From the NCBI GenBank assembly GCA_964567755.1, contig CAZMNW010000020.1, positions 7,401-71,400 on the forward strand: a DNA stretch of 64,000 nt, in the 5' to 3' direction. The notes under the pieces are model-generated. The model made no database searches, was not told the DNA's origin, and saw only the letters and a list, made by a program, of their open reading frames with translations. The stretch is from an uncultured bacterium (GTDB lineage Bacteria; Krumholzibacteriota; Krumholzibacteriia; G020349025). This document shows, one piece after another, positions 1 through 64,000 of the stretch (position 1 is the stretch's first letter; each line of letters begins with the position of its first letter). The translations under genes and the position numbers were made by a program.

Positions 1-26
1 TTTCTCTGGGGTGTGCGCCTGAGGCG

Positions 27-680
27 GTGCCGCCCGTGGCAGAAGTCAAGGCGAAGCCGGCTCTGCCGCCGGAACCTGTCGTGAACCATTCACCATCCGA
101 CGCACAGCCTGGGCAGAGGATCGAGCACGGCGAGTTGATTCTCGACGTCGATGAGGCGAAGGGGAAGCTGCACGCGCAGCATCACCCTCACAAGGTGCTG
201 GAAACCAGAAGAGTGCCGGGGCCCTTTCAGCCGCCCGCGACGACGGACGTCAAGGACTTCGCCTTATCAAAGAGTGAGCTGGACGTGATCAATCCGGGGC
301 CCGGCGAGTATGTCCACGTCATGGAGGGGCAGAGGCACGGCTATCGCAATCTGACCATCGGAATCACCTATACGGCGCCGGGTGGCGCCCCGCCGATGCA
401 CACCCACATGGGCGAGGAGTCCCACGTGCTCGTGAAAGGGCAGAAGATCCTCTACGCACTGGGCGACAAGATGTTTGTCATGGAGGGACCCTACATCGTC
501 AACATTCCCCCCATGGTGCCTCATTCGTTCCAGAACTTGGATGATGCGGTCGCGGAACTCGTGGTGGTCTTTCCGACCAACGTGTGGGAGTACGACGTTC
601 TGGACTACTTCCCGTTTGCCACTCCCGAAGCCAAAGCACTGGCGGAGGGAGCGACACGAGCCAAAGCCGAGGGTCAGTGA
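27..680 (+). CDS. cupin domain protein; the true start may lie upstream of the window
   Basis: Cupin motif G-x5-HxH-x3-E-x6-G ('GGAPPMHTHMGEESHVLVKG') and a second motif 'PPMVPHSFQN'. High GC3 coding frame. Confidence 0.6.
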   Translation: MPPVAEVKAKPALPPEPVVNHSPSDAQPGQRIEHGELILDVDEAKGKLHAQHHPHKVLETRRVPGPFQPPATTDVKDFALSKSELDVINPGPGEYVHVMEGQRHGYRNLTIGITYTAPGGAPPMHTHMGEESHVLVKGQKILYALGDKMFVMEGPYIVNIPPMVPHSFQNLDDAVAELVVVFPTNVWEYDVLDYFPFATPEAKALAEGATRAKAEGQ

Positions 681-816
681 AGAATCGTGGGTCGCAATCG
701 CGAGCCTGAGGCCTCAGGTCGGGATGTGCCTGCACGATCTCGACCGTCGGACGGCTTGTACGAGTGAAGGACTGAGAGATCGTGGCAGCCGTGACGTCTC
801 ACCCCTTGGAGGTCTC

Positions 817-1341
817 ATGACTGATCTCAACGGTGCGCTTGCGGGGAATCGCGCCGCCGTGAGCGAGCTCATCGCCACTGCGGAAAGAGCAGGGTCGGCT
901 TGGACTGTGCCGTGCGCCCCTGGCAAATGGTCGCCAAGTCGGGTCGTGGAGCATGTGGCGCTGTCGCTGGAGCAATCGGCGAACGTCGTTGCTGGGGCTG
1001 CGTCGAAGTTCCCGTCGCTCCCCGGCTTCCTGCGCCCGCTGGTCAGAATCTTGTTCTTCAATCGGATTTTGAAGAAGGGCGTGTTTCCGAAGGCGAAGAC
1101 CCCCAAGGCGCTTGATCCTGCGAGCGGACCTGCCACGCCGGCCCAGGCGCGCGTTCGCATGGAAGGAGCGCTCGCCAAGTTTGATCAGGCATGCCGTGCA
1201 CGGGTCGCCAGCGGCCAAAAGGTCGCGAGCACCATCTTCGGCACGGTCTCGGTCGAAGACTATGCGCGGTTTCAGGAGTTGCACGTCCGGCACCACTGCA
1301 AGCAGATGCCGGGACAAAGACTGGCTGGCAGCCTGGGATGA
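817..1341 (+). CDS. DinB/DUF1569-like four-helix-bundle protein
   Basis: Start reassigned to ATG at 817 ('MTDLNGALAGN') with GGAGG 7 nt upstream. The ORF-track N-terminal 113 aa are low complexity and overlap the cupin gene. C-terminal 'FQELHVRHHCKQ' is a DinB_2-like His motif. Confidence 0.55.
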   Translation: MTDLNGALAGNRAAVSELIATAERAGSAWTVPCAPGKWSPSRVVEHVALSLEQSANVVAGAASKFPSLPGFLRPLVRILFFNRILKKGVFPKAKTPKALDPASGPATPAQARVRMEGALAKFDQACRARVASGQKVASTIFGTVSVEDYARFQELHVRHHCKQMPGQRLAGSLG

Positions 1342-1384
1342 GCCGACGAACTCGCAGCTGGACCCTCGGCCGAAGCCGGGTCGT

Positions 1385-2839
1385 TCAGCCTTTGATGACG
1401 GCGACGGGGCGGAGACGCGCCACCTTGCGCGCGATGCCGGCGCGAGCGACGACTTCGATGACACGATCGACGTCTTTATAGGCTTGCGGCGCTTCTTCGG
1501 CGAGGCCTGGCATGGAGCCGGCGCGCACCGTGACGCCGTGGGCTTTGAGTTCTTCGCGCAGCTTCTCGCCGCGAATCTCTCGCCTGGCTTGCGAGCGGCT
1601 CATGACGCGCCCGGCACCATGGCATGTCGAGCCGAAAGTTTGCTGCATGGAATCCTCCGTGCCCAAGAGCACCCACGATGCCGTGCCCATGGAGCCCGGG
1701 ATGAGCACTGGCTGGCCGATACGCCGTAAATCGTCGGCGAGACCGGGTGCGCCGGGGCCGAAGGCGCGTGTGGCGCCTTTGCGGTGCACGCACAGCGTTC
1801 GACGCACGCCCGCTATCTCATGTTCCTCGACCTTCGCCATGTTGTGTGCGATGTCGTAGACCTGATGCAGCGTCGCATCCGCGACCTGGCCTGCGAGCAC
1901 TTCTGCGAACGACTTGCGCACGAAGTGCGCCAGCACCTGCCGATTGGCGAAAGCGAAGTTGGCGGCGCAGGCCATGGCAGCCAAGTACGCGCGGCCTTCG
2001 GGCGAATCGAACGGCGCGCACACCAGCTCGCGGTCGGCGAGCCGGATGCCGTACTTGCGTACCGTCGCCTGGAAGCTGCTCACGTAGTCCGTGCACACTT
2101 GATGACCGAAGCCACGGCTGCCGCAATGGATCTGGATCACGACTTGACCCGGAAAGAGCCCGAGCACATGGGCTGCGGTCGGGTCGAAGACGGTGTCCAC
2201 TTCGTCCACTTCGATGAAGTGATTGCCGGCGCCGAGCGTGCCGATCTGATGCCGGCCACGTTGGATGGCACGCGCGCTCGTATGGGATGCGTCGGCACCG
2301 GGGATGGTGCCGTTCGCTTCGGTGCGCGCTAGGTCTTCGGCGGTGGCGTAGCCGCGCGCGAGCGCCCAACGGGCACCTTCGCTCAGTACGTGTTCCAAGT
2401 CGTCGGACCCGAGTCGCACCGCGCCCTCGGAGCCGACGCCGCTCGGGCAGTTGCGGAACAGTGCCGTCGCCAAGTCGCCGATCCAGTCGCTGATCTCCGC
2501 ATAGGAGACGTGCGCGGCGAGAAGACGCACGCCGCAGTTGATGTCGTACCCCACGGCCCCGGGCGAGATGATGCCATCGGGGACAGATGCCGCCATGACA
2601 CCGCCGATGGGCATGCCGTAGCCTTGGTGCACATCCGGCATGACCACGACTGGCCCGACGAGCCCCGGCAACGCCGCCACGTTCATCGCCTGCTCGAACG
2701 ATTTATCGCGCAGCGCATCTTCCAGGAGCTTGTCGTCGGCATAGACGCGCACGGCAACCTGCATGTCGGCGCGAGTGTTCTGGGGAAGCTCCCACACACA
2801 GTCGCCGAGGCGCTGGAAACTTTTCTTGGTCAGAGGCAT
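1385..2839 (-). CDS. rtcB: RNA-splicing ligase RtcB (3'-phosphate/5'-hydroxyl RNA ligase)
   Basis: '[17 protein letters not shown]', 'NCGVRLL' and '[14 protein letters not shown]' are RtcB hallmarks. Start at 'MPLTKK' with GGAG 8 nt upstream. Confidence 0.9.
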
Positions 2840-2914
2840 CACGGACTCCAAGGTCAGGTCTTGTCGCGGACGCAACGACCGGCGCATGGTTTGTCGCGTG
2901 CGGCGCGGTCGACG

Positions 2915-3352
2915 TCAAACATCGAAGACGATTTCGGCCTCGTAGCCGTTGTCCAGGCGTCGAATGGCCAACGCATTGAACGTCGCCGCCTTGATCGTTC
3001 GACGCAGCTCGTGCACGGGCCCACCCACCACCGTGGCATGCAGCCGCGCCATGGCCGGCGCATGCGAGGTCATCGATGTGTCGAGGGACGTGATGTGGAA
3101 GTCGCGGAACGCGATGTCCTTGTCCTCGCTCTGGTACAGCAGCTCGTTCAACCAGTCGACGAGCAGCGTTTCCGCATCGATGCCATGCAGATCAAGTTCG
3201 AGCGTGCGTTCCGGGGCCACATGGGCGGGATCGACCAGCAAGCTGAACATGCCGCGGGCCGCGGCCTCGAACAGCCGGCGCAAATCACGACCGCGGACAC
3301 GGATGGCCCAGTCGGCGGTGTGCTCGATCTCCTCGAACGGTGATTCGTTCAT
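2915..3352 (-). CDS. archease (RtcB activator)
   Basis: N-terminal 'FEEIEHTADWAIRVRG' matches the archease 'EHTAD' signature. It lies directly upstream of rtcB on the same strand. Confidence 0.8.
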   Translation of the reverse strand: MNESPFEEIEHTADWAIRVRGRDLRRLFEAAARGMFSLLVDPAHVAPERTLELDLHGIDAETLLVDWLNELLYQSEDKDIAFRDFHITSLDTSMTSHAPAMARLHATVVGGPVHELRRTIKAATFNALAIRRLDNGYEAEIVFDV

Positions 3353-3393
3353 GTCCGGTTCCCGAGGTTACCGCCTTCCTGCAGCGCGGAGTC

Positions 3394-3837
3394 TCAGTGC
3401 TTGCGCAGCAGTCCGAGAGCGTACTTCCCGGGTCCGCTCAGGAACAGCGCCACGTAGACGCAGAAAAGCTCGAGCGCATGGGAAGCGGCGCGCCAGCCAG
3501 ATCCGGGGTCGCCGGCCGGGGTCCTCAAGTGATGGGTGATGGCGACGAGCATGGTGAACGCGAGCAATGCCGCTGCCGGACGGAAAAGGAACCCCACCGC
3601 GAGCAGGATCGAGGCGAAGAACTCGGCGAAGCCGGCCATGAAGCCCCAGAAGGCGGGCAGAAAGGAGAGACCGAGGTCCGGCATCGCAGTGCCGATGTCA
3701 TGCCACCTCGCGGGACCGCCCGAGATTTTTCCCCAGCCGTGAAAGAGCGCCAAGCTCGTGCCGACGCCGAGACGAAGCATCAAGAGGCCGAGATCCCGAG
3801 TGGAATAGGTCGAGGTGTCGATTCGAAGCATCGTCAT
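3394..3837 (-). CDS. DoxX family membrane protein
   Basis: 147 aa with four hydrophobic segments. 'LLMLRLGVGTSLALFHGWGK' is a DoxX-like N-terminus. Confidence 0.75.
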   Translation of the reverse strand: MTMLRIDTSTYSTRDLGLLMLRLGVGTSLALFHGWGKISGGPARWHDIGTAMPDLGLSFLPAFWGFMAGFAEFFASILLAVGFLFRPAAALLAFTMLVAITHHLRTPAGDPGSGWRAASHALELFCVYVALFLSGPGKYALGLLRKH

Positions 3838-3855
3838 CCTTTCGTTGGCACGGTG

Positions 3856-5127
3856 TCAGACCGCGTCGCGGAGAAGCGGTTGGCTGAGACAATGCGGGCC
3901 GCCGCGGGCGCGGGAGATTTCGTTACTGCCGAGCAGAACACAGGCGCGCTCGCCTTTGTCGATGTCGACGCTCTTGCGTCCATAGAGCAGGTCCTTGGCC
4001 GATACGATCGTATAGCCGGCGCGAGCGAGCTCTGCCGCGGTCGCGATGTTGCGATCGTAGAGGAGAACGACTCCCGGAGCCACCGCGAGCGCGTTGGCGC
4101 CGTCGGTCCATTGCTCGCGTTGTTGCAGCATGGGATCGCTGCCGCCGCAAGGGATCGGCTTCAGGTCGACGCGCCGCCGGCGCAACGCGGAAAATAAATC
4201 GGCGCGCGCCACGGGCACCGGCTCGCGCGCGTGCAGATCGATCTCGAAGATTCGACCTTCGCCCGGATTCCCAGGCTCGACGAGCCCCGGATACACCAGA
4301 CAGGCATCGCGGTCGATGGGCGTCATCACGGTATCGAGATGCATGTAGGCGCGATGCTGCGGCAGTGAGACGATGACCAGCCAGCGCGGCCCGCCGTCGA
4401 GCCGCGCGAGCGCACGCGCCAGCTGCTGCACGCCGGTGCGGTTCGTGCGCTGCGAGGCGCCGACGGCGACGACATCGGCTGAGAGTACGAGCACGTCGCC
4501 GCCTTCGATGTGCGGCCGGTGCGGTCCGAGGTGGATGGAGGCATCGCGGCTCGCGGTGGGATCGAGGAGCCGCGGCACCGCCGAGAGATCGGGATGGAAG
4601 CGGAACACGGCGCTCGCGAGCAGCGATTCGCGCCAGCGTGCCGGTGTCGCCATCGACGCGATCACCACATGTTCGCCGAGGACGATCTGCGGATCGCGTT
4701 GGAAGCACAGGTTGGGCACCGGCGGGATCTCGAAGATCTCGTGCGCGTCGTGGGCGGTGAACGGCGGCTCGCGGCGCAGACCGCCCGTCATCAGGCGCGC
4801 GAGCTCTGCCGGAGTGGCGGCGCGCAAGCGCTCGAGAACGTCCGGTGCCAGCACTTCTTCGAACGGGTCGAGCAGCCAGCGACGCGCTTCCTGACGCTGC
4901 AACGCCTCCACCAGCAGCCTCTGGAACTGAACGACCTCGACGCCCAATGCTTCGAGGACGCGCTGGAAACGCCGGTGTTCCTTGCGCGCTGCATCGCCGA
5001 ACAAGATATCGTCGAAGAGCAACTCCTCCATCATGCTCGGCAACATGTGGTCCACTTCGAGCCCCGGCTCGTGGACGAGGACGCGGCGCAGGCGGCCGAT
5101 CTCCGATGTGACGCGAACCGTTGGCAC
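3856..5127 (-). CDS. arginine deiminase / amidinotransferase-superfamily protein
   Basis: C-terminal 'GGPHCLSQPL' resembles the catalytic-Cys motif of arginine deiminases (GGGxxCMSMP). Length is 423 aa. Confidence 0.7.
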   Translation of the reverse strand: MPTVRVTSEIGRLRRVLVHEPGLEVDHMLPSMMEELLFDDILFGDAARKEHRRFQRVLEALGVEVVQFQRLLVEALQRQEARRWLLDPFEEVLAPDVLERLRAATPAELARLMTGGLRREPPFTAHDAHEIFEIPPVPNLCFQRDPQIVLGEHVVIASMATPARWRESLLASAVFRFHPDLSAVPRLLDPTASRDASIHLGPHRPHIEGGDVLVLSADVVAVGASQRTNRTGVQQLARALARLDGGPRWLVIVSLPQHRAYMHLDTVMTPIDRDACLVYPGLVEPGNPGEGRIFEIDLHAREPVPVARADLFSALRRRRVDLKPIPCGGSDPMLQQREQWTDGANALAVAPGVVLLYDRNIATAAELARAGYTIVSAKDLLYGRKSVDIDKGERACVLLGSNEISRARGGPHCLSQPLLRDAV

Positions 5128-5198
5128 AGGACTCCTCCGCGCTCGTGGGAGAATACCCTGTTTGGCCCGCCGATCCAGGACTGCTATGGTGCGTCTCG

Positions 5199-5663
5199 AT
5201 GCGCCTCGATGCCGTAAGACCGCCCGCCGGCCCGTTCATCGTCTCGGAAGACGTTCCGGTGCGTTTCCGCGACACCGATGCGATGGGTCACGTCAACAAC
5301 GCCGTCTATCTCACCTACCTCGAGGTGGGGCGTCAGGCTTATTGGCAGCGCTTCTCGCGCCAGGGCAGTTACAACGCGGTGCCGTTCGTGCTGGCGCACG
5401 TGTGCATCGATTTCCGCGCCGAGGCGCGCGTCGGTGAAGTGGTGCGCGTGTTCTTGCGCACGACCTGGGTGTCCCGGAGCTCGTTCGGGATGGAATACGA
5501 GCTGCGAGAACGCGACTCGGGAGTGCTGCTCGCGACCGCCGAGACGGTGCAAGTGACCTACGACTACGAGGCCAAGCACTCGATCGCGGTTCCCGATTGG
5601 CTGCGTCAGGAGCTCGAAATGGTCGAGGGGCGAGCATTGCCTTCCCGGCCGCCCTCGGGCTGA
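5199..5663 (+). CDS. acyl-CoA thioesterase (4HBT/YbgC-like hotdog fold)
   Basis: 'VRFRDTDAMGHVNNAVYLTYLE' is a 4HBT thioesterase motif. Start moved to ATG 5199 to avoid overlap with the convergent deiminase gene start. Confidence 0.75.
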   Translation: MRLDAVRPPAGPFIVSEDVPVRFRDTDAMGHVNNAVYLTYLEVGRQAYWQRFSRQGSYNAVPFVLAHVCIDFRAEARVGEVVRVFLRTTWVSRSSFGMEYELRERDSGVLLATAETVQVTYDYEAKHSIAVPDWLRQELEMVEGRALPSRPPSG

Positions 5664-5676
5664 TCGCCGCCGGCGC

Positions 5677-8088
5677 ATGACGATGCCGAAGCCGACGGGA
5701 ACCTCGCCGCACGTCGCAGCATTCCGGCAACGTACACCTCGGGGGTTTCGAGTGCGGTTGCTCGCGCGTTACATAAAATGGCTGCACACGGGTTGGCCGG
5801 CGGGCACGGTGGAGAAGTTGCCCGCAGTCGAGCCCGACGGGTCGACGCGCGTCCCGGGTCTTTATGTCGTCGGCGATCTCACGGGGATTCCGCTGCTCAA
5901 GTTCTCCTCCGACACCGGTGCTCGCGCCGTGCAGACGATCGTGGCCGATCCGGCGTTCCAAACGGCGCGAGCCGAACGCGGGCCCGAGGGACGGACGGTG
6001 CTCGATCTGGTGATCGTCGGCGCGGGCGTGTCCGGGATCGCGGCGGCGCTCGAGGCCAAGCAGCATGGGCTGCGCTTCGAGGTCTGCGAAGCCACCGAAC
6101 CCTTCTCGACCGTCGTCAACTTCCCGAAGGGGAAGCCGATCTACACCTATCCGACGCAGATGACACCCGTGGGAGCGTTGCAGCTGCGTGCCGCGGTCAA
6201 GGAAGACCTGGTGCAGGAGCTGCAAACGTACGCGCAAACCGCAGGCATCACGCCGCGCATGGTGCGCATCGAACGCGTCGTCCGCCACGGCAAGCTGCTC
6301 GAGCTGACTCTGGCCCAGGGCGAGAGCCTGCTCGCACGCCGCGTCATCGTCGCCATCGGACGGTCGGGCAACTTCCGCAAGCTCGGCGTGGCCGGCGAAG
6401 ACCTGCCCAAGGTCGCCAACCGTTTGCATGACCCGATGGATTTCGCCGGACAGAACGTGCTGGTGGTGGGTGGCGGCGACAGCGCCCTCGAAGCGGCGAT
6501 CGCGCTGGCGCTGGCTGGCGCTTCGGTGACGGTGTCGTATCGCGGGGCGGAATTCGCGCGAGCGAAGCCCGAGAACGTCGACAAATTGCACGCGTTGCAG
6601 CGCGATCCCATGGCCGATGTGCAGGTGGAACAGCCGACGTCGGAACGCGTCACCACGTCTGCCGGGCGCTTCCTCGGCGCGCACCGCAAGCCCGGGCACA
6701 TTCGCGTGCTGTTGTCGAGTCAGGTGGAGCGCATCGACGAAACCACCGTGACTCTCGCGCACGCTGGCCGTCCCGAAACGCTGCCGAACGCCGCCGTTTT
6801 CACCATGATCGGACGCGAGGCACCGCTCGAGTTCTTCCGCCGTTCGGGCGTGCCGATCCGAGGCGAGTGGACGCGCCGCAGCAAGCTCGCGCTCGCGGGA
6901 TTTCTGCTCTTCTGCACTGCACTCTACGATTGGAAATCGGGCGGCTACCTCGATGCATTGGGGCGGAAGCTCGGAGGCTTCCCCTACGATCTCGGCCAAT
7001 GGCTGCACGCCGCGCCGCATTCGTTTCTCGGCGTCACCCTCGCCTCGGCACAGGGACCGTCATTCTGGTACACGCTCGTCTATTCGACGCTCATCGTGGT
7101 CTTCGGCGTGCGGCGGATCCGGCGCCGGCGCACGCCGTACGTGCGCGTGCAGACGCTCACCCTCATGTCGATCCAGGTGTTGCCGTTGTTCTTGTTGCCG
7201 GAGATCCTGTTGCCGTGGCTCGGGTACCACGGCTGGCTGCCCGCCTGGCTCGCCGATCCGCTGTTTCCGGTCGTCGACTACGGCCACGGCCGCGAATACT
7301 GGCGTGCCTACGGCTTCGTGCTGGCCTGGCCGCTCATGATCTACAACTTTTTCACCGACTCGCCGCTTTGGGGATGGCTCGTCCTCGGCGGCCTGCAGAC
7401 GTTCGTGCTCATCCCGTTTCTCGTCTACCGTTGGGGCAAGGGCGCTTACTGCGGCTGGATCTGCTCGTGCGGGGCGCTGGCGGAAACGCTCGGCGACACC
7501 CAGCGCCACAAGATGCCGCACGGACCGCGCTGGAATCGCCTCAACATGATCGGGCAAGCGATCCTGGCGCTCGCGTTCATATTGCTCTTGCTCCGCATCG
7601 CGTGGTGGTTGTCGCCGCAGACCGGCTGGCTGCGCGCCATCAATTTGGCCGCCAAGGACGGCAGTGGCCTTCCCGGTGCGCTGCACTTGCTGAGCTACAA
7701 GTGGCTCGTCGACGTCTTTTTGGCCGGCGTGTTGGGATACGGCCTGTACTTCTGGTTCAGCGGCCGGGCCTGGTGCCGTTTCGCCTGTCCGCTCGCGGCC
7801 CTCATGCACCTCTACGCGCGGTTTTCGCGTTTCCGCATCCTGGCCGACAAGAAGAAGTGCATCTCGTGCAACGTCTGCACTTCGGTGTGTCATCAGGGGA
7901 TCGACGTCATGAACTTCGCCAACAAGGGGATGCCCATGGCGGACCCGGAATGCGTGCGCTGCAGCGCTTGCGTGCAGAGCTGCCCGACCGGCGTCTTGCG
8001 TTTTGGTCAGGTCGATCCGAAGACGGGCCAGGTACTGGGCTACGATCGGCTCGCGGCTTCCCCGGTCCAGATGGCCGAAGAACACTGA
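5677..8088 (+). CDS. fusion protein: FAD/NAD(P)-binding oxidoreductase domain plus NapH/MauN-like integral-membrane polyferredoxin with a 2x[4Fe-4S] dicluster
   Basis: GxGxxG motifs 'VIVGAGVSGIAAALEA' and 'VLVVGGGDSALEAA'. Also 'GLYVVGD'. Membrane half carries 'CGWICSCGALAE' and 'CRFACPLAALMHL' (Cx3CP type), then 'CISCNVCTSVCHQG...CVRCSACVQSCP'. Confidence 0.75.
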   Translation: MTMPKPTGTSPHVAAFRQRTPRGFRVRLLARYIKWLHTGWPAGTVEKLPAVEPDGSTRVPGLYVVGDLTGIPLLKFSSDTGARAVQTIVADPAFQTARAERGPEGRTVLDLVIVGAGVSGIAAALEAKQHGLRFEVCEATEPFSTVVNFPKGKPIYTYPTQMTPVGALQLRAAVKEDLVQELQTYAQTAGITPRMVRIERVVRHGKLLELTLAQGESLLARRVIVAIGRSGNFRKLGVAGEDLPKVANRLHDPMDFAGQNVLVVGGGDSALEAAIALALAGASVTVSYRGAEFARAKPENVDKLHALQRDPMADVQVEQPTSERVTTSAGRFLGAHRKPGHIRVLLSSQVERIDETTVTLAHAGRPETLPNAAVFTMIGREAPLEFFRRSGVPIRGEWTRRSKLALAGFLLFCTALYDWKSGGYLDALGRKLGGFPYDLGQWLHAAPHSFLGVTLASAQGPSFWYTLVYSTLIVVFGVRRIRRRRTPYVRVQTLTLMSIQVLPLFLLPEILLPWLGYHGWLPAWLADPLFPVVDYGHGREYWRAYGFVLAWPLMIYNFFTDSPLWGWLVLGGLQTFVLIPFLVYRWGKGAYCGWICSCGALAETLGDTQRHKMPHGPRWNRLNMIGQAILALAFILLLLRIAWWLSPQTGWLRAINLAAKDGSGLPGALHLLSYKWLVDVFLAGVLGYGLYFWFSGRAWCRFACPLAALMHLYARFSRFRILADKKKCISCNVCTSVCHQGIDVMNFANKGMPMADPECVRCSACVQSCPTGVLRFGQVDPKTGQVLGYDRLAASPVQMAEEH

Positions 8089-8142
8089 TCGGGTACACTC
8101 TCGCGAGTGCGAACTCACCCTTGTGCCAGCGACGGAGGATCG

Positions 8143-8925
8143 ATGTCGGCGTTGAAGGATCAGCTGGTCTTCGTCACCGGTGCGAGCAGCGGCATCGGCC
8201 GCGCGTGCGCGCGTGCGTTCGCGCGCGAGGGGGCACGGTTGCTGCTCGCGGCGCGTCGGATCGAACGCCTGCAGGCGCTCGCTGCCGAACTGGAGACAGC
8301 ACAGGGGTGTGCGGCGCACTGTCTACGGCTCGACGTGCGTGATGCCAGCGCAGTGGACAAGGCGCTCGACGGGCTGCCGGTGGCATGGCGCGATATCGAC
8401 ATTCTTGTCAACAACGCGGGTCTCTCGCGTGGCCTTGCTCCCATTCAGGCAGGCGATCGAGCGGACTGGGACGAGATGATCGACACCAACGTCAAAGGTC
8501 TCTTGTACGTGACCCGCGCCGTTCTGCCCGGGATGCTCGCGCGCGAACGCGGCTACGTGATCAATGTCGGCTCGATCGCGGGACGAGAGGTCTACGCGAA
8601 CGGCAGCGTCTACTGCGCCAGCAAGTTCGCAGTCCGCGCTCTGACACAGGGGTTGCGGCTGGACTTGCACGGCACGCCGATCCGCGTCAGTACCGTGGAT
8701 CCGGGGCTCGTCGAAACCGAATTCAGTATGGTGCGATTCCGTGGCGATGCCGAGCGCGCGGCGAAGATCTATGCCGGCACGCGCCCCCTGACAGCGGAGG
8801 ACGTCGCTGATGCGGTGCTGTTTTGCGCCACGCGGCCGCCGCACGCCACAGTGGCCGAGCTGGTTCTCTTGGCCTCGGACCAAGCCACGGCGACGACGGT
8901 CCTGCGGCGGCCCACTCAGATGTAG
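8143..8925 (+). CDS. short-chain dehydrogenase/reductase (SDR)
   Basis: 'VFVTGASSGIGRA' (TGxxxGxG), 'NNAG', and 'YCASKFAV' (YxxxK). Confidence 0.85.
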   Translation: MSALKDQLVFVTGASSGIGRACARAFAREGARLLLAARRIERLQALAAELETAQGCAAHCLRLDVRDASAVDKALDGLPVAWRDIDILVNNAGLSRGLAPIQAGDRADWDEMIDTNVKGLLYVTRAVLPGMLARERGYVINVGSIAGREVYANGSVYCASKFAVRALTQGLRLDLHGTPIRVSTVDPGLVETEFSMVRFRGDAERAAKIYAGTRPLTAEDVADAVLFCATRPPHATVAELVLLASDQATATTVLRRPTQM

Positions 8926-9428
8926 CGTTCACGCAGCACGCCCACATGATGCAGCTCGTGTCCAGCGATGATGTACAGAATCGCACGCACGCTGAACTCG
9001 TACCCGGATGCTGTGCCATGGCGCATCGCAATCTCCGCATCGAAGCTTTCGAACAGCGCCAGACTCGCCGTGCGCACGGCGGCGAACTCGGCAAGAATGG
9101 CGCGTAGCGGCCGGCGATCGAAGTTGGCGTTGGCGGCGTAGTCGTTCTGCTCCATGGACGGGAGCTTTGCGGGGTCGTTGCGGGCGAAGGCGAGAGCGCG
9201 GTAGGCAAAAACGCGCTCGGCGTCGATCACGTGACCGAGCACGAGCTTGATGCTCCATTTGTCCGGGGCATAGCGAAAGCGCGCCTTTTCCTCGCCAATC
9301 GATTCGAGCAGTTGCAGCGTTTGTCGGTTCTGTTGCGCCAGGATCTCCAGGATGTTGCCCACGGGGACCTTGTCGATGTAGAGGGCGTAATAGGGCGCGT
9401 GCTCTGTGGGCTCTGGACGCGTGAGCAT
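8916..9428 (-). CDS. DinB family (DinB_2/DUF664) protein
   Basis: Start at 'MLTRPEP' with AGGAG upstream. C-terminal 'IAGHELHHVGVL' His motif. It overlaps the SDR gene's 3' end by 10 bp, convergently. Confidence 0.7.
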   Translation of the reverse strand: MLTRPEPTEHAPYYALYIDKVPVGNILEILAQQNRQTLQLLESIGEEKARFRYAPDKWSIKLVLGHVIDAERVFAYRALAFARNDPAKLPSMEQNDYAANANFDRRPLRAILAEFAAVRTASLALFESFDAEIAMRHGTASGYEFSVRAILYIIAGHELHHVGVLRERYI

Positions 9429-9639
9429 GTGGAACTCCTCTTCTGGCGCGGGTCGTCGTGGCGGCGAACGGTGCTTCAGTCGGGCAAGAGAAGGAAGATG
9501 CGGGTCCGGAGTGGCCTCATGCAACCGGCTCGGCATTGCCGCGGCTGCGTCCTAGGAGACCCCGAACCCCGCGAATCCAGGGCTGCCACGTTCTATGAGG
9601 TTCGGCCTGGATTTCGACCGTGGCCAGATGCGCCCCATT

Positions 9640-9791
9640 GACGGGGTATAAGTATAAGCAATTCATAATAAATAAGTTAGATCAGCAAAAACGGCCGTCC
9701 GTTCACGATCGAATGTGGAAAGAGTACAGGAGAGTAGACATTCCCTATGGAAAATTGTACTAATAGGTAGAGTATTCAACTGGGACGTCAC
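9640..9791. promoter_or_regulatory. AT-rich divergent promoter/operator region upstream of the Rrf2-suf operon
   Basis: A sharp local GC drop ('tataagtataagcaattcataataaataagttag'). Direct repeat 'GTAC-N6-GTAGA' appears twice about 30 bp apart, immediately 5' of the Rrf2 start. Confidence 0.4.
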
Positions 9792-10349
9792 ATGAAACTG
9801 TCCGCGCAAGAGGAGTACGGCCTGCGTTGCATCCTGAGCCTGGCAAGGCTGGAAGCAGAGCCAGTGGTGGAAGGCCGTATCTCGGCCACGATTGGCCAGA
9901 TCGCCGAGCACGAAGGCCTGTCCACGGAGTACGCGGCAAAGCTCATGGGGATTCTGACGCGGGCAGGTCTCGTGGAGAGCGTCCGCGGGCGCAACGGTGG
10001 CTATCGGCTCGGGCGGGCGCCGGAAGCGATCTGCGTTTCGGAGGTTCTCGCCGCGCTCGGCGGCAAGCTGTACCGGCCGGCGGAGACGTGCGATCGCTTC
10101 AGCGGCGATCACAGGTTCTGCGTGCACTCGAACACGTGCTCCATCCGCTCGCTGTGGTCGGGATTGCAACGCATGATCGATTACGTGCTGTCGCGCACCA
10201 CGCTGCATGATTTGGTGGCCACCAATGAAAGCAACATGGCCGAGTGGATGCGTGCACAGTTCGAGACGTTGGCGGAGCTGGTCACGCGTGAATCGTCAGG
10301 GTCGGGTGCAGGCCGTGTGACCTTGGTCACGCCGGGAACTGGCCGCTAG
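9792..10349 (+). CDS. Rrf2-family transcriptional regulator (IscR/SufR-like, probable Fe-S-sensing)
   Basis: N-terminal wHTH 'MKLSAQEEYGLRCILSLAR'. A three-Cys cluster 'CDRFSGDHRFCVHSNTC'. It heads the suf operon. Confidence 0.85.
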   Translation: MKLSAQEEYGLRCILSLARLEAEPVVEGRISATIGQIAEHEGLSTEYAAKLMGILTRAGLVESVRGRNGGYRLGRAPEAICVSEVLAALGGKLYRPAETCDRFSGDHRFCVHSNTCSIRSLWSGLQRMIDYVLSRTTLHDLVATNESNMAEWMRAQFETLAELVTRESSGSGAGRVTLVTPGTGR

Positions 10350-10382
10350 GCGAGCGCGCCAGGCGCGAAACGGAGAAACAGG

Positions 10383-11822
10383 ATGTCCACCGAATCCATC
10401 CGTCAGATGACCGAGAGCGACTACAAGTACGGTTTCACCACCGACATCGAGTCCGACTCGGCTCCGCCTGGTCTCGACGAGGACATCATCCGCCTGATCT
10501 CGACCAAGAAGGGCGAGCCCGAGTTCATGCTCGCGTGGCGGCTCAAGGCCTACCAGCACTGGAAGACACTGTCGGAGCCGCGTTGGGCGAACGTGCAATA
10601 TCCGCCCATCGACTACCAAAAGATCGTCTACTACGCGGCGCCGAAGCAAAAGCCGCAGCTCGCGAGCCTGGACGAGCTGGATCCGGAGCTGTTGGAGACC
10701 TTTCGCAAGTTGGGCATTTCGCTCGACGAACAGAAACGCCTGTCCGGGGTGGCTGTGGATGCGGTGTTCGACAGCGTCTCGGTGGCCACGACCTACAAGA
10801 AGCGGCTCGGGGAGTTGGGTATTCTCTTCTGTTCGTTTTCCGAGGCGGTGCGCGAGCACCCCGGTCTGGTGCGCAAGTACTTGGGGTCGGTGGTCCCGCA
10901 CACGGACAACTTTTTTGCGGCGCTCAACTCGGCCGTGTTCAGCGACGGTTCGTTCGTCTACATCCCCAAGGGCGTGCGCTGTCCGATGGAGCTGTCCACC
11001 TACTTCCGCATCAACGCCGCCGACACCGGGCAGTTCGAGCGCACCCTCATCATCGCCGACGAGGGCAGCTACGTCAGCTACCTCGAAGGCTGCACGGCAC
11101 CCATGCGCGACACCAATCAGCTGCATGCGGCAGTGGTGGAGCTCGTCGCCCTCGACGATGCCGAAATCAAGTATTCCACCGTGCAGAACTGGTATCCGGG
11201 CGACAAGGACGGCAAGGGCGGCATCTACAACTTTGTCACCAAGCGCGGTGCGTGCAGGGGGCGCAATTCGAAGATCTCGTGGACCCAGGTGGAAACCGGT
11301 TCCGCGATCACGTGGAAATACCCGAGCTGCATCCTGCAGGGCGACAACTCCGTGGGCGCGTTCTACTCGGTGGCCGTCACCAACAATTACCAGCAAGCCG
11401 ACACCGGCACCAAGATGATCCACATCGGCAAGAACACACGCAGCACCATCATCTCGAAGGGGATCTCGGCAGGGCATGGGCAGAACAGTTATCGCGGCCT
11501 GGTCAAAATCCTCAAGGGGGCGGAGAACGCGCGCAACTATTCGCAGTGCGACTCCATGCTGATGGGGAGCGAGTGCGGCGCCCATACTTTCCCGTACATC
11601 GAGGTGAAGAACCCCACGGCGCGGTTGGAGCACGAGGCCTCGACGTCCAAGATCGGCGAGGACCAGATCTACTACTGCAAGCAGCGTGGCCTCTCCGAGG
11701 AGGACGCGGTGAACCTGATCGTCAACGGCTTCTGCAAGGAAGTCTTCCGCGAGCTGCCGATGGAGTTCGCGGTCGAAGCACAGAAGCTGCTGAGCGTGAG
11801 CTTGGAGAACGCGGTCGGCTGA
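10383..11822 (+). CDS. sufB: Fe-S cluster assembly protein SufB
   Basis: 479 aa with a typical SufB N-terminus '[14 protein letters not shown]' and conserved SufB core. Confidence 0.95.
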
Positions 11823-11883
11823 CGCCCGCCACAGCTTGGCCCCCCGGCACGGATCGTCGCGCGGCCGACGAGGAGGAAACGGC

Positions 11884-12657
11884 ATGAAACAGCCACTGCT
11901 GCAGGTGCGTGGTCTCCACGTCGAGGCCGGCGGCAACCCAATTCTGACCGGCATCGATCTCGAGCTCTTCCCCGGCGAAGTGCACGCCATCATGGGTCCG
12001 AACGGGTCGGGGAAGAGCACGCTGGCGCACGTGCTCGCCGGTCGCGATGGCTACACGGTCACGTCGGGCGACGTGCTCTATGACGGCAAGCCGCTTTTGG
12101 ATTTGGAACCGGAAATTCGCGCGCGCGAGGGAGTGTTCCTGGCCTTTCAGTATCCGGTCGAGATTCCAGGCGTCAACAACACCTATTTCCTCAAAGCGGC
12201 GCTGAATGCGGTGCGCAAGCACCGCGCGCAATCCGAGCTGGATGCCATGGACTTCCTGGCACTGGTGCGCGAGAAAATGAAGCTGCTCGAGATGGACGAT
12301 TCGCTTCTCGGCCGGCCGGTGAACGAGGGGTTCTCTGGCGGCGAAAAGAAGCGCAACGAGATCCTGCAGATGGCGTTGCTCGAGCCGCGCCTGGCCATTC
12401 TCGATGAGACCGATTCGGGCTTGGACATTGACGCTCTGCGGGTCGTGGCGCGCGGAGTCGAGACGATGCGAAACGCGGAGCGCACGATTCTAGTGGTGAC
12501 GCACTACCAGCGCCTGCTCGATTACATCGTTCCCGATTTCGTCCATGTGCTTTCCCGCGGGCGTATCGCGAAGTCGGGAAGCAAGGATCTGGCGTTGCAG
12601 CTCGAGGAAAAAGGTTACGCGTGGATCGACGCCGAAGCCGCCGAGCGCACGCGCTGA
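11884..12657 (+). CDS. sufC: Fe-S cluster assembly ATPase SufC
   Basis: Walker A 'GPNGSGKST' and signature 'FSGGEKKRNE'. Start at MKQ with GAGGAGG upstream. Confidence 0.95.
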   Translation: MKQPLLQVRGLHVEAGGNPILTGIDLELFPGEVHAIMGPNGSGKSTLAHVLAGRDGYTVTSGDVLYDGKPLLDLEPEIRAREGVFLAFQYPVEIPGVNNTYFLKAALNAVRKHRAQSELDAMDFLALVREKMKLLEMDDSLLGRPVNEGFSGGEKKRNEILQMALLEPRLAILDETDSGLDIDALRVVARGVETMRNAERTILVVTHYQRLLDYIVPDFVHVLSRGRIAKSGSKDLALQLEEKGYAWIDAEAAERTR

Positions 12658-12699
12658 GCGCGGCGATTCGATGCGCGCTTGGCGCTGCGAGGACGAACG

Positions 12700-14046
12700 A
12701 TGATTCGCACCAGCGATGACCGCGACATGTTTCAGGCGCGCTTTGCCGAGGTCGAGCGCCAAGCGAGCGCGAATGGCAGTGCTTGGTTCGAGCCACGCCG
12801 CCGCGAAGCCATGGCATGTTTTGAGTCTCTGGGTTGGCCGACACCGCGGCAGGAGGCCTGGCGCCATTTCGACGCCGGCCCACTGCGCCGCACGACGTTT
12901 CGCTACGTGCACGATCCCGAACGCGTCCGCATCGGCCGTGAAGCGCTGGCGCAGTTCCAAGTGCACTGCCTGCCCGGCGCGCAGCTGGTGTTCGTGGACG
13001 GCTACTTCGAGCCTGCCTTGTCCTCGGCGCGGGCGTTGCCACCGACCGTGTTCGCGGGCGACCTGGCCTCGGCCATCGGCCACCATCGCGTGCTGCTGGA
13101 GGGTCACTTGGCCCGGCACGCGGCATTCGCGACGCAGCCGTTCGTGGCACTCAACACCGCGCTGCTGCACGATGGCGCTTGCGTGCATGTGCCCCGCGGC
13201 GTGACGGTGAAGGACCCCATTCACGTGCTCTTTCTCTCGACCGGCGCTCGCGGGCCGACGGTTTCGCACCCGCGCACGATCGTCCTCCTCGAAGAGCAGG
13301 CGCAGTTGACGTTGGTGGAAGACTTCGTGTCGCTCGGCAACGAGGTCCATTTCACCAACCCGGTGACCGAAGTGGTTCTCGATCGCGGCGCCAGCCTCGA
13401 CTATTACAAGCTGCAACGCGAAAACAAGAGCGCTCTTCATGTCGGCGCCATCGAGATACTGCAAGCGGCCGACAGCAGCTTCCAGTCGACGTCGATCGCC
13501 TTCGGTGGCAGCCGCACACGCAATGACCTGCGCTGCGTGCTGAACGGCGAGGGCAGCAGCTGTGCACTGCACGGGCTCAACGTCATCGGCGACCATCAAA
13601 TGGTCGATGACTTCACGACCATCGTGCATGCCCAGCCTCACGGCACCAGCCAGGAGCTGTACAAGTCCATCCTGGACGGTCACGCCGAGGGTGTGTTCCA
13701 CGGCACGGTGTTCGTGGCCAAGGACGCACAGAAAACGAGCTCGCGGCAGGTGAACCGCAACCTCGTGCTGTCCAAGGACGCCCTGATGAACACGAAACCC
13801 GAGCTGCAAATCCATGCCGACGACGTCAAGTGCAGCCACGGTGCGACCATCGGCGAGCTGGAGGAAGACGCGCTTTTCTACTTGCGGACGCGCGGTCTCG
13901 ATGCCAAGACGGCGCGGCGCATCCTGACCTATGCATTCGCCAACGATGTCTTGGAGCACATCCGGCTCGAGCCGTTGCGCAAAACGGTGGAGTCAGACCT
14001 GTTCCACTTCATTCCCGCGGGAATGGAAGCGAAGAGACCGTGCTGA
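12700..14046 (+). CDS. sufD: Fe-S cluster assembly protein SufD
   Basis: SufB/SufD-family fold following sufC. Alternative start at 12679. Confidence 0.85.
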   Translation: MIRTSDDRDMFQARFAEVERQASANGSAWFEPRRREAMACFESLGWPTPRQEAWRHFDAGPLRRTTFRYVHDPERVRIGREALAQFQVHCLPGAQLVFVDGYFEPALSSARALPPTVFAGDLASAIGHHRVLLEGHLARHAAFATQPFVALNTALLHDGACVHVPRGVTVKDPIHVLFLSTGARGPTVSHPRTIVLLEEQAQLTLVEDFVSLGNEVHFTNPVTEVVLDRGASLDYYKLQRENKSALHVGAIEILQAADSSFQSTSIAFGGSRTRNDLRCVLNGEGSSCALHGLNVIGDHQMVDDFTTIVHAQPHGTSQELYKSILDGHAEGVFHGTVFVAKDAQKTSSRQVNRNLVLSKDALMNTKPELQIHADDVKCSHGATIGELEEDALFYLRTRGLDAKTARRILTYAFANDVLEHIRLEPLRKTVESDLFHFIPAGMEAKRPC

Positions 14047-14128
14047 TGCCGCGACGCCAGGATACTGCGGGCGCCGCAGGCGCGCGGCCGGCGCAATCCG
14101 GGCGCGGAGCGCCCGCGAGGAGAGCCAA

Positions 14129-15367
14129 ATGGCGACGAAGATGATGACTGCGTACGACGTCAACCGGATTCGAGCCGACTTTCCGCTCTTGTCGTTGCAA
14201 GTGCGCGGCAAGCCGCTCGTTTACCTGGACAACGCCGCGACGACGCAGAAGCCGCAGCATGTCATCGACGCGCTCACCCACTACTACAGTACGGGAAACG
14301 CAAACATCCATCGCGGCGTGCATTACCTGAGCGAGCAAGCGACGGCGGCATACGAAGCGGTGCGAGCCCAGTCCGCCGCGTTCGTCGGTGCCGCGGACCC
14401 GGCGGAGATCGTCTTCGTGCGCGGGACGACGGAGGCCATCAACCTGGTGGCACAGTCGTACGGGCGCAGCACGCTCGCACCGGGCGACGAGATCGTGCTC
14501 ACGACATTGGAGCACCACTCGAACATCGTGCCATGGCAGATTCTCTGCCAGCAGACCGGCGCGGTGCTGCGCGTGGCGCCGATCGACGACACGGGCACGG
14601 TGATCTTGGAAGCGTACGAGCAACTGCTCGGACCGCGGACGCGCATCGTCGCCTTCGCCCACGTGTCGAATGCGCTCGGCACGGTGAATCCGGTGCGGGA
14701 GATGGTGCGCCTGGCAAAGCAGCACGGCGCCACGGTGCTGGTGGACGGCGCGCAAGCGACAGCCCACACGCGCATCGATGTGCGCGCGTTCGGCTGTGAC
14801 TTCTACACCGTTTCGGGTCACAAGATGTTCGGCCCCACGGGGACGGGTTTTCTTTACGGCAAACGAGCGCTTCTGGAAGCCATGCCGCCCTATCAGGGCG
14901 GTGGCGACATGATCGCGTCCGTGACTTTCGAGAAAACGACGTACAACCACTTGCCGCACAAGTTCGAAGCGGGCACGCCGCACATCGGCGGCGTCATCGG
15001 ACTGGGTGCCGCGATGGCTTACGTGCAGGGAATCGGCATGGAGGCCATTGCAGCGCACGAGGAAGATTTGCGCCAGTATGCGACCGAGCAAGTGGGTGCC
15101 CTGGCCGGCGTGCGTTTGATCGGGACCGCGCAGCACAAAGCGGCGGTGGTCGGGTTCACTCTCGACGGCGTGCACCCGCACGATGTCGGCACGATCCTCG
15201 ACCAGGAAGGCGTGGCCGTGCGCGCCGGACACCATTGTGCCCAGCCGGTGATGGAACGCTTCGGCGTTCCGGCCACGGTGCGCGCGTCCTTTGCCCTCTA
15301 CAACACGCGCCGAGAGGTGGACGCTTTGGTGCAAGCGCTGCATCGCGTGCAGGAGATCTTCCGATGA
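14129..15367 (+). CDS. sufS: cysteine desulfurase SufS (class V aminotransferase)
   Basis: 'LDNAATTQKP', 'HHSN', PLP-Lys 'SGHKMFGPTGTG', and 'RAGHHCAQP' (catalytic Cys). RBS GAGGAG. Confidence 0.9.
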   Translation: MATKMMTAYDVNRIRADFPLLSLQVRGKPLVYLDNAATTQKPQHVIDALTHYYSTGNANIHRGVHYLSEQATAAYEAVRAQSAAFVGAADPAEIVFVRGTTEAINLVAQSYGRSTLAPGDEIVLTTLEHHSNIVPWQILCQQTGAVLRVAPIDDTGTVILEAYEQLLGPRTRIVAFAHVSNALGTVNPVREMVRLAKQHGATVLVDGAQATAHTRIDVRAFGCDFYTVSGHKMFGPTGTGFLYGKRALLEAMPPYQGGGDMIASVTFEKTTYNHLPHKFEAGTPHIGGVIGLGAAMAYVQGIGMEAIAAHEEDLRQYATEQVGALAGVRLIGTAQHKAAVVGFTLDGVHPHDVGTILDQEGVAVRAGHHCAQPVMERFGVPATVRASFALYNTRREVDALVQALHRVQEIFR

Positions 15368-15392
15368 TATTCCACGGCGTGGAGTGTTGCCC

Positions 15393-15842
15393 GTGAGCGC
15401 CGATCTGCGCGATCTCTACCAGGAAATGGTCTTGGACCATGGGCGCCACCCGCGTAATTTTCATGTCATGGCAGACGCCACGTCCCAGTCCGTCGGGTTC
15501 AACCCGCTTTGCGGCGACAAGCTCACGCTGTTCCTGCGTTATGAAAACGACCGGGTGCAGGATGCCAGCTTCCAAGGCAGCGGCTGTGCCATCTCGACGG
15601 CGTCGGCATCGTTGCTCACCGAAATGGTGAAGGGCAAGACGCGAGGCGAGGTGGACGAGTTGATCGCTGCGTTCTTGGTGATGCTCACCGGAAGCGGCGT
15701 CGCCGAAGCAGGAAAGCTCGGCAAGTTGATGGTGTTCGGAGGAGTGCGAGAGTTTCCTGTGCGCGTCAAGTGTGCCACGCTTTCCTGGCGCACGCTGGAG
15801 GCGGCGCTGCATGAGGGAGCGAACGAGGTCACGACGGAGTAG
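15393..15842 (+). CDS. sufU: SUF system NifU-like scaffold/sulfur-transfer protein SufU
   Basis: 'NPLCGD', 'GSGCAIS', and 'KCATLSW' are the three IscU/SufU Cys motifs. GTG start with GGAG 8 nt upstream. Confidence 0.8.
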   Translation: MSADLRDLYQEMVLDHGRHPRNFHVMADATSQSVGFNPLCGDKLTLFLRYENDRVQDASFQGSGCAISTASASLLTEMVKGKTRGEVDELIAAFLVMLTGSGVAEAGKLGKLMVFGGVREFPVRVKCATLSWRTLEAALHEGANEVTTE

Positions 15843-15906
15843 CGACGCGCGAGCGGATAACTGCCGCGCCACCGCGCTCGAGCGCAGAGTCACAGACGGA
15901 GACGCA

Positions 15907-16299
15907 ATGGAAAACCCGATCCCAAGTCCTGAAGCGCCGACCGCGGAGAGCAACTCCGCGGCGCTGCCCGCGAGCGAGACACGGAGCGTGGACCGCGACG
16001 CAATGCGGGTCCGGATCGTCGAGGTCATGCAGACCGTTTTCGATCCGGAAATCCCGGTGAACATCTACGAGCTGGGCATGGTCTACGACATCGTCGTCGA
16101 CGACGCGGCGAACGCGGTCGTGACGATGACGCTCACCTCGCCCATGTGCCCGGTGGCTGGCAGCCTGCCGGGCGAGGTAGAGGCAAAGGTCGCCGCCGTC
16201 GCCGGTCTCGCCTCGGCACGCGTCGATCTGGTCTGGGAGCCGGCCTGGACGCCGGAACGAATGTCCGAGGCAGCCAAACTCCAGCTCGGCATGATGTAG
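15907..16299 (+). CDS. sufT: SufT / DUF59 (MIP18-family) Fe-S assembly protein
   Basis: 'FDPEIPVNIYELGMVY' and 'LTSPMCP' are the DUF59 signature. It is the last gene of the suf operon. Confidence 0.7.
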   Translation: MENPIPSPEAPTAESNSAALPASETRSVDRDAMRVRIVEVMQTVFDPEIPVNIYELGMVYDIVVDDAANAVVTMTLTSPMCPVAGSLPGEVEAKVAAVAGLASARVDLVWEPAWTPERMSEAAKLQLGMM

Positions 16300-16330
16300 A
16301 CTCCGCCTCCCAATCGCAGGAGGTGGGAGC

Positions 16331-17110
16331 ATGAACGGATCGTTGCGCTTTCCAACTACGTGCGCCCTGTGGTTTTGTCTCGCCGTCGTTTTCCTCCCGC
16401 GCCCCGCGGCGACAGAAGACAATCCGGCACTTCCGGGCTTCCAAACCGAGACCTCGGATCCGCGCGCGATCGCCATCGCCGATTCCGTCATGCAGGCGCT
16501 CGGTGGTCGCAGCGCCTGGGATGGCGCCCGGTTCGTGCGCTGGTACTTCTTCGGGCGCCGCATGCACTACTGGGACAAGTGGAGTGGTGACGTGCGCATC
16601 GAAGCTGGCGACCGGCTCGTGCTCATGAACATTCAGACGCGCAAGGGACGAGTCTGGGAGAAGGGTGTCGAGGTCACGCACCCTGATTCACTGGCCAAGC
16701 GCCTCGACAAGGGCTTCGGCTGGTGGACGAACGACATGTACTGGGTGTTCATGCCCTACAAGCTCAAGGACTCGGGCGTGCGTTTGCGACACCTTGGCGA
16801 GCGCGCCATGCAGGACGGCCGGCCCGCGGACGTATTGGAGCTCACGTTCACCGGCGTCGGCCTCACGCCCGAGAACAAGTACGAGGTTCTCGTCGACAAG
16901 GAAACGCACCTGGTCGGCGAATGGTGTTATTACGAGAAGGGGAGCGACACCGAACCGCGTTTCACCATGCCCTGGAAGAGCTGGCGCAAGGTCGGCAACC
17001 TCATGCTCGCCGGCGATCACGGTCGCGACGAAGCCGATTGGAAGCTCGCGGTCTACGACCAGCTGCCACCATCCGTCTTCACGAGCCCCGACTCGGTGGC
17101 CTTGCCCTGA
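16331..17110 (+). CDS. secreted hypothetical protein
   Basis: Strong RBS AGGAGGTGGGAGC-ATG. Signal peptide 'CALWFCLAVVFLPRPAA'. High GC3. Confidence 0.6.
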   Translation: MNGSLRFPTTCALWFCLAVVFLPRPAATEDNPALPGFQTETSDPRAIAIADSVMQALGGRSAWDGARFVRWYFFGRRMHYWDKWSGDVRIEAGDRLVLMNIQTRKGRVWEKGVEVTHPDSLAKRLDKGFGWWTNDMYWVFMPYKLKDSGVRLRHLGERAMQDGRPADVLELTFTGVGLTPENKYEVLVDKETHLVGEWCYYEKGSDTEPRFTMPWKSWRKVGNLMLAGDHGRDEADWKLAVYDQLPPSVFTSPDSVALP

Positions 17111-17173
17111 ACGGGAGCGCGGGCAGCCGCGAGCGCGAACGTCCGCGGGATCCCAGGATTGGAGCTGTGGGCC

Positions 17174-17734
17174 TCAACGCGGCAGGTGCACATGGCGCAC
17201 AGCGGTGCGGGATGCACGCGACGAGGTCGCCAACGTTCCTTCGTGGTCCAACAACCAGCGCTTGCGCTCCATGCCGCCGCCATACCCCGTGAGCGAGCCG
17301 TTGGCACCGACGACGCGATGGCAGGGAATGACGACGGCGATGGGATTGCGACCGCAAGCGCCGCCGACGGCGCGTGCGGCACCCGGGTACCCGGCGCTCT
17401 GCGCCAGCTCGCCGTAGGTCACCGTCGTTCCGGGTCGGACGCGCTGCAACGCTCGCCATACCTTGCGTTCGAACTCGGTGCCTTGCGGCTCGACCGCAAT
17501 CCCGTCGAGAGCGTGGATGTCGCCGGAAAAATAATCACGCAGGCGCTGGATCAGGGCCGGCGCGCCATTGCGACCGCTCTTCTTCGCGCGCGGAACGGCG
17601 GCTGCAGCCGGCACGCCGGCCACACGTCGTGAGAGCACTCGATCGGCGAATTCCAATGCACAGAGAGTCTCGCCGCGCGTGAGCAGCTGCAGCGTACCGA
17701 TCGGGCTCTTCACTTCATGGCTTCGCGTGTCCAT
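17174..17734 (-). CDS. ogt: methylated-DNA-[protein]-cysteine S-methyltransferase (Ogt/MGMT)
   Basis: Active site 'IPCHRVV'. 'TVTYGELA' is the HTH. It overlaps the upstream ada-alkA stop by 20 nt. Confidence 0.85.
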   Translation of the reverse strand: MDTRSHEVKSPIGTLQLLTRGETLCALEFADRVLSRRVAGVPAAAAVPRAKKSGRNGAPALIQRLRDYFSGDIHALDGIAVEPQGTEFERKVWRALQRVRPGTTVTYGELAQSAGYPGAARAVGGACGRNPIAVVIPCHRVVGANGSLTGYGGGMERKRWLLDHEGTLATSSRASRTAVRHVHLPR

Positions 17735-19208
17735 TCTTCGTCCCTTCGTTCCAGAGGATCATGGCGGCATAGGCGCGCCATGGGCGCCACGATTCGGCAG
17801 CGATCAGAACGCGTGCAGCTGTGGCGGGATGACCGTTGGTACCGAGTGCTCGTCGCAGACCCAAGTCGCCGGCGGGAAACGCATCCGGATCGCCGAGGGC
17901 GCGCAGCGCTGCGTACTGTGCCGTCCATGCGCCGACGCCGCGCAGCGCGCACAACGGGCGCACGAATTCATCGAGTGATGCCGGTTGCAGCGGGATGCGG
18001 CCGTCGACGACGGCGGCGGCCAAGCTTTGAATCGCCGCCGCGCGTGCACGTGGCACCGGCAGGCGCGACAGATCGGCGCTTGCCAGTGCCTGCGGGCTCG
18101 GGAACACGCGCTGCAGATCCTCGAAGCCGGCGTTTTCGAGCCGCAGCGGTTCACCGCACAGATCGACCAGTCGGGTGACGAGACGAGTGGCCGCGGCGAC
18201 GCTCACCTGTTGCCCCAAGATGGCGCGCACGGTGGCCTCGAAGCCACAGGCGGCGCCGGGCAGCCGCAGGCCTGCATGGCGGCGCAGCCCGCGCGCCAAC
18301 CGCGGGTCTTGGCGCAAGTGCCGCGCGATGAGATCGGGTTCGGCATCCAGATCGAATTGGCGGCGCAAGCGCGCCACGACCGCCATGAGTTGCGTGGCGT
18401 CGTCGAGACGAATGCGCGCGAGCAAGTGGTTCGCCCCCGGGACGCAACGCATTTCCACCAGACAGTGAGCATTCCCGAGGCGGAGCGTTCGGCAAAAGAA
18501 ATCGTCGCCCGCCGACTCCAAACCCGGCACGACACGCGCTGCGAGGAAGCGCTGCAGCGATTGCCAGTCGTAAGGGGGACGAAAGGCGAGGCGGAGGACG
18601 ATGTCGGAGCCAGTGGGGCGAGTCGTGACGCGGCTCGTGTGGCGCAGCTGCCGCGGCGAGCGCCGATAGGCGGCGTGTACGGCAAAGTTGAAGCGACGCA
18701 CACTGCCGAAGCCAGAAGCGAGCGCGATGGTGCTCATTGGAAGCCGGGTTTCGTCGATCAGGCGCTTGGCAAAAGCCAGACGCCGCGTCTGCGCCAGGGC
18801 ACGTGGTGTGGTGCCGAGATGCTGTAGGAACAAGCGGCGCAAGTGCCTGTCGCCGACACCGACGCGGGCGGCCAGCTCGTCGACGGAGTCGGCATCGAGA
18901 GCGCCTGCGGCGATGAGGCGCAGCGCGCGCGCGACTGTCGTCGTCGTCCCTGCCCAAGCCGACGAGCCAGGGGAGGTCTCGGGCCGGCAGCGCAAGCACG
19001 GCCGAAACCCGGCCTCGGCGGCAGCGGCGGCGCAGGCGAAGAAACGCACGTTCTGGGCGCGGGGCGTGCGCGCCGGGCATACGGGCCGGCAGTAGATCCC
19101 GGTCGTCTGCACCGCGGCAAAGAAGCGCCCATCGAAGCGGGCATCGCGGGCGCGGAGCGCCCGATAACAGGCGGTGGCGTCGAGGTGCTGGGGTTCGGTC
19201 TGCATCAT
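17715..19208 (-). CDS. alkA: bifunctional AdaA-AlkA: Ada Zn-binding domain plus AraC HTH, fused to DNA-3-methyladenine glycosylase II
   Basis: 'GIYCRPVCPAR...FRPCLRCRP' is the Ada Cys4 zinc site. AraC-type HTH follows. AlkA_N plus HhH-GPD 'LRGVGAWTAQYAALRALGDPDAFPAGD'. Start at 'MMQTEPQ'. Confidence 0.85.
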   Translation of the reverse strand: MMQTEPQHLDATACYRALRARDARFDGRFFAAVQTTGIYCRPVCPARTPRAQNVRFFACAAAAAEAGFRPCLRCRPETSPGSSAWAGTTTTVARALRLIAAGALDADSVDELAARVGVGDRHLRRLFLQHLGTTPRALAQTRRLAFAKRLIDETRLPMSTIALASGFGSVRRFNFAVHAAYRRSPRQLRHTSRVTTRPTGSDIVLRLAFRPPYDWQSLQRFLAARVVPGLESAGDDFFCRTLRLGNAHCLVEMRCVPGANHLLARIRLDDATQLMAVVARLRRQFDLDAEPDLIARHLRQDPRLARGLRRHAGLRLPGAACGFEATVRAILGQQVSVAAATRLVTRLVDLCGEPLRLENAGFEDLQRVFPSPQALASADLSRLPVPRARAAAIQSLAAAVVDGRIPLQPASLDEFVRPLCALRGVGAWTAQYAALRALGDPDAFPAGDLGLRRALGTNGHPATAARVLIAAESWRPWRAYAAMILWNEGTKNGHAKP

Positions 19209-19284
19209 GGAGAATGTGTAGCGCAATCCCGGAGACGGGTTCGCCGTTTTCGGACCTCGATGGACTCCGGGAAAAGGCGCCGCG

Positions 19285-19806
19285 CTACCAACGCCGCGTG
19301 CTGTCCCCCGGCGCCGAGCGCGGGCCTGCGCCGACGGTCCAGGCCGCTTTCGCAAACGCATCGAGCAACTGTGTCACCTCGGCTTGTGCCGGTGCGCCGG
19401 TCTCGCGCAGGAGGCGCATCTGCTCCATCGCCGCCTGCAAATGTGCCTCCGCGAGGTACTCGCGCGCCTGTGGGAACTCCGGCTGGATGTCGAGCGCTTT
19501 GGCGTAAGACTTGAAGGCTTCGTCCAACCGACCCAGCTTGCGCTGCGTGAACCCCAGCATGTTCAGGATGTCCGCATCGTTCTTGCGCGACTTGTTGGCG
19601 CGCTCGAAGAGCTCGAACGCGGCGTCGAAATCCTGTTTCTCGACTTCCTTCAACCCTTGCTCGTAGAGCTGGCCGGCGGCATCCATGGTGGTTTCCGTCG
19701 ACGTCTCCTTCGACCCCGAGCCAGCAGCGGTGGCGCCGCCCGCGCACGCGATGACAGCGATCACGACGCAGAAGACCGAACCGAACCAACGGCGTTGCAA
19801 GCTCAT
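19285..19806 (-). CDS. TPR-repeat lipoprotein
   Basis: Lipobox 'VIACAGG'. TPR-like helices 'YEQGLKE...AFELFERA', 'ILNMLGFTQRKLGRLDEAFKSYAKALDIQP'. Confidence 0.65.
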   Translation of the reverse strand: MSLQRRWFGSVFCVVIAVIACAGGATAAGSGSKETSTETTMDAAGQLYEQGLKEVEKQDFDAAFELFERANKSRKNDADILNMLGFTQRKLGRLDEAFKSYAKALDIQPEFPQAREYLAEAHLQAAMEQMRLLRETGAPAQAEVTQLLDAFAKAAWTVGAGPRSAPGDSTRRW

Positions 19807-19991
19807 GAGCCGACTCCCGTGCTGAGTAGAGGACTGCCCAGAGAATCCGAGACGCGAGCCCTTGGGGCCCCGGAGTGTAGCACCCTGAACCGCGGGAATG
19901 GGTGCTCAGAAGACTCCATGAGTCGATTGATCGAGCCTGGCGGTTCGACCCCACCCTGTACGAACTTAGGAGTAGGAGGAAAGGAGGGAGT

Positions 19992-20534
19992 ATGAACCTG
20001 CTCATCGTCGGTCTCGGCATCGCAGGCCTGGCGGTCGTCGTATTCGCCGCGCGCAAAGTGGGTCTTGCCTACTGGCGGTCGCGTGGAGAACGGCTCGTCA
20101 CGTGCCCGGAAACGCAGGCGCCGGCCGGCGTGGAACTGGATGCGAAGGGCGCGGCGTTGGCGGCGCTGCGCGGCCAACGTCACTTCGAGCTCGAGAAGTG
20201 CACACGATGGCCCGAGCGCGCCGGCTGCGGACAGGATTGTCTGCAGGAAATCGCATCCACACAGGACGGTTGTCGGGTGCACGCCATTCTCGCGGCATGG
20301 TACACGGGGAAATCGTGTGTTCTCTGTGGCAGGGACTTGAGTCGCATCGACTGGACGAGCCATCGCCCGGCGTTGATGGATTCTGGCCGCAAGATCGTGC
20401 AGTGGGCCAACATGGCTGCAGTGGACGTGCCAGGGCTCTTGGAGACGCACCAGCCGGTGTGCTGGGACTGTCAGATCATCGAGTCGCTCGTCCAGCAGCA
20501 TCCGGAACGGGTGACTGTCCGTCCGCCGCACTGA
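19992..20534 (+). CDS. membrane-anchored Cys-rich (putative metal/redox-binding) protein
   Basis: RBS AGGAGGAAAGGAGGG. One N-terminal TM 'LLIVGLGIAGLAVVVFAA'. Ten Cys including 'CVLCG' and 'CWDCQ' pairs. Confidence 0.55.
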   Translation: MNLLIVGLGIAGLAVVVFAARKVGLAYWRSRGERLVTCPETQAPAGVELDAKGAALAALRGQRHFELEKCTRWPERAGCGQDCLQEIASTQDGCRVHAILAAWYTGKSCVLCGRDLSRIDWTSHRPALMDSGRKIVQWANMAAVDVPGLLETHQPVCWDCQIIESLVQQHPERVTVRPPH

Positions 20535-22146
20535 CAGGCTCGAGGAGACCGAGGAAGCTGCGGGTGATGGTGTCGGCATCCGCGTCAATGCGCCAGCAAC
20601 CGTGCGCGTTCCAATGCAGCGCCGGCAGCAACGAGTGCTGCCGATTGCGGTTCACTTCGGCGTGAGCTTGGTGCATGCGAGCAATCAATTGCTCGGTGTC
20701 CAGCTCTTGTGTTGCCGCCACCATGATCCAGGTCGGTGGCCGCGATGGATAGAGGAGATCGGTGCGCCGGATGTTGTCCTCGAGGAAATCCTGCAGAGCC
20801 TGGAGCGTGCTTGCGTCCGTGGAGTCGGCGGTGGCGGTGAGGAGAGACGCATACACGGCGTCATTACGCATCGATCGCACCCGCTCGAGATAGAGCGGCA
20901 AGAACAGGTGCGGCTCCTCGCGCGGCACGGTGAACGAGAACGTGCTGCCGGCCCCGAGCTGACTCTGCACGTGCAAGCGCCCGTAGTTGAGCAGCACCAG
21001 CTCCTTGACGATGTTGAGCCCGAGCCCGAAGCCCTTGGCGCTGGAGCGCGCGTTGCCGTCGAGCTGTTTGAAACGCTCGAAGATGATCTCCAGGTTCTCC
21101 GGCGCGATCCCAGGCCCGTGGTCGGTCAGCCCCACCTCGATTTCACGGTCGTCTGCGGCCGGACGCACCCACAGATGCACCGCCGTGCCGGCGTCGGTGA
21201 ACTTGACCGCGTTGACGCCGAGATTGATGAGGATGCGCCCAATCTTCTCGGGATCCCCGTAAATGCACGGCAGAGTCTCCGGAGCCTCCACCAGCAACTG
21301 CACCTGGGCTTTGGCCGCCTTGCGTTCGAGCGTCGGCAGCACGCGCGCGAAGATGTCGCTCATACGGCAAGGGCGCCGTGAAGTCCGCAGCAGATCCGCT
21401 TCGATGCGGCTGATATCGAGTAGGTCCTCGACGAGCACGTGCAGATCATCGACACGACGCATGATGGTGTCGAGATATTCGCGTTGCTGCTCGCTCGAAC
21501 CGCTCTCGAGTTCCTCGCCGACGGCAGCGGCGTATTCCTTGATCACCGTGAGCGGGGTCCGAAATTCGTGCGAGACGTTGTCGACGAATTGGTGTGCCGT
21601 GCTGTAGAGCTCGCGCAGGCGCTGATTTTGGTTCTCCAGCGAGGTTTTGGCCCCGGCCAGCTCATCCGCGTGGAGTCGGGATTCCTCGGTACGTTCGGTC
21701 ACACGCTCTTCCAGCGTTTCGTTCAGCTGGCGTAGCTCTTGTTCGATGCGTTTGCGTTCCACGATCTCACGATGTAGCTCTGCGTTGGTACTGGCGACGG
21801 CGCGGCCGTAGCTCTTGCAGTATTTGAGCTCGCGCCGCCGCGCTTCGAGGATCTGACCGCGCAGGTTGACCACCCGACGTTCTTGTTCGGTGAGGTACCA
21901 CACGAGCGCGGTGATCAGGAGCGACAGTCCGGCGAGTAGGGCCTGGTCCGTGTGTGCCCAGGGCCAGAGATGGGTGAACTCGCGGTTGAGCAATGGCGCC
22001 ATCGCGATGGCGAGCCCCGTGGTGGACAGCAGGCTGGTTGTGATGAGGATGAACCAGTTCTTGCGCGTGCGCTTCTCGAGCTGCGTGTGCTCCACGATGT
22101 CAGAGCGCAGCATTTCCTCGAGCGGCTGTTGGTATCGTAGATCCAT
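20476..22146 (-). CDS. sensor histidine kinase (two TM, coiled coil, HisKA, HATPase_c) with an extra roughly 150-aa C-terminal domain
   Basis: H-box 'VSHEFRTPLTVI'. N-box 'LINLGVNAVKFT'. G-boxes 'DHGPGI' and 'GFGLGLNIV'. Start at 'MDLRYQQ'. The 3' end overlaps the convergent 19992-20534 gene by about 59 bp. Confidence 0.85.
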   Translation of the reverse strand: MDLRYQQPLEEMLRSDIVEHTQLEKRTRKNWFILITTSLLSTTGLAIAMAPLLNREFTHLWPWAHTDQALLAGLSLLITALVWYLTEQERRVVNLRGQILEARRRELKYCKSYGRAVASTNAELHREIVERKRIEQELRQLNETLEERVTERTEESRLHADELAGAKTSLENQNQRLRELYSTAHQFVDNVSHEFRTPLTVIKEYAAAVGEELESGSSEQQREYLDTIMRRVDDLHVLVEDLLDISRIEADLLRTSRRPCRMSDIFARVLPTLERKAAKAQVQLLVEAPETLPCIYGDPEKIGRILINLGVNAVKFTDAGTAVHLWVRPAADDREIEVGLTDHGPGIAPENLEIIFERFKQLDGNARSSAKGFGLGLNIVKELVLLNYGRLHVQSQLGAGSTFSFTVPREEPHLFLPLYLERVRSMRNDAVYASLLTATADSTDASTLQALQDFLEDNIRRTDLLYPSRPPTWIMVAATQELDTEQLIARMHQAHAEVNRNRQHSLLPALHWNAHGCWRIDADADTITRSFLGLLEPVSAADGQSPVPDAAGRATR

Positions 22147-22349
22147 ACGGCCTGCGCCAGGCTCGGGTGTGTCTCGAAGAGGAATCGATGTGGCCCGAAC
22201 AGCAACCGACGTGCCACGCAATGTTGCGATCCCGACGCCTGGAGAATGGCGTGATGGTGCGGAATGTGGCGCCTGGTGTACCGTAAGGGCAACGGTGACG
22301 TTGCGGAACAGCTTGCGATGCGAAGCCGCTGGCACCTTGGAGATGGGTC

Positions 22350-23255
22350 ATGAACGTGCTGCTCACAGGCGCGTCGGGCTTGATCGGACGCGCGCTCACG
22401 GTGGGGTTGCACGCGCGTGGTCATTCCGTGCGGCCGCTCGCTCGTGGCGGGAAACCCGAGGCGTCCTGGGATCCACTGCGGGGCGTCCTGCCTGCGGATG
22501 TCATGAGCGGGATCGATGCGGTCGTGCATCTTGCCGGCGAGAGCATCGCGGGACTGTGGACCGGAGCGAAGAAGCGCGCCATCCGCGACAGCCGCTTGCT
22601 GGGCACCCGTCTGCTGTGCACGCGCATGGCCGAGCTGCCTCGGCCACCCTCGGTGTTGGTGACCGCCTCCGCCATCGGCTATTACGGGGATCGAGCCGAA
22701 GCGACTCTCACCGAAGCGGACGAGAGCGGGTCGGGATTCCTTGCTGAAACCTGCTTGAAGTGCGAAAGCGCGACCGCGCCGTTGGAAACGCTGGGAGTCC
22801 GCGTCGTCCGCGTGCGTTTCGGTCTGGTGCTCGCAGCGGATGGTGGCATCCTGGCACGCATGGTCGGGCCCTTTCGTTACGGCCTGGGTGGGCATCTGGG
22901 GGATGGCCGGCAGTTCATGAGCTGGGTTGGGCTCGAGGACGCAGTAGGGGTGCTGATGCATGTCTTGGACACTCAGAGTCTGCGCGGTGCCGTGAACGCG
23001 GTCGCGCCAGTTCCGGTCACCAACGCGGAGTTCACCCGCACGCTCGCTCGAGTCCTGCACAGACCGGCGCGGTTCCATGTCCCCGCATTCCTGTTGCGCG
23101 CGTTGTTCGGACGGATGGCGGACGAATGCGTGCTCGCCAGCGCGCGCGTGCTGCCACAACAGCTGGAGGCCAGCGGTTACCGCTTCCGCCATCCAGAGCT
23201 CGAATCGGCGCTGCGGCACGTGCTCGCCCTCCCAGATCCCGGGAAGACGTCGTGA
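22350..23255 (+). CDS. TIGR01777-family (YfcH-like) NAD-dependent epimerase/dehydratase with DUF1731
   Basis: 'MNVLLTGASGLIGRAL' Rossmann motif. Length is about 300 aa. Confidence 0.8.
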   Translation: MNVLLTGASGLIGRALTVGLHARGHSVRPLARGGKPEASWDPLRGVLPADVMSGIDAVVHLAGESIAGLWTGAKKRAIRDSRLLGTRLLCTRMAELPRPPSVLVTASAIGYYGDRAEATLTEADESGSGFLAETCLKCESATAPLETLGVRVVRVRFGLVLAADGGILARMVGPFRYGLGGHLGDGRQFMSWVGLEDAVGVLMHVLDTQSLRGAVNAVAPVPVTNAEFTRTLARVLHRPARFHVPAFLLRALFGRMADECVLASARVLPQQLEASGYRFRHPELESALRHVLALPDPGKTS

Positions 23256-24211
23256 GCCGCGCGGCTGGCAATCTGGTGATCGGCATCTCGTCCTGCGTTC
23301 TCGGCGAAGAGGTGCGCTACGACGGCGGCCACAAACGCGCCGCCTTCGTCACCGACGTGCTCGCGCGTTTCGTGCAATTCGTCTCGGTGTGCCCCGAGGT
23401 GGACCTTGGACTCGGAGTTCCGCGCGAGACGATTCACTTGGTGGCGCGGGAGAACGAGATTCGATTGTTGGGGACACGCAGCGAACGTGATCACACCGAC
23501 GCCATGCGTACCTACGCACGGCGCAAGATGAAAGAGCTCGAGCGCCTCGATCTTTCGGGCTACATCTTGAAGAAGGACTCCCCGAGCTGCGGCATGACGC
23601 GTGTCCGTGTCTATTCCGGCACCGGACCGGCGACGCGTGCCGGCGTCGGCATGTACGCCGCGGCGCTTCTGGCCGCCTTCCCCGATCTGCCCGTCGAGGA
23701 AGAGGGACGCCTGTTGGATGCGCGCCTGCGCGAGAACTTCGTCGAACGCGTGTTCGCCTATCGTCGAGTGCAAACGCTGTTCACGGCACGGTGGACGATG
23801 GGAGACCTGGTGCGCTTTCACACGGCTGAAAAGTTGCTGCACCTGGCGCACGACCCAGCCACCTACACGGCGCTGGGGCGCTTGGTGGCGACGGCGCGCG
23901 GGCGCGAGCGGCCGACGGTGGCTGCGACCTATCGCCGCACCTGCATGCAGGGACTGACCAAGCTGGCCACTGTGCGCAAGCATGTCAACGTGCTGCAGCA
24001 TATCCAGGGCTACTTCAAAAAGTGCGCGAGCGATGCGGACCGGCGCGAGTTGCAAGGGATCGTCGACGATTTTGGAGCTGGCCTCGTGCCACTCGTCGTC
24101 CCCATCACCTTGATCCGACATCTGGCACGTCGCTACGAAGTGGCGTATCTCGTCGGACAAACGTATCTCGAACCGCACCCGAAGGAGCTCATGCTGCGCA
24201 ATCACGTGTGA
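23252..24211 (+). CDS. YbgA-like DUF523/DUF1722 protein
   Basis: 'LVIGISSCVLGEEVRYDGGHK' is a DUF523 N-terminus. GTG start overlaps the upstream stop (GTGA). Confidence 0.75.
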   Translation: MSRAAGNLVIGISSCVLGEEVRYDGGHKRAAFVTDVLARFVQFVSVCPEVDLGLGVPRETIHLVARENEIRLLGTRSERDHTDAMRTYARRKMKELERLDLSGYILKKDSPSCGMTRVRVYSGTGPATRAGVGMYAAALLAAFPDLPVEEEGRLLDARLRENFVERVFAYRRVQTLFTARWTMGDLVRFHTAEKLLHLAHDPATYTALGRLVATARGRERPTVAATYRRTCMQGLTKLATVRKHVNVLQHIQGYFKKCASDADRRELQGIVDDFGAGLVPLVVPITLIRHLARRYEVAYLVGQTYLEPHPKELMLRNHV

Positions 24212-24364
24212 GACTCCCGGCCGCCGCCAGGCGTGCAACCAGGTTCCTGTACCGATCGGCATGCAGAGCTCGTGGCGTGCCTGCTAGTGTCCGGAACTCA
24301 TAGTCTCAGCAACTTTCTGAGACGCGTTGCGTAGCCCGAGTAGACTTTCGAGAGGAGGACTCGG

Positions 24365-24815
24365 ATGCGCGGAGGACCACGGTTGCCGATCTTGAACCTG
24401 AGCCCGTACGAGCGCAGCGAACGCCTCGAGCAATGGACTCGGCGTCCGAAGACGGGCCAAGGCTTGGCGCGACGCCCGCGTGAATCGTTCTATCCGCCGC
24501 GGGTGGAGCAATACGGCAGTCGGCGCCAAACCTGGGATGACAAAGCGAATCGTCGGCAAGTGGCGTAGTCGCTTTCTCGAAAAACGTTTGGACAGACTGT
24601 TCGATGAGCCGCGCCCGGGAGCACCGCGACGGGTCAGCGATGCGCGGGTGGAAGAAGTGATCACGAAGACTCTGGAGACGACCCCTCGCGATGCGACGCA
24701 TTGGAGCACACGCTCGATGGCGGAAGCGGTCGGGCTGAGCCATACAACGATCGTGGTAAGCGGTCATTCTGCGGAGCATTTCGTGATTTCGGCCGATGCC
24801 GTAGAAGAGGGCTGA
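24365..24815 (+). pseudogene. IS630-family transposase gene, frameshifted and 3'-truncated
   Basis: 'LSPYERSERLEQWTRRPKTGQGLARR' continues in another frame. 'GMTKRIVGKWRSRFLEKRLD...DEPRPGAPRRVSD...ATHWSTRSMAEAVGLSHTTIV' matches the IS630 Tnp N-terminal half. The coding sequence ends abruptly where IS66 begins. Confidence 0.7.
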
Positions 24816-24848
24816 CGAGAGCCGGTCCTTTTTTACGAATCGGAGGCG

Positions 24849-25136
24849 ATGATGGAATTGAAGTCGAGCCGTCGAGTGCAGCGCAGCGCGTCTGATTGGC
24901 AAGCAATCCAGCAGCGGTTTGAGGCTAGCGGTCGAAGTCTGGCGGCATTCTGCCGTGCCGAGGGGATCTCGCGCAGCTCGTTCGATGTCTGGCGGCGGAA
25001 GCTGCGAGTGCCCAAGAGCGCAAAGAAGGCGGCGCGGGAGTTCGTCGAGCTGACGCCTGTGTCCGCGCCGATGATCGGCGGCTGGACGGTGGAGATCGAG
25101 CTGCCGGATGGTCGGCTCGCCCGGCTGCGGTGTTAA
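24849..25136 (+). CDS. tnpA: IS66 accessory protein TnpA
   Basis: 95 aa. 'SDWQAIQQRFEASGRSLAAFCRAEGISRSSFDVWRRKL' is an IS66 Orf1 HTH. Confidence 0.7.
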   Translation: MMELKSSRRVQRSASDWQAIQQRFEASGRSLAAFCRAEGISRSSFDVWRRKLRVPKSAKKAAREFVELTPVSAPMIGGWTVEIELPDGRLARLRC

Positions 25137-25139
25137 GCC

Positions 25140-25517
25140 GTGCTGTTCGCGCACGGACCGCGGCGGATCCTGGCCTACCGACGCCCCGTCGACATGCGAA
25201 AGTCGATTGATGGGCTGGTGGCCCTGGTGCAAGGCGCGCTGCAGGAAGACGCACTCTCCAGCAGCCTGTACGTGTTCTTCAACCGGCGCGGGAACTATCT
25301 GAAGTTGGTGACGTGGGATCGGACGGGATTCAGTTTGTTTGCAAAGCGTCTCGAGCACGGCCGATTCGTTCTTCCGGGTGAAGCGGAGAAGGTAGAGTTG
25401 AGTGCGCGTGCATTCGAATTGATTCTTGATGGAATAGTTCTTGGAGCACGGCGCATGCATCGTGTAGAAAGGATGCATGACGCCGCTGGAAGAGAAGGCC
25501 GGATCGCTCAACCGTGA
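25140..25517 (+). CDS. tnpB: IS66 accessory protein TnpB (Orf2)
   Basis: 'PVDMRKSIDGLVALVQ...LYVFFNRRGNYLKLVTWDRTGFSLFAKRLEHGRF' is a canonical IS66 Orf2. Confidence 0.75.
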   Translation: MLFAHGPRRILAYRRPVDMRKSIDGLVALVQGALQEDALSSSLYVFFNRRGNYLKLVTWDRTGFSLFAKRLEHGRFVLPGEAEKVELSARAFELILDGIVLGARRMHRVERMHDAAGREGRIAQP

Positions 25518-26301
25518 CGAGATCGTGAAGCTGTTGGTGTCGGAGCAAGAGCTCACGACGCGGGTCGCGGAACTGCAGCGGCAACTGGAGTGGTTCAAGC
25601 GCCAGATGTTTGGCTCCAAGTCGGAACGCCGGATCCTGTCGCCGGATGGCCGGCAGCTCGGGCTGGGCGAACAGCTCGGCGCGACGACACCGGCCGCGGC
25701 AGTCACGGACGAGACGGTTCGCAGCTACGTCCGTCGGCGCCGGAAGGATCCTCTCGAGGGCGCTTCGGACGACAGCGGTCTGCGCTTCGATCCATCGGTT
25801 CCAGTGCGCGAGATCCAGATCCCAAACCCCGAGATCGCGGATCTGCCTCCAGAGAGCTACACCGTCATCGGCAAGAAGGAGACTTGTCGGCTGGCCCAGG
25901 AGCCGGGCGCGTACGTGGTGCTTCGATACGTGCGCGAGGTGGTGAAGCTCAAGAAGGAAGGAACCTTCTCGTGTCCGCCGGCGCCGCCCTCGGTGTTGGA
26001 GAAGAGTTTCGCGGACGTGAGCTTGCTGGTGGGAATCCTCATCGACAAGTTCCGCTTCTATTTGCCGCTTTACCGCCAGCATCAGCGCTTGGCGGCGAGC
26101 GGGATCCACCTGGGCCGGTCGACTCTGACGCAATGGGTGCACGCGGTGATCGCGCTGTTGGAGCCGATCTACATGGCACAGTGGGAATCGGTGCTGTCGA
26201 GCTCGTTGCTGATCATGGACGAGACGCCGCATCGAGACCCATCCGGCACGGGACGTCCATTTGCTCACGCCGCGATTGTGGAAGCAGCACTTCGCCGCTG
26301 A
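25477..26301 (+). pseudogene. tnpC: IS66 transposase TnpC, N-terminal 274 aa only
   Basis: Coiled-coil leader 'ELQRQLEWFKRQMFGSKSER' and 'RFYLPLYRQHQRLAASGIHLGRSTLTQWV' match IS66 TnpC. The catalytic DDE part is missing. Confidence 0.7.
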
Positions 26302-26583
26302 CCCCTTGCGATCCGATCTCGATCGCATCCGTCAACGCTCCGCTGCCTGACCGCTTTTTGCCGGCGTTTCCCCCAGAATCGCAAAGGTTCCTCGAAATCG
26401 CGCCGCCGCGAAAGACTCTGTTCTTCTACCGCTTACCGATCGTGAATCTGGGCGTCGCACGTCGCACGACCCCAGTCGACGCATGACCGTCTTGGCGAAT
26501 CTCAGGTTGCGAGCGATGAATCGATGAATGGGGACCCAAGGATAGCGCCAGGAGGACGCGAAGGTCGATGCGCCCCTGCGCCA

Positions 26584-28368
26584 TCAGATCGCGCGATAAT
26601 GCCTCGGACCGTAGTGCAGGATGCGGTAGGGCTGGATCACATAGACATCGTCGCCGGCTCGTCCCCAAACCCGACTTCCACCTAGCGTCTCACTCAGGAA
26701 CGTCCACCGTGAACCGTCGTAGTGAAGGGACACGTGAGCGCCGACCGCATAGATGTCTCTGGAGGACTCTCCCCAGATGCCAGTGAGAGTGTCGGTGGAG
26801 GGACTCGTCATGGGCGTCCATTTGCCGTTCTCGAAATGCAGAATGGTTCCTTGAGCTCCAACGGCAACGAGGCATTGCGAATCTCCCCAGATCGCTTGAA
26901 GGCTCTCGGTCGTGTTGCTCACCATTAACTGCCATGACTTTCCGTCGTAATGGAGAATTGTACCGTCCTCGCCAACTGTATACACTTCGGAACCTGAGCG
27001 TCCCCACACGTCGTTCAAACCCACCGTAGTGTTGCTTTCCATAGTCACGAGGGTAGTCCCGTCGAAATGTGCAATCGCTCCATCCCAGCCAACAAAGAAA
27101 ATGTCACTAGAGTCACCACCCCACACGTGCGCTAGCCCTTCCGGGAAATGGGCCACTCGCAATCTCGTTCCATCAAGAAGCAGGGCAACAAGACCATAAT
27201 CCCCGATCGCGACCAAGGTATTGCCGGGGCCCGACCAAAGGTCCGAGATTGGTGCGCCATCGTCCATATAGATGTTGCGCCATGATGACCCATCAAAACG
27301 CAAGAGGCCTATGTAGTCACCTCCGACATAGATGTCTTGGTCGTTTCCGGAGATTGCCGTCAGATCCCGGTTGAAAGGCAGCAAATACTCACTCCGTTCC
27401 TGATTCCATGTCGCACCATCGAAGTGGAGAATAGTGGGAGGAACCCGTTCGTCTTCTCCACTGCCGACAACGAACACCTCGCCGTCCGGGCTCTCCCATA
27501 GATCTCGGATAGCAAGTGAGTACATTCCGTGACTAAGCCGCCAACCCTGCCCATCGTAATGATAGATGACATTCCCACCGGCGACGTAAACGTCATTGCT
27601 TGTAGAGCCCATGACTGTATTGAAGATAGGCCCGTAAGGCATTCTCGTGAGAGTCCACGTCCGGCCATCGTAGTGCAGAACGGTACCGTTCGGTCCAACG
27701 GCATACACGTCGTCACGAGAAGATGCCCAGATGTCATTTAGAGATTCGCTTGTCGTGAGAATCTCCGTCCACGAAGTGCCATCGTAGTACAGGACCGAAT
27801 GTTGTAGGGCCGCGAAAAGCTCACCAGTCGGAAGCCCCGAGATAGCGTAAATGTCCTCGGTGGTTCCGCTCTCTATGGGTGTCCATGATGAGCCGTCATA
27901 GCGCTGGATCATCCCGCCACCACCAGCCGCAAGCACATTGTCGACGGAAGTGCCCCAAAGATCATGAATGGGAGCAGTGGAATTGATACTCATGGGGGAA
28001 ACGACGGATCCATCAAAATGATACATGTAGTATTCGTAGACCCGGCTCCCACCGACGATGCTGCGTGAATAGCCGACGACAAAAATGTCCCGCGGTGACA
28101 CGCACAGTAGGGCGCTCCAATGAGAGAGTGGAGCATGGAACGGGATCGATACAGTCCATAGGGTGCCGTCATAATGCAAGAGGGTTCCGGCATGGCCAAG
28201 AGCATAGACATTGGTGCTCGAGCAACCGGACACGCCGGCGAGATCCTCACATGTCGCAAGAACGCTCCAGGATGAGTCCGGAACTGGCACTGGTGCCATT
28301 GGAGACATGGCGCATGAGCTTACCATTATCGTCAGGGAAAGAAGGGTGTATGGGGGAGCGAACATTCT
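26584..28368 (-). CDS. beta-propeller lipoprotein with about 14 BNR/Ycf48-like repeats
   Basis: Lipobox 'IMVSSC'. A roughly 42-aa unit 'WGxSxxDVYAVGxxGTILHYDGxxW' repeats about 14 times. Locally about 52-57% GC. RBS GAGGAA. Confidence 0.75.
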   Translation of the reverse strand, partial: RMFAPPYTLLSLTIMVSSCAMSPMAPVPVPDSSWSVLATCEDLAGVSGCSSTNVYALGHAGTLLHYDGTLWTVSIPFHAPLSHWSALLCVSPRDIFVVGYSRSIVGGSRVYEYYMYHFDGSVVSPMSINSTAPIHDLWGTSVDNVLAAGGGGMIQRYDGSSWTPIESGTTEDIYAISGLPTGELFAALQHSVLYYDGTSWTEILTTSESLNDIWASSRDDVYAVGPNGTVLHYDGRTWTLTRMPYGPIFNTVMGSTSNDVYVAGGNVIYHYDGQGWRLSHGMYSLAIRDLWESPDGEVFVVGSGEDERVPPTILHFDGATWNQERSEYLLPFNRDLTAISGNDQDIYVGGDYIGLLRFDGSSWRNIYMDDGAPISDLWSGPGNTLVAIGDYGLVALLLDGTRLRVAHFPEGLAHVWGGDSSDIFFVGWDGAIAHFDGTTLVTMESNTTVGLNDVWGRSGSEVYTVGEDGTILHYDGKSWQLMVSNTTESLQAIWGDSQCLVAVGAQGTILHFENGKWTPMTSPSTDTLTGIWGESSRDIYAVGAHVSLHYDGSRWTFLSETLGGSRVWGRAGDDVYVIQPYRILHYGPRHYRAI

Positions 28369-28558
28369 CATGACTTGATTCCTCAATCCAAGAGGGGGTG
28401 AAGGGGAGGGATGCTTTTTCCTTCGGGGTCTCGACAGGTGAAGAGCGCCGTATTCATTATGCACTCCCGATGCTGTCCAGCAAGAACCGGTGCAACCCAG
28501 GCGCCCAGGGGGGAGAAGAAATGTGCAACTTGCCCCACGGGTAACGAAAGGAGGGAAG

Positions 28559-29037
28559 TCATTGGAATCGCGTTACCCTATGATCTGGAATCTTTCTGAA
28601 CCTTTTCTCTCTCCGTCGCAAGGCTCGGTCCCGCTCTCGCGGGACCGGCTCGTATCGTGTCGTCATCCGAGGCTGCCTTATCAGTCGGCAGGCACGCCTC
28701 TCCGAGTAACCCTTCTTCTCCTCCAACCACCGCACCGCCCGTCGCCGACTGGACGGGCTTACCAGTTTTTTCGACTCAGCTCCTTGAGAGCGTCGATGTC
28801 CATCGCCTGGTCGGCCACGATCTTCTTCAGCCGGCTGTTCTCGCGCTCGAGCTCCTTGCGCCGACGCGCCTCGTCCATGGTCAAAGAACCGTACTGCTTG
28901 CGCCAGCGGTAGTACGTCTGCTCGTTCACCCCAAGGCGTTTGCAAACCTGCGCGACGCTGGCTCCCTCCGCCACCGCCTTGTCTGCCTCACGCAGCTTGC
29001 TGACCACCTGCGGCGCTGTGTGTCGCTTGCGTTTCAT
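28559..29037 (-). mobile_element. IS3-family remnant (orfA intact, orfB truncated after about 65 aa)
   Basis: orfA and a -1-frame orfB overlap at the slippery heptamer A AAA AAC (revcomp of 28774-28780 region). The orfB fragment is 'RRAVRWLEEKKGYSERRACRLIRQPRMTTRYEP'. Confidence 0.75.
28759..29037 (-). CDS. IS3-family transposase OrfA (HTH)
   Basis: 'KRKRHTAPQVVSKLREADKAVAEGASVAQVCKRLGVNEQTYYRWRKQYG' matches the IS3/IS911 OrfA family. Confidence 0.8.
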   Translation of the reverse strand: MKRKRHTAPQVVSKLREADKAVAEGASVAQVCKRLGVNEQTYYRWRKQYGSLTMDEARRRKELERENSRLKKIVADQAMDIDALKELSRKNW

Positions 29038-29401
29038 CGAGAATCCTCCTGCCCGTCCGGGCTGCTAAGACTCTCATAACACTTGGATCAGATTTCGGGG
29101 AGCACATCACCTCGACCTGCCGCTCAGTGGGCTTGACTCAGCTCCGGGGAGCTGATGGACCTCTCAGTCGATCTCTACACCCAAACCCATTGGAAGGTTG
29201 GTGTCCAACCCATGTTGGCAGAGAGGGCGCCCCGGGAAAGAAGGTCCAGAGAAACGCCATCAGAATGGTTGTTTTCATTGGACCCGTTCAGTGGGTTGAC
29301 ATGGAGGTCCTGGTGCGAAAATGATTTGACCTGCCGCCGCAACTGCCGCACCCTCGGTTGTATCTACGCTTCGACGGTTGCCGCAAGAATGGGGGACAGA
29401 G

Positions 29402-30799
29402 ATGAAAAGCCTGACTGGCCTAGTGTTGTTGCTGGCGCTAGTGGGGGCGTTGGGTTGGTCATGTAGTAAGGAGAGCCTACCGCCGGTAGCAGTAGAGGTA
29501 TCAGATGGTCCATCAAAGGGCGATCCCCCTGAAATGGACTACGTTGACCCACCGGAGTGCGACCCGGATTGTGGGACGAATCAGTACTGGGTATGGGTAG
29601 ATAGTGCAATTGTGCAGCAAGCAGATACGAGCGGTGCTGAATGGGATTCTCTGCGCATCTTCGCTAAGGACTCCTTCAGCAGCAGCAGCACCCACCCTAG
29701 ACACGCGACACTCTGGAACAAAGATAGTGCGGCCGGAGCTTTGGCAATGGCAAAGGCCTTGGTCTCCATCCGCATGAGCCGGACGGGTGAAAGCCAAAAC
29801 TACCACGCGCAAGTGGTTGGGGCACTCGACCACCTAATGGCAGATTCACTGAATGGCCACGATTTGGACTGGGAGGATGAACAACTTTCATTGGCACGTA
29901 ACCTCCCCGCTTGGATCATCGCAGCAGACTACCTATTCGCTGCAGTTGGACCCAATCGCAGGGACGACTTCCGCGACCTCATAAGATCCCTAACATCAAA
30001 CGCGCTCTCAGATGACGAAACCGGCGATAGGGATGGGCGCTCACTCAAGGCTGACGTGCGCTATCGTGCCAACAATCGTTCTGCTTGGAGCATAGCAGCG
30101 TTGGCCTGTGCCGGGTCATATATCGGTGAGGGCTACGATGGTGGGCGGTTGGCGCTGGCAGCGAAGTGCTACAAAGGTTACGTCGGTGATCTCACTGGAT
30201 CATCGGCTGTGTATGTGTACAGGGATAGCGCTGGGGGCCAGAACGGGCTCACCTACACCGCGTGGGATTCTCTATACAGCGGCATGGCAAACAACTTCGC
30301 CCCAATAGCTATCCGGAACACAGCGACATTCCATTACGACGGCTGTACCGATGAGTTGTACACGCGCGACGTAAAGGGAATGATGACACAGGACATGAAC
30401 GAAGACGGAGAGAAGCCAACACAGCAGACGAATTGCTACTACGACGCCGGTAATAAGGCGCCGACGTACATCAAGAGCGCAATGGGCGCAGTTGCGATTG
30501 CGGCGTTTGTGTTGGGCAAGACCCCAGGTCACAGCTACCTGGTAATCTTCCAGCATGGTTATGGTGGTTCGAGCGGGGAAGGGTTACTAGCTGCAGCGGA
30601 GTTCTGGACGGAAGAGGAGGCCGCTGAGAATCTTGGTTCAACGCACCTTTGGGAGTTTGCCGCACACGAGAAGAGCTCATGGGTACCGTTCCTGGTGAAC
30701 GGGCTCACCAACGTGAATGAGATAACAGAGCCGTCGCAAGAGGGTAAAGCAGGGCTTCGTTACCTCGCCGGAACGAAGTGGCTTAAGAGCTATTTCTGA
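29402..30799 (+). CDS. lipoprotein, alginate-lyase/heparinase-like (polysaccharide lyase superfamily) candidate
   Basis: Lipobox 'LGWSC'. 'RANNRSAWSIAALACAG' resembles the AlgL 'NNHSYW(A)AW' motif. About 55% GC, lower than the background. Confidence 0.55.
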   Translation: MKSLTGLVLLLALVGALGWSCSKESLPPVAVEVSDGPSKGDPPEMDYVDPPECDPDCGTNQYWVWVDSAIVQQADTSGAEWDSLRIFAKDSFSSSSTHPRHATLWNKDSAAGALAMAKALVSIRMSRTGESQNYHAQVVGALDHLMADSLNGHDLDWEDEQLSLARNLPAWIIAADYLFAAVGPNRRDDFRDLIRSLTSNALSDDETGDRDGRSLKADVRYRANNRSAWSIAALACAGSYIGEGYDGGRLALAAKCYKGYVGDLTGSSAVYVYRDSAGGQNGLTYTAWDSLYSGMANNFAPIAIRNTATFHYDGCTDELYTRDVKGMMTQDMNEDGEKPTQQTNCYYDAGNKAPTYIKSAMGAVAIAAFVLGKTPGHSYLVIFQHGYGGSSGEGLLAAAEFWTEEEAAENLGSTHLWEFAAHEKSSWVPFLVNGLTNVNEITEPSQEGKAGLRYLAGTKWLKSYF

Positions 30800-31032
30800 G
30801 GAAAAGGCACCAGTGGGTGTACATCAAGTGGTTGTTGAGCATGGTCGATGTGAACCGCTGACAAGGTGGCAGCTGGGATACATCCGGAGTCCATCATGTT
30901 CGTCTACGGACCGGGAAAACGCGTAGGAATGTTTTTGACACATCGAGACTAGAATGCAGCTGCGATCCTCGCCCGTGGTTGTTGGCGCGCTCAGGGCGCC
31001 AACCTCGGGTCGAGAAACGGACGGAGAACTCG

Positions 31033-32487
31033 ATGCGCGCGGATGAAGTGCTCGAGCGCGCCGCGGCGCGTTGCCGGGAACGCCAGATCCGCATCCCGAC
31101 CTTCGCGCAGATGTGCGACCCCAACCTCATTCCGGAGGGAGTGCGACGCGCGTTGCGTCACGTCGGGCTCCAGGACGTGGACCCGCTCAATCTTTTTCGC
31201 ATTACCTGGAAGAACGAGCCCGTCGACAAAGGCGGCCTCTTCCACACCGGCAACTGGATCGAGTTCCCGCCGGCTCTGACCGGTGTCGATGCGCGCATCG
31301 TCGGCCTGGTCGGCAAGTGGTTCCCGACCGGAGCGCACAAGGTGGGCGCAGGCTTCGGCTGCCTGGTGCCGCGCTTGGTCGCGGGGCAATTCGATCCGAC
31401 GACGCACAAGGCGGTTTGGCCTTCCACAGGCAACTTCTGTCGCGGCGGCGCCTTCGATTGCGCGCTGCTCGGGTGCGAAGCGGTCGCCATTCTGCCGGAG
31501 GAAATGAGCCGCGAGCGCTTCGAGTGGTTGCGGCGTCTCGGCGCCGAGGTCATCACGACGCCCGGTGGCGAATCCAATGTCAAAGAGATCTACGACGCCT
31601 GCTGGGAGATTCGGCGCACGCGGCCGGACTGCGTCATCTTCAACCAGTTCGAAGAGTTCGGCAACGCGGTCTGGCACTATCACGTGACGGGCGGCGCCAT
31701 CGATGAAATCTTCCGCGCCGTGGCGCGGCCGGGGGATCGCCTGGCGGCTTTCGTCGCCGCCACGGGCTCGGCAGGAACCATCGCCGCCGGCGACTTCCTG
31801 CGCCGAGGTCACCCGCAGCTCCGCACCGTCGCCGCCGAGGCGTTACAGTGCCCGACGTTGTTGCACTGCGGCTACGGCGAGCATCGCATCGAGGGCATTG
31901 GCGATAAACACATTCCCTGGATCCACAACGTGCGCAGCACCGATGTCGTGTGCGCCGTGGACGATGCACAATGTCTGGCGCTGATGCGCCTGTTCAACGA
32001 GCCGGAAGGGCATTGTTTCCTGGCCGGTGAAGGCGTGGACGCATCGTGGTTGCCGCAGTTGCCGCTGCTCGGAATTTCGGGCATTTGTAATCTGATCGCC
32101 TCCATCAAGACCGCGCGCATGTTCGATCTCTCGTCGCACGACGTGCTGTTCACTTGCCTCACCGACTCGATGGATCTCTACCACAGCCGCTTGCACGAGC
32201 AACGCGAGGCTCGAGGCGCCTACAGCGGCATGTTGGCGGCCCGGCACTTCGGACGTTACCTGCAGGCCATCGGCACCGACTCCATGCGCGAGCTGAGCTA
32301 CGCCGACCGCAAGGCCCTGCATCATCTCAAGTACTTCACCTGGGTCGAGCAGCAACAAAAGAGCGTGCGCGACCTCGATCGGCTGTGGGATCCAGAGTTC
32401 TGGCACCAGACCTATGCGCAAGTCGACGAATGGGATCGTTCCATCGCCGCCTTCAACCAGCGCGTCGGTCTCGATCGAGGGGTCTGA
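31033..32487 (+). CDS. PLP-dependent fold-type II (TrpB/CysK superfamily) enzyme with a roughly 130-aa C-terminal extension
   Basis: 'FPTGAHKVGAGFG' lysine motif (compare TrpB 'HTGSHKINN'). 'TGSAGTIAAG' glycine loop. RBS GGAG. Confidence 0.75.
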   Translation: MRADEVLERAAARCRERQIRIPTFAQMCDPNLIPEGVRRALRHVGLQDVDPLNLFRITWKNEPVDKGGLFHTGNWIEFPPALTGVDARIVGLVGKWFPTGAHKVGAGFGCLVPRLVAGQFDPTTHKAVWPSTGNFCRGGAFDCALLGCEAVAILPEEMSRERFEWLRRLGAEVITTPGGESNVKEIYDACWEIRRTRPDCVIFNQFEEFGNAVWHYHVTGGAIDEIFRAVARPGDRLAAFVAATGSAGTIAAGDFLRRGHPQLRTVAAEALQCPTLLHCGYGEHRIEGIGDKHIPWIHNVRSTDVVCAVDDAQCLALMRLFNEPEGHCFLAGEGVDASWLPQLPLLGISGICNLIASIKTARMFDLSSHDVLFTCLTDSMDLYHSRLHEQREARGAYSGMLAARHFGRYLQAIGTDSMRELSYADRKALHHLKYFTWVEQQQKSVRDLDRLWDPEFWHQTYAQVDEWDRSIAAFNQRVGLDRGV

Positions 32488-32491
32488 GGGG

Positions 32492-33772
32492 ATGGCCCGG
32501 ACTTCGACGAGCGCGCGACTGGGGACCCTTCTCGCGCTCAGCTCGGTCGTTTTTTCTTTTGCTGCCTTCGAGGCGTTGGTGCGTCTTGCCCGGCCCGATC
32601 TCGCCATCCCCCAAGCAGCAGGACACTTCCGCTTCACCCAAACCTTCGAGTTCGAGCTGCCGCACCACCGGCGCGACCCGGTTCTCGGCTGGAGACTGCA
32701 GCCGGGTGTCTACGGCCCGATGCGCATCAACAGCCACGGCTTCCGCGGTCCCGAATGGTCGAGCGGCAAGGCCGCGACCAAGCGCATCGCACATCTTGGC
32801 GATTCCTCGACGATGGGATTCACGATCGCGGACGACAGCCACGTCTATGCCTCGCTCTTGCCGCGTCTGCTGCAGCGGGATGGGTTGGAGCTCGAGGCGC
32901 TCAACTTCGGCGTCGACGGCTACTCCTCGCATCAAGGACGGATCCTGCTCGAGCAAGTGCTCGGTGATTTCACCCCGGATTATGTGAGCCTCTATTTCGG
33001 CTACAACGATCATCATTTTTCCAACGCCAGCGATCGGGAGACGCGATTCTCGACCCCGTGGATTCTACGGGCGCTGGAGCACAGCCACGTGTATCGCTTC
33101 ATGCGCCGGCACCTGCTGCGGTGGACGCGCCGCGAGGCCGAGCTCCTCGAACCGACGCGGCGCGTCGATCCGGAGACCTTCGAAGCGAACCTGCGCACCA
33201 TGGTGGAAGCGGCGCGTGCGCGTGGCGCGGTACCGATCCTGATGACGACGCCGCTTCGACCAGGCATGCCCCTGGTGGAGAACGAAGTGCGGATCGAGCA
33301 GGACGGCAAGCCGGCGTGGGTGACACAGGATTGGTGGGTGGCGACCGAGCTCCAGAAGCGCGGCCTCGATCTCGAACGCGCGGTGGGGTCGGAAGATCTG
33401 CGGCGCTTCTTGGTCGAATCGTTGCAGGCACACCCGGATTGGGCGTACTTGCACTTCCTGCAGGCGCGCGAGCTCGAGCGTGCTGGCGATTTCCAAGGTG
33501 CGCGCGCGGCGCTCGGGCGCGTGTCGCTGCACGACCGCGAGCGCGGCATTCTCGAACAGTACAACGAGCGCGTACGCAATGTGGCGCGAAGTCTGCAAAC
33601 GGAGCTCGTCGACATCGCACGCATGTGCGAGGCCCGGCCATCGCCGCATCTGTTCAATGACGTCGTCCACCCGAGCCCGGCCGGTCACAAGTTGATCGCC
33701 CAAGCGCTCGCCAAGGCGCTGTTGCGCCTCGAAGGCCGCAAGCCGACACCCGGCGGGCCGGAGGAAGGCTGA
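32492..33772 (+). CDS. SGNH/GDSL hydrolase-family protein with an N-terminal TM anchor
   Basis: 'IAHLGDSSTMG' (GDSx block I). 'DVVHPSPAGHKLIA' (DxxH block V). It starts 4 nt after the PLP-enzyme stop. Confidence 0.75.
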   Translation: MARTSTSARLGTLLALSSVVFSFAAFEALVRLARPDLAIPQAAGHFRFTQTFEFELPHHRRDPVLGWRLQPGVYGPMRINSHGFRGPEWSSGKAATKRIAHLGDSSTMGFTIADDSHVYASLLPRLLQRDGLELEALNFGVDGYSSHQGRILLEQVLGDFTPDYVSLYFGYNDHHFSNASDRETRFSTPWILRALEHSHVYRFMRRHLLRWTRREAELLEPTRRVDPETFEANLRTMVEAARARGAVPILMTTPLRPGMPLVENEVRIEQDGKPAWVTQDWWVATELQKRGLDLERAVGSEDLRRFLVESLQAHPDWAYLHFLQARELERAGDFQGARAALGRVSLHDRERGILEQYNERVRNVARSLQTELVDIARMCEARPSPHLFNDVVHPSPAGHKLIAQALAKALLRLEGRKPTPGGPEEG

Positions 33773-33777
33773 GCGGC

Positions 33778-34722
33778 GTGCCCGAGCTGCCAGATGTGTT
33801 GCTCTACATCGAACGGCTCGAGCCGCGAGTCTTGGGCCAGACGCTGCAGCGCGCGCGGCTCGTGAGCCCATTTCTGCTGCGCACGGTCGATCCACCACTC
33901 CGAGACACCGAGAAAAAGCGTGTCCTGGCGCTCCGCCGTCTCGGCAAGCGCATCGTGCTGGGACTCGAAGACGAGCTCTTCCTCGTGCTGCATCTCATGA
34001 TCGCGGGCCGGCTACGCTGGCGCGCCACTGGCGAACCGGTGCCGCGCAAGCGCGGGCTCGCCGCTTTCGATTTCTCGACCGGCACGCTTCTTCTCACCGA
34101 GGCGAGCACGAAGAAGCGCGCGTCCCTCTACGTCGTGCGCGGCGAAGCGGCGCTCGCAGCGCTCGATCCTGGCGGCCTCGAGGTCTTGGAAGCCGATGTC
34201 GGCGCGTTTGCGGCAGCGCTGCGGCGCGAGAATCGCACCCTCAAACGCGTGCTCACCGATCCGCGCCTGCTGAGCGGCATCGGCAATGCGTATTCCGACG
34301 AAATCCTGCACCGCGCGCGCCTGTCGCCACTGCAGCGCACGCAACATCTCGACGACGCGGCGATCGCGCGGTTGTATCGCGCCACACAAGAGACACTGCG
34401 AGAATGGTTGCAGAAGCTGCGGCAGGAAACCGGCGATTCGTTTCCGGAGAAAGTGACGGCGTTTCGTCCCGGCATGGCTGTGCACGGCCGGTATCGCCAG
34501 CCGTGCCCCGTGTGCGGCAACCCTGTGCAGCGCATCGTCTACGCCGAGAACGAGTGCAACTATTGCGCGATCTGTCAGACCGATGGCAAGCTGCTGGCGG
34601 ATCGCGCCCTGTCGCGTCTGCTGCGCGAAGATTGGCCGCGGACGCTGGACGAGCTGGAAGAGATGAAGAGCGAGCGACGGCAGGGGGATGCCGACCGCAA
34701 GGGCGATTCTCCAGGGAAGTGA
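33778..34722 (+). CDS. Fpg/Nei-family DNA glycosylase/AP lyase
   Basis: N-terminal 'PELPDV' (catalytic Pro2 after GTG-Met). 'LLSGIGNAYSDEILH' is the H2TH. The C-terminal C4 zinc finger is 'CPVCG...CNYCAIC'. Confidence 0.85.
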   Translation: MPELPDVLLYIERLEPRVLGQTLQRARLVSPFLLRTVDPPLRDTEKKRVLALRRLGKRIVLGLEDELFLVLHLMIAGRLRWRATGEPVPRKRGLAAFDFSTGTLLLTEASTKKRASLYVVRGEAALAALDPGGLEVLEADVGAFAAALRRENRTLKRVLTDPRLLSGIGNAYSDEILHRARLSPLQRTQHLDDAAIARLYRATQETLREWLQKLRQETGDSFPEKVTAFRPGMAVHGRYRQPCPVCGNPVQRIVYAENECNYCAICQTDGKLLADRALSRLLREDWPRTLDELEEMKSERRQGDADRKGDSPGK

Positions 34723-34725
34723 ACG

Positions 34726-36381
34726 TTGGGATCTGGCACGAGCGGCACGGACAGATGGCGGCTCGCGGTGCTCCTGCTGGCAGCCGCGGGAGTGCTGATC
34801 ATTGGTTGGAAACTGCTGTGGTTCCTGACCGACGACTCCTTCATCACATTTCGTTACGTGAGCAACAGCGTTCGCGGTCACGGTTACGTGTGGAACCCGC
34901 CTCCCTTTCTCCCCGTCGAAGGTTACTCGAGCTTCCTCTGGGTGCTGATTCTGGACGGCGTTTGGCGCCTCACGGGATCGCCGCCGCCCGCGGTGGCGAA
35001 CTACCTGACGCTCGCGTGTTCGTTTCTCTCCCTCGCCCTCGCTGCGGTCCTGGTGCTCCGCCTGCGCTGGCGCGCGGATCTGGTTGCCTGGCGCTTCGTC
35101 TTCGCCGCCTTGGTGCTTTTGGGTCTCACCACCAACCGTACCTTTCTCACCTGGGCGAGCTCGGGGTTCGAGACGGCGCTGTTCAACCTCCTTGTCTTCG
35201 CGTGGCTCGCCCTCGGCGTCGGCGCGGGTGCCATGCGGCCGCGGCGCGTCGTCGCCTTGTCGGCTCTGGCTGCATGCTTGCACCTGGCCAGACCCGAAGG
35301 AGTTCTGTTCGCCGCGGCGACGATTGCCATGTTCACGCTCGCCCCCCGTGAGCTGGCGTGGTGGCGATCCCCGCGTGCTCTTGCTGCCTACACACCGCTG
35401 CTCTTGATTCCCCTCCACCTCCTGTGGCGCCACTCGTTCTACGGCGAGTGGTTGCCGAATACGTACTACGCCAAGGTCGTCGGTGTCTGGCCCGCGAGCG
35501 GCGCGCGCTATGCGCTATCCTTTGTACTCGAGTACGCTCTGTGGTTTTCGCTCGTGGTGATGCTCGTCGCAGCAGCGACGCAAAAGCGCGTGGCCACGGT
35601 GCGCTCGGCTTCGCAGTCAGTGGCAGCGTGGATCTGTGTCCTCACCCTCGTGGCGCACGTCTCGTATTACACCTTCATCGTCGGTGGCGATCATTTCGAG
35701 TATCGCGTCTACAGTCACTTGCTCGCGCCTGGCTTCGTGGGTCTGGTGTGGCTCGCGAACAAATCACGGCTGCGTGGTCGCGTGGTTGCGACCCTCCTCG
35801 CCGCCCAAATTGCCCTGGCGCTGCCGCTGCCATGGAGCCATTGGGCGCTCAGCCGCCACCTCGAGACACGCGAAACGACACGGCGCATGCGCGTGGCGGT
35901 GGCGCCGCATTGGCCACCTTTGTTGCGGGAGTACGTACGACTTTTCGATGGTCTGCAAGCCTGGCTGATCGAGCACTGGGTGTGCGTGCGACACCAAGAG
36001 CACAAGGTGAACCAAGAGTATCTCGTGACCCTCTACCCATCGCGCGCCGAAGGCGAGCAGTTGCCGGCTGCAGACTTTCCCATCCACGCCTTCCAGGCCG
36101 TCGGCGTGGCATCGTGGACATTGCCGCACGTCAACGTCATCGACCTCCTGGGGCTCAACGATTGGGTCATCGCCCGGAGCCCAGTGGATGCGACACGATT
36201 GCGCGGCATGGCGCACGAACGCCGGGCGCCCGATGGATACGCTGACTGCTTCGAGCCCAATGTGTTTCTTGCGCCCGGTGGAGGTGTGCGGATCACGATG
36301 CGCCCGGTCCCACTCACCGCTGCCGCGATCGAGTCTTGCGAACGTGATTGGTCGGCCCGGGTGCGAGATTCTGGTCGCTGA
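34726..36381 (+). CDS. polytopic membrane protein, GT-C-fold glycosyltransferase-like
   Basis: About 12 predicted TM helices. First loop carries 'LTDDSFITFRY' (a DD motif as in GT-C ArnT/PMT). Start is ambiguous (TTG at 34726 or GTG at 34768). Confidence 0.5.
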   Translation: MGSGTSGTDRWRLAVLLLAAAGVLIIGWKLLWFLTDDSFITFRYVSNSVRGHGYVWNPPPFLPVEGYSSFLWVLILDGVWRLTGSPPPAVANYLTLACSFLSLALAAVLVLRLRWRADLVAWRFVFAALVLLGLTTNRTFLTWASSGFETALFNLLVFAWLALGVGAGAMRPRRVVALSALAACLHLARPEGVLFAAATIAMFTLAPRELAWWRSPRALAAYTPLLLIPLHLLWRHSFYGEWLPNTYYAKVVGVWPASGARYALSFVLEYALWFSLVVMLVAAATQKRVATVRSASQSVAAWICVLTLVAHVSYYTFIVGGDHFEYRVYSHLLAPGFVGLVWLANKSRLRGRVVATLLAAQIALALPLPWSHWALSRHLETRETTRRMRVAVAPHWPPLLREYVRLFDGLQAWLIEHWVCVRHQEHKVNQEYLVTLYPSRAEGEQLPAADFPIHAFQAVGVASWTLPHVNVIDLLGLNDWVIARSPVDATRLRGMAHERRAPDGYADCFEPNVFLAPGGGVRITMRPVPLTAAAIESCERDWSARVRDSGR

Positions 36382-36390
36382 GTGCGGGGA

Positions 36391-37251
36391 TCACGCGCCG
36401 GCGAACACGCGGGCATGTTCGGCGGCGAACTGCGCGAACGTCCGTGCCGGCCTACCGGTCACGTCTTCGATTACGCGCGTCGTCGCCGACGCATGACCGG
36501 CGGCGAAGATGCCATAGAGCCCGACGAGGGTGTCGGCCAGCCACGCCGGCATGCCGCCGGCGAGTAGGAACTTTTCGGCATCGCTCGGGGACACGTCGAC
36601 GTACGTGACCGCGCGTCCCGTTGCCTCTCCAATGCGTGCGGCGATGTCGTGAAAGGAGAGCGCCTCGGGGCCGGTGATGTCGTAGGCCTTGCCTTCGTGG
36701 CCGCTGCGCGTCAAAACACAGGCCGCGACGGCAGCGATGTCGCGTGTATCCACGAGACCGATGCGGCCGTCGCGCATGGGGGCGTGAATCGCGCCGCGTG
36801 CGGCGATGCTGGCGGCGAAGCCGAGCGTGTTCTGCATGAAGTAGTGCGGCCGAAGGTGCGTCCACGCCATGCCGGACTGTTCGATTTGCTTTTCGGTCTG
36901 TCCGTGCCAGCGCGCGAGCGACAGCGATGCGTCCAGCCCGGCGCCGAGCACCGAGAGCTTGACCACGTGGCGGACACCGGCGCGCTGGGCGGCATCGACC
37001 GCATGACCTTGTTGCTCGACCTGTCGCGGATCCACTGGCGTGAGGAGAAAGAGATGATCCACGCCGTCCAACGCCGGAACGAGTGTCTCCGGATGATCGA
37101 GATCGCCGACAGCGATCTCCACGCCAGGAAGTCGAAGTGTGGCCGCCTTGCCGGCATCGCGAACGAACGCGCGCACGGGGACGCCTGCGGCCGCCAGCGC
37201 CCGCACGACCGCGCTGCCCGTGGTTCCAGTTGCACCGGTGACGAGAATCAC
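36391..37251 (-). CDS. NmrA-like / atypical SDR NAD(P)-binding oxidoreductase
   Basis: 'KVILVTGATGTTGSAV' Rossmann fold. GTG start with GGAGGG 6 nt upstream. The ORF-track N-terminal 34 aa were discarded. Confidence 0.8.
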   Translation of the reverse strand: MILVTGATGTTGSAVVRALAAAGVPVRAFVRDAGKAATLRLPGVEIAVGDLDHPETLVPALDGVDHLFLLTPVDPRQVEQQGHAVDAAQRAGVRHVVKLSVLGAGLDASLSLARWHGQTEKQIEQSGMAWTHLRPHYFMQNTLGFAASIAARGAIHAPMRDGRIGLVDTRDIAAVAACVLTRSGHEGKAYDITGPEALSFHDIAARIGEATGRAVTYVDVSPSDAEKFLLAGGMPAWLADTLVGLYGIFAAGHASATTRVIEDVTGRPARTFAQFAAEHARVFAGA

Positions 37252-37815
37252 CTTCGGCCCTCCTGCGACGCTGGACGGTGGACTCTCGCATTCGTGGACT
37301 CGACGAGGGTAGCTAATTTCACCCGCGCGCCGCAACGTGCACCGACAGGCCATCCCGTGTCGTGAATCGCTGTAAGCGGAGGACAGGAGAGATGAAAGCG
37401 GCCGCGTGTGTTGCTGCTCGGCTGCGGCCTGTGTCGGTCAACGCTGTCTCCTGACCAGAATCGTGGCCGGTCAGCCAGCGAACCTCGAGTCCGGTGAGCG
37501 TCTTCCCCACGACGGGGCTTTTCGCTCCGAGCTCGCGATGCGATGCCTATCCTCTGAGTTCCGGACGATTCTCCTTCTCTCCGTGGTCGATCCTCGACCA
37601 GTGGTCGCTCCGAAAAGCTACGAGTCGTGCGTTTGGAAAGGTGTGCCGGCAGTTTGCTGGGGCAAATGTCCCAACGGGCATGCGCCTTGCCGCGCGAAAG
37701 TGACAGGAGATGTCAGGCGGCCGTGAGTCTGGCCGTACATCCCGCCGCGCGCGTCCTCAAGAGTCCGAGAATCTGCGCGCTGCGGGGACCGCGCTCGAAA
37801 CTGCCGGAGAGTCGC

Positions 37816-40800
37816 ATGAACTGGACGCGATGCTGCCACCTCGGTGCCTGGCTGCTGGTGGCTGGAGTGGGCGTCACGCAGCCGAGTCACGCGCACGAGG
37901 TGCCCGGGAGCGCTCTGCAGCTGTTCGCCTATCAGACGGAATCGGCACCGGCACCCATCGACGGGAACATCGCGCCGGATGGACAAGAAGGCAAGTGGCG
38001 CAGTGCCTACGTGCGCAGCATCCGTTTTTCCAGCGCCGACGGAACCATCGTCAAGGATGGAACGCTGCTCATCACCAGCGATGCCGACTACCTCTACTTG
38101 GGAGTCGGCTTCAACTCGCAGTCGGCTGGCAACGTCAACTACGCGCGAGTCTACTTCGATCAGAACCACGACCACGTTCTGGATGGCAGTGCGTCGGTTC
38201 CCGGAGAATACTTTGTGCAGGTCCAGGGATCGAGTCCCTCCACCGTGACGCACGGTGGCTGGTTCGGTACGTCGGGCTGGCAGAACTATGCAGTCTCCCC
38301 GGCGGGGTTCGAAGCATCGGCAGAAAAACACGGCACCGGGAATCCAAACACCTGGAACTTCGAGATCAAGCTTCCCTTGCAAGCAGGCACCGGGGGCGGC
38401 GGTGAGAGCTTTCTGAACGTCGCGCCGGAGGCGGAGGTCGGCCTCCTGGTCGAGGTCAACGATGCCTCGAACGGCGTACTCTACTGGCAGCCGACCGGAC
38501 GCAATCCCCAGGACCCGTCGACGTGGGGCGAGATCCAGCTCGGGGTTCCCAACCCGTCGCGAGACGTCGCGGGAAGCATTTCCCTGGGACACGAGCCGAT
38601 CATCGACGGCAGCGTCACCAACGATCTGGCCTGGCGGCACTACACGTCGTCAGTGCGGCAGGTGCAGTTCACCAACTACAACGGCGACTTCATCTCCGGG
38701 CGGCTCTACGCGAAGTCGAACGCCAGCGACGTCTATGTTGCTCTCGTCCTGGATGGACGTCCCGCCGTCGCCGGAGACCGGCTGCGAGTCTTCTTCGACT
38801 ACGAAACAGCGTCGGGCGGTGATCTGGATTACATCCTGACCAATACTTCCGAGAATGGAGCGAGTCTCATCTACACCGGTGCGGGGACTGGAACCCTGAA
38901 CGACACGCACTTCGAGGACACGCCGGCCTGGGCAGCCGATGCCGTCGATGGCAGCGGCGCCGTGGGGCACAGCGGCGCGGACTACGAGTTCGAGTTCCGC
39001 GTGCCGCTGGCCGGGGTGGGCGCCGCGGACCTGCAGGTGGCGTTGGGAGCCCGGCTGGGGATGAACCTGGAGTTCACCGACGTCGGGACGGGTGAATCCT
39101 ACTGGTGGGTCTCGGCCGCGAACTCGCCCTACCAGAAGATGCGCGTCGATGCCATTTCCTTCACGGCGCTGGGATGGCTGCGCCTGCAAACAGGTGCGCC
39201 TGTGATCCAGCCCGTCTATCCCCGTGACAACGACGAGGTTTCGGGGCACTTCCCGTTCATGATCTACTCCACGTCGGCGACCGGGGATGCCGGCATCGTT
39301 GCGACGGAGTTTTCCGACGACCTCGGCGCTACGTGGCAAACACTGGAGCGCACCGACGAGAGCGGCGTGTGGACCCGCGTGTGGAACACGACGGTGTTGA
39401 CCGACGGCCCGCGGGAGATCCGCATTCGCGCCACCGACACATCGGACCTCGTGGCGACCGCAGTGCTCCAGGTGACCGTCGACAACCGAGGCGGTGTCTC
39501 GCTCGAGGTTCCGACGCTGGTCGTGAATGCGCCTGTGGCAGGCGCTTACGTCTCGGGAGTCATCCCGGTGACATTCACCGCCACACCGGCGCCGGGCCGG
39601 ACGCTCCTGGACACGGAAATCAACATCGACGGGGGAGCCTGGATCGCGGCATCGAGCCCCTTCGCTTGGGACACGCGGCTCGGGAGCGATGGCAGCCACA
39701 TCTTCCGGCTGCGAGCTCTGCAGAGTGACAGTCTCTACGGGTACTCGCAGCCGCGCCTGGTCGTTGCCGACAACACGGCGCCGGAGCTGGAGGCGCTCGC
39801 TGTGGCCTATCCGGCAACGCAATCCGCCGCGAAGACGGGAGATCTGATCCGGGTGACGGCGCTGGTGCGCGACGCGCGCGCCGGTCTCGATGCCGCAACA
39901 GTGCTCCTGAACTCGAATGCCGTGGATGGTGCCACCCACGTCATGGTGGACGACGGCAGCCAAGGGGATGACATTGCCGGCGACCACGTCTACTCCTACG
40001 CCGTGACCGTGACGAGCACCGTGTCGGGACCGGTAGCCGTGTCGCTCGGCGCCGGCGATGTTCTGGGCAACTCCGCCGCACCCATCGTCGTGGACGTGCT
40101 CTTGGACAACGACATGCCCGTGCACGTGTCCACCGTCGCCGGGGACGCTGATCGCATCTACAAGAACACGGACACCGTGAAGTTGACAACGGCGTGGGAC
40201 GGTGCGGGATACTGGGTCACGGCGGATTTCGGCAATCTGGACAGCGGTTATGTCAAGGGCGCCGAGCAAGTCGTGGACAACGAAGATGGCTCTTACACGG
40301 TCACTTATGCCATCAGCTTCGAGAACACCGTGGCCGATGGCAGCAGCATCGCCATCCCCATCACCGCTCACGACCGCACGGGGAACGGGCCCGTGACCGA
40401 CGCCGCGTTCGTCGTCGAGCTCGACAACACGGTGCCTGCCTTCGAAACGGTCGACACGGCGCAAGACAACTACACCGATGGTGAAACGGTGATTCTGATC
40501 GTGGTCATGGACGATTCGACCTATCGGGTGTGGTCGGACTTCAGCGCCATCGACAGCAACTACTCGGCGGGCGACGAGACGGTGACGCGCGCGGGGAATG
40601 CGTACACGGTGAGCTACACGCTGTTCCCGGATGCGCAGAACACCACGCCCGATGGCTCTTATGCGCTTCCCGTGTCTGCCGAGGACATTGCCGGCAACCG
40701 CGCCTCGCTCAGCACGAGCATCGAACTGGACAACACGCGGGAGGCAGTCACCATCCTGCGGCCCCGGGACGGAGATCTGATCACCGGCAACGTCGTGATC

Positions 40801-42120
40801 GACGTCACCTCGGCGGACGATACGCGCTTTGTCCGCTTCCAGGTTTCTCCCGACGGTGGGGTCAACTGGTACAACCTGGAGGGCACGCAGCAGCCGTTCG
40901 ACTACACCCAGGACAGCGATGCCACCGACGGCTGGAGGCAGATCTGGCGTACTGCCGAGGATGCCCTGCCGGATGGCGTGGACTATCACATTCGCGTGCT
41001 GGCGTACGACGAGCAGGATCCTGTGCCGCACTTCATCGGCCAAGACGAGGTGGGAGGTGGACTGGTTGTCGACAATACGCCACCGACGCTCAGCATCGAG
41101 GTCGTGCCGCGGCCGTCGCTCGGACCACTGCGCGGCGAGGTGTATACGGCGGAGATCCTGCTCCGCGGCAGCTATTTCGACCTGCCCGACAGCAATCGCG
41201 TCGTCGGCATCACGATTTTCCACCGCAATGCCGATGGGGACGATGTCAACGACAGCCCCATCGCCGTTCCGGCCAGCGGCTACGAGTTCAGCCGTCGTAT
41301 GCGGATGCTGGCGGGGATCAACTACATCACGGTGACGGTGTTCGACGAGGCCGGTCTCAGCACCTCGCAAACGGCGGAGCTGACCTACATGCCTCCGGAG
41401 AACGTGGTGACCGTGGGGCCCGCAGGGGGCGAGGTGCGTTCACCGGATGGCACGACATTGACGATTCCAGCCGGTGCGCTTCTGCGTGACGAGGATATCT
41501 CGGTGACGCGCGTGCCGCCGGACGAGCTGCTGCCGGCAGCGGATCCAAGGGTGACGCTGCTCAAGGTAGCGCACGCCTTCGATCCCGATGGGCTGGTGTT
41601 CCACCGCGCCGCGGGGCTCGTCCTGACCTACACCGACGCCGACCTCGACCCGGACCAGAACGGAACACCCGACTGGAGCGAGGCCGAGCTGGAAGTGTTC
41701 TTCTGGGATGGCTTCCGCTGGGTGCGAACGGAGCCGCCCCAACGCGATGCTGCCGCCAACACGTTGACGTTAAAGGTGAATCACTTGGCGACGTTCGACA
41801 TCGGGGTGATGACGGCTGGGGGACCCAGCGCCAACGTGTACTGGACACGCAACCCGCTCACGCCGGAAGAGGGGAGCACCTGCGTGTACGAACTGCCGGC
41901 GGAAGGACAGCTGTCGCTCAAGATCTACGACATGACCGGGCATCTGGTGCGGACGGTCGTGGAGCGGGAGCCGGTCGCCATAGCGGGTTCCGTGCGCTGG
42001 GATGGGCTCAACGATTTCGACCGCTACGTCGGCAGCGGTGTCTATGTCTTCATCTTCGATTTCACCGGCAACGACGGAAGCAAAGTCAGTCTCCGCAAGC
42101 CGCTGGGGGTCGTGAAATGA
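37816..42120 (+). CDS. large secreted multi-domain protein (CBM-like N-terminus, multiple Ig-like/BIG domains) with a FlgD-Ig/T9SS-type C-terminal sorting domain
   Basis: Signal peptide 'MNWTRCCHLGAWLLVAGVGVTQPSHA'. Repeated 'VVDNTxP' Ig-like linkers. C-terminus 'LSLKIYDMTGHLVRTVV...VRWDGLND...GSGVYVFIF' is CTD-like. Confidence 0.8.
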   Translation: MNWTRCCHLGAWLLVAGVGVTQPSHAHEVPGSALQLFAYQTESAPAPIDGNIAPDGQEGKWRSAYVRSIRFSSADGTIVKDGTLLITSDADYLYLGVGFNSQSAGNVNYARVYFDQNHDHVLDGSASVPGEYFVQVQGSSPSTVTHGGWFGTSGWQNYAVSPAGFEASAEKHGTGNPNTWNFEIKLPLQAGTGGGGESFLNVAPEAEVGLLVEVNDASNGVLYWQPTGRNPQDPSTWGEIQLGVPNPSRDVAGSISLGHEPIIDGSVTNDLAWRHYTSSVRQVQFTNYNGDFISGRLYAKSNASDVYVALVLDGRPAVAGDRLRVFFDYETASGGDLDYILTNTSENGASLIYTGAGTGTLNDTHFEDTPAWAADAVDGSGAVGHSGADYEFEFRVPLAGVGAADLQVALGARLGMNLEFTDVGTGESYWWVSAANSPYQKMRVDAISFTALGWLRLQTGAPVIQPVYPRDNDEVSGHFPFMIYSTSATGDAGIVATEFSDDLGATWQTLERTDESGVWTRVWNTTVLTDGPREIRIRATDTSDLVATAVLQVTVDNRGGVSLEVPTLVVNAPVAGAYVSGVIPVTFTATPAPGRTLLDTEINIDGGAWIAASSPFAWDTRLGSDGSHIFRLRALQSDSLYGYSQPRLVVADNTAPELEALAVAYPATQSAAKTGDLIRVTALVRDARAGLDAATVLLNSNAVDGATHVMVDDGSQGDDIAGDHVYSYAVTVTSTVSGPVAVSLGAGDVLGNSAAPIVVDVLLDNDMPVHVSTVAGDADRIYKNTDTVKLTTAWDGAGYWVTADFGNLDSGYVKGAEQVVDNEDGSYTVTYAISFENTVADGSSIAIPITAHDRTGNGPVTDAAFVVELDNTVPAFETVDTAQDNYTDGETVILIVVMDDSTYRVWSDFSAIDSNYSAGDETVTRAGNAYTVSYTLFPDAQNTTPDGSYALPVSAEDIAGNRASLSTSIELDNTREAVTILRPRDGDLITGNVVIDVTSADDTRFVRFQVSPDGGVNWYNLEGTQQPFDYTQDSDATDGWRQIWRTAEDALPDGVDYHIRVLAYDEQDPVPHFIGQDEVGGGLVVDNTPPTLSIEVVPRPSLGPLRGEVYTAEILLRGSYFDLPDSNRVVGITIFHRNADGDDVNDSPIAVPASGYEFSRRMRMLAGINYITVTVFDEAGLSTSQTAELTYMPPENVVTVGPAGGEVRSPDGTTLTIPAGALLRDEDISVTRVPPDELLPAADPRVTLLKVAHAFDPDGLVFHRAAGLVLTYTDADLDPDQNGTPDWSEAELEVFFWDGFRWVRTEPPQRDAAANTLTLKVNHLATFDIGVMTAGGPSANVYWTRNPLTPEEGSTCVYELPAEGQLSLKIYDMTGHLVRTVVEREPVAIAGSVRWDGLNDFDRYVGSGVYVFIFDFTGNDGSKVSLRKPLGVVK

Positions 42121-43073
42121 GCCGGATCCAGCCGCGACAGGGAAGCATGGGTTGGAACCACCTCGTCGCCATCGCAGTGGGTGCTGCCAGCCTCTGCGCC
42201 GCCATGCCAGCTGCGCACGGGGATACGAGCACTCTCGTCATTGGCGCACGCGCACAGGGCATGGGGTCAGCGTTCAGTGCCGTCGGCGACGATGCGACAG
42301 CGACCTTCTGGAATCCGGCCGGTTTGACCCAGGTGCGCCGGACGGAGCTGAACTACAGCCACTGGCTGCTCTCGGACGTGTCCGATGTCAGCGTCGATTT
42401 CGCCGCCGTGAGCGTGCCATTCGCGGCCGGCGGGCTCGATGCGACAGTGGGGCTCAGCTTTGCCCGTGTTGGAGCGGACTTGGAGGAAGGACCGGCCGCG
42501 ACCACTCAGGGCATCTCGGACAGCCGCTTCTCCCTTTCCGGGGGGCTGCGTGTTGTCCGCTTCCTCTCGGTCGGGATGTCGCTCAATCGTCTCGAAGTCG
42601 ACAGCGATCGTGGAAGCGGCGCCGGTTTCGGCTTTGATGCGGCGCTCTTGCTGCAGCCCTTCGAGGAGTACGATGTCCGCGTCGCCGCCGTGGGTAAGAA
42701 CCTCTCGGGCGACGTGAAGAACGAGGACCTGAACCAGTCCTGGCGTCTGGGGTTGGCGGGCTCCTTGTGGAAGAGCCGCGTGCTCCTCTCGGCAGATGCG
42801 AACCTGCGCCGCGACATCAATCGGCATGATGGCGTGACGGGTCTCTACTACGGCGGCATCGAAATCACGCCTCACGAGGTGTTTTCCCTGCGTGGTGGCT
42901 TCGGCAGTGAATCACAGTACGGACTTGGTTTCGGCGTGCGGCATCGGGGTTTTGCCTTCGACTACGCGTATTCCGATGACGACGAGGTGCTGGGGAGCCA
43001 GCACCGGGTTTCCGTTTCCCTGGCGTTCGGTTCTGGTCGCCTCGGCCAGCCAGCCAAGCCCGAAGGATCGTGA
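42117..43073 (+). CDS. FadL-superfamily outer-membrane beta-barrel (PorQ/PorV-like)
   Basis: Signal peptide. 'GMGSAFSAVGDDATATFWNPAGL' is the FadL/PorV-type N-terminal motif. Amphipathic beta strands. ATG overlaps the upstream stop (ATGA). Confidence 0.6.
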   Translation: MSRIQPRQGSMGWNHLVAIAVGAASLCAAMPAAHGDTSTLVIGARAQGMGSAFSAVGDDATATFWNPAGLTQVRRTELNYSHWLLSDVSDVSVDFAAVSVPFAAGGLDATVGLSFARVGADLEEGPAATTQGISDSRFSLSGGLRVVRFLSVGMSLNRLEVDSDRGSGAGFGFDAALLLQPFEEYDVRVAAVGKNLSGDVKNEDLNQSWRLGLAGSLWKSRVLLSADANLRRDINRHDGVTGLYYGGIEITPHEVFSLRGGFGSESQYGLGFGVRHRGFAFDYAYSDDDEVLGSQHRVSVSLAFGSGRLGQPAKPEGS

Positions 43074-43144
43074 GCACTGCCGGATCCCGCAGCGAAATTC
43101 ACCGCACTCGCTCTCGTCGTGGCGGAGGATGACCGTAACCTGGA

Positions 43145-44284
43145 TCACTCGAAGCGGAAGACGCGGGTCGCGAGGAAGAAGAGGATCACGGTCGCGGCGC
43201 ACATGCCGAGCACGTGGGGCAGGACGGCGGCCGGCGCGGCGCCGAAGCTGACGAGCTGGTGCAGGCCGTCCATGGCCCAGCCGGTGGGCAGGAAGAGCTG
43301 CAGCTTCTGCATCCATTTCGGTGTGATCTCGATCGGCCACCAGCAGCCACCGAGCGCGGCCAGCACGTTGGTGGCGACGACACCGATGGCGATGGCTTGG
43401 CCTTCGCTGCGAGCGAGGCTGCCGAGCAGAATGCCGAGCGTCGCCGTGAGCGTGGCATAGGCGAGCAGCAACACGACGACCATCCACAAGTTCGGACCCC
43501 AGTTCATCTTGAAGAGCACGGTGCCGGCCAGCATGCCGAAGGCGATCTGCACCACGCCGATCCCCATCTTGCCGCTCCACTTGCCGAGCACGATCGCGGG
43601 CCGGGAGATCGGCGTGTAGGCGAGCCGGCGCAGGAGACCCTGCCGGCGTTCGGTGAACAACAGCACCGCGCCGCTGGTGCAGAGAATCGAGAGCACGAAC
43701 ATCACGAGAATCCCAGGAATCGCCTGCTCGAAACCGGTGGGCACGTGCCGGCGCTTGCCGGCAGGCGCGACCTCGACCTGCAGAGTCCGCGGCAAAGAAT
43801 CGAGGTGGGCAAGGCTCGCAGGTGTCGGCGCGAGACCTTGCTCGCCGGTCACGATGACGTCGGCAAGCAGTGTGTACGCGGCGCGCCCGATGCGCACGAG
43901 GTCGTAGTCGTTGCCGAGCCCACTTTCCTCGCGGACGAAGCGCAGTTTCACCGGCTTGCCGGCCAGGACGGAGTCGGTGAAGCCGGACGGGATGCGCAGG
44001 CGGCGCGACGCGGCGTCGAACTCGGCCATCGTTTCTGGCCGCACGATTTCGTAGCGCCGGTCTTCGAGCCGGTGCTGCAGCTGATCGCCGAGGAAGCCGG
44101 TGTCGCCGTCCGTCCACAGCGCCAAACGGTCCGGATGGCCGCCACGGCTGCCGAAATTCGACGTCACGGTGCCGATGAAATAGAAGAACACGATCGGCAT
44201 CACGAACATCCAGCCGATGGCCTCGCGCTCGCGCAGCATGTACTGCACGTCCTTGCGTCCGAGAAACCACACGTGACGCAGCAT
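43145..44284 (-). CDS. ABC-2 type transporter permease
   Basis: 379 aa. One N-terminal TM, a roughly 150-aa extracytoplasmic loop, then five TM helices (ABC2_membrane_3/YhgE-like). Start is 2 nt after the upstream permease stop. Confidence 0.8.
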   Translation of the reverse strand: MLRHVWFLGRKDVQYMLREREAIGWMFVMPIVFFYFIGTVTSNFGSRGGHPDRLALWTDGDTGFLGDQLQHRLEDRRYEIVRPETMAEFDAASRRLRIPSGFTDSVLAGKPVKLRFVREESGLGNDYDLVRIGRAAYTLLADVIVTGEQGLAPTPASLAHLDSLPRTLQVEVAPAGKRRHVPTGFEQAIPGILVMFVLSILCTSGAVLLFTERRQGLLRRLAYTPISRPAIVLGKWSGKMGIGVVQIAFGMLAGTVLFKMNWGPNLWMVVVLLLAYATLTATLGILLGSLARSEGQAIAIGVVATNVLAALGGCWWPIEITPKWMQKLQLFLPTGWAMDGLHQLVSFGAAPAAVLPHVLGMCAATVILFFLATRVFRFE

Positions 44285-44286
44285 CT

Positions 44287-45540
44287 TCACCCCTGGGCGA
44301 AGCCCCGCCGCAACCGGCGGGCACTGACGAGGAACAACACGGTGCCGACGGCAACCAACGCGGCGATGGCAGATCCGAGCGCCGGCGGCCGGACCGTGCC
44401 GTTCAAGATGTTTTCGAGTTGCTGCACCGACCAGCCGTTCGGCGTGTGACGGCCGATGGTCGCCATCCATTCCGGCATGGCTTCGAAAGGAAAGAAGCTG
44501 CCACCGATCATCATGAGCGGGAAGATGAGCCCCATGCTCACGATGTTCCCGGCGCGCTGGGTGCGCACGTGTAACTGGATCGTCATCATCGCGAGCAGGA
44601 GGACGGCCCCGGAGAACATCACCCACAGCGTGGCGAGCGGCAGCGCTGCCGGTGCGAGGCGGAAGTAGAGGAACGCGATGGTGAGCGACACGAGCCCGGT
44701 GGCGCCCATCAACGCGGTGCCGTAGATCGCCTTGCCGCCGAGGAACTCCATCACCGACCGCGGCGACACCACGAGCCGGCGCAAGGTCATCTGGCTGCGC
44801 TCGCGCCAAAGATCCTCGCTCACACCTTGGGCCATGAACAGCAGCGACATGTACAGGAGACCAGGCAGGAAGTAGAGCGCGAAGCTCTTGGGCGGTCCGG
44901 CGGTTTTCTCCTTTTCCTCTTCGTCCGTCGTCGCTTCGAGCTGGACAACGAGCGGGGAGAGATAGCTGCTGACGCGGCCGGCCAGCTCGTTGATCCGCAC
45001 GCTGGAGGACATGATCTGCGCATTGGGGAAGGTGTCGAGGCCGGGGCCCGGGCCACCGGCGAAAGCGCGCAGGTCTTCGCCCAGCACGCGATGCAGGTAG
45101 AACGCGGCGTCGGCGAAAATCGCCAGGCTCTCTTCGACGATGCCGGGGAGAATCCGTTGCGCCGGATTGGTCACTAGACGCAGCGTGCACGGTTCTTCGC
45201 GCAGCACGGCATCGGAGAACCCGGCGGGGATGACCAGGAGCCCGGTTGCTTCGCCCCGTTCGACGCGCTTGCGCCCGGCTTCGAGCTCCACGACCTCGGC
45301 GCGGATGAAGCTGCCGGCAGCTTCTTGACTCAATCCACCGAGGAGGAAATTGCTGAGCACGCTATCGTCCTGATCCACGACCAAGAGATGCGCCTGTGGG
45401 CGCGGTCCGCCTCTTCCGCCGGTGGAAGCGACGACGAGTGTGCCGATGACGAGCGGGATGCCGAGCCAGAGCACGAACTCGACCGGAGTGCGGCGCTGCC
45501 GTTGAAAATCTTTGAGCGCCGTGCGCCACAGGAAAGTCAT
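44287..45540 (-). CDS. ABC-2 type transporter permease
   Basis: 417 aa with the same architecture as its downstream paralog. Confidence 0.8.
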   Translation of the reverse strand: MTFLWRTALKDFQRQRRTPVEFVLWLGIPLVIGTLVVASTGGRGGPRPQAHLLVVDQDDSVLSNFLLGGLSQEAAGSFIRAEVVELEAGRKRVERGEATGLLVIPAGFSDAVLREEPCTLRLVTNPAQRILPGIVEESLAIFADAAFYLHRVLGEDLRAFAGGPGPGLDTFPNAQIMSSSVRINELAGRVSSYLSPLVVQLEATTDEEEKEKTAGPPKSFALYFLPGLLYMSLLFMAQGVSEDLWRERSQMTLRRLVVSPRSVMEFLGGKAIYGTALMGATGLVSLTIAFLYFRLAPAALPLATLWVMFSGAVLLLAMMTIQLHVRTQRAGNIVSMGLIFPLMMIGGSFFPFEAMPEWMATIGRHTPNGWSVQQLENILNGTVRPPALGSAIAALVAVGTVLFLVSARRLRRGFAQG

Positions 45541-45565
45541 TCCGTTGCTCCCAGCCGGCGAGCTG

Positions 45566-46495
45566 TTACTCGCGCAGCTCCTTGCCGGTGAGCTTGATGA
45601 AGAGGCTCTCGAGATTGGGTTGCGTGACCGTGGTCTCGTACAGTTCGGCTCCCGCGGCCGTGAGCGCCTGCAGCGTCGCCGGCAGTTTGCGCGTCGCCTC
45701 GCGCATCGCCAAGGTCACCGAGTCGGTTTCCACCTGTACGATCTCGACGCCGTCGAGCCGGGTGAGCGCCTCGCGCACCGCAGCGGGCTCGAAACGCCCG
45801 GACAAGCGCAGCAGATCGCGTTCCCCGACCTTGGCGCGCAGCTCGACGAGCGTGCCCATGGCGATGATGCGTCCATGATCGATGATCGCCAAGCGATCGC
45901 AGAGGCTCTCGGCTTCTTCCATGTAATGAGTCGTGTACAGGACGCAGGTGCCCTGGCGGGCCTGGTCACGCACGAGATCCAGGAGACGCACGCGACTCTG
46001 CGGATCGACTCCCACCGTGGGTTCGTCGAGGAGCAATGCCTGCGGCGTGTGCACGAGAGCGCAACCGAAGTTGAGCCGGCGTTTCATGCCGCCGCTGAAG
46101 CGCTTGACCGGCTCCTTGGCGCGGTCGTGCAGCTCGATGATCTCGAGCACTTCCTGCACGCGCTTCTTGAGGGTCCCGCCGCGCAATCCATACGCTGCGC
46201 CCCAGTAGCTGAGATTTTCGCGCGCGGAGAGTTCTTCGTAGAGTGCCAGCTCTTGCGGCACGACACCCAGCTTTTCGCGCGACGCGCGGCCGTCGGTCAC
46301 GACATCGTGTCCGAAGACACGCACGCGGCCGGCATCGGGCCGGAGCAAGCCCGAAACGCAACCGATGGCGGTGGTCTTGCCGGCACCGTTCGGCCCGAGC
46401 AGGCCGAAAATCGCACCGGGCTCGGCCTGGAAACTGACATCGTCGACGGCGGTGATCGAGCCGTACTGCTTGCGCAGGCCCAGAACCTCGATCAT
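45566..46495 (-). CDS. ABC transporter ATP-binding protein
   Basis: Walker A 'GPNGAGKTT'. Signature 'FSGGMKRRL'. Walker B 'LLLDEPT'. Confidence 0.9.
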   Translation of the reverse strand: MIEVLGLRKQYGSITAVDDVSFQAEPGAIFGLLGPNGAGKTTAIGCVSGLLRPDAGRVRVFGHDVVTDGRASREKLGVVPQELALYEELSARENLSYWGAAYGLRGGTLKKRVQEVLEIIELHDRAKEPVKRFSGGMKRRLNFGCALVHTPQALLLDEPTVGVDPQSRVRLLDLVRDQARQGTCVLYTTHYMEEAESLCDRLAIIDHGRIIAMGTLVELRAKVGERDLLRLSGRFEPAAVREALTRLDGVEIVQVETDSVTLAMREATRKLPATLQALTAAGAELYETTVTQPNLESLFIKLTGKELRE

Positions 46496-46742
46496 GGCGT
46501 GGCCCTCCGGAGTGCTGGAAGAAGCTGAGGATCATACGTGATTCGCGAGCGGGAGGTTACAGCGGGAGGGCGCGAGATCACGAGCCAGAGGGTTGCCCAG
46601 GAGGCAGCGGGTTGGCAGGGCAGAAGAGCCAGCCTGTGCATCTCGTGATGGAACGAGCGCGTATGATGAAGGACGAGGCACCTGCACGCAGGAAGTTGGC
46701 GGCACGTGCACGCGAGGAGGACGGCGGCCGCAGGAGGACGAC

Positions 46743-47246
46743 GTGGTGCAGATCGTGAGCGCGGCCACACCGGCGCACATCGTTCAGGTGCGCGAGCTCT
46801 TCGTCGAGTATGCCGCTTGGCTCGGAATCAGTTTGTGTTTCCAGGGATTCGATCAGGAGTTGGAAAGTCTGCCCGGACGCTACGCCCCACCCGGCGGCCT
46901 CTTGCTGTTGGGACTGGACGGCGACCGCGCTGTGGGCTGCATCGGCATGCGACCCATGGAGGATGGTGTCTGCGAGATGAAGCGGCTCTATGTCTGCCCC
47001 TCGCACCGCGGCCAAGGGTTGGGCCAGACGCTCGTGCTTCGGGTTCTGCGCGCGGCCGAGCGGCTCGGGTACCGGCGCATGCGTTTGGACACGCTTCCCG
47101 TCATGGCCGCTGCACGACAGCTGTATGGGCGTCTCGGCTTCAGCGAAATCGCTTCGTACTATACGAACCCCGTCGAAGGGGTGGTCTACATGGAGATTAC
47201 GCTCCCGGTGTCGGCTGTACCCAACGACCCTGGCCCGAGTAACTAA
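46743..47246 (+). CDS. GNAT family N-acetyltransferase
   Basis: 'RGQGLGQTLVLRVLRAAERLGYRRMRLDT' is the acetyl-CoA binding motif A. GTG start with AGGAGG upstream. Confidence 0.8.
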   Translation: MVQIVSAATPAHIVQVRELFVEYAAWLGISLCFQGFDQELESLPGRYAPPGGLLLLGLDGDRAVGCIGMRPMEDGVCEMKRLYVCPSHRGQGLGQTLVLRVLRAAERLGYRRMRLDTLPVMAAARQLYGRLGFSEIASYYTNPVEGVVYMEITLPVSAVPNDPGPSN

Positions 47247-47278
47247 GAGGCTGGCCGCCCCGTTTCCCAGGATGTGCG

Positions 47279-47794
47279 ATGCACCGGCGCTTTCAGGAGC
47301 TCGTGGAGATGTACCAGGACCGCATCTACCGGCTGGCGCGCTACAGCGTCGGGAACCGCGAGGAAGCCGAGGACATCGCGCAGGAGGTTCTGGTCCGCCT
47401 CTGGCGTCACCTGGACCGGATCGAGCCTGCCGGGATCTGGCCATGGCTCGTGCGGGTGACTCGGAACGCCAGCATCGACGCGCTGCGCCGGCGCGGTAGC
47501 TATCGAGCGGTCGTCGTGTCGGATCCTGAAGATCAATCGACGCAATGGGTTGCAAGTCCAGGTCGGAGCCCTGCCGCAGATTCCGAGGCCGGCGAGTTCC
47601 AGCGCCACCTCGAAGAGGCACTGCGCGAGCTGGCCGAGCCGTATCGGAGCATCGTGATCCTGCGTGAGATCGAGCAACGCAAGTACGACGAGATCGCGAC
47701 CGCGCTCGAGCTGCCGCTCAACACCGTCAAGGTGTACCTGCACCGGGGGCGGCGGATGTTGCGGGCCAAACTTCGGGAGTTCGCCGAGCCATGA
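47279..47794 (+). CDS. RNA polymerase sigma-70 factor, ECF subfamily
   Basis: Region 2 'EDIAQEVLVRLW'. Region 4 'YDEIATALELPLNTVKVYLHRGRRML'. Confidence 0.9.
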   Translation: MHRRFQELVEMYQDRIYRLARYSVGNREEAEDIAQEVLVRLWRHLDRIEPAGIWPWLVRVTRNASIDALRRRGSYRAVVVSDPEDQSTQWVASPGRSPAADSEAGEFQRHLEEALRELAEPYRSIVILREIEQRKYDEIATALELPLNTVKVYLHRGRRMLRAKLREFAEP

Positions 47795-48372
47795 CGCAAC
47801 CCAGGGAATCACGCTCCACGCCGTTGTCGTGCGCGCGCGCTCAGGTGCTGCTCGAGATGGCATTGGACCAGGAGCTCGACCCCAGGCGCGAAGCGCAGTT
47901 TCGCACCCATCTCGCCGGCTGTGCTGCCTGCCGTGAAGAGTTCGAGTCGGCGCAACGCGTCCAGGGAGTTCTACGTCAGCTCGGGACGACCATATGTCCC
48001 GAAACGGTCGCGGTGGCAGTACGCGCACGTATCGAAGCTGAGGACAGTCGTCGCGAGGGCTGGATGACGGCCTTGCGTCGAAAATGGGAAGCCGCCTGGC
48101 GCCCGACTCTGGGCGTGGTCGGCGTGGCCGCGACTGCGTTGGTCATCGCGTTGCTGGCGCGCCCACCAGCCCGACCTGCGGGCGAAGCGGCGGCGGTGGC
48201 GCAGGCGGAAGAAGAAGTGCGGTGGGCCCTGGCATACGTCGCGGAGGTCACGCGACGGGCCAGCGACGAGGCGTTGGACCGCACGCTCGGAGACATCGTG
48301 GGCAACGTGATCGGCCGACAAGTGGTCGTCCCGGTCACGGATGCCGTCGGCAAATCACTGAAGGAGGAATGA
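47791..48372 (+). CDS. zinc-binding anti-sigma factor (ZAS-type)
   Basis: 'HLAGCAAC' is an HxxxCxxC motif, with a central TM helix. ATGA overlap with the sigma gene. Confidence 0.7.
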   Translation: MTQPRESRSTPLSCARAQVLLEMALDQELDPRREAQFRTHLAGCAACREEFESAQRVQGVLRQLGTTICPETVAVAVRARIEAEDSRREGWMTALRRKWEAAWRPTLGVVGVAATALVIALLARPPARPAGEAAAVAQAEEEVRWALAYVAEVTRRASDEALDRTLGDIVGNVIGRQVVVPVTDAVGKSLKEE

Positions 48373-49067
48373 GAGCCATGAACGAACGCGAAGCGATTGC
48401 GCAAGAATGTCGCCTCCGGGCCGTGCGAGCCCCGCGCTCGCGACAGCGCCTGGGGCTGTGCAGCCGGGGCGCCGTACTCGGACTCCTGCTCTGGCCCTGC
48501 ATGGGTGCCACGGAAGAGAGCAAGCGAGCGGATTACAGCAAGGATGCGGGATACGTGGACTTCGAATCGCTCGGCCTCTTCAACGAGGAAGATGCCGTGG
48601 TCGAGATCTATCTGCACGATGCGCTTTTGGGTATGGTGGCATCGATGTCGAAAAGCGCCGACCCGGAGCTTTCCGACATGTTGTCGAAGCTGAAGCTCGT
48701 GCGCGTGCAGAAGTTCGAGATGGGTGACGCGCTAGGATCGGAAGTGGAGACCAAGGTTTCTGGTCTGGCGGCCAAGCTGGAGAAGGGCGGATGGACGAGG
48801 GCCGTGCGCGTGCGCGAGGCCGACGAGAACGTCTATGTTTATTTCAAGATGGGCGAAAAGTTGTTGCAGGGCATCACGGTGATGGCGATCGAGCGGGATC
48901 GGGAAGCGACGTTCGTCAACATCGTCGGCGAGATCGACCCTGAACAAATCGGCCGGCTGGGGAAGAAGTTCGACATCGACGAGTTGCACGATCTCCAGGA
49001 TTGGGACAAGGGCAAGGATCGGGCGCGCGAGGAGCCGAAAAAGAAGGACAAGGACCAGAACGACTAG
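48369..49067 (+). CDS. DUF4252-like secreted protein
   Basis: Signal peptide followed by a Lys/Asp-rich tail. The gene context (sigma/anti-sigma) is typical of DUF4252. ATGA overlap with the anti-sigma gene. Confidence 0.55.
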   Translation: MRAMNEREAIAQECRLRAVRAPRSRQRLGLCSRGAVLGLLLWPCMGATEESKRADYSKDAGYVDFESLGLFNEEDAVVEIYLHDALLGMVASMSKSADPELSDMLSKLKLVRVQKFEMGDALGSEVETKVSGLAAKLEKGGWTRAVRVREADENVYVYFKMGEKLLQGITVMAIERDREATFVNIVGEIDPEQIGRLGKKFDIDELHDLQDWDKGKDRAREEPKKKDKDQND

Positions 49068-49088
49068 CGCTGCCCGTTGGAGGTCGCG

Positions 49089-49661
49089 ATGAAACCGGGT
49101 CTGCGCGCTTGGATCTTGGGGGCGCTGTTGCCGGCGGTGACGGGCTGCCTGTGGACGCCCGAGCTGTCGGAGATCCAGCGCGAGATCGAGCGCCAACTGC
49201 CTGGCGCGCGCTTCGAGAAGGACGTGCGCATCAGCTTGGGGCCGCTGTCGCTCGGACTGGCGCGGTTCGCCACCGGCTTCATTCCGGAAAACGTGGCCCC
49301 GGAGGCGCGCGAAGCGCACGACTATCTCCAGGACGTGCGCCGGGTGCAGGTCGCGCTCTACCGCACACTCGAGCTGCCGACGTTGCAGGACGTGCGTCTG
49401 CCACAGCATCTCAAGGCCCGCATCCGCGACGAGGGCTGGCATCTGGCGGTGAAGAAACAGCAGCCGACGGAGCTCGTCTGGGTGCTGACGCAAGAAGAGC
49501 AGGGACTGGTGCGCGACATCTACGTGATCCTGCTCAACAGCGACAATCTGGTGCTCGTGCGCGTCCAGGGCCGGATGGACCAGCTGCTGGCCAAGGCGAT
49601 GGAGAATCGCGCCGGCGAGCTGCCGCAGATGCTCGGTCTCGATCTCAGCCTCCAACAGTAG
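49089..49661 (+). CDS. lipoprotein, possible second DUF4252-like paralog
   Basis: Lipobox 'AVTGC'. RBS GGAGG. Confidence 0.5.
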   Translation: MKPGLRAWILGALLPAVTGCLWTPELSEIQREIERQLPGARFEKDVRISLGPLSLGLARFATGFIPENVAPEAREAHDYLQDVRRVQVALYRTLELPTLQDVRLPQHLKARIRDEGWHLAVKKQQPTELVWVLTQEEQGLVRDIYVILLNSDNLVLVRVQGRMDQLLAKAMENRAGELPQMLGLDLSLQQ

Positions 49662-49779
49662 TCGCACGCGTGCGTGCTTCCCCTCGTTCCCAGGATGCTA
49701 TAGTGCGTGCGGCGCGTCTTTTGCGCCATGCGGAGCGCTCGATCGCGTCCTGCGTGGACCGAACCTGCGGGAGGAGCAC

Positions 49780-50328
49780 GTGGCGGAACCCGGCGTGGAA
49801 ATAGCGACGCTCGCCGGCGGCTGTTTCTGGTGTCTCGAAGCCGTCTTCGAGCAGCTGCAAGGCGTCGTGCGCGTCGAATCCGGCTATGCGGGCGGCAGTG
49901 TTCCGCATCCAACCTACGAGCAGGTCACAAGCGGCAGGACTGGGCACGCCGAGGTCGTGCAAGTGACCTTCGATCCGCGGGTCATTGCATTCGAAGAACT
50001 GCTGCGCGTGTTTTTCACCATTCACGACCCGACGACGCGGAATGTGCAAGGTGCCGATGTCGGCACGCAATATCGTTCGGCGGTGTTTTGCCACACGCCC
50101 GAGCAGCTCGCCACTGCCATTGCCGTCATGGCCGAGCTGGACGCGGCGCATCTCTACGACGCGCCGATCGTGACCGAGATCGGCCTGTTGCGCGGCTTCT
50201 ATCGCGGCGAGGACTATCATCAGGAGTACTTCCGCCGCAATCCGAACCAGCCCTACTGCGCCGCCGTCGTCGCACCCAAGGTGGCGAAGTTTCGCCAGCA
50301 GTGGTTGGCCAAGCTGAAGACGAAATAG
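49780..50328 (+). CDS. msrA: peptide-methionine (S)-S-oxide reductase MsrA
   Basis: 'GGCFWCLEAVF' active site. 'GYAGG', 'HAEVVQVTFDP'. GTG start with GGGAGGAG upstream. Confidence 0.9.
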   Translation: MAEPGVEIATLAGGCFWCLEAVFEQLQGVVRVESGYAGGSVPHPTYEQVTSGRTGHAEVVQVTFDPRVIAFEELLRVFFTIHDPTTRNVQGADVGTQYRSAVFCHTPEQLATAIAVMAELDAAHLYDAPIVTEIGLLRGFYRGEDYHQEYFRRNPNQPYCAAVVAPKVAKFRQQWLAKLKTK

Positions 50329-50342
50329 CGCACGCGCGATCT

Positions 50343-53300
50343 CTACTTGACGACGACGATCTTGCGCGTGATCGTGTGCCCTTCGGAGCGCAGGCGCAGG
50401 AAGTAGACGCCGGAGTCGAGACTGTGGCCGCGATCGGTGGTTGCATTCCAGTCGATCTGCAACCTGCCGGGGGGACGAGTCTCGTGCAGCAACTGGCGCA
50501 CGAGCCGCCCGCGCGCATCGAAGATGCTCATTTCTACCGTGGCGCGTCGGTACAGCATGTATCGCAGGAGCGTGTGATTGCGCAACGGATTGGGGAACAC
50601 CTCGAGACGTTCGGCGAAGCGCAGGGTGTCATCGATGCGTGTCGAGCGAATCTCCACCGCCACGGCCGCCCAATCGACGGGGGAAGAGAAGCTGCCGCTC
50701 GTCGTGTGATCGCCGGCATCGACCGCGCGATCCTGCACCTCGATGGATGCAGTCGCCTGCGGCGTGCCGCTCGCGGCGCGGGCGCGCAGGAACGTGCCGT
50801 CGGTGCGCACGTGATCGCGATCGCGGAGCGCGACGGCGCGATAAACGATGCCGCCGTCGGTGAGCGTGGTGAGGAACCAGTCGTAGCGAGCGCTCTCGCC
50901 GCCGTCTTGGCAGCTCGCATCGAGCCCGCTGGTGTTCGCCGCCGTCACGCTGCCGAGCGGATCCTGGGGGTCGGCGCCGGAATAGCGTGAAACGGCGAGG
51001 ACCGCATGCTCGACCGGGGCGGCGAAAACGGCGGCAATCGACCCCGGAGTTGGTGCCCCACGCGCCATCCACAGCTCCAACCCGGTCTCGCCCTGCGCAC
51101 CGCATTGCGTTTTCACGCGTGTCCATTGCAAGCTCATGCCTTGCAGGCCCATGACCTGTCCCAAGGGTTGGCTCGAGATCGCGGCGAGATAGAGATCGCC
51201 GGCCGCGGCAGAGAGCGCGCTCTCGGTCTGCACCTGGATGGCGAAGGTCGCGGCACCCGTTGTGCTTTCACGGTAGGTGACGCCGCGTCCCTCGACGCCG
51301 ATGCGGACGGCCGCGTCATGCATGGCGGTGCCGTCGCTGGCGCGATAGGTGAAGCCATCGGTGCCGGTAAAGCCGGGGTCGGGTGTGTAAGTGAACGAGC
51401 CGTCGTCGTGGAGATCCAGCTGCCCGTACTGCGGTGCGTCGAGCACGAAAGCGGACAACGTGTCGCCATCGGCGTCCGTGTCGTTGACCAGCAGACCGGG
51501 GGCGTGAGGCTGCAGACTGGCGCCGGCGACGACGAAAAAGGAGTCCGAACGCGCAATGGGTGCATCGTTCACGCGCGACACCTGCAGCGAGACTGCCCCG
51601 TGCCGCACCGCGCCGGCAGGATCGGAGACCGCGTAGACGAACAGGTCGCTGCCCGAATAGTCGGGAAGCGGAATGTAGACGAAGGAGCCGTCGCGACGGA
51701 GCGTGACGCCGCCATGCGCGGCCCCGCTCACCAGCGCCGCAGTCATCGCATCGCCCTCGACATCGAGATCGTTGCCGAGCAGGCCGGGAGCATCGACGCG
51801 CAACGTGTCATCCTCGGTGACGGTGAAATCGTCCGCGCCGGGGAGCGGCGCATCGTTCACTGCGGCGATGGCGAGCGTGACTTGTGTCGTCGCGAATGCA
51901 CCCGCGGCGTCGCGTGTGGTGTAGACGAAGCCATCGCTGCCATGGAAATCGAGCGCTGGCATGTAGGTGAACGAGCCATCGCTGCGCAAGGTCAGCGTCC
52001 CGTGCGCCACCATGGTTTGCAGCTCGGTCTGCAACGGCTCGCCATCCACATCGCTGTCGTTGGCCAGCACGCCCGGCGTCCCGATGTCGAGCGGCATGTC
52101 TTCGTCGAGGCCATACGAATCCTGCAACGCCACCGGTGGATCGTTGACCGGCAGAACCATGAGGGTGACCTGCGCGTTCGCACTGCGTCCGGTGCCATCG
52201 TCGGCGGCGTAGTCGAAGCTGTCGCTGCCATGCCAATCGGCGTCCGGAACGTAGCGGAACGCCCCATTCTCGCCGAGCAGCAACGTGCCGTGCGCGGGGG
52301 AACGAACGATCTGCGCGCGCAGAGCATCGCCGTCGGCGTCTTGGTCGTTGGCAAGAACGCCTGGCGCATCGATCATCCACTCGCTGTCTTCGGCGCCGTT
52401 CCAGGTGTCTGCGAGCGGGCGTGGGACATCTGGGATCGCACCGACCTGGATGTGCACCGTGCCCGTGGCGATGCCGCCGGCGTTGTCGTCGACGATGTAG
52501 GTGAAGCTGTCGGGTCCGTGGGCGTCGGGCGCGGGTGTGTAGACGAAGCCGCCTTCAGCGCGCAGCTGCAGCGTTCCGTGCAAGGGCGGCGTGCCCGGAC
52601 GCACGGTCAATGCATCGCCATCCACATCCTGATCGTTGGCAAGCAAACCAGGAGCCGGCAGATCGAGCGCCCTGTCCTCGTCGGTACCGAACGTATCGTC
52701 GAGGGCCGTTGGCGCATCGTTCACCGGGGCGACCGTGAGGGTCACGGTCCCCACGGCGTTGCCGCCATGGCCGTCGTCGGCGATGTAGGTGAAGTGGTCG
52801 GCACCATGATAATCGGCTGATGGCGCATAGGTGAATGCACCGTTCGGTTCGAGTCGAAGCGTGCCGTGCTCGGGGGCCGCCTCGAGCCGCAGCGAAATGG
52901 CATCGCCATCCACATCGAGATCGTTGGCGAGCAGTCCCGGAGCTTCGACAACGAGGACGCCATCCTCGTCGACACTCAGCGCATCGTTCCCGGCGCTGGG
53001 TGCGTCCTGGATGGGATGCACTGTGAGCGCCACGGTCTCGATGTCGCTGCCGCCGTTGCCGTCGCGCACTTCGATGGTGAACGCATCGGTGCCATGGAAA
53101 TTCACCTGTGGCACGAAGGTGAAACCACCGTCGGCACTGACCGTGACGGCACCGTGCGCCGCGGGAGTGGCGAGAGACGCCACGAGCGCATCCCCATCCG
53201 CGTCAGTTGCGCCGACCAGAACGCCCAAAGAAGCGATCGTGAGCCCGACATCTTCGTCGGTGGCGTACGCGCTCGCGGCCGCCGTCGGTGCGTCGTTGAG

Positions 53301-56300
53301 CGGCTGCACGGTGAGGACGACGTTGCCGTCACGCGTCTCGCCCTTGCCATCGTCGACGCGGTAGCTCCAGCCATCCGTGCCGTGGAAATCACGCTCCGGT
53401 GTGAAGACGAAGGCTCCGGTTGCCTCCAGGCTCAACGTTCCATGCGCGGGTGCGCCCACGAGCGTGACGCGGAGCACGTCTCCGTCCACATCGGTGTCGT
53501 TCCCGAGCACTCCAGGCGAGGCCACCACGAGCAGCGTGTCCTCGTCGACGGCATAGACCTCGCCGTTCACGGAGGGGGCATCGTTCACACTGCGAATTTG
53601 CACGCTGCAGGTCGCGGTGTGGCTGCCGCCACGACCATCCTGGATCGTGTACGTGAAGTTGTCGCTGCCGAAGGCATTCGGCTCCGGCGTGTAGCGCAAG
53701 GCGCCGTCGGCGCCGAGCACGACACTGCCGCGCGCAGGACCGCTCGCGAGAGTCGGGGTCAAGGGATCGCCGTCCACATCGGCGTCGTTGGCGAGGATGC
53801 CTGGAGCCGGCACGACGAGACTCGCGTCCTCGTCGGTCGCGTAGGCGTCGGCGACAGCGACGGGTGCATCGTTCACCTCACGCACGAGCAGCGTGACGCT
53901 GCCGGTGCTGCTGGCGCCGGCCGGGTCTCGGAGCGTGTAGGTGAAGGTGTCGGGTCCGTGCGAGTGCGGCACCGGAGTGTAGGTGAAGCCGCCATTGGCA
54001 GCAAGAGCGAGCGCCCCATGCTGCGGTGGCGTATTCACGGTGGCGCTCAGAATTTCATTGTCGACGTCGGAGTCGTTCCCGAGCAGACCGGGAGCATCGA
54101 CGACGAGAGCGATGTCTTCGTCGGTGGTGTAGCCATCGGCTGTGGCCACGGGACGATCGTTGACACCACGCACGGGAAGCGACACGGAGCCCACAGCCGT
54201 GGCGCCGCTCGGGTCGCGCGCCGCGTAGGTGAAGCCGTCGCTGCCAGCATAGTCCGCATGCGGCGTGTAGGCGAAGGCGCCGTTGGCTTGTAACACCAAC
54301 GCGCCGTGGATTGGCGCCGTCGCCACCGTGACCGTGATTGCGTCGCCGTCGACATCGACATCATTGCCGAGCACGCCGGGCGAGCTGACGGCGAGCACGA
54401 TGTCCTCGTCGGTGGCGTAGGCGTCCGACGCCGGGCGCGGGGCATCGTTGAGGGGCAGGACGGAGATGGACACCGCGCCCGAGCTCGTGGCGCCGGCGGG
54501 ATCCCGCACCGAGTACACGAACGCATCGGCACCGTGCGTGTCGGGCGCGGGCGTGTAGGTGAAGGCGCCGTTGGCGGCGAGGATCAATGTTCCGTGCGCG
54601 GGTGGTGTCGTGACCGACACGGTGAGTCCCTCGCCGTCCGCATCCACATCGTTGCCGAGCACGCCGGGCACGGCGATCGTGAGCGCGAAATCTTCGTTCG
54701 TGGCGTACGCATCGGCACCGGCGAGCGGAACATCGTTCACCGCATTCACGCTCAGCGTGACCGACCCGGTCACCGAGCCACCGTTGGGATCGCGCAACGT
54801 GTAGGTGAAGGCATCCGGGCCGAAGTAGTGTGCCGCGGGTGTGTACGTGAAGCTGCCGCCCGTGCCGAACACGAGTGTGCCGTGCACGGTTGGGCTGGCG
54901 ATACTGGCGCTCAGCACATCGTTCTCGATATCGGTGTCGTTGGCGAGAACGCCCGGAATGGCGACCACGAGCGCCACGTCTTCGTCGGTGGCATAGGCAT
55001 CGGCAGCGGCGACGGGCGCGTCGTTCACCGGTTGCACGGTGAGCGTGACCGTCCCGAGTCCGGTGGCCCCGTTTGCATCGCGCACGGTGTAGGTGAACGC
55101 ATCCGGGCCGAAGTAGTGGGTCGCGGGTGTGTAGGTGAAGCCGCCATTCGGATTGATGGTGAGACCGCCATGTGTGGGTGGGGCGGCGGCGCTCGAGGTC
55201 AGCACGTCGTTCTCGATGTCGGTATCGTTGCCGAGCACGCCCGGGCCGGCGATGACGAGCGCTACATCTTCGTTGGTGGTGTAAGCGTCGGCCGTGGCGA
55301 GCGGCGCATCGTTCACCGCGGCCACGGTGAGAGTGACCGAACCGGTGGCGGTAGCCCCGCTCGGGTCGCGCACTGTGTACGTGAAGGTGTCTCCCCCGTT
55401 GTACTGCGGCGCGGGTGTATAGACAAAGGCGCCGTCGGCGCCGACTTGTAGAACGCCGTGCGCGGGAGGCGCGGCAACGCTCGCGCTCAGCGCGTCGCCA
55501 TCGATGTCCGCATCGTTGCCGAGAACTCCGGGGGGCGCGATCGTGAGCGGAGTGTCCTCGACGGCGGCAAACGCATCGTTCTGCGCCGCGGGCGGGTCGT
55601 TGCGCGCGGCGACGAACAGCACGACGGTTTCCACGTCTTCCGCACCACTCGCATCGCGCGCCTTGTACGTGAAGCTGTCGCTGCCGTTGGCGTCGCGGTC
55701 CGGTGTATACGTGAAGCCGCCCGCGGCTGCCAGCACCAGGGTACCGCGCTGAGGTGGCGTCACCACGGCGGCGGTCAGAGGATCGCCGTCGATGTCGGTG
55801 TCGTTGCCGAGCACACCAGGGGCCGAGATGGTGAGCACATTGTCTTCGTTGGTGACGAAGCCGTCGCTCGCAGCACTGGGAGGGTCGTTGACCGCGGTGA
55901 TCGTGAGGTTCATCGCAGCAGCGTCGCTGGCTCCGCTCGGATCGCGCAAGGTGTAGGCAAAGCCATCGCTGCCGTAATAGTTCGCGCCCGGCATGTAGGT
56001 GAAGCTGCCGTTGGCATTCAACGCCAGTGTGCCATGCGCCGGTGGCGTCTCGACCACCGCCTCGAGCACGTCGCCGTCGATGTCGGCATCGTTGCCGAGC
56101 ACACCGGGAACGGTGCGGACGAGGAGCACATCCTCTGGGATCGCGGCGGCGTCGCTGCTGGCGATGGGAGGATCATTCACCGCGGCGACGGAGAGGGTCA
56201 CGGTCCCGGACGTCGTGCCTCCCTTGGCGTCGCTCAAACCATAGGTGAAAGTATCTTGGCCATTCCAGTCGGCCTCGGGCGTGTAGACGAAGTCGCCTTC

Positions 56301-59300
56301 GAATCCAAGGACGACGGTGCCGTGATCGGGTGGGGAGACGATGCTCACCAACAGAGCGTCGCCGTCGGCGTCTAAATCATTGCCGAGCACGCCTGGGGCG
56401 GCGACCGCGAGATCCAGATCCTCGGTGGCGAGCCAGCCGTCGCCGGTCGCGACCGGCCAATCGTTGACCGCGCGGACGACGAGAGTCGCGCTCGCCGACG
56501 CGGTCGCGCCAGCCGCATCGGTCACTCGGTAGGTGAAGCCGTCAGTGCCGGCGAAGTCGAGGGCCGGAGTGTACCTCAAGCCACCGTTCGCATCGAGGAC
56601 GAGCGTGCCATGCTGTGGCGGGCTGGTGACAACGACGGTCAAGACGTCGCCATCCAAATCGGAGTCGTTGCCGAGCACACCGGGCGCCGCGCGCACGAGG
56701 GCTTGATCCTCGTCCAACAGAAGCACATCGGCCGCCGCGACGGGCGCGTCGTTCACCGGGCTCACGGTCAGGGTCACCGTTTGTGCATGGATGCCGCCCT
56801 GTCCATCGCTCACGCTGTAAGTGAAGGCATCGCTGCCGTTGAAATCGGCGTCGGGGATGTAGGTGAAGCCGCCGTTTGTGACCAACGTGAGCGCCCCATG
56901 CGCGGGGGGAGCGCTGAGCGTCACCGTGAAGGCGTCGCCGTCGACATCGACATCGTTGCCGAGGACGCCGGGTGCGTCGATCACGAGCGTGGCGTCTTCC
57001 GCGACGCCGTAGCTGTCGGCTGCGGCGACCGGTGCATCGTTGACCGCGCTCACCGTGATGCCGACGGCCGCGGTGGCAGTGCCGCCTTGGCCATCGCTCA
57101 CGCTGTAGGTGAAGCCGTCGACGCCATTGGCATCGGCGTACGGCGTGTAGGTGAAGCCGCCATCGGGTTGCACCACCACGATGCCGCGCGTGGGTGGGGT
57201 GCTGACGATGGGGATCAGGACATCGCCATCCAGATCGGCGTCGTTGCCGAGGATCCCCGGTGCCACGATGGAGACGGGCGTGTCTTCGGCTGTGGCATGG
57301 TTCTCCCCGGCGGCCGTCGGCGCGTCGTTGACCGGGGTCAAGCTGAGCGCGACGCTGCCGGTGTCGGTGCCGCCATTCACGTCGCGCAATTCATAGGTGA
57401 AGACGTCGGATCCATGCGCGTTCGGGTTCGGCGTATAGGTGAAGCTGCCGTTGGGAGCGAGCACGAGCGTACCTCGCGCCGGGGCACTCACGACCGTCAC
57501 GGTCACCGGGTCGCCCTCGGGGTCGACGTCGTTCGCCAACAGCCCGGGCGCCATGGTCTCGAGGACCTGATCCTCGAGCGTGGTGAAGGCATCGTCGATC
57601 GCGCGCGGAGGATCCTCGACGGCAGCGATGGCGAGCGTCACGGAGCCCGTGTCGCTGCCGCCACGGCCATCGCTCACCACGTAGGTGAAGGAGTCAGCGC
57701 CGTTCCAGTCCAAGTTCGGCGTGTAGGTGAAGGATCCGTTGCTGGCGAGACTCAGGCTGCCGTGCGCCGGAGCGTTCCCCACCTGCACGGTGAGTGCATC
57801 GCCGTCCAAATCCGAGTCGTTGGAGCACAGTCCGGGCGCGGGCACGACCAGCGGAGTGTCCTCGTTGGTGGCATGGCTCTCGTCCACAGCCACGGGTGGG
57901 TCGTTCACGGCCGTGACCGTGAGCGTCACGGTCGCGGGATCGAGCCCGCCGCGACCGTCGTCGGCGACATAGCTGAACGCATCCGGACCGTTGTAGTTGG
58001 CGCTCGGCAAATAGCTGAAGCCGCCATTCGCGGCCAACGTCAGTGCTCCGTGCGTGGGCGCCGCGGTCAGGAGGACGGACAGCGCATCGCCGTTGGCATC
58101 GGTGTCGTTGACCAGCACGCCGGGCGCCGCGACGGTGAACGGAGCGTCTTCGCTCGCGGTGTAGACATTGTCCGCGGCCACGGGCACTGCATTGGTGCCG
58201 CCACCTCCCGGCAAGGTCTCGATCACGAGGACGGGGGGTTCGGAACCCTCCTTCGAGCTGTACTCGACGTTGTTCGTCGAGGCGTTTTGCAGGCCGAAGC
58301 TGTAAGTGCCATCGCCACGGATGGCGGTGGTGACGTCGAACTCGACCCAGTCGTCTGTGTCGACGGAGGCCGCCGATCCGAGCGGGGTTCCCCCGATCAC
58401 CGGCGCGTTCTGCCAGGTGAGCGTCTCTTCCGTCCAGGCCGTGGTGGTGGCCGGGAAGTAGTTCGAGACGCGATAGAGCGAGCCGCCGTCGGGGCCGCTG
58501 TTGGTGACGAAAAGGCGCAGCTTGGCGCGATAGACGCTGGTGCCGACACCGGTGATATTGAACTTGAGGAAGCTGCGGTAGCTTACGACGTCGGCTTCGA
58601 CGCGCAGGTCTTGGTTGCTGCCGTCCGTCTTGGACGGCGTCCCCGTGTTGCCGCTGGCGTCTTCGAGCGGCGCGAGCGTGAGCGTGAGCGGCGTGACGTT
58701 GAGCGTCACGTTCGTCGTCGCGCTCTGCAAGCTGCCATCGGAGGCGCGGTAGGTGAAGCCGTCGAGACCGTAGAAACCTGCCTGCGGCGTGTAAGTGAAA
58801 GAGCCGTTGGCGGCGAGTGAAAGGGTGCCATGCAATGGGTTCGCGACCAGAACAGCCGAGATCGCCGTGTTATTGGGATCGCTGTCGTTGCCGAGCACGC
58901 CGGGAGCGCTGACGCTCAGCGCTTGCTGCATCACCGTCGAGTAGGAATCGTAGCCGGCGACGGGGGGATTGTTGGCCGGCGGCGTCGTGCTGACGGTGAC
59001 CGTCACTGGATCGGTGCTGGCGAGGATGCCATCGCTGCCGCGTAGGCGCAGAACATAAGCACCCGTGAGCGAGAAGGTGGCGTAGGTCTCGGCGCTCGTG
59101 GAGCTGCTGAAGCTGACAGTGCCAGGGCCGCTCACCTTGCTCCACGTGAGCGTGAGCGTCGATGACCCCGGGTCGCGGTCGTCGTCGGCCTGGCCGCGCA
59201 GCCGGGCCTGCTGCGCGATGCCGATCGCCAAATCCGGGCCGGCGTTGACGCATGGCGCTTGGTTCGTCGTCGTGCCGTCGAAGGGTTCCCGGTCGATCAC

Positions 59301-60125
59301 GAAAACGGGCACGGGATCGGTGGTGACGGTGACGAGGATCGGCGGATCGTCGCCGCGCTCCACTTGGATGCGCCGCACATTGGGGGCGACGAACGGATAG
59401 TCGTCGATCCAGGAATGGCCGTCCCCATGGATGAAGAGCACGGGCTTGCCGAAGGCCAGGGCATCGGGCTCGAACTGATCGAAGAACAGATCGCGACCGC
59501 TTCCCGGCCCCGCCTGCGCGAAGAGAACGGCGGCGCGCACGAAGGGCGCTTGCGTCGTCAACTGTTGCTCGACCCAGTCGGCATCGTCCTGCAAGACATC
59601 GTCATCGTTCGACCCGCCCACCAGGTTGAGCCCGATGAAAAGAACGCCCTTGGAGACGAAGGCGAAGTTCTGCGGCCGCGCCGTTTGCCGCGAGACGGCG
59701 AGATTGCTGCAAAAGTTCGACTCGAGGCCCAAGAAGTGCGTGTTCCAATAGGTCCATGCCGTTCCTGGATCGTCGCAGTCCTTGGTCTCGTTGTCTCCGG
59801 GCAACATGAAGGCCGGGACCGAGAGCACCTTCAGAACGTCGGCCACCTGCTGGTAGCGGAATTCTTCGCAGGGAGTGCCGCCGGAGAAAATGTCCCCCAC
59901 GTGCACCATGAACTCGCCCGGACTGTAGAGATTGTGATCGACGCAGTGCTGCTGCAGCACCGGCAGCTCGCTGTCGTCGTAGGGAACGTCACCGATGGCG
60001 GTGAAGGTGATGGTCTGGGCGCCGGCGGCGAGCGGGCAGGCCGCGAGCAGCATGGTGAGACCGCTGGCCAGGAAGCGGCTGGACGCACGGCGCGGGGCGT
60101 GCGCGGCCACGGCCTGGCCGGCCAT
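50343..60125 (-). CDS. giant (~3260 aa) secreted protein: N-terminal calcineurin-like metallophosphoesterase, PKD-like domain, about 27 tandem ~95-aa cadherin-like/VCBS Ig repeats, roughly 230-aa spacer, T9SS C-terminal sorting domain
   Basis: Signal peptide 'MLLAACPLAAGAQT'. MPE motifs 'GDVPYD', 'GDNE', 'GDGHSW'. Repeat unit 'VNDAPVAxxDxYxTxEDxxLxVxAPGVLxNDxDxDGDxL...PxHGTLxLxANGxFTYTP...FTYxxxDG'. C-terminus 'FPNPLRNHTLLRY...SGVYFLRL'. Confidence 0.85.
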   Translation of the reverse strand: MAGQAVAAHAPRRASSRFLASGLTMLLAACPLAAGAQTITFTAIGDVPYDDSELPVLQQHCVDHNLYSPGEFMVHVGDIFSGGTPCEEFRYQQVADVLKVLSVPAFMLPGDNETKDCDDPGTAWTYWNTHFLGLESNFCSNLAVSRQTARPQNFAFVSKGVLFIGLNLVGGSNDDDVLQDDADWVEQQLTTQAPFVRAAVLFAQAGPGSGRDLFFDQFEPDALAFGKPVLFIHGDGHSWIDDYPFVAPNVRRIQVERGDDPPILVTVTTDPVPVFVIDREPFDGTTTNQAPCVNAGPDLAIGIAQQARLRGQADDDRDPGSSTLTLTWSKVSGPGTVSFSSSTSAETYATFSLTGAYVLRLRGSDGILASTDPVTVTVSTTPPANNPPVAGYDSYSTVMQQALSVSAPGVLGNDSDPNNTAISAVLVANPLHGTLSLAANGSFTYTPQAGFYGLDGFTYRASDGSLQSATTNVTLNVTPLTLTLAPLEDASGNTGTPSKTDGSNQDLRVEADVVSYRSFLKFNITGVGTSVYRAKLRLFVTNSGPDGGSLYRVSNYFPATTTAWTEETLTWQNAPVIGGTPLGSAASVDTDDWVEFDVTTAIRGDGTYSFGLQNASTNNVEYSSKEGSEPPVLVIETLPGGGGTNAVPVAADNVYTASEDAPFTVAAPGVLVNDTDANGDALSVLLTAAPTHGALTLAANGGFSYLPSANYNGPDAFSYVADDGRGGLDPATVTLTVTAVNDPPVAVDESHATNEDTPLVVPAPGLCSNDSDLDGDALTVQVGNAPAHGSLSLASNGSFTYTPNLDWNGADSFTYVVSDGRGGSDTGSVTLAIAAVEDPPRAIDDAFTTLEDQVLETMAPGLLANDVDPEGDPVTVTVVSAPARGTLVLAPNGSFTYTPNPNAHGSDVFTYELRDVNGGTDTGSVALSLTPVNDAPTAAGENHATAEDTPVSIVAPGILGNDADLDGDVLIPIVSTPPTRGIVVVQPDGGFTYTPYADANGVDGFTYSVSDGQGGTATAAVGITVSAVNDAPVAAADSYGVAEDATLVIDAPGVLGNDVDVDGDAFTVTLSAPPAHGALTLVTNGGFTYIPDADFNGSDAFTYSVSDGQGGIHAQTVTLTVSPVNDAPVAAADVLLLDEDQALVRAAPGVLGNDSDLDGDVLTVVVTSPPQHGTLVLDANGGLRYTPALDFAGTDGFTYRVTDAAGATASASATLVVRAVNDWPVATGDGWLATEDLDLAVAAPGVLGNDLDADGDALLVSIVSPPDHGTVVLGFEGDFVYTPEADWNGQDTFTYGLSDAKGGTTSGTVTLSVAAVNDPPIASSDAAAIPEDVLLVRTVPGVLGNDADIDGDVLEAVVETPPAHGTLALNANGSFTYMPGANYYGSDGFAYTLRDPSGASDAAAMNLTITAVNDPPSAASDGFVTNEDNVLTISAPGVLGNDTDIDGDPLTAAVVTPPQRGTLVLAAAGGFTYTPDRDANGSDSFTYKARDASGAEDVETVVLFVAARNDPPAAQNDAFAAVEDTPLTIAPPGVLGNDADIDGDALSASVAAPPAHGVLQVGADGAFVYTPAPQYNGGDTFTYTVRDPSGATATGSVTLTVAAVNDAPLATADAYTTNEDVALVIAGPGVLGNDTDIENDVLTSSAAAPPTHGGLTINPNGGFTYTPATHYFGPDAFTYTVRDANGATGLGTVTLTVQPVNDAPVAAADAYATDEDVALVVAIPGVLANDTDIENDVLSASIASPTVHGTLVFGTGGSFTYTPAAHYFGPDAFTYTLRDPNGGSVTGSVTLSVNAVNDVPLAGADAYATNEDFALTIAVPGVLGNDVDADGEGLTVSVTTPPAHGTLILAANGAFTYTPAPDTHGADAFVYSVRDPAGATSSGAVSISVLPLNDAPRPASDAYATDEDIVLAVSSPGVLGNDVDVDGDAITVTVATAPIHGALVLQANGAFAYTPHADYAGSDGFTYAARDPSGATAVGSVSLPVRGVNDRPVATADGYTTDEDIALVVDAPGLLGNDSDVDNEILSATVNTPPQHGALALAANGGFTYTPVPHSHGPDTFTYTLRDPAGASSTGSVTLLVREVNDAPVAVADAYATDEDASLVVPAPGILANDADVDGDPLTPTLASGPARGSVVLGADGALRYTPEPNAFGSDNFTYTIQDGRGGSHTATCSVQIRSVNDAPSVNGEVYAVDEDTLLVVASPGVLGNDTDVDGDVLRVTLVGAPAHGTLSLEATGAFVFTPERDFHGTDGWSYRVDDGKGETRDGNVVLTVQPLNDAPTAAASAYATDEDVGLTIASLGVLVGATDADGDALVASLATPAAHGAVTVSADGGFTFVPQVNFHGTDAFTIEVRDGNGGSDIETVALTVHPIQDAPSAGNDALSVDEDGVLVVEAPGLLANDLDVDGDAISLRLEAAPEHGTLRLEPNGAFTYAPSADYHGADHFTYIADDGHGGNAVGTVTLTVAPVNDAPTALDDTFGTDEDRALDLPAPGLLANDQDVDGDALTVRPGTPPLHGTLQLRAEGGFVYTPAPDAHGPDSFTYIVDDNAGGIATGTVHIQVGAIPDVPRPLADTWNGAEDSEWMIDAPGVLANDQDADGDALRAQIVRSPAHGTLLLGENGAFRYVPDADWHGSDSFDYAADDGTGRSANAQVTLMVLPVNDPPVALQDSYGLDEDMPLDIGTPGVLANDSDVDGEPLQTELQTMVAHGTLTLRSDGSFTYMPALDFHGSDGFVYTTRDAAGAFATTQVTLAIAAVNDAPLPGADDFTVTEDDTLRVDAPGLLGNDLDVEGDAMTAALVSGAAHGGVTLRRDGSFVYIPLPDYSGSDLFVYAVSDPAGAVRHGAVSLQVSRVNDAPIARSDSFFVVAGASLQPHAPGLLVNDTDADGDTLSAFVLDAPQYGQLDLHDDGSFTYTPDPGFTGTDGFTYRASDGTAMHDAAVRIGVEGRGVTYRESTTGAATFAIQVQTESALSAAAGDLYLAAISSQPLGQVMGLQGMSLQWTRVKTQCGAQGETGLELWMARGAPTPGSIAAVFAAPVEHAVLAVSRYSGADPQDPLGSVTAANTSGLDASCQDGGESARYDWFLTTLTDGGIVYRAVALRDRDHVRTDGTFLRARAASGTPQATASIEVQDRAVDAGDHTTSGSFSSPVDWAAVAVEIRSTRIDDTLRFAERLEVFPNPLRNHTLLRYMLYRRATVEMSIFDARGRLVRQLLHETRPPGRLQIDWNATTDRGHSLDSGVYFLRLRSEGHTITRKIVVVK
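51300..58930 (-). repeat. about 27 tandem ~285-bp coding repeats (cadherin-like/VCBS units) inside the giant gene
   Basis: Recurrent 'gtgaacgatgc(g/a)cc' / 'ggcgtgctcggcaacgac' blocks at about 285-bp periodicity. Boundaries approximate. Confidence 0.8.
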
Positions 60126-60350
60126 GCTCGAGTCAGTTGCGATGATTTGGTGTAAAAGCATACCCGAGACGCCGGAAATCTCCGTACTGCCGGCGTTATG
60201 TTCCACCGCGGGGTCCAGGGCCACCGCGGTTGGTTGGGCGCTCCAATGTATTGTTGATGATTATACGGGTTTCCACGCGCCAACAACAGGAGAGCGTCGC
60301 GCTGGCGCGTGCCGCATCGAGTGTTGGGCCGTTTGACGCAGTCGCTCGGG

Positions 60351-60383
60351 GAAAAAAAATGGAGCGTGCAGTTGCACGCCCCA
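60351..60383 (-). terminator. rho-independent terminator downstream of the 60415-63612 gene
   Basis: On the minus strand a GC stem 'GGGGCGTGCAACTGCACGCTCC' is followed by a U8 tract (plus-strand 'gaaaaaaaatggagcgtgcagttgcacgcccc'). Confidence 0.6.
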
Positions 60384-60414
60384 TTTCGCCGTCGCGTGTG
60401 CGAAGATTTCGCGT

Positions 60415-63400
60415 CTACTTCATCACGACCATCTTGCGCGTGAAGCTCTGGGTGCCCGCCTCGAGGCGATAGAAGTACACGCCGCTCGAGGCGCGTTCGC
60501 CGACGTCGTCGAGCCCATCCCAAGTCACCGACTGCGCGGCTCCGGCCGGGCGCGGCGCATCGAGGAGCGTGCGGACCAGCCGGCCGGCGACGTCATAGAT
60601 GCGCAACTTCACCTGGCCCGTCGCCGCGAGATCGAAGCGAATGGTCGTCGTCGGGTTGAACGGGTTCGGAACGTTCTGGTGCAGCGCTGTTTGGCGCGGC
60701 ACGGCGAGCGCGTCGTTGTCCGGCACGCCGGTCACGCTCGGAGCCTGCTGGCAAGCGATCGGGAGGACGCAGCCCAAGATCTTCGACATGAGGACGGTTT
60801 GGGGCGACGTCGGGGACGGTGGCAGGCTCGGGTTCTGCGAGAAATCGAACCACGGGTGCGACTGCAGGATGGTATTCCACGACTCGGCGGCGTTGCTGTT
60901 CATGACGATCGCCGCGGCGTTCACCGCCTGGTTGGTGCGGGGGTCGCGGTACGAGTGCGTCGCGCGGGCGGAACCCGTGACCCCGAGAGCGTCGTAGTCG
61001 CGTGAAACCGGACAGCCGCCGTCGAGACGGTACTCGTCACCGGTGAAGGTGCGAGCGCAGGTGGCGGTGCCGTTCTGGCGAAACGTGTACGCCAGGTCGC
61101 CGCGCACCTTCGGATACGCATCTGCCGTCTGTGTGGAGCCGTTGAGCACACTGCCCATGTTGGAAGCGTAGAGCGCGTTGCTCGGCTTCTCTTGCAAGGC
61201 GTTGGAGCCGATCACCCACAACGTGGCGAAGCCGGCCGGCGACAGAGTCGCCTGAGCCAGCCAGCTGCGGAACCAGCCGGCCTGGTCGACCTTCTGCAGG
61301 TCGAGATCGGAGCCATCCGGCATCAGCCAGCCAGTCGGTCCCGAGTTGCCGACGTCGTACGCGATCAGGTTGTAGCCCTGGGCCTGCTGCGTGGTGGCGC
61401 GACCCGCCAGCTGATTGTTGGTGTTCCCGAGACCCTGATGATCGTAGACATCGTAGTGTCCCGTGTAACCGAGTCGATCGAGCGTGTACATGAAGGACGT
61501 GCGGTTCACCAGGCCTCCACGCCGGCGCGTGTTCGTCATCTGCACGTACAGCATGCAGTTCTTCTGCGTCGAAGCAGCGATTTCTCCGGCCGTGGGGTCG
61601 AGATCGCCGTTCGGATCGTTGGTGATGCGCTGCAGATACGCAGGGTCCCAATTGATCGCCGGCAGGAAGCTCACCTCGAGCATGCCGCCTGTGGATAGGT
61701 CCGCCGCCTGGACGCTGGCAGGCAACGCACTCAACCCGGCTGGATCCGAGCTCACGCCGCCCAAGCCGTCCTGTGCGAACCAGAAATAGTGCAAGACGTC
61801 GCCACCGCGGAAGTAGGTGTCGTCGAGGTCGACGAACCAAAAACCGGCCAAGGTCGCGCCGTTGCTGTTGCGTACGCTATCGGCGGTGACGGCAAAAAAG
61901 CCGTTCGCCACGCTCCAGGGCGGCGGCGCCTTGCCCGCGTGCGGTCCGGCGACGATGGCGCCGTACCATTGGACGCCCGTTATACCACCCGCGCCGCGCG
62001 CGTCGACGACCTCGACGTAGACCGAATCTCCGGTGATCAGGTTCGGGCTGGATTCGTTGATGCCGAGCTCGGATCCCTGGGAGAACGCCGTGGATCCGAA
62101 ACGGTTCGTGGACGGACGGAAATGCTCCCCCGAACCGGCAGTCACCCCGGTGTGGATCTCGGTCGGGAAGGCGTCCTGCGCCTGCGATCGGGCGTCGATG
62201 CCCTCGCTGATCGTGGGCCCGCTCAAGATGCGGCGGCCGATGCGGGTGTCGTCGATGTACGGCCCCGGCCCCGGGGTGAAGGTCACCGGCGGCGGCACCC
62301 CGACGATCCACTGCCAGTCGGAGGTTCGATGTCGCACCTGGACGTGGGTGGCGGTGGGGTCGAATTCCGCCGTCATGTCGAACGTGAGCGTTAGCCAGCC
62401 GAAGAACGACAACGAGTTCCACTGGGAGGAGTGTCCCCAGCCGCTGATGCAGGTCTGGCTGTCGACGATACTGCGGGCGCGCACCGACCAGTTTTGGACG
62501 ATCCGGCTCGTCGAGAAGAAGTTGCCGGGGAAACGCCGGAAACGCAGCACGGTGCCGGTTGCCGTCGGCGTCGATGCCAGGCTCACCCATGGGCTGATGA
62601 TGGCGTCGTCCAGCCAGTTGCGCACGACGTAACCATCCGGCGCGAACGCCATGCTGGGATCGTTGGCGATGGTGGGTGTGACATCGTCCGTCCACAGCCA
62701 GGCGCAGGTCTTGTTCTCGCTGCAGACATCGTTGTCGGTGATGTGTTGGAAGATGCGCGCCCATTCGCCGAATGGCTTGCTGTCCTGGATGTTGAGCAAC
62801 GAGAGATTCGGATGCAAGGTGCCTTCGAAATTCTCGTTCACAGGAGTGGTGACGCCGACGAGCGCGATGTTGTCGATGACGATGGCTGCACCAATGTTCG
62901 TGGCCTGGAGACCATCGCAGGGCGAGTAACCGCCGTCGGCGAAGAACGCGATGTACATGCAATGCGTGCCGGCGCCGAAGCTGGGCACGGGCAACGAGGC
63001 GACGGCTCCGGCCACGTCGTAGCCAGAAGCGGAGAACTCCACGGTGCGGAAGGTGGCGGCGTTGCTGCTGGGATCGGTGTCGAAGTCGACCCGGTCGAAG
63101 GAAGCACACGCGGAGTCGCTTTCGACCTGCAAGAAATCGAAGCCGTCCTCGGAGTCGACCATGTAATCGAAGGACAGGAAGCCGGAGCCGGCATAGGTGA
63201 TGCGGATTCCTTGGTACCAGTCATTGTCGTAACCCGTGGGCTCCGCGCAACAATTGTTGCTGGTGTAACCGAGAGCGGCGGCGTTGCCCGTGATTCCACC
63301 GTTGCCGGTGTGCGCGGAGGTGACGTTCCAATAGACGGAACCATCGTTCAGGATGTGGTTGTCGGCGCGGAACCAGCCGGTGTCGGTGCAGGGGAAGCCG

Positions 63401-63612
63401 AAATCGAAGCCCCAATTGGCGATCCACACCGTGTCCTGCAGAGCTTTTTGCGGCGCCGGCTCGGTGCCTTCCGAGTCACCGACGATGTCCACGTATGGAG
63501 CCGGGTCAGCGATCTCGTGGCGCAGTCCCGCAGGACGTGCGTAAACGCCGCTCGCGAACAACGAGACGATGCCGACACAGGCGCAGGAGATACGCAGGTA
63601 TCTCTGCAACAT
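60415..63612 (-). CDS. secreted Cys-rich 1065-aa protein with a canonical T9SS C-terminal sorting domain
   Basis: Signal peptide 'ISCACVGIVSLFASGVYA'. C-terminus 'LHQNVPNPFNPTTTIRFDL...VKLRIYDVAGRLVRTLL...VTWDGLDD...SGVYFYRLEAG' matches the Por_Secre_tail/TIGR04183 pattern. Confidence 0.8.
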   Translation of the reverse strand: MLQRYLRISCACVGIVSLFASGVYARPAGLRHEIADPAPYVDIVGDSEGTEPAPQKALQDTVWIANWGFDFGFPCTDTGWFRADNHILNDGSVYWNVTSAHTGNGGITGNAAALGYTSNNCCAEPTGYDNDWYQGIRITYAGSGFLSFDYMVDSEDGFDFLQVESDSACASFDRVDFDTDPSSNAATFRTVEFSASGYDVAGAVASLPVPSFGAGTHCMYIAFFADGGYSPCDGLQATNIGAAIVIDNIALVGVTTPVNENFEGTLHPNLSLLNIQDSKPFGEWARIFQHITDNDVCSENKTCAWLWTDDVTPTIANDPSMAFAPDGYVVRNWLDDAIISPWVSLASTPTATGTVLRFRRFPGNFFSTSRIVQNWSVRARSIVDSQTCISGWGHSSQWNSLSFFGWLTLTFDMTAEFDPTATHVQVRHRTSDWQWIVGVPPPVTFTPGPGPYIDDTRIGRRILSGPTISEGIDARSQAQDAFPTEIHTGVTAGSGEHFRPSTNRFGSTAFSQGSELGINESSPNLITGDSVYVEVVDARGAGGITGVQWYGAIVAGPHAGKAPPPWSVANGFFAVTADSVRNSNGATLAGFWFVDLDDTYFRGGDVLHYFWFAQDGLGGVSSDPAGLSALPASVQAADLSTGGMLEVSFLPAINWDPAYLQRITNDPNGDLDPTAGEIAASTQKNCMLYVQMTNTRRRGGLVNRTSFMYTLDRLGYTGHYDVYDHQGLGNTNNQLAGRATTQQAQGYNLIAYDVGNSGPTGWLMPDGSDLDLQKVDQAGWFRSWLAQATLSPAGFATLWVIGSNALQEKPSNALYASNMGSVLNGSTQTADAYPKVRGDLAYTFRQNGTATCARTFTGDEYRLDGGCPVSRDYDALGVTGSARATHSYRDPRTNQAVNAAAIVMNSNAAESWNTILQSHPWFDFSQNPSLPPSPTSPQTVLMSKILGCVLPIACQQAPSVTGVPDNDALAVPRQTALHQNVPNPFNPTTTIRFDLAATGQVKLRIYDVAGRLVRTLLDAPRPAGAAQSVTWDGLDDVGERASSGVYFYRLEAGTQSFTRKMVVMK

Positions 63613-63943
63613 ATTGAACCCCCCGAGACGTGAGGCGATGGGTGAAATAGCATTCTCTGGCAGGGGCGAAACCCTCCAGCCAACCCGACGAAAGCGGTGA
63701 CGACATGACTCGACCCGGGCATGGCCGAACGGCGGGGACGGATTCCGGGCGCTATGTCAGACTTGGCCTCGTAATACTACCAAGGCCGGTCTAGGAGGGT
63801 CAAGGAAACCGCCTGGAATGGGAGGCTGGGGCCCAGGCCTTGCCGGGAGGGTCGAGCCAGGCCTATAGTCGGCTCAGGAACCTGATAGGAATCGATCCAA
63901 GGTTCTGGCGGCGCCGTTCCACCCGAAACCGGAGGACCCGAAG

Positions 63944-64000
63944 ATGCCCTACGATCCGATGCTCATCCAACCCATGCGCGAGGAGCTCACCCGTTTGGGG
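63944..64000 (+). CDS. 5' end of a gene (N-terminus 'MPYDPMLIQPMREELTRLG'), possibly a bacilliredoxin/DUF1094-like thioredoxin-fold protein; truncated by the window edge
   Basis: ATG with GGAGGA 7 nt upstream. N-terminal similarity to 'MYDPM(V)QPMRDELT' of BrxA/B-type proteins, recalled from memory. Confidence 0.3.
   Translation, partial: MPYDPMLIQPMREELTRLG

Follow-up and report, generated by a model that had tools for sequence, protein, structure and literature searches.

Genes and Features at the Locus

The open reading frame (ORF) list of the window (the whole 64-kb stretch of DNA that was analyzed) places three ORFs on one strand, the central one encoding an 803-aa protein (Table 1). 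A sequence-only reading of this DNA had put a thioesterase upstream of it and a short-chain dehydrogenase/reductase (SDR) downstream, and the Pfam profiles agree: the former reaches 77.7 bits with 4HBT_2 (cut-off 25.5) and the latter 193.5 bits with adh_short (cut-off 26.6). The thioesterase falls below the cut-off at the subfamily level (TIGR00051; 55.6 bits, cut-off 68.7), as does the SDR for the YdfG equivalog (261 bits, cut-off 411). Homologs of the central gene, and their gene calls, start near residue 26, at GTG 5752, which has a GGGGG about 8 nt upstream; this homolog-supported start would give a protein of 778 aa. The distance to the thioesterase, previously given as 14 bp, is 13 nt from the longest-ORF ATG (5677) and 88 nt from GTG 5752. 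For the SDR, ATG 8143 is the probable start (260 aa), and the gap before it is 18–54 nt, depending on its start. No terminator-like site was found between the three genes.

The central gene encodes a fusion of a thioredoxin-reductase-like FAD/NAD(P)H domain, six NapH-type transmembrane (TM) helices, and a C-terminal 2x[4Fe-4S] domain. This architecture, proposed earlier as a soluble pyridine-nucleotide-disulfide-oxidoreductase-like domain joined to a six-TM NapH-type module and a dicluster, is borne out by the domain map (Pfam and NCBIfam profiles) and by an AF2 model (pLDDT 80, pTM 0.77). Residue invariance was counted in an alignment of 46 diverse homologs.

Table 1. Features of the locus, with positions in the window and residues numbered from the first ATG of the fusion gene
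Feature	Position	Strand	Evidence
Hotdog-fold thioesterase, YbgC/FadM-like, 154 aa	5199..5663	+	Pfam 4HBT_2 77.7 bits
Flavoprotein-polyferredoxin fusion, 803 aa from first ATG	5677..8088	+	ORF, Pfam/NCBIfam domains, homologs
Permuted FAD-domain element, residues 40-100: beta-hairpin, strand 62-66, GD, helix 74-90	5794..5976	+	Profile A2, AF2 model, conservation
GLYVVGD, residues 61-67, core of T-x4-h-y-h-h-G-D FAD (ribitol) contact motif (T57...G66-D67)	5857..5877	+	Invariance, structure alignment
VIVGAGVSG, residues 112-120, first dinucleotide-binding GxGxxG (FAD, ADP moiety)	6010..6036	+	Pfam, invariance
NAD(P)H-binding beta-alpha-beta, VVGGGDSALEAA ... S287-Y-R289, R295, K297	6454..6585	+	Pfam Pyr_redox, invariance, Bdr/YpdA alignment
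Six-TM domain: 400-420, 461-484, 487-517, 565-586, 624-645, 674-693	6874..7824	+	AF2 helices, hydropathy
First membrane-face motif C592-GWI-C596-S-C598 (Cx3CxC), cytoplasmic loop	7450..7470	+	Pfam Fer4_5 residues 575-607
Second membrane-face motif C700-RFA-C704-P705 (Cx3CP), cytoplasmic side	7774..7791	+	Second Fer4_5 stretch
2x[4Fe-4S] ferredoxin domain, cytoplasmic; C728-x2-C-x2-C-x3-C738, C759-x2-C-x2-C-x3-C769-P	7837..8004	+	Pfam Fer4_21/Fer4_10/Fer4_7 residues 721-776
SDR, 272 aa from GTG	8107..8925	+	Pfam adh_short 193.5 bits

More than 4,133 homologs cover 96–97% of the fusion length; over 4,000 full-length homologs at about 60–90% identity come from at least ten phyla. The family forms 552 clusters at 50% identity (E < 1e-30) and has 585 confirmed matches in a species-representative genome collection. 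Homologs are annotated merely as "NAD(P)-binding domain-containing protein" or carry the JGI label "thioredoxin reductase/ferredoxin". Sequence comparison indicates that the fusion gene represents a real, widely conserved, and uncharacterized family.

A Permuted Flavoprotein Head

GLYVVGD precedes the first GxGxxG, VIVGAGVSG, by 45 residues (61–67 and 112–120), as the sequence-only reading had observed. Its surroundings, T57-RVPG-LYVV-G66-D67, fit the T-x4-h-y-h-h-G-D pattern of the GD motif, and the order departs from the canonical tDBDF arrangement (FAD-N, NAD(P)H, FAD-C with the GD motif last). No conventional motif order emerged from the domain search: matches to Pyr_redox_2 (E = 1e-20), Pyr_redox_3, FAD_binding_2, DAO, and other Pfam profiles all begin at residues 110–112, and Pyr_redox_3 (E = 1.3e-26) spans residues 112–389, equivalent to profile positions 1–276 of 305, without the final ~30 positions, where the GD motif normally lies.

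The displaced element is conserved and recognizable. G61, G66, D67, G70, P72–K75, and A82 are invariant in 46 of 46 homologs, as are G115, G117, and G120 of VIVGAGVSG, and the GD element is kept at the N-terminus in full-length members at only 31–40% identity. The conserved region of the family begins at about residue 28 and includes it, preceded by a stretch (residues 1–23) with pLDDT below 50 and no conservation. In the AF2 model, block pLDDT is 64–96 over residues 40–100 and 80–96 over strand 62–66 and helix 74–90. Profile A2, built from the first ~75 residues of the 46 homologs and run against solved structures, matches the canonical GD motifs of lipoamide dehydrogenase, glutathione reductase, thioredoxin reductase (TrxR), and FNR structures (E = 1.6e-6 to 1e-3; for 1bhy, residues 298–344 of 482, E = 1.6e-6) and reaches the GD motif in more than 60 solved tDBDF chains. 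GLYVVGD aligns with "pgvyacGD" of 2zbw and "pgvfaaGD" of 2a87. Since the GD motif of the matched flavoproteins always follows the NAD(P)H domain, the order in the fusion is a circular permutation; colinearity with canonical flavoproteins is regained only in a de-permuted construct, which can be aligned over the artificial join to 7a76 and, with the GD motif included, to 2a87.

These comparisons indicate that the N-terminal GD element goes well beyond what chance would produce and that the rearranged order is a true, family-wide circular permutation, in which the FAD domain's final beta-strand, its GD motif, and the helix after it have moved to the N-terminus. The earlier observation is confirmed and its interpretation partly supported; of the two origins then offered, the GD profile and de-permuted alignment favor circular permutation, and an unusual, unrelated N-terminal extension has dropped out.

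Pfam Pyr_redox covers residues 260–303, where the second GxGxxA/G appears as G265-GGDSA. The SYR triplet (S287-Y-R289), R295, and K297, which lie at the nucleotide 2'-phosphate site, do not vary in any of the 46 homologs, and the segment can be aligned to the Bdr/YpdA NADPH domain. By sequence the nearest solved structures are those of Bdr/YpdA, followed by TrxR and TrxR-type FNR (best E ~1e-20), and the predicted fold gives the same ranking (Foldseek E = 3e-16). Across the 46 homologs, residues 1–400 contain no invariant Cys. S119 stands at the position of Bdr Cys14 (Ser in 39, Ala in 5, and Gly in 2 of 46), and the TrxR CxxC (CATC) position is taken by the invariant N248-R-L-H-D-P253. The head thus appears to be a low-Mr thioredoxin-reductase-type flavoprotein without a redox-active cysteine, much like the TrxR-type ferredoxin:NADP+ reductases. 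Near residue 398 the polypeptide exits the flavodomain and passes directly into TM1.

Membrane and Iron-Sulfur Module

The last four TM helices are NapH-like (NapH/MauN TIGR02163 on residues 549–776, E = 2e-15), with scores below the family cut-offs (TIGR02163, 57 bits against 213; PRK09477, 42.5 against 234; NosR NF046105, 31 against 1000). Hydropathy and the positive-inside count indicate an N-in/C-in topology, a prediction that puts both Cys motifs, like the FAD and the Fe-S clusters, on the cytoplasmic side. Two Cx3CP motifs had been described; the second stands (C700, C704, and P705 are invariant), whereas the first is a Cx3CxC that lacks the proline and has an extra cysteine, all three of its cysteines being invariant (46 of 46). 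The eight dicluster cysteines are likewise invariant, bringing the invariant Fe-S/motif cysteines to 13. Matches to the ferredoxin domain in the PDB are dicluster domains of hydrogenase, MvhB, and NuoI-type subunits; there is also a weak Fer4_18 match (E = 0.0065). Pfam finds no FMN_bind match in the fusion, whose N-terminus is the cytoplasmic FAD/NAD(P)H domain, and the protein offers neither paired TM histidines nor cysteines in the periplasm for cross-membrane electron transfer. The periplasmic loop at residues 518–564 is highly conserved, a feature that a simple cytoplasmic-face quinone reductase leaves unaccounted for.

Gene Neighborhood

The order thioesterase–fusion–SDR recurs in relatives at 91% and 79% identity. 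A thioesterase or SDR adjoins the fusion gene only in relatives at 77% identity or more. At 77% itself, the thioesterase and the fusion gene stand three unrelated genes apart, and at 73% identity (locus L001) the SDR is absent; an SDR lies downstream of the fusion gene only at loci L081–L083. Among 80 fusion-gene loci from other species, no thioesterase or SDR homolog occurs within ~6 kb of the gene. Gene order therefore indicates that the two are lineage-local neighbors and not conserved partners, and the search for homologous three-gene clusters ends with close relatives.

Other neighbors recur in the same sample. They encode DUF547 and DUF3179 proteins, both exported, a GT2 glycosyltransferase, and ArsS, a radical-SAM enzyme. 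At least one is present at 29 of the 80 loci (~36%), or at 19 of the 47 loci whose flanks both reach 3 kb or more, and none at the other 51. They are mostly on the same strand and directly adjoining, in several phyla. This frequency hints at a more specific role than the explanation preferred below. In a Bacteroidota locus (L019) and a Phycisphaerae locus (L017), the gene sits inside a full ArsS/TIGR04282/TIGR04169/GT2/GT-C/DUF547 cluster; in L085, DUF3179 ends 13 nt upstream of it. DUF547 neighbors have signal peptides and an invariant CX4CP, and DUF3179 is listed as a UxxC/T selenoprotein family (PMC9312934). None of the four neighbor types was found in the 64-kb window, where apparent DUF3179 matches were rejected as due to a shared FlgD_ig tail. 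In the reverse test, which covered 80 ArsS loci from metagenomes (41 of them flanked by 5 kb or more), the fusion gene lies nearby at only one, whereas TIGR04282 (10), GT2 (7), and DUF547 (6) are frequent.

Proposed Function

We consider it moderately likely that the protein is a self-contained membrane-integral NAD(P)H-dependent oxidoreductase with a permuted head, in which electrons pass through FAD and [4Fe-4S] clusters to a membrane-face Cys site. NAD(P)H would reduce FAD in the cytoplasmic head; FAD would pass electrons to the two cytoplasmic [4Fe-4S] clusters, and these to a site of five invariant cysteines (Cx3CxC plus Cx3CP) at the cytoplasmic membrane face, from which they may reach a membrane quinone, as proposed for NapH, or a partner protein. 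The preference for NAD(P)H and the direction of electron flow are what we infer for the fusion. A published proposal (PMC8238504) sees NapH-like proteins as modules for membrane electron transfer that have a putative quinone site.

A role as the electron-input component of an envelope or biosynthetic system seems rather unlikely. The protein would then supply reductant to exported Cys/Sec proteins, such as DUF547 (CX4CP) and DUF3179 (U/CxxC/T), or to an ArsS glycoconjugate ("arsenosugar-type") pathway with TIGR04282, TIGR04169, a polyprenyl-phosphate GT2, and a GT-C enzyme. The adjoining same-strand neighbors at 29 of 80 loci, the full ArsS clusters of L019 and L017, the closely spaced DUF3179 of L085, the signal peptides and CX4CP of the DUF547 proteins, and the selenoprotein character of DUF3179 are consistent with such a role; moreover, radical-SAM enzymes need a reductant, which an FNR-like module with a ferredoxin domain would supply. 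However, 51 loci and the 64-kb window lack any such neighbor, just one of the 80 metagenomic ArsS loci has the fusion gene nearby, and no cofactor or cysteine is placed to hand electrons to the periplasm. A membrane-tethered disulfide reductase of the TrxR or bacillithiol-disulfide-reductase (YpdA/Bdr) kind is highly improbable: such enzymes rank first by sequence and by fold, and the JGI label points the same way, but scores fall far short (TIGR04018, 116 bits, cut-off 340; TIGR01292, 63 bits, cut-off 343), residues 1–400 hold no invariant cysteine, and Ser/Ala/Gly and NRLHDP replace Bdr Cys14 and the TrxR CATC.

The sequence-only reading had joined the three genes in a membrane redox module acting on an acyl or lipid substrate. 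An operon is suggested by the shared strand, the short gaps (13–88 and 18–54 nt) free of terminator-like sites, and the order kept at 91% and 79% identity; synteny largely refutes it, with no thioesterase or SDR within ~6 kb at the 80 loci from other species, the thioesterase split off at 77% identity, and the SDR missing at 73%. Both flanking genes also belong to generic housekeeping-type families, with scores below equivalog cut-offs, and there is very little likelihood that the three form such a module. The chance that the gene is an artefact, two genes joined by a frameshift or by assembly, with GLYVVGD a fortuitous motif in an unrelated extension, is practically nil. The poorly modeled, unconserved residues 1–23 would fit an artefact, but thousands of independent full-length homologs from many sources and phyla, the invariant GD element within the conserved region, and the significant profile matches to canonical GD motifs refute it.

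Comparison with Known Systems

Bdr/YpdA (7a7b, 7a76) and low-Mr TrxR share with the fusion the two-dinucleotide-binding-domain fold, the FAD GxGxxG, the NADPH GxGxxA followed by YR(G), the xIGxxP segment, and the GD motif. Their GD strand-helix follows the NADPH domain, whereas that of the fusion is N-terminal; the fusion also lacks the Cys14 of Bdr and the CxxC of TrxR, has a ~38-residue insertion (308–345), joins its head to a membrane and Fe-S module, and scores far below the family cut-offs. TrxR-type ferredoxin/flavodoxin:NADP+ reductases (2zbw, 3ab1, 5ygq, 6gar, 3lzw) have the TrxR fold without a redox-active disulfide, like the fusion, and link NADP(H) to an Fe-S or flavin protein by electron exchange, the logic proposed here with the ferredoxin in cis. 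They are soluble homodimers of canonical order, in contrast to the permuted fusion, and their C-terminal flavin-stacking subdomain has no counterpart in it, the chain running directly into TM1 instead.

The polyferredoxins NapH, MauN, NosR, and PceC (Fer4_5; TIGR02163) resemble the fusion in that TM helices are each succeeded by a Cys motif on the cytoplasmic side and the C-terminus is a cytoplasmic 2x[4Fe-4S] domain. NapH has four TM helices and two Cx3CP motifs; the fusion differs in its first motif (Cx3CxC) and in two extra N-terminal TM helices. It lacks the periplasmic FMN-binding domain of NosR and PceC, and no nap, nos, or rdh genes accompany it. In the literature searched, no NapH-like protein with a cytoplasmic NAD(P)H/FAD head is described. 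CcoG/FixG (Fer4_5 plus Fer4_18) is likewise a membrane protein with cytoplasmic [4Fe-4S] clusters, reportedly a cupric reductase with an unknown electron donor; the fusion lacks its FixG_C periplasmic domain, and nothing points to copper. NDH-2, which unlike the fusion is monotopic, contains no Fe-S clusters, keeps the canonical order, and hands electrons from the flavin straight to quinone, is a functional analog only: a single-polypeptide tDBDF flavoprotein that passes electrons from NAD(P)H to membrane quinone.

Gene Layout, Domains, and Family

The domain map of the 803-residue protein places a flavoprotein domain, two Fer4_5 stretches, a dicluster domain, and a NapH/MauN match in one polypeptide, as the sequence-only reading had proposed. 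Since GLYVVGD occupies residues 61-67 and VIVGAGVSG residues 112-120, the motif order described there, with GLYVVGD ahead of the first GxGxxG, is present. The two Cx3CP motifs reported for the membrane part are correct for the second (C700-RFA-C704-P); the first is actually C592-GWI-C596-S-C598. The short gap to the thioesterase gene is 13 nt when counted from the ATG at 5677 but is probably 88 nt, because homologs and their gene calls begin at about residue 26 (a GTG at 5752, preceded by GGGGG) and residues 1-23 are neither conserved nor well modeled (pLDDT below 50 in the AF2 model). On these sequence grounds the gene probably starts at 5752 rather than 5677; the short-chain dehydrogenase/reductase (SDR) gene probably starts at the ATG at 8143.

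Features of the three-gene region, domains of the fusion protein, and PDB matches of profile A2 (built from the N-terminal part of the family)
Feature	Position	Strand	Description
Thioesterase ORF	5199-5663	+	154 aa; hotdog 4HBT_2, YbgC/FadM-like but under the subfamily cutoff (Pfam/NCBIfam)
Fusion ORF	5677-8088	+	803 aa; domains listed below
SDR ORF	8107-8925	+	272 aa; classical SDR, YdfG-like, 261 bits versus equivalog cutoff of 411
Pyr_redox_3	residues 112-389 of fusion protein		Pfam
Fer4_5			two stretches in fusion protein; Pfam
2x[4Fe-4S] dicluster domain	residues 721-776 of fusion protein		Pfam
NapH/MauN match	residues 549-776 of fusion protein		NCBIfam
A2 match, lipoamide dehydrogenase 1bhy	residues 298-344 of 482		E = 1.6e-6
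A2 match, glutathione and trypanothione reductases			E about 1e-4
A2 match, thioredoxin reductase (TrxR) 7jyp	residues 296-339 of 343		E = 1.5e-4
A2 match, TrxR-type ferredoxin:NADP+ reductase (FNR) 5ygq	residues 270-294 of 342		

More than 4,133 homologs of the fusion protein were found at E < 1e-5 in a word-index search, with source labels including Krumholzibacteria, Latescibacterota, Planctomycetota, Bacteroidota, and Desulfobacterota; the best 120 of them align over 93-100% of the query, in most cases 96-97%, with identities of 60-91%. An exhaustive search of 50%-identity representatives gave 552 clusters at E < 1e-30, among them full-length members (600-820 aa) at just 31-40% identity, and at least 599 stretches in species-representative genomes fit the search patterns, 585 of which were confirmed as encoding a relative. 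The best named relatives of the protein in the window share 73-76% identity with it, so the window probably comes from a Krumholzibacteria-like organism. Identity between phyla is about 60% (for example, Planctomycetota, Verrucomicrobiota, Acidobacteriota, Gemmatimonadota, Bacteroidota, and Thermodesulfobacteriota). The 80 loci retained from other species also include Verrucomicrobiota, Acidobacteriota, Gemmatimonadota, Ignavibacteriales, Myxococcales, Eisenbacteria, and Eremiobacterota, and the locus is also present in the cultured Fontivita pretiosa. Thousands of full-length homologs in several phyla exclude a frameshift or an assembly join as the source of the fusion, confirming that this is one protein and not a joined pair of genes. 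Source databases annotate it only as "NAD(P)-binding domain-containing protein" or "thioredoxin reductase/ferredoxin"; no curated family spans the whole protein, and literature searches on the fusion, on permuted flavoproteins, and on DUF547/DUF3179/TIGR04282 contexts found no publication on the family.

Circular Permutation of the Flavodomain

The flavodomain is circularly permuted, as the unusual motif order had led the first reading to suspect; profile search, truncation, de-permuted alignment, motif fit, and conservation together with a structural model all agree. The Pyr_redox_3 match begins at profile position 1 and stops at position 276 of 305, and the part bearing the GD motif is absent after the NAD(P)H domain; the flavodomain instead ends in ...FTMIGREAPLEFFRRSGVPIRGEW398, with a helix from residue 400 in the AF2 model. 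Profile A2, built by aligning the first ~75 residues from 46 diverse members of the family, was searched against all PDB sequences and matches the canonical segment of solved flavoproteins (vD...T-x-vpGiYAiGD-x-G-P-L...A...G); in all of the matches listed in the table, this segment belongs to the C-terminal part, the canonical location of the GD motif after the NAD(P)H domain.

When residues 105-398 were followed in silico by residues 38-104, the de-permuted construct was colinear across the artificial junction with the Bacillus cereus bacillithiol disulfide reductase (Bdr) 7a76 (chain residues 214-284), and it also aligned with the Mycobacterium tuberculosis TrxR 2a87, up to "lpgvfaagdl". In native order, the TrxR-like segment appears only as a separate, out-of-order match (2zbw 246-292 versus query 28-72). 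Read directly, T57-RVPG-LYVV-G66-D67 fits residue for residue the classical FAD-binding motif T-x4-h-y-h-h-G-D. G61, G66, D67, G70, P72-K75, and A82 are invariant in the 46 homologs, and the GD element is still present in members of 31-40% identity. The AF2 model (pLDDT 80, pTM 0.77) has a DSSP strand at 62-66 and a helix at 74-90, with block pLDDT values of 80-96. No circularly permuted two-dinucleotide-binding-domain flavoprotein turned up in a full-text literature search; if there is no earlier case, the family is a natural example of the rewiring of a very old cofactor-binding fold, with the break exactly at the entry to the membrane.

Type of Flavoprotein

Bdr/YpdA proteins are the closest solved relatives by both sequence (E about 1e-20) and fold (Foldseek 3e-16), followed by low-Mr TrxRs, AhpF, and TrxR-type FNRs. 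A disulfide reductase of the TrxR or Bdr kind is nevertheless rejected, as cysteines are missing at the required positions: the family alignment has no invariant cysteine in residues 1-400, Cys14 of Bdr aligns with Ser, Ala, or Gly, and the CATC of TrxR aligns with an invariant N248-R-L-H-D-P253. The protein belongs to neither family by score (TrxR, 63 versus a cutoff of 343; Bdr, 116 versus a cutoff of 340). With scores so far under the cutoffs and the thiol-redox residues missing, the domain looks, by analogy, like a TrxR-type FNR, a module for one-electron transfer from NAD(P)H/FAD to an Fe-S protein, which in this case is fused in cis. The second GxGxxA is followed by the invariant residues S287-Y-R289, R295, and K297, which appear similar to those that bind the 2'-phosphate in NADPH-dependent relatives. 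The NAD(P)H domain also carries a strongly conserved insertion of ~38 residues (308-345; DPMADV-x-VE-x-P-x-SERVTT...) that has no counterpart in known relatives.

Membrane Domain and Iron-Sulfur Motifs

The AF2 model predicts helices at 400-420, 461-484, 487-517, 565-586, 624-645, and 674-693. The predicted cytoplasmic loops hold 6 (an RRIRRRR stretch), 5, and 13 Lys plus Arg residues and the predicted periplasmic loops 2 each; these counts support a topology of six transmembrane (TM) helices with both termini in the cytoplasm, which would place the FAD, both [4Fe-4S] motifs, and both membrane-face cysteine motifs on the cytoplasmic side. For NapH, cytoplasmic placement of the clusters and cysteine motifs is established. 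Thirteen cysteines are invariant, five in the membrane-face motifs and eight in the dicluster. A PDB sequence search with the membrane part returned only generic 2x[4Fe-4S] domains and no solved homolog. The periplasmic loop at 518-564 is very strongly conserved (...LFP-x-V-x-YGHGREYWRAYG-x-x-LAWPL..YN.FT) and is without counterpart in known relatives.

Thioesterase and SDR Neighbors

A conserved thioesterase-fusion-SDR operon is rejected, although a promoter and terminator scan of 4900-9700 showed no terminator-like site separating the three genes. The thioesterase, SDR, ADI, DoxX, DinB, Rrf2, and SufB proteins of the window were used as tblastn queries against the 80 loci from other species, and no thioesterase or SDR homolog occurs within ~6 kb of the fusion gene in any of them. 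Exact-protein look-ups show that the relatives at 91% and 79% identity keep the full ADI-DoxX-archease-RtcB / thioesterase-fusion-SDR-DinB order. At 77% identity, three unrelated genes (redoxin, CCP_MauG protein, and kinase) separate the thioesterase from the fusion gene, and at 73% (L001) DinB directly follows the fusion gene and the SDR is absent. The trio is thus local synteny in one lineage, and the earlier suggestion of an operon encoding a membrane redox module that acts on an acyl or lipid substrate should be dropped.

An Rrf2-family regulator followed by SufB and SufC (an Fe-S assembly operon) lies at 9792-12657, ~1.7 kb downstream of the fusion gene, and the same order is found in the 91% and 77% relatives (L081 and L083); its position near the gene for an Fe-S-rich protein is probably due to chance. 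The RtcB RNA ligase of the 79% relative (L082, 64-3009) is 981 aa long and contains an intein (PF14890); that of L081 is 484 aa, with no intein match.

Recurrent Neighbors

Clustering of neighboring ORFs in the 80 loci, followed by HMM searches, identified four recurrent neighbors. DUF547 proteins, with signal peptides and an invariant CX4CP, occur in 13 loci (Thermodesulfobacteriota, Bacteroidota, Planctomycetota, and Verrucomicrobiota), in most of which their gene immediately precedes the fusion gene on its strand. DUF3179, which is listed among the UxxC/T selenoprotein families (PMC9312934), lies directly upstream in about 11-13 loci (Latescibacterota and Gemmatimonadota), with a gap of 13 nt to the fusion gene in a further compared locus, L085. 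An AglJ-like GT2 is directly downstream in eight, and the radical-SAM protein ArsS (TIGR04167) is found in eight, plus L084 (Acidobacteriota, Eremiobacterota, Latescibacterota, Ignavibacteriales, Phycisphaerae, and Bacteroidota).

These neighbors raise the main alternative to the function proposed below, which we consider doubtful: the fusion enzyme would supply electrons to a specific envelope or ArsS-type system with DUF547 and DUF3179. At least one of the four occurs in 29 of the 80 loci (19 of the 47 flanked by 3 kb or more on each side), and in two, L019 and L017, the fusion gene lies within a complete cluster of ArsS, TIGR04282, a TIGR04169 AhpD-like protein, GT2, GT-C (PMT_2 or GT87), and DUF547. 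However, a reverse scan of 80 metagenomic ArsS loci, 41 of them with 5 kb or more of flank, places the fusion gene nearby in only one, as against TIGR04282 in ten, GT2 in seven, and DUF547 in six; this weakens a specific link to ArsS, and a role as an ArsS-dedicated reductase (about 9 of 80 loci in the forward direction) is downgraded. The window itself contains none of the four.

Apparent DUF3179 matches in the window (tblastn and HMM; 60418-63756, 50346-60260, and 37558-42117) were rejected. The Pfam check covered the first and third: the first shows only a FlgD_ig/T9SS tail, common to some DUF3179 proteins, whereas 37558-42117 gives no Pfam match at all. The shared tail accounts for the false matches, including those from the giant ORFs.

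Two DUF3179 genes beside the fusion gene (L084, 8814-9506, minus strand; L008, 5087-5632, minus strand) have an in-frame stop near profile position 64, the site of the family's U/CxxC/T motif; judging by this position, the stop is probably a selenocysteine codon rather than the mark of a pseudogene. The six ArsS loci with DUF547 nearby are L096, L097, L102, L107, L125, and L147, and DUF547 appears to be an unrecognized member of the "arsenosugar-type" neighborhood. A distant subfamily (P0164; 36% identity, 712 aa) forms a tight three-gene unit (L087, 6810-10592; L088, 5251-9033) with flanking proteins of 393 and 146 aa, neither with a Pfam match, at gaps of ~10 nt. The gene surroundings of this subfamily (P0164 and P0129), of P0040, and of the Fontivita pretiosa locus gave no further lead to function.

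Other Features of the Window

The GC content of 26000-30000 is ~0.567, compared with ~0.65 in the remaining window, and ORFs at 26584-28464 (minus strand, 626 aa) and 29378-30799 (plus strand, 473 aa) have no Pfam match; the region may be a foreign island. Two giant ORFs (~3,300 aa and 1,113 aa) occupy 50346-63756 on the minus strand. The shorter has a FlgD_ig domain and a T9SS Por_Secre_tail sorting domain at its end (Pfam), so both probably encode secreted or surface proteins of very large size.

Proposed Function

Where the cytoplasmic Fe-S clusters of NapH/NosR-type proteins obtain their electrons, and what they are for, has been a long-standing question, and to our knowledge a cytoplasmic electron-input head for such modules has never been identified. 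An NAD(P)H/FAD head fused in cis offers a directly testable model of electron entry into them. The model draws on the cofactor-binding motifs, their conservation, the predicted topology, the permutation, and the absence of thiol-redox residues. FAD would be reduced by NAD(P)H and would in turn reduce the fused 2x[4Fe-4S] domain in one-electron steps; electrons may then move to a site that the five invariant cysteines form on the cytoplasmic face of the membrane, which could be a third cluster, and on to a partner or to membrane quinone, the acceptor role proposed for NapH (PMC8238504). Since the fusion protein has neither conserved TM histidine pairs nor periplasmic cysteines, any delivery of electrons to the periplasm would have to go through quinone. 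The permutation brings W398, the new C-terminus of the flavodomain, to within one or two residues of TM1, which would fix the flavin rigidly against the membrane and the Fe-S module; this may have been the cause of the rearrangement.

Extended to the neighborhoods, these elements suggest a fuller scheme, tentative and on balance unlikely: that the family constitutes a novel type of membrane reductase, made of one polypeptide and powered by NAD(P)H, with the input head for NapH/NosR-type modules, in which the permutation is an adaptation welding the flavodomain to TM1, and that it feeds a new envelope reducing pathway involving exported Cys/Sec proteins of DUF547 and DUF3179, joined in certain lineages by the ArsS glycoconjugate cluster. 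As the family is very large and strongly conserved, yet has no specific name, it probably represents a significant part of membrane redox metabolism that has been overlooked in many environmental lineages that have received little study. It bears on both flavoenzyme evolution and membrane bioenergetics, combining in one chain two known kinds of protein, a TrxR-type flavoprotein and a NapH-like polyferredoxin.

Follow-up and report, generated by a model that had tools for sequence, protein, structure and literature searches.

An IS630-family insertion carrying probably horizontally acquired lipoprotein genes between ybgA and a PLP-enzyme gene in an uncultured Krumholzibacteriota bacterium

In an uncultured bacterium of the Krumholzibacteriota, insertion sequence (IS) fragments and two lipoprotein genes lie between a ybgA-like gene and the gene of a PLP-dependent enzyme, which raises the question of how they came to be there. 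The window, i.e., the whole stretch of 64,000 nucleotides analysed, was taken from contig CAZMNW010000020.1. The first-pass annotation had described a 6.7-kb lower-GC island of IS debris and horizontally acquired cargo at 24250-30950, and the parts that it listed, an IS630 pseudogene, a partial IS66, an IS3 remnant, a 14-repeat propeller gene and a remote relative of alginate lyases, were all found. The features, from left to right, are as follows.

23252-24211 (start approximate), plus strand: left flank, ybgA-like host gene (2-thiouracil desulfurase domain and DUF1722; PF04463, E 3e-42; PF08349, E 1e-35)
24284-24287: left CTAG copy, TA at 24285-24286, from comparison with empty sites
24287-24364, plus strand: non-coding left end of the IS630-family element with the left imperfect inverted repeat, directly upstream of the transposase start
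24365-24755, plus strand: IS630-family transposase pseudogene, 5' third only, cut off by the IS66 insertion
24756-26300, plus strand: truncated IS66-family element, homology fading at about 26258
24849-25136, plus strand: IS66 tnpA
25140-25517, plus strand: IS66 tnpB
from 25477, plus strand: IS66 tnpC, 5' half
26301-26583, no strand: spacer from the IS66 breakpoint to the stop codon of the propeller gene
26584-28371, minus strand: cargo gene 1, 14-repeat propeller lipoprotein
28559-29097, minus strand: IS3-family fragment, left inverted repeat ending at about 29097
28759-29037, minus strand: IS3 orfA (PF01527, E 1.3e-16)
29402-30799, plus strand: cargo gene 2, probable lipoprotein of 465 aa (MKSLTGLVLLLALVGALGWSC...)
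30860-30949: putative right end of the IS630-family element, an imperfect inverted copy (about 80 nt) of the left end, abutting the duplicated TA
30949-30952: right CTAG copy, TA at 30950-30951
31033-32487, plus strand: right flank, PLP-dependent (cysteine-synthase-like) host enzyme (PF00291, E 7.5e-20)

The comparison of synteny showed ybgA directly beside the PLP gene in L090 and L088, the closest relatives that were found; apart from the island they are colinear with the window, and their spacers measure 113 bp and 153 bp, respectively. Over the PLP gene, L090 has 88.8% nucleotide identity, its ybgA stop codon lying 113 bp before the PLP ATG, and L088 carries the order HK, epimerase, ybgA, 153 bp, PLP, GDSL, fpg, is colinear with window positions 17239-24212 and 31048-37250, and matches the ybgA-like gene at 8915-9848 with 72% nucleotide identity. 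The PLP enzyme shares 90%, 86% and 81% amino acid identity with P0140, P0141 and P0142, respectively. Against these empty sites (gtgactgCTAGaatgcagc in L090 and ggCTAGaatgcc in L088, each with a single CTAG), the insertion spans 24287-30949, i.e., 6,663 bp (6.66 kb) in the ybgA-PLP intergenic spacer, so that the boundaries proposed earlier were within 40 nt of the exact ones. The target is CTAG, of which the TA was duplicated on insertion, and the left junction reads gtgcctgCTAG / tgtccgg. Removal of the island in silico rebuilt a spacer that could be aligned to that of L090, and the conserved TAGAAT after the right CTAG possibly serves the PLP gene as its -10 box.

The same sites bear on the possibility that the region is ancestral and was deleted in L088 and L090. 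Relatives are few, none closer than about 89% nucleotide identity being found, and the slot is variable, since in L002 it is taken up by other genes, i.e., ORFs that read as photolyase-like and as a small lipoprotein in unscanned translations; at the syntenic site, L088, L090 and L002 all lack the cargo genes. But independent deletions in two lineages would not be expected to leave precisely one CTAG at the point where the window carries a pair, an outcome that follows directly from an insertion, and the foreign composition described below also speaks against loss, which we regard as highly improbable. A misjoin through IS repeats deserves as little credence. The window comes from a contig assembled from a metagenome, a single assembly contains the left junction and the IS630/IS66 part, and the independent Logan contig from SRR9952632 stops at 26332, just right of IS66. 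However, that contig reproduces window positions 26332-46397, right junction included, and the two junctions are matching halves of one TA-duplicated CTAG site, which a chimeric join would not make.

The duplication of TA at CTAG is a hallmark of IS630, for which a 2-bp duplication at CTAG is listed in Table 1 of PMC2577343, citing Tenzen & Ohtsubo 1991. From left to right the island consists of an IS630 left end with the frameshifted 5' third of the transposase gene, the IS66 piece, 4.6 kb of cargo and the inverted copy of the left end. The transposase fragment begins 78 nt inside the left junction in the correct orientation, is frameshifted near 24470-24485, and matches NF033545 (E 1.5e-15, model positions 11-98 of 299) and PF13565 HTH_32 (E 8e-13). 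The ends were set from this one copy of the element, the right end being putative: gapped local alignment of the left end with the reverse complement of 30860-30949 scored 33, as compared to 18.3 +/- 3.7 for natural control segments, 10 of 2,664 of which reached 33 (empirical p about 0.002-0.004), and the terminal inverted repeats are weak, i.e., gapped, about 60% identical and with tips offset by 8 nt. Since both ends of one IS630-family element frame the island and the TA of CTAG is duplicated, IS630 was either its vehicle or its landing pad. The fragments are thus not debris alone, as had been thought, even though debris is present. With its IS630 transposase dead, the island has become a fixed cassette.

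The IS66 element interrupts the IS630 reading frame at 24756, where its left end was placed at GTAAGCGG on the basis of what we take to be the IS66 terminal repeats. Its three genes match NF047593 (E 1e-16), NF033819 (E 2e-28) and NF033517 (E 5e-29, model positions 13-161 of 387 for the truncated tnpC), as well as PF05717, PF03050 and PF13007. In the IS3 fragment, orfA is followed by the first 70 or so codons of orfB, which is then truncated (NF033516, E 8e-13, model positions 5-81 of 369, in a six-frame reading), and positions 29068-29093 are a 26-nt exact match to L007; the GC3 of the fragment, 0.82, is like that of the host. Both elements are truncated on the side facing the cargo, and no right ends or target duplications of either are left in the island. 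Six-frame translation of the spacer at 26301-26583 gave no long ORF and nothing assignable, no repeat of it was found elsewhere in the window or the fetched loci, and an ORF partly within it (26426-26668, minus strand) had no Pfam match.

The base composition separates the cargo from the rest. The GC content of 500-nt windows outside the island averaged 0.650 (sd 0.023, n=115), as compared to 0.561 (range 0.53-0.61) within 26500-31000 and a mildly low 0.619 in the IS630/IS66 part at 24250-26500. The dip is therefore confined to about 4.5 kb of cargo and not the 6.7 kb first supposed; likewise, the earlier values of 52-58% were right for the core, whereas those of 68-70% for the flanks were too high (0.645 in the PLP gene and 0.63-0.67 in the adjoining 500-nt windows). 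The correlation of tetranucleotide frequencies with the rest of the window was 0.63 for the core and 0.927 for the left part, against 0.961 +/- 0.017 (minimum 0.913) in 49 control chunks of equal size. The propeller and lyase-like genes have GC contents of 0.548 and 0.554 and GC3 values of 0.594 and 0.612, respectively, as compared to a GC3 of 0.76-0.82 in five genes of the flanks. Neither GC nor codon usage is thus uniform, which together with the gene order that is not conserved supports the horizontal acquisition of the cargo.

Low GC could also be intrinsic to both gene families, through amino-acid composition, repeats or the codons of secreted proteins, in which case the genes may be old residents. 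Two further contigs of high GC do carry propeller homologs that fall below their surroundings (L082, gene 0.607 and remainder 0.684; L083, gene 0.579 and flanks 0.66), yet low GC in several hosts is equally well explained by several transfers out of a pool of lower GC. The third codon positions, which depend little on protein composition, are low in GC in the cargo genes (GC3 0.59-0.61 vs 0.76-0.82), the non-coding parts of the cargo are low in GC too, the genes are missing from the syntenic site in the three relatives, and the L083 copies again lie in a mobile element, all of which makes intrinsic low GC an improbable explanation.

The L083 locus has homologs of the propeller gene (54% aa) and the lyase-like gene (39% aa) 1.4 kb apart, within a 7.27-kb segment that has 216-nt direct repeats of 97% identity on both sides and a GC content below that of its flanks. 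The segment also contains an ORF that resembles tyrosine recombinases, as well as an IS66-like N-terminal fragment (both from translations read but unscanned), and these neighbours sit in an unrelated integrase island. The cargo genes are divergent in the window and convergent in L083, so the two are not a fixed operon. A full-length lyase-like homolog, P0122, is encoded on a 59%-GC phage-like contig with a Sak4-like phage gene, and no propeller gene was seen at the third close lyase-like locus, where the contig ends 230 nt past the gene.

The propeller protein contains 14 repeats of about 40 aa with the motif h-[YF]-D-G-x-x-W and is predicted to form tandem 7-bladed beta-propellers. Translation likely begins at M32 of the ORF, for which there is a ribosome-binding site (GAGGA) and a lipobox (V-S-S-C), the Cys of which is conserved in alignment A4. 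Its 1,944 homologs reach 54-60% identity at best, and by sequence it belongs to neither the WD40 nor the Reg_prop family. The AF2 model (pLDDT 88.3, pTM 0.86) matched double 7-bladed propellers such as 1nr0 in Foldseek with TM 0.68-0.73, and its 14 predicted blades in two propellers resemble eukaryotic Aip1. Glycan sensors of the type of BT4663, a Bacteroides hybrid two-component periplasmic sensor, were among its top matches by E-value, but the TM to BT4663 was 0.36 and, unlike those sensors, the protein is a stand-alone lipoprotein without signalling domains.

The lyase-like protein gave no direct match by sequence in Pfam, NCBIfam or PDB and belongs to a very rare family (18 matches among 1.84 billion representative proteins), distant members of which match Pfam Alginate_lyase with up to 49 bits. 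Its N-terminus and Cys are conserved in P0122. Its AF2 model is of medium quality (pTM 0.73, pLDDT 64.5) and predicts a polysaccharide-lyase-like (alpha/alpha) toroid: all of the top 50 Foldseek matches in PDB were PL17, PL5, PL38, PL8 or related lyases (best E 8.7e-3), including the toroid lyases PL5 (AlgL, A1-III), PL17 (Alg17c) and PL38, with which it shares the Asn-Asn motif region. Unlike these, it is lipoprotein-anchored, its family comprises only 18 representative clusters, and at the NNH position of PL5/PL17, which presumably has a role in those enzymes, it has NNR and most of the family NNW, i.e., Arg or Trp rather than His. We infer that the cargo binds and cleaves polysaccharides; that both proteins act at the cell envelope to bind, cut or modify acidic polysaccharide is a tentative suggestion. 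The surface glycan or EPS remodelling proposed earlier is in keeping with the lipoprotein signals and the remote lyase fold, and is tempered by the missing Pfam match of the lyase-like protein and the absent His of NNH.

Taken together, the island is very probably an IS630-family insertion with horizontally acquired cargo. The insertion with its exact junctions, the foreign composition, the IS content and the predicted folds of the two cargo proteins are what the data show; how the cargo was loaded and what its proteins do biochemically is inferred from them. An IS630-family element would have entered the TA of CTAG in the short ybgA-PLP spacer and duplicated it, so that all between the TA copies would be this element and its load; IS66 would have inserted into its transposase gene and been truncated afterwards, and the cargo would be two intact divergent lipoprotein genes in foreign DNA with an IS3 fragment between them. 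The composite may have been built elsewhere and moved in one IS630-type step with transposase in trans, as mobile insertion cassettes (MICs) or transporter ISs do, or a plain IS630 may have come first and its interior been replaced via IS66- or IS3-mediated events. A variant of the same explanation, differing in the order of events alone, is stepwise nesting in place, in which a plain 1.1-kb IS630 received IS66 and later the cargo, e.g., within a compound transposon flanked by IS66 or IS3 or through recombination of IS copies, and what is now missing of IS66, IS3 and the IS630 transposase gene was lost by deletion. This is quite possible: IS66 breaks the IS630 frame, both truncations face the cargo, and IS66 tnpA, IS66 tnpC and IS3 orfA are host-like in GC3 (0.77-0.82) while the cargo is not (0.60), which suggests different residence times. 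On the other hand, it requires at least three extra events (one insertion and two deletions) that spared both IS630 tips and both cargo genes, and the right ends and target duplications of IS66 and IS3 that might record it are gone.

Among known systems, the insertion into the TA of CTAG with TA duplicated, the N-terminal HTH transposase region matching NF033545 and the short non-coding ends are those of the IS630 family (IS630/Tc1/mariner superfamily). However, the island keeps only about 30% of the transposase gene, measures 6.66 kb as compared to about 1.1-1.2 kb, holds another IS and passenger genes in its interior, and has long, imperfect and weakly supported inverted repeats. The IS630-associated composite transposon of Tenzen & Ohtsubo 1991, as cited in PMC2577343, likewise carries extra DNA into the TA of CTAG between IS630 ends, but is described there as having two complete IS630 copies, whereas the cargo here is framed by the two ends of a single element. 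In MICs and transporter ISs, IS ends frame passenger genes (PMC3129680), and the island resembles these in that its IS ends bracket genes unrelated to transposition and it lacks a functional transposase and could move only with the help of a related IS in trans. It differs in that classic MICs are much smaller, no second copy of the island was found as proof of mobility as a unit, and the fragments of two further IS families in its interior look more like decay than streamlining. The cargo would be a mobile accessory module, and the island an unexceptional, though cleanly documented, instance of horizontal gene transfer by a known kind of element.

The spacer between the ybgA-like gene and the gene of a PLP-dependent, cysteine-synthase-like enzyme (the PLP gene) holds an island of 6,663 bp (24287-30949). 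Its contents were laid out from Pfam and NCBIfam scans and ORF reading, and the two lipoprotein genes are referred to here as the cargo.

Features of the island and its borders
ends at 24211: ybgA-like gene
24365-24755: N-terminus of an IS630-family transposase, one frameshift (NF033545, E 1.5e-15, model positions 11-98 of 299)
from ~24756: IS66-family element (tnpA 24849-25136, tnpB 25140-25517, tnpC from 25477)
between the IS66 remnant and the propeller gene: stretch of ~300 nt
26584-28371 (-): propeller lipoprotein gene, 595 aa
28559-29097 (-): IS3 fragment (orfA, start of orfB, one terminal repeat)
29402-30799 (+): lyase-like probable lipoprotein gene, 465 aa
between the lyase-like gene and the PLP gene: non-coding, 150 nt
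from 31033: PLP-enzyme gene

Judged by the PLP enzyme, the best named relatives of the host are the Latescibacterota chromosome CP070763.1 (76% amino acid identity) and a Krumholzibacteriia MAG (74%), and three nearer ones, at 90%, 86% and 81%, came from a protein search. The 81% relative is located on a 32.9-kb NCBI contig (L088) with the gene order HK, epimerase/DUF1731, ybgA, 153 bp, PLP, GDSL, Fpg and onward. In blastn this contig aligned colinearly to window 17239-24212 and 31048-37250, i.e., on both sides, so that precisely the island is absent from it. The contig of the 90% relative (L090, 88.8% nucleotide identity) starts inside ybgA, whose stop lies 113 bp before the PLP start. The first-pass annotation had read the region as horizontally acquired cargo, and the synteny agrees with it: ybgA adjoins the PLP gene in L088 and L090, and the gene order of the window is not conserved. 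In the more distant CP070763.1 (L002, 8080-9996) the slot is occupied by two ORFs of host-like GC whose translations read as photolyase-like and as a small lipoprotein; the pairing of ybgA with a photolyase recalls the E. coli ybgA-phr arrangement. Another comparison locus (L089) has a different gene as the upstream neighbour.

The empty sites of L090 (...ggtgactgCTAGaatgcagcggcgatc...) and L088 (...ggCTAGaatgcc...) contain a single CTAG, whereas the window carries CTAG at both junctions, at 24284-24287 on the left (...cgtgcctgCTAG / tgtccggaactc) and at 30949-30952 on the right (...acatcgaga / CTAGaatgcagctgcgatc), which gives a duplication of TA in CTAG. When the two halves of the window were joined over one CTAG, the resulting 156-nt spacer aligned lengthwise with that of L090. 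Table 1 of PMC2577343, citing Tenzen & Ohtsubo 1991, lists the IS630 target as a 2-bp TA duplication in CTAG. The IS630 transposase fragment is oriented as expected, with its start 78 nt inward of the left junction. These results demonstrated a transposase-type insertion at TA in CTAG. Differential loss, in which the relatives would have lost an older island, is contradicted by the single CTAG of the empty sites against the double one in the window. Against a chimeric assembly stand the half-sites, which match between the two junctions, and an independent Logan contig (SRR9952632) covering 26332-46397, even though the left junction is known from one assembly. No integrase was found within the island, and whole-window scans found neither tRNA genes nor Rfam families, so it is not a tRNA-targeted island.

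The target duplication is just 2-4 bp and was detected through the comparison with the empty sites; no long direct or inverted repeats turned up around the island when its flanks were searched (seed 10). The first 90 nt of the element and the reverse complement of its last 90 nt gave a gapped alignment of ~75 nt with a score of 33, against 18.3 +/- 3.7 for natural window segments, of which 10/2,664 reached at least 33 (2/1,276 for island-internal segments), and the inverted-repeat tips match at 5/8 positions. This alignment, which is not conclusive, supports putative long imperfect inverted repeats at the island ends. Within the putative IS630 right end, a perfect TTGACA precedes the native conserved TAGAAT before the PLP gene by only 10 nt (30934-30955), too close for the two to form a sigma-70 hybrid promoter. 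Whatever stood upstream of the likely -10 box of the PLP gene was nevertheless replaced by the insertion. A sigma-70 promoter scan of the island found 4 sites, not above the 2.5 +/- 1.6 of shuffled sequence.

None of the insertion sequences in the island is complete. Being a surviving fragment, the IS630 transposase scores 57 bits, below the full-length cut-off of 100; nothing of the DDE catalytic domain was found past NF033545 model position 98, and with its frameshift and the IS66 insertion the element is not autonomous. The IS66 element has the gene order tnpA-tnpB-tnpC (NF047593, NF033819, NF033517), but the tnpC match is limited to model positions 13-161 of 387 and the homology fades at ~26258. 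Of IS3, only orfA (PF01527, E 1.3e-16), one end and ~70 codons from the start of orfB are retained. The IS66 and IS3 elements are nested and truncated. The Logan contig (SRR9952632_217683) begins at window 26332, just right of the truncated IS66, and this assembly break suggests that the source genome has multiple copies of IS66, perhaps with ~70 nt beyond it. The terminal repeat of the IS3 fragment (29068-29093) matches 26 nt exactly in a Phycisphaerae MAG contig (L007, 708-733), which suggests that a closely related IS3 element may be present in a different phylum.

The composition of the island is atypical in GC, tetranucleotides and GC3, as expected for a horizontally acquired island. In 500-nt windows, GC averaged 0.561 in 26500-31000, rising to 0.61 at 28500-29250, and outside 24250-30950 it was 0.650 (sd 0.023, n=115, minimum 0.574). 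The first-pass annotation had drawn the GC dip over all of 24250-30950; the dip is present but spans only part of that interval, as the left part (24250-26500) has a GC of 0.619. Its values of 52-58% inside hold, whereas the 68-70% given for the flanks was too high. The tetranucleotide correlation of 26584-30978 with the rest of the window was 0.63, against 0.961 +/- 0.017 (minimum 0.913) in 49 control chunks of the same size and 0.927 for the left part, and the dinucleotide delta* was 118 against 52 +/- 19 (maximum 106) in the controls. GC3 was 0.594 in the propeller gene and 0.612 in the lyase-like gene, 0.76-0.82 in HK, epimerase, PLP, GDSL and fpg, and host-like (0.77-0.82) in the IS66 tnpA and tnpC and IS3 orfA pieces. 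The foreign composition is confined to the cargo. Low GC intrinsic to the cargo genes themselves is contradicted by their GC3, by non-coding stretches that are low in GC too, and by the absence of the genes from the syntenic sites. The islet is real and the initial reading of it was essentially right. Elsewhere in the window, the isolated 500-nt windows 9501-10000 and 48501-49000 have the lowest GC outside the island (0.574 and 0.580). A strong negative AT skew (-0.35 to -0.46) was observed at 34750-35750, inside the conserved ORF 34723-36378, which may encode a membrane protein and has homologs in L088 and L002, none with a Pfam match on record.

Both cargo ORFs are intact, each with a signal peptide, and the public gene calls for both begin too late and lose it. 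The propeller ORF (26584-28464, minus strand) has a public call of 549 aa starting downstream of the signal peptide, and homolog alignments support a start at 28371, with the ribosome-binding site GAGGA; the corresponding call in ORF 29378-30799 (plus strand) is 350 aa, and homolog alignments support the start at 29402. The lipoprotein signals of both proteins were read by rule. The propeller signal peptide (...LLSLTIMVSSC) contains a lipobox Cys (V-S-S-C) that is conserved among homologs. The lipobox of the lyase-like protein (...LLLALVGALGWSC) is non-canonical, but P0122, its close relative, and the copy on metagenome contig L083 (VVAGC) share the Cys and the [ST]KE..PP that comes after it. 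Its N-terminus, MKSLTGLVLLLALVGALGWSC-SKESLPP, matches LLAGAYC-TKEQIPP of P0122 and LVVAGC-STKEQVPP of the L083 copy, which supports the long start and the lipoprotein anchor.

The propeller protein consists of 14 repeats of ~40 aa each, ending in h-[YF]-D-G-x-x-W, and its AlphaFold model is confident (pLDDT 88.3, pTM 0.86). Tandem seven-bladed propellers match the model at TM 0.68-0.73 (1nr0, 8otz_f, 7ung_e), and the 14 blades would accordingly form two seven-bladed propellers in tandem, as modelled. Periplasmic double propellers that sense glycans in Bacteroides hybrid two-component systems were among the top matches by E-value, but their TM was low (~0.36). We found 1,944 homologs, many with extra extracellular domains; the best are 54-60% identical, on high-GC contigs, and appear foreign there too.

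The lyase-like protein is, judged from homology searches, nearly an orphan. A word-indexed homolog search returned the self match only and made an exhaustive search necessary; HMMER against 1.84 billion representatives found 18 proteins, only two of them above 35% identity. The window protein had no Pfam, NCBIfam, PHROG or PADLOC match, and the distant homologs P0126-P0129 and P0132 pass Pfam Alginate_lyase (PF05426; PL5-like) with 30-49 bits against a cut-off of 22.2. A model built from the 18-sequence alignment is helical (pTM 0.73, pLDDT 64.5). In Foldseek against the PDB all of the top 50 matches were (alpha/alpha)-toroid polysaccharide lyases (PL17, PL5, PL38, PL8 and glycosaminoglycan lyases, with one entry named chondroitinase), weak at a best E of 8.7e-3 and TMq of ~0.41-0.42. 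Neither the family profile nor P0128 alone gave a usable match to PDB sequences. The motifs ARNLxxY/WxIAAD, R-x-N-N and GD are conserved in the family, R222 is invariant and Y240 nearly so. N224 and N225 are conserved as Asn-Asn and are followed by Arg in this protein, by Trp in most members and by His in only one. PL5/PL17 lyases have Asn-His (e.g., AlgL NNHSYW), and the PL5-like catalytic set is Asn-His ... Arg ... Tyr; the window protein differs in carrying N-N-R, and most of the family N-N-W, where these lyases have Asn-His. A defence-system role of the cargo is unsupported, as PADLOC and PHROGs gave no match for either protein. A scan of viral_contigs found no relatives, a metagenome scan with the family alignment found one distant locus, and the BFVD fold search gave weak matches only, the best being a Cellulophaga phage structural protein (E 0.06).

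Homologs of the cargo were found in other mobile settings. L083, a 19-kb contig with flanks of 66-70% GC, carries homologs of both genes 1.4 kb apart (54% identity for the propeller homolog, 39% for the lyase-like one, which is frameshifted). Direct repeats of 216 nt with 97% identity (4831-5046 and 12105-12320) enclose them in a 7.27-kb segment, where GC falls to 0.57-0.63 and where translations also read as a tyrosine-recombinase-like ORF and an IS66-like N-terminal fragment. This segment (4831-12320) is an integrase-type island. The right repeat overlaps the 3' end of a FAD-oxidoreductase gene (12103-13734, minus strand). The contig also has a duplicated 145-nt piece (1-145 and 8255-8399) overlapping ORF 7962-8396 (minus strand), which looks peptidase-fragment-like by eye. 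The relative orientation of the cargo genes differs between the window and L083, and they are thus linked neighbours rather than a fixed operon. In L082, the locus of the best propeller homolog, the gene is below the background GC (0.607 vs 0.684) and has no lyase-like neighbour; the adjacent 449-aa protein is dissimilar to the lyase-like protein. By eye, this neighbour reads like a Ser/Thr kinase. The lyase-like protein has a single close relative of full length, P0122 (530 aa), encoded on contigs of 58-59% GC (L085, 1-7716, and L086). Its gene comes at the end of 13 small genes in a row on the same strand, one of them for a Sak4-like ssDNA-annealing protein (phrog_124). This setting looks like a phage or prophage early region. 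The stretches flanking P0124 and P0125 were too short to reveal their gene context.

Both lipoprotein genes are enclosed by the IS630 left end and the putative right end, which are inside one target duplication. Since this duplication reflects one transposition using both ends, all 6,663 bp entered, or grew, inside one IS630-family element. The composite could have moved here en bloc as a non-autonomous element, with the transposase supplied in trans, as mobile insertion cassettes and transporter ISs behave (PMC3129680). Movement as a unit is recognised in such elements by further copies with their own target duplications; there were no other copies of the island sequence in the 64-kb window, nor of its ends or cargo in 1.3 Mb of fetched loci. 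Alternatively, a plain IS630 may have been remodelled where it stood. GC3, being host-like in the IS66 and IS3 pieces, leans this way; the number of events that remodelling requires leans towards movement en bloc.

From fold resemblance, lipoprotein signals and genomic linkage, we infer that the cargo proteins may act as a pair anchored in the envelope, which would bind an acidic polysaccharide and cleave or modify it. It seems rather unlikely that they represent a previously undescribed mobile module of double-propeller and lyase-like lipoproteins that spreads in high-GC uncultured soil and sediment bacteria through an IS630-framed cassette, an integrase island and phage, with the IS630 composite acting as a functional non-autonomous transposon moving 4.6 kb of cargo; such a module would add an envelope activity on acidic polysaccharide (EPS turnover, capsule or phage receptor modification).

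The islet belongs to an ordinary class of events, the IS-borne genomic islet, here documented to the base pair. Islets of foreign composition carried by insertion sequences are common, and no general principle is changed. What it offers is a base-pair-exact view of how accessory genes entered an uncultured lineage, with an empty site, a target duplication and a nameable vehicle. Of most interest is the rare lyase-like family with its recurring mobile context: with 18 clusters among all the representatives searched and its three closest members in mobile contexts, it is a reasonable candidate for biochemical study.

Follow-up and report, generated by a model that had tools for sequence, protein, structure and literature searches.

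The T9SS field has recently been moving towards the idea that each substrate has a cognate carrier barrel recognised at the translocon, and a cognate-carrier model is now present in the literature (PMC10994853, PMC10202324, PMC9143113, PMC12618676). To date such carriers have been demonstrated in Bacteroidota alone, and there for two combinations: PorV with type A CTDs, and PorP/SprF with type B CTDs. In the PorU-PorV pair (P. gingivalis PG0026-PG0027; F. johnsoniae Fjoh_1556-Fjoh_1555), 75 bp separate porU from porV downstream of it, and the CTD of PorU remains bound to PorV, which holds PorU on the barrel (PMC5445135, PMC10202324). The genes of type B CTD substrates sit beside those of PorP/SprF carriers (PMC9143113, PMC12618676), as in SprB-SprF and PG1035-PorP; here secretion depends on the barrel, which afterwards acts as an anchor, in a one-to-one cognate logic (PMC9143113, PMC12618676, PMC10994853). 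PorZ is likewise kept on the surface by an uncleaved CTD bound to PorQ, a PorV paralogue (PMC10202324).

The locus described here lies in a 64-kb window, by which we mean the whole stretch of DNA that was analysed, and comprises a gene for a large secreted protein with a C-terminal T9SS-type CTD (the cargo) and, immediately downstream, a gene for an outer-membrane barrel (Table 1). It resembles PorU-PorV in that the gene of a large CTD surface protein directly precedes that of a PorV-family 14-strand barrel, and by analogy a retained CTD may hold the cargo on this barrel; unlike PorU-PorV, the cargo has no C25 peptidase or sortase domain, the barrel falls far under the PorV equivalog score and has much shorter loops, and the pair is a rare one, not a core component. 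With SprB-SprF and PG1035-PorP it shares the adjoining of a substrate gene and the gene of a dedicated outer-membrane barrel, and weak matches to the type B model CHU_C are seen for the cargo CTD and for 41 of the 54 barrel-adjacent CTDs in the survey below. However, the barrel belongs to the PorV/PorQ family, the CTD aligns with the type A or FlgD_ig-like tails of its own genome, and the organism is probably not a member of Bacteroidota. The proposed likeness to PorZ-PorQ is again one of analogy, in that an uncleaved CTD would keep the protein on a PorV-related barrel, but the cargo lacks the PorZ propeller. In P. gingivalis, porQ is PG0602. The porZ gene of this species is PG1604 (PMC5445135), and because the two locus numbers are not consecutive the genes are not adjacent.

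The SufB protein of the window is nearest to that of Krumholzibacteria, and on this single marker the source organism is probably from Krumholzibacteriota, which belongs to the FCB group, where the T9SS is established (PMC11205867). None of the T9SS core genes (SprA/Sov, PorK/L/M/N and PorU) was found within the 64-kb window, and scans of the window for rRNA, tRNA and Rfam families found nothing. Two other proteins in the window have canonical CTDs (Por_Secre_tail), neither with an adjacent barrel, and their presence would indirectly imply a general T9SS in this genome.

Table 1. Positions of the cargo and barrel genes, their parts and their neighbours in the window.
Feature	Position	Strand	Description or basis
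Upstream neighbour, NmrA-like	36391-37353	-	divergent
Cargo gene	37816..42120	+	ORF and translation; 1434-aa secreted multi-domain surface protein with C-terminal T9SS-type CTD
Cargo Sec signal peptide (predicted), residues ~1-27	37816..37896	+	cargo N-terminus MNWTRCCHLGAWLLVAGVGVTQPSHA, followed by HE; signal-peptide-like by reading of the letters
Two tandem N-terminal beta-sandwich modules, tentatively CBM9/DOMON-like, residues ~30-310 and 311-560	37903..39495	+	
Ig-like repeat stalk of cargo, residues ~561-1240	39496..41535	+	sub-threshold Pfam matches: Big_7, Big_3_3, Big_13, Glucodextran_B
Pre-CTD domain, tentatively ZU5-like, residues ~1241-1345	41536..41850	+	weak profile and Pfam matches
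Cargo CTD, conserved variant of T9SS type A / FlgD_ig-like tail, residues 1346-1434	41851..42117	+	
Barrel gene, PorV/PorQ-family outer-membrane protein	42117..43073	+	318 aa (or 308 aa from ATG 42147)
Barrel signal peptide (predicted), residues 1-35	42117..42221	+	cleavage after AHG; sequence and alignment A1
N-terminal hatch segment with FadL-superfamily NPA motif	42222..42341	+	helical, non-barrel in AF2 model
14 transmembrane beta-strands of barrel	42342..43028	+	DSSP on AF2 model
Downstream neighbours, two ABC-2 permeases and ATPase	43145-46495	-	convergent

The public gene call for the cargo (P0121) is the identical 1434-aa protein, and a database look-up found no public names for either product. 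As the initial annotation had stated, the TGA of the cargo and the first ATG of the barrel frame overlap as ATGA, although this ATG is probable, not certain, as the true start. The public call for the barrel (P0001, 308 aa) begins at the second ATG, 26 nt past the cargo stop; the signal peptide from the first ATG is the more typical of the two, its n-region being positively charged (R3, R7). We regard the overlapping start as probable because the ATGA recurs in the orthologous loci L003 and L088, and in L088 a signal peptide is obtained only from the overlapping start. The gap between the two genes is 5-65 nt in the remaining orthologues, and so it is the tight linkage of the pair, not the overlap itself, that is conserved; the translational coupling proposed initially thus stays a mere possibility. 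ATGA overlaps are ordinary features of operons, and the window contains a second one, between a sigma and an anti-sigma gene (47279-47794 and 47791-48372). Because the upstream neighbour is divergent and the downstream neighbours convergent, the cargo and barrel genes form a two-gene unit. A promoter and terminator scan of 36300-43400 gave nothing beyond shuffle expectation.

The barrel matches the NCBIfam model NF033709 (PorV_fam) over nearly its full length (E 6.7e-23; residues 42-304 against positions 11-326 of 326), with a score of 81.8 bits, just below the curated cut-off of 90. Matches to the other models are weaker (PorVQ2, 50 bits and partial), and the equivalog cut-offs are far from reached, both for PorV proper (NF033710, 17.8 against 250) and for PorQ proper (NF033711, 24.6 against 220). 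No match to the PorP/SprF family was found in Pfam or NCBIfam at E<=0.1. On these scores, the barrel is a divergent subfamily of the PorV/PorQ family. Channels of the FadL/TodX type for hydrocarbons and long-chain fatty acids share its 14-strand barrel, N-terminal hatch and NPA motif, but their sequence affinity is much weaker: Pfam Toluene_X (PF03349) matches the N-terminal motif only (14.2 bits, E 0.016, against a gathering threshold of 29.7), and the family profile A2 finds PorV 6h3i_F at 4e-40 and FadL at only ~1e-4. The genomic partner is also a CTD protein here, not fatty-acid metabolism genes. The HMM scores rule out a generic FadL transporter, with the caveat that the orthologue-only profile A1 is about equally distant from PorV (E 0.03) and FadL (E 0.07). 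The affinity to PorV and PorQ, rather than to generic FadL, that was first read from the sequence is therefore borne out by the HMM scores and profile A2.

The FadL/PorV-type N-terminal motif that had been pointed out in the barrel, GMGSAFSAVGDDATATFWNPAGL, was located at residues 48-70 of the 318-aa frame (42258-42326). Its W65, N66, P67 and A68 are invariant in the orthologue alignment A1, the N and P of the NPA motif are invariant in the 65-sequence alignment A2, and the mature N-terminus, DTS(N/T)LVIGARAQG, is common to all orthologues. An AF2 model of the barrel (pLDDT 88.4) has 14 strands, from E66-75 to E283-294 in the 308-aa numbering, and a helical N-terminal hatch bearing the NPA motif, in keeping with the beta-barrel topology expected from the start. 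Foldseek places PorV at the top of its PDB matches (8gl6_F and 6h3i_F, TMq 0.71 and 0.67), with FadL/TodX-type channels at 0.64-0.67. PorV binds CTDs through long extracellular loops. The loops of the model are at most 13 residues long, and the binding mode of PorV is thus not simply transferable to this barrel.

The tail of the cargo falls below the cut-offs of the general models, scoring 14.7 bits on TIGR04183 (cut-off 23), 19.8-21.2 on Pfam FlgD_ig (cut-off 27) and 13.9-18.3 on the type B model CHU_C (TIGR04131 / PF13585; cut-off 27); PF18962 is absent among the matches listed for it. Nevertheless, it shares 42% identity with the CTD of a 1065-aa protein encoded in this window (tblastn E 6.6e-14), a canonical Por_Secre_tail CTD that itself passes TIGR04183 with 36 bits, and a local CTD HMM matches the cargo tail at E 1.9e-18. 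Its top PDB match is the PorU CTD (6za2_A, E 0.096). Aligned with bona fide CTDs, it retains the NPxxP, IYD..G.LV, W.G and GVY.Y motifs, and its family carries the signature YWT-x-NP[FL]xPxEG ... KP[LI]GV[VI]K. On these matches, the cargo tail shows homology to bona fide type A CTDs and sits at the extreme C-terminus of a protein predicted to be exported by Sec; the original reading of the upstream protein as carrying a T9SS-type CTD stands. The same annotation had described the CTD as degenerate and without an NPFNP box, and this needs correction: the box is altered (RNPLTPEEG in the cargo, NPFxPxEG in relatives), and the tail is well conserved, being the most conserved segment of the cargo across phyla (51-52% identity, against 17-48% elsewhere).

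The rest of the cargo is less readily classified. Its head matches Pfam CBM9_1 weakly (E 0.0042, 17.4 bits; cut-off 23.4), and a profile of the N-terminal region had no match among PDB sequences. The AF2 model of residues 26-565, built on a five-sequence alignment, is poor (pLDDT 51), and a Foldseek search with it gave CBM9 (1i82_A), ethylbenzene dehydrogenase gamma (2ivf_C) and Nxr gamma (7b04_C) as top matches, which we take as a weak hint. On the strength of this low-confidence model, the head is tentatively assigned to CBM9/DOMON-like modules. Residues 710-734 match choice_anch_X weakly, and the same domain occurs in four copies (E 2.3e-35) in the L008 homologue, which has a VWA domain in place of a cargo-type head. 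The domain that precedes the CTD belongs to a C-terminal core kept across phyla (42-48% identity); its profile (A7) matches the ZU5 domains of ZO-1 (2kxr, E 0.012) and ankyrin (E 0.1) weakly, as does Pfam ZU5 (E 0.14). HMM searches found no catalytic domain in the cargo.

The two genes are adjacent in all ten loci that carry the pair, among different flanking genes, as the initial annotation would have led one to expect. Cargo orthologues of 57-70% identity lie directly upstream of barrel orthologues in six loci (L003-L007 and L088), and homologues of 34-37% identity do so in three more (L008-L010). The distant lineages with the pair are Edwardsbacteria, Fibrobacteria and a Chlorobi-like MAG; their barrels are mutual best matches (104-181 bits, with any other barrel at 105 bits or less), and the proteins encoded upstream of these three barrels are the only cargo homologues found. 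Barrel subfamilies thus track the family of the upstream protein, and the pair is both conserved and co-diversified. A further protein, P0127, has the Ig-like region in common with the cargo but, at its end, a membrane anchor where the cargo has its CTD, and no barrel gene lies downstream of it. The pair is nonetheless rare: a word-index search found 8 cargo-family proteins, an exhaustive search with the barrel profile gave about 45 clusters (50% identity) at E<=1e-30, and no close orthologue was found in 185,579 GTDB species genomes, in which the best match has 36% identity. Neither of the two outcomes named at the outset as contrary to the reading, a generic FadL barrel or a pairing lost in relatives, was observed.

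Across GTDB species, a gene that ends in a CTD lies directly upstream of a PorV/PorQ-family barrel in 53 of the 73 assessable loci, from many phyla; among the other ORFs of the same loci, ~6% end in a CTD (odds ratio ~41). The passengers are diverse (55 Pfam families), from which it follows that the association goes with the CTD; in 49 other cassettes the passenger domains are mutually unrelated and only the CTD is common. The canonical type A model is matched by 25 of the 54 barrel-adjacent CTDs, against 62 of the 71 non-adjacent CTDs of the same loci (p 1e-6), a difference that would fit specialised, retained CTDs. One Krumholzibacteriota MAG pairs a different PorV/PorQ barrel with a different CTD protein, which indicates several such barrels within the phylum. 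The pairing is therefore real and common across many phyla, not unique to this locus, and the arrangement is not the unusual, possibly lineage-specific one that had been supposed; known precedents are porU-porV and type B CTDs with PorP/SprF, both in Bacteroidota, and PorZ-PorQ. In the literature searched, we found no description of PorV- or PorQ-like barrels beside cargo genes outside Bacteroidota, or of a T9SS in Krumholzibacteriota or Elusimicrobia.

We consider it reasonably probable that the barrel is a cognate carrier and anchor for the retained CTD of the cargo, and that the two genes are a T9SS substrate/carrier cassette. Both proteins would cross the inner membrane by Sec, and the 14-strand barrel would be inserted in the outer membrane. 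At the T9SS translocon, the specialised CTD of the cargo, which would follow two tentatively CBM9-like modules, an Ig-like stalk and a ZU5-like domain, may be recognised by its dedicated barrel rather than by a general PorV. After translocation the CTD would stay uncleaved and bound to the barrel, much as proposed from the holding of PorU by PorV, PorZ by PorQ and SprB by SprF. The cargo would in this way be displayed non-covalently at the cell surface and would probably serve as a glycan-binding adhesin.

Were the barrel instead a general PorV shuttle for all CTD substrates, its upstream gene would be an ordinary co-transcribed substrate or a PorU-like partner. The classical porU-porV adjacency (PMC5445135) and the best structural matches, PorV for the barrel and the PorU CTD for the cargo CTD, are in line with this, but it seems improbable given how far the barrel falls short of the PorV equivalog, and given that its subfamilies follow the upstream protein family, that a Krumholzibacteriota MAG pairs another barrel with another CTD protein, and that a core component should be widespread whereas this pair is rare. 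A PorU-like sortase can be ruled out for the cargo, which lacks Peptidase_C25 or any sortase region and matches NF033707 in the CTD only (positions 1022-1084 of 1095). It is extremely unlikely that the pair is an analogue of the PorZ-PorQ attachment complex, with a CBM-like head presenting surface glycan or LPS to the sortase and the barrel as a PorQ-like anchor: PorZ does retain its CTD, with PorQ as its anchor (PMC10202324, PMC8545088), a carbohydrate-binding role is tentatively assigned to the cargo head and the barrel scores slightly higher on the PorQ than on the PorV equivalog, but the cargo has no homology to the PorZ beta-propeller (NF052228 matches the CTD only), a core function would call for a more widespread family and the head is swapped for VWA in L008.

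Two further readings would take the pair out of its T9SS setting or give the barrel a transport role. We know of no T9SS in Elusimicrobia, Poribacteria, Aerophobetes or Nitrospira. MAGs with these labels carry CTD-plus-barrel cassettes, UPF0164 relatives occur in Treponema, and the window is free of T9SS core genes; together these could suggest that a PorV-like barrel captures the CTD, and perhaps aids translocation, without SprA or PorKLMN. We judge this distinctly improbable: a plugged 14-strand barrel is too narrow for a folded 1434-aa protein, the barrel-free canonical Por_Secre_tail proteins of the window point to a general T9SS, the probable phylum belongs to a group with an established T9SS (PMC11205867), and the taxonomy labels of the MAGs may be wrong. 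A nutrient-uptake unit, in which the surface protein would capture a hydrophobic or polymeric substrate and the FadL-like barrel would take up the compound set free, would draw on the FadL-superfamily fold with its NPA hatch motif, the weak Toluene_X match and the tentatively CBM9-like head. This appears very unlikely, as the affinity of the barrel is to PorV/PorQ rather than FadL/TodX, the cargo has no detected catalytic domain, the CTD-less homologue P0127 has no barrel, and substrate uptake does not predict unrelated passengers that share only a CTD.

The gain from this gene pair itself is modest: it is one rare accessory cassette for a probable adhesin. Together with the survey, it indicates that outside classical Bacteroidota the gene of a PorV/PorQ-family barrel usually comes directly behind that of one particular CTD protein, and that barrel subfamilies follow the passenger families. 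These many natural, co-varying CTD/barrel pairs offer a route to what determines specificity in carrier recognition and in CTD retention, and the CTD-then-barrel order provides a simple genomic rule to predict non-covalent surface holding as opposed to cleavage and lipid linkage. A broader proposal, which we find rather doubtful, is that CTD-dependent surface display has this cassette as its ancestral and general form. The cassette would then reach phyla well beyond the known T9SS (MAGs labelled Elusimicrobia, Poribacteria, Aerophobetes and Saganbacteria) and would work without SprA/PorKLMN in at least some of them, and the original system would have one barrel per cargo, with the generalist PorV of Bacteroidota a derived special case of it.

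Separately, in the GTDB loci that resemble PorVQ2 or PorV2 (L058, L068 and L079), the upstream gene is not that of a CTD protein but encodes an M20 dipeptidase.

The cargo and barrel genes form a tight two-gene unit, because a divergent gene lies upstream of them and a convergent operon downstream (table below). The initial annotation, which described a secreted cargo followed by an overlapping PorV-like barrel gene, was correct on this arrangement. Public gene calls exist for both genes; that of the barrel begins at the second ATG (42147) and yields 308 aa, whereas the first ATG adds arginines expected of a signal-peptide n-region. Two orthologous loci, L003 and L088, share the ATGA junction, and in L088 the signal peptide of the barrel orthologue is obtained only from the overlapping start. 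In the remaining orthologues the gap is 5–65 nt. The 4-nt overlap is not conserved, and it is an ordinary feature, as an ECF sigma/anti-sigma pair in the same GC-rich window (~65%) overlaps likewise.

Table. Features of the window
Feature	Position	Strand	Description
Cargo ORF	37816-42120	+	1434 aa; signal-peptide-like segment at N terminus
Barrel ORF	42117-43073	+	318 aa; ATG overlaps cargo TGA as ATGA
Upstream boundary			Divergent NmrA-like gene flanking the two-gene unit
Downstream boundary			Convergent ABC-2 transporter operon flanking the two-gene unit
ECF sigma factor and zf-HC2 anti-sigma factor	47279-48372	+	ATGA overlap as in the cargo/barrel pair
3293-aa protein	50343-60224	-	25 Big_9/cadherin-like repeats, CBM96 module, canonical-type FlgD_ig/Por_Secre_tail CTD; no adjoining barrel gene
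1065-aa protein	60415-63612	-	Passes TIGR04183 (36 bits); only C-terminal Por_Secre_tail recognised
RtcB-family RNA ligase	1385-2887	-	666 bits to positions 578-961 (C-terminal) of intein-containing RtcB model; only 500 aa
SufS-like cysteine desulfurase	13931-15367	+	687 bits on family 2A encapsulin cargo desulfurase model (cut-off 800); N-terminal extension overlapping sufD
Region of transposase fragment and low-GC stretch	25477-30800		GC of the stretch 0.567 versus ~0.65
IS66-family transposase fragment	25477-26301		Adjoins low-GC stretch
Large ORF	26584-28464	-	In low-GC stretch; no Pfam match
Large ORF	29378-30799	+	In low-GC stretch; no Pfam match

The barrel is assigned by NCBIfam to the PorV/PorQ family. 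It matches NCBIfam NF033709, the model of that family, over nearly its full length (E = 6.7e-23; 81.8 bits, below the cut-off of 90), with weaker NCBIfam matches to PorVQ2, PorQ and PorV, and scores only 14 bits on Pfam Toluene_X (FadL) and UPF0164. A profile of 65 family sequences gives 4e-40 against PorV and near 1e-4 against FadL, and on these scores a generic FadL transporter is rejected. A profile of close orthologues alone is about equidistant (PorV 0.03, FadL 0.07), so that the curated HMM and intermediate sequences carry the assignment. The AlphaFold model (65 family sequences as input; pLDDT 88.4) predicts a helical N-terminal hatch, which bears an invariant W-N-P-A, followed by 14 strands; the motif GMGSAFSAVGDDATATFWNPAGL occupies residues 48-70. 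Foldseek ranks the F. johnsoniae PorV structures 8gl6_F and 6h3i_F highest (TMq 0.71 and 0.67), with FadL and TodX next. Unlike PorV, the modelled barrel has short extracellular loops (≤13 residues). An exhaustive HMMER search with the barrel retrieved 14,056 related clusters (50% identity) at E ≤ 1e-3, just 45 of them at E ≤ 1e-30. Many PorV/PorQ-like barrels among the proteins P0020-P0117 and P0252-P0344 carry fused TPR, OmpA or LysM domains and reach 1361 aa; P0023 is fused to FlgD_ig.

Ig-like repeats (Big_7, Big_3_3, Big_13, Glucodextran_B) are weakly recognised in the cargo, and a weak ZU5-like domain precedes its tail. The first N-terminal module matches CBM9_1 weakly; an AF2 model of the head, though of low confidence (pLDDT 51), picks out CBM9 and the related EB-dehydrogenase/Nxr gamma fold, and a CBM9-like head is tentative. 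Homology to the cargo's last ~90 residues is seen in the tails of two further large proteins of the window. One of these (1065 aa) has a passenger part with no family match; the other (3293 aa), at 26.6 bits just short of the Por_Secre_tail cut-off (27), resembles a giant T9SS adhesin. The cargo tail itself falls under all curated cut-offs (FlgD_ig 19.8-21.2 bits, CHU_C 13.9-18.3, TIGR04183 14.7). Even so, its motifs line up one by one with those of canonical tails, and the CTD is a conserved variant, not a degenerate one as the initial annotation had it. The NPFNP box reported as missing is not lost outright, as NPLTPEEG stands in its place and relatives have NPFxPxEG.

The pairing is kept in relatives. 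Neither outcome by which the initial annotation would have fallen, a generic FadL transporter or a pairing lost in relatives, is thus observed. In every locus with a barrel orthologue (L003, L004, which is fragmented, L005, L006, L007 and L088; 50-89% identity), a cargo orthologue (57-70%) lies directly upstream, and the flanking genes vary. No close barrel orthologue was found in GTDB species genomes. The three best GTDB matches (33-36% identity), from Candidatus Edwardsbacteria, a Fibrobacteria MAG and an uncultured Chlorobiaceae MAG, are each preceded by a cargo homologue of 34-37% identity, the aligned stretch, tail included, reaching 800-940 residues (370 for Fibrobacteria). These three barrels and that of the window are mutual best matches, above all other family members. 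Across phyla, cargo identity is highest in the CTD (51-52%, versus 17-48% elsewhere). The head is exchangeable, being a VWA domain in L008. P0127 (L089:696-5036), which shares 28% identity with the cargo's Ig region, has a hydrophobic membrane anchor and an acidic tail where the cargo has its CTD; no barrel follows it, and it offers a natural 'choice of anchor' contrast.

The initial annotation had regarded the arrangement as unusual and possibly lineage-specific, a view that a survey of 80 GTDB loci with PorV/PorQ-family genes does not bear out. With tails scored by a local CTD HMM, 53 of the 73 assessable loci have a CTD-ending ORF whose stop immediately precedes the start of the barrel gene, both on one strand, and locus labels include Ignavibacteria, Calditrichia, Elusimicrobia, Eisenbacteria, Gemmatimonadota, Cloacimonadota, Marinimicrobia, Poribacteria and Krumholzibacteriota. 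A CTD ends ~6% of other ORFs in these loci (odds ratio ~41 for barrel-preceding ORFs). All 124 CTD ORFs in L008-L087 lie on the barrel's strand, and none of 484 minus-strand ORFs has a CTD. In seven negative loci the CTD ORF lies 250-625 nt upstream, leaving space for a small intervening ORF, which is seen in several. The barrel-adjacent tails (n = 54) match CHU_C (41), FlgD_ig (32) and Por_Secre_tail (25), and the canonical type A model is matched less often by them (25/54) than by non-adjacent tails of the same loci (62/71; p 1e-6). Passengers span 55 Pfam families, and PorU was not found among those examined. In a Krumholzibacteriota MAG, barrel P0035 likewise comes after a CTD-bearing FG-GAP protein. 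The cargo/barrel locus is a rare member of a widespread cassette class, of which we found no description in the literature searched. Its main value lies in a general CTD-then-barrel gene rule and in co-varying pairs for the study of carrier specificity.

Two side observations concern these loci. A conserved ~500-aa protein follows the barrel in Ignavibacteria, Calditrichia and Cloacimonadota loci and is CTD-ending in several. The barrels of L058, L068 and L079 (Balneolales, Chitinophagales) match query residues 43-121 only (48-49% identity), are preceded by an M20 dipeptidase rather than a CTD protein, and may correspond to NCBIfam 'PorV2' (NF052325).

T9SS substrates are recognised at the translocon by a cognate carrier barrel (PMC10994853). 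PorU, which retains its CTD, sits on PorV, and a 75-bp gap separates their neighbouring genes (PMC5445135, PMC10202324); PorQ holds PorZ (PMC10202324); and type B substrates have their genes next to those of PorP/SprF-like barrels, which also anchor them (PMC9143113, PMC12618676). Given these pairs, the cargo and barrel fit the logic of a cognate carrier, differing in that the barrel is of the PorV/PorQ family, the CTD is a type-A-like variant and the cargo is not part of the machinery. We consider it probable, and the likeliest of the readings weighed, that the barrel would act as cognate carrier or anchor of the cargo. A general PorV is unlikely.

Somewhat less likely still is anchoring by the pair independently of T9SS. 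We doubt even more that the two proteins form a capture or uptake unit. An analogue of PorZ/PorQ is the most improbable reading.

The window organism is probably a member of Krumholzibacteriota, an FCB-group phylum distinct from Bacteroidota, judging from a single gene: the nearest named relatives of its SufB are Candidatus Krumholzibacteria (92%), Latescibacterota (90%) and Eisenbacteria (84%). The low-GC stretch beside the transposase fragment may be foreign DNA.
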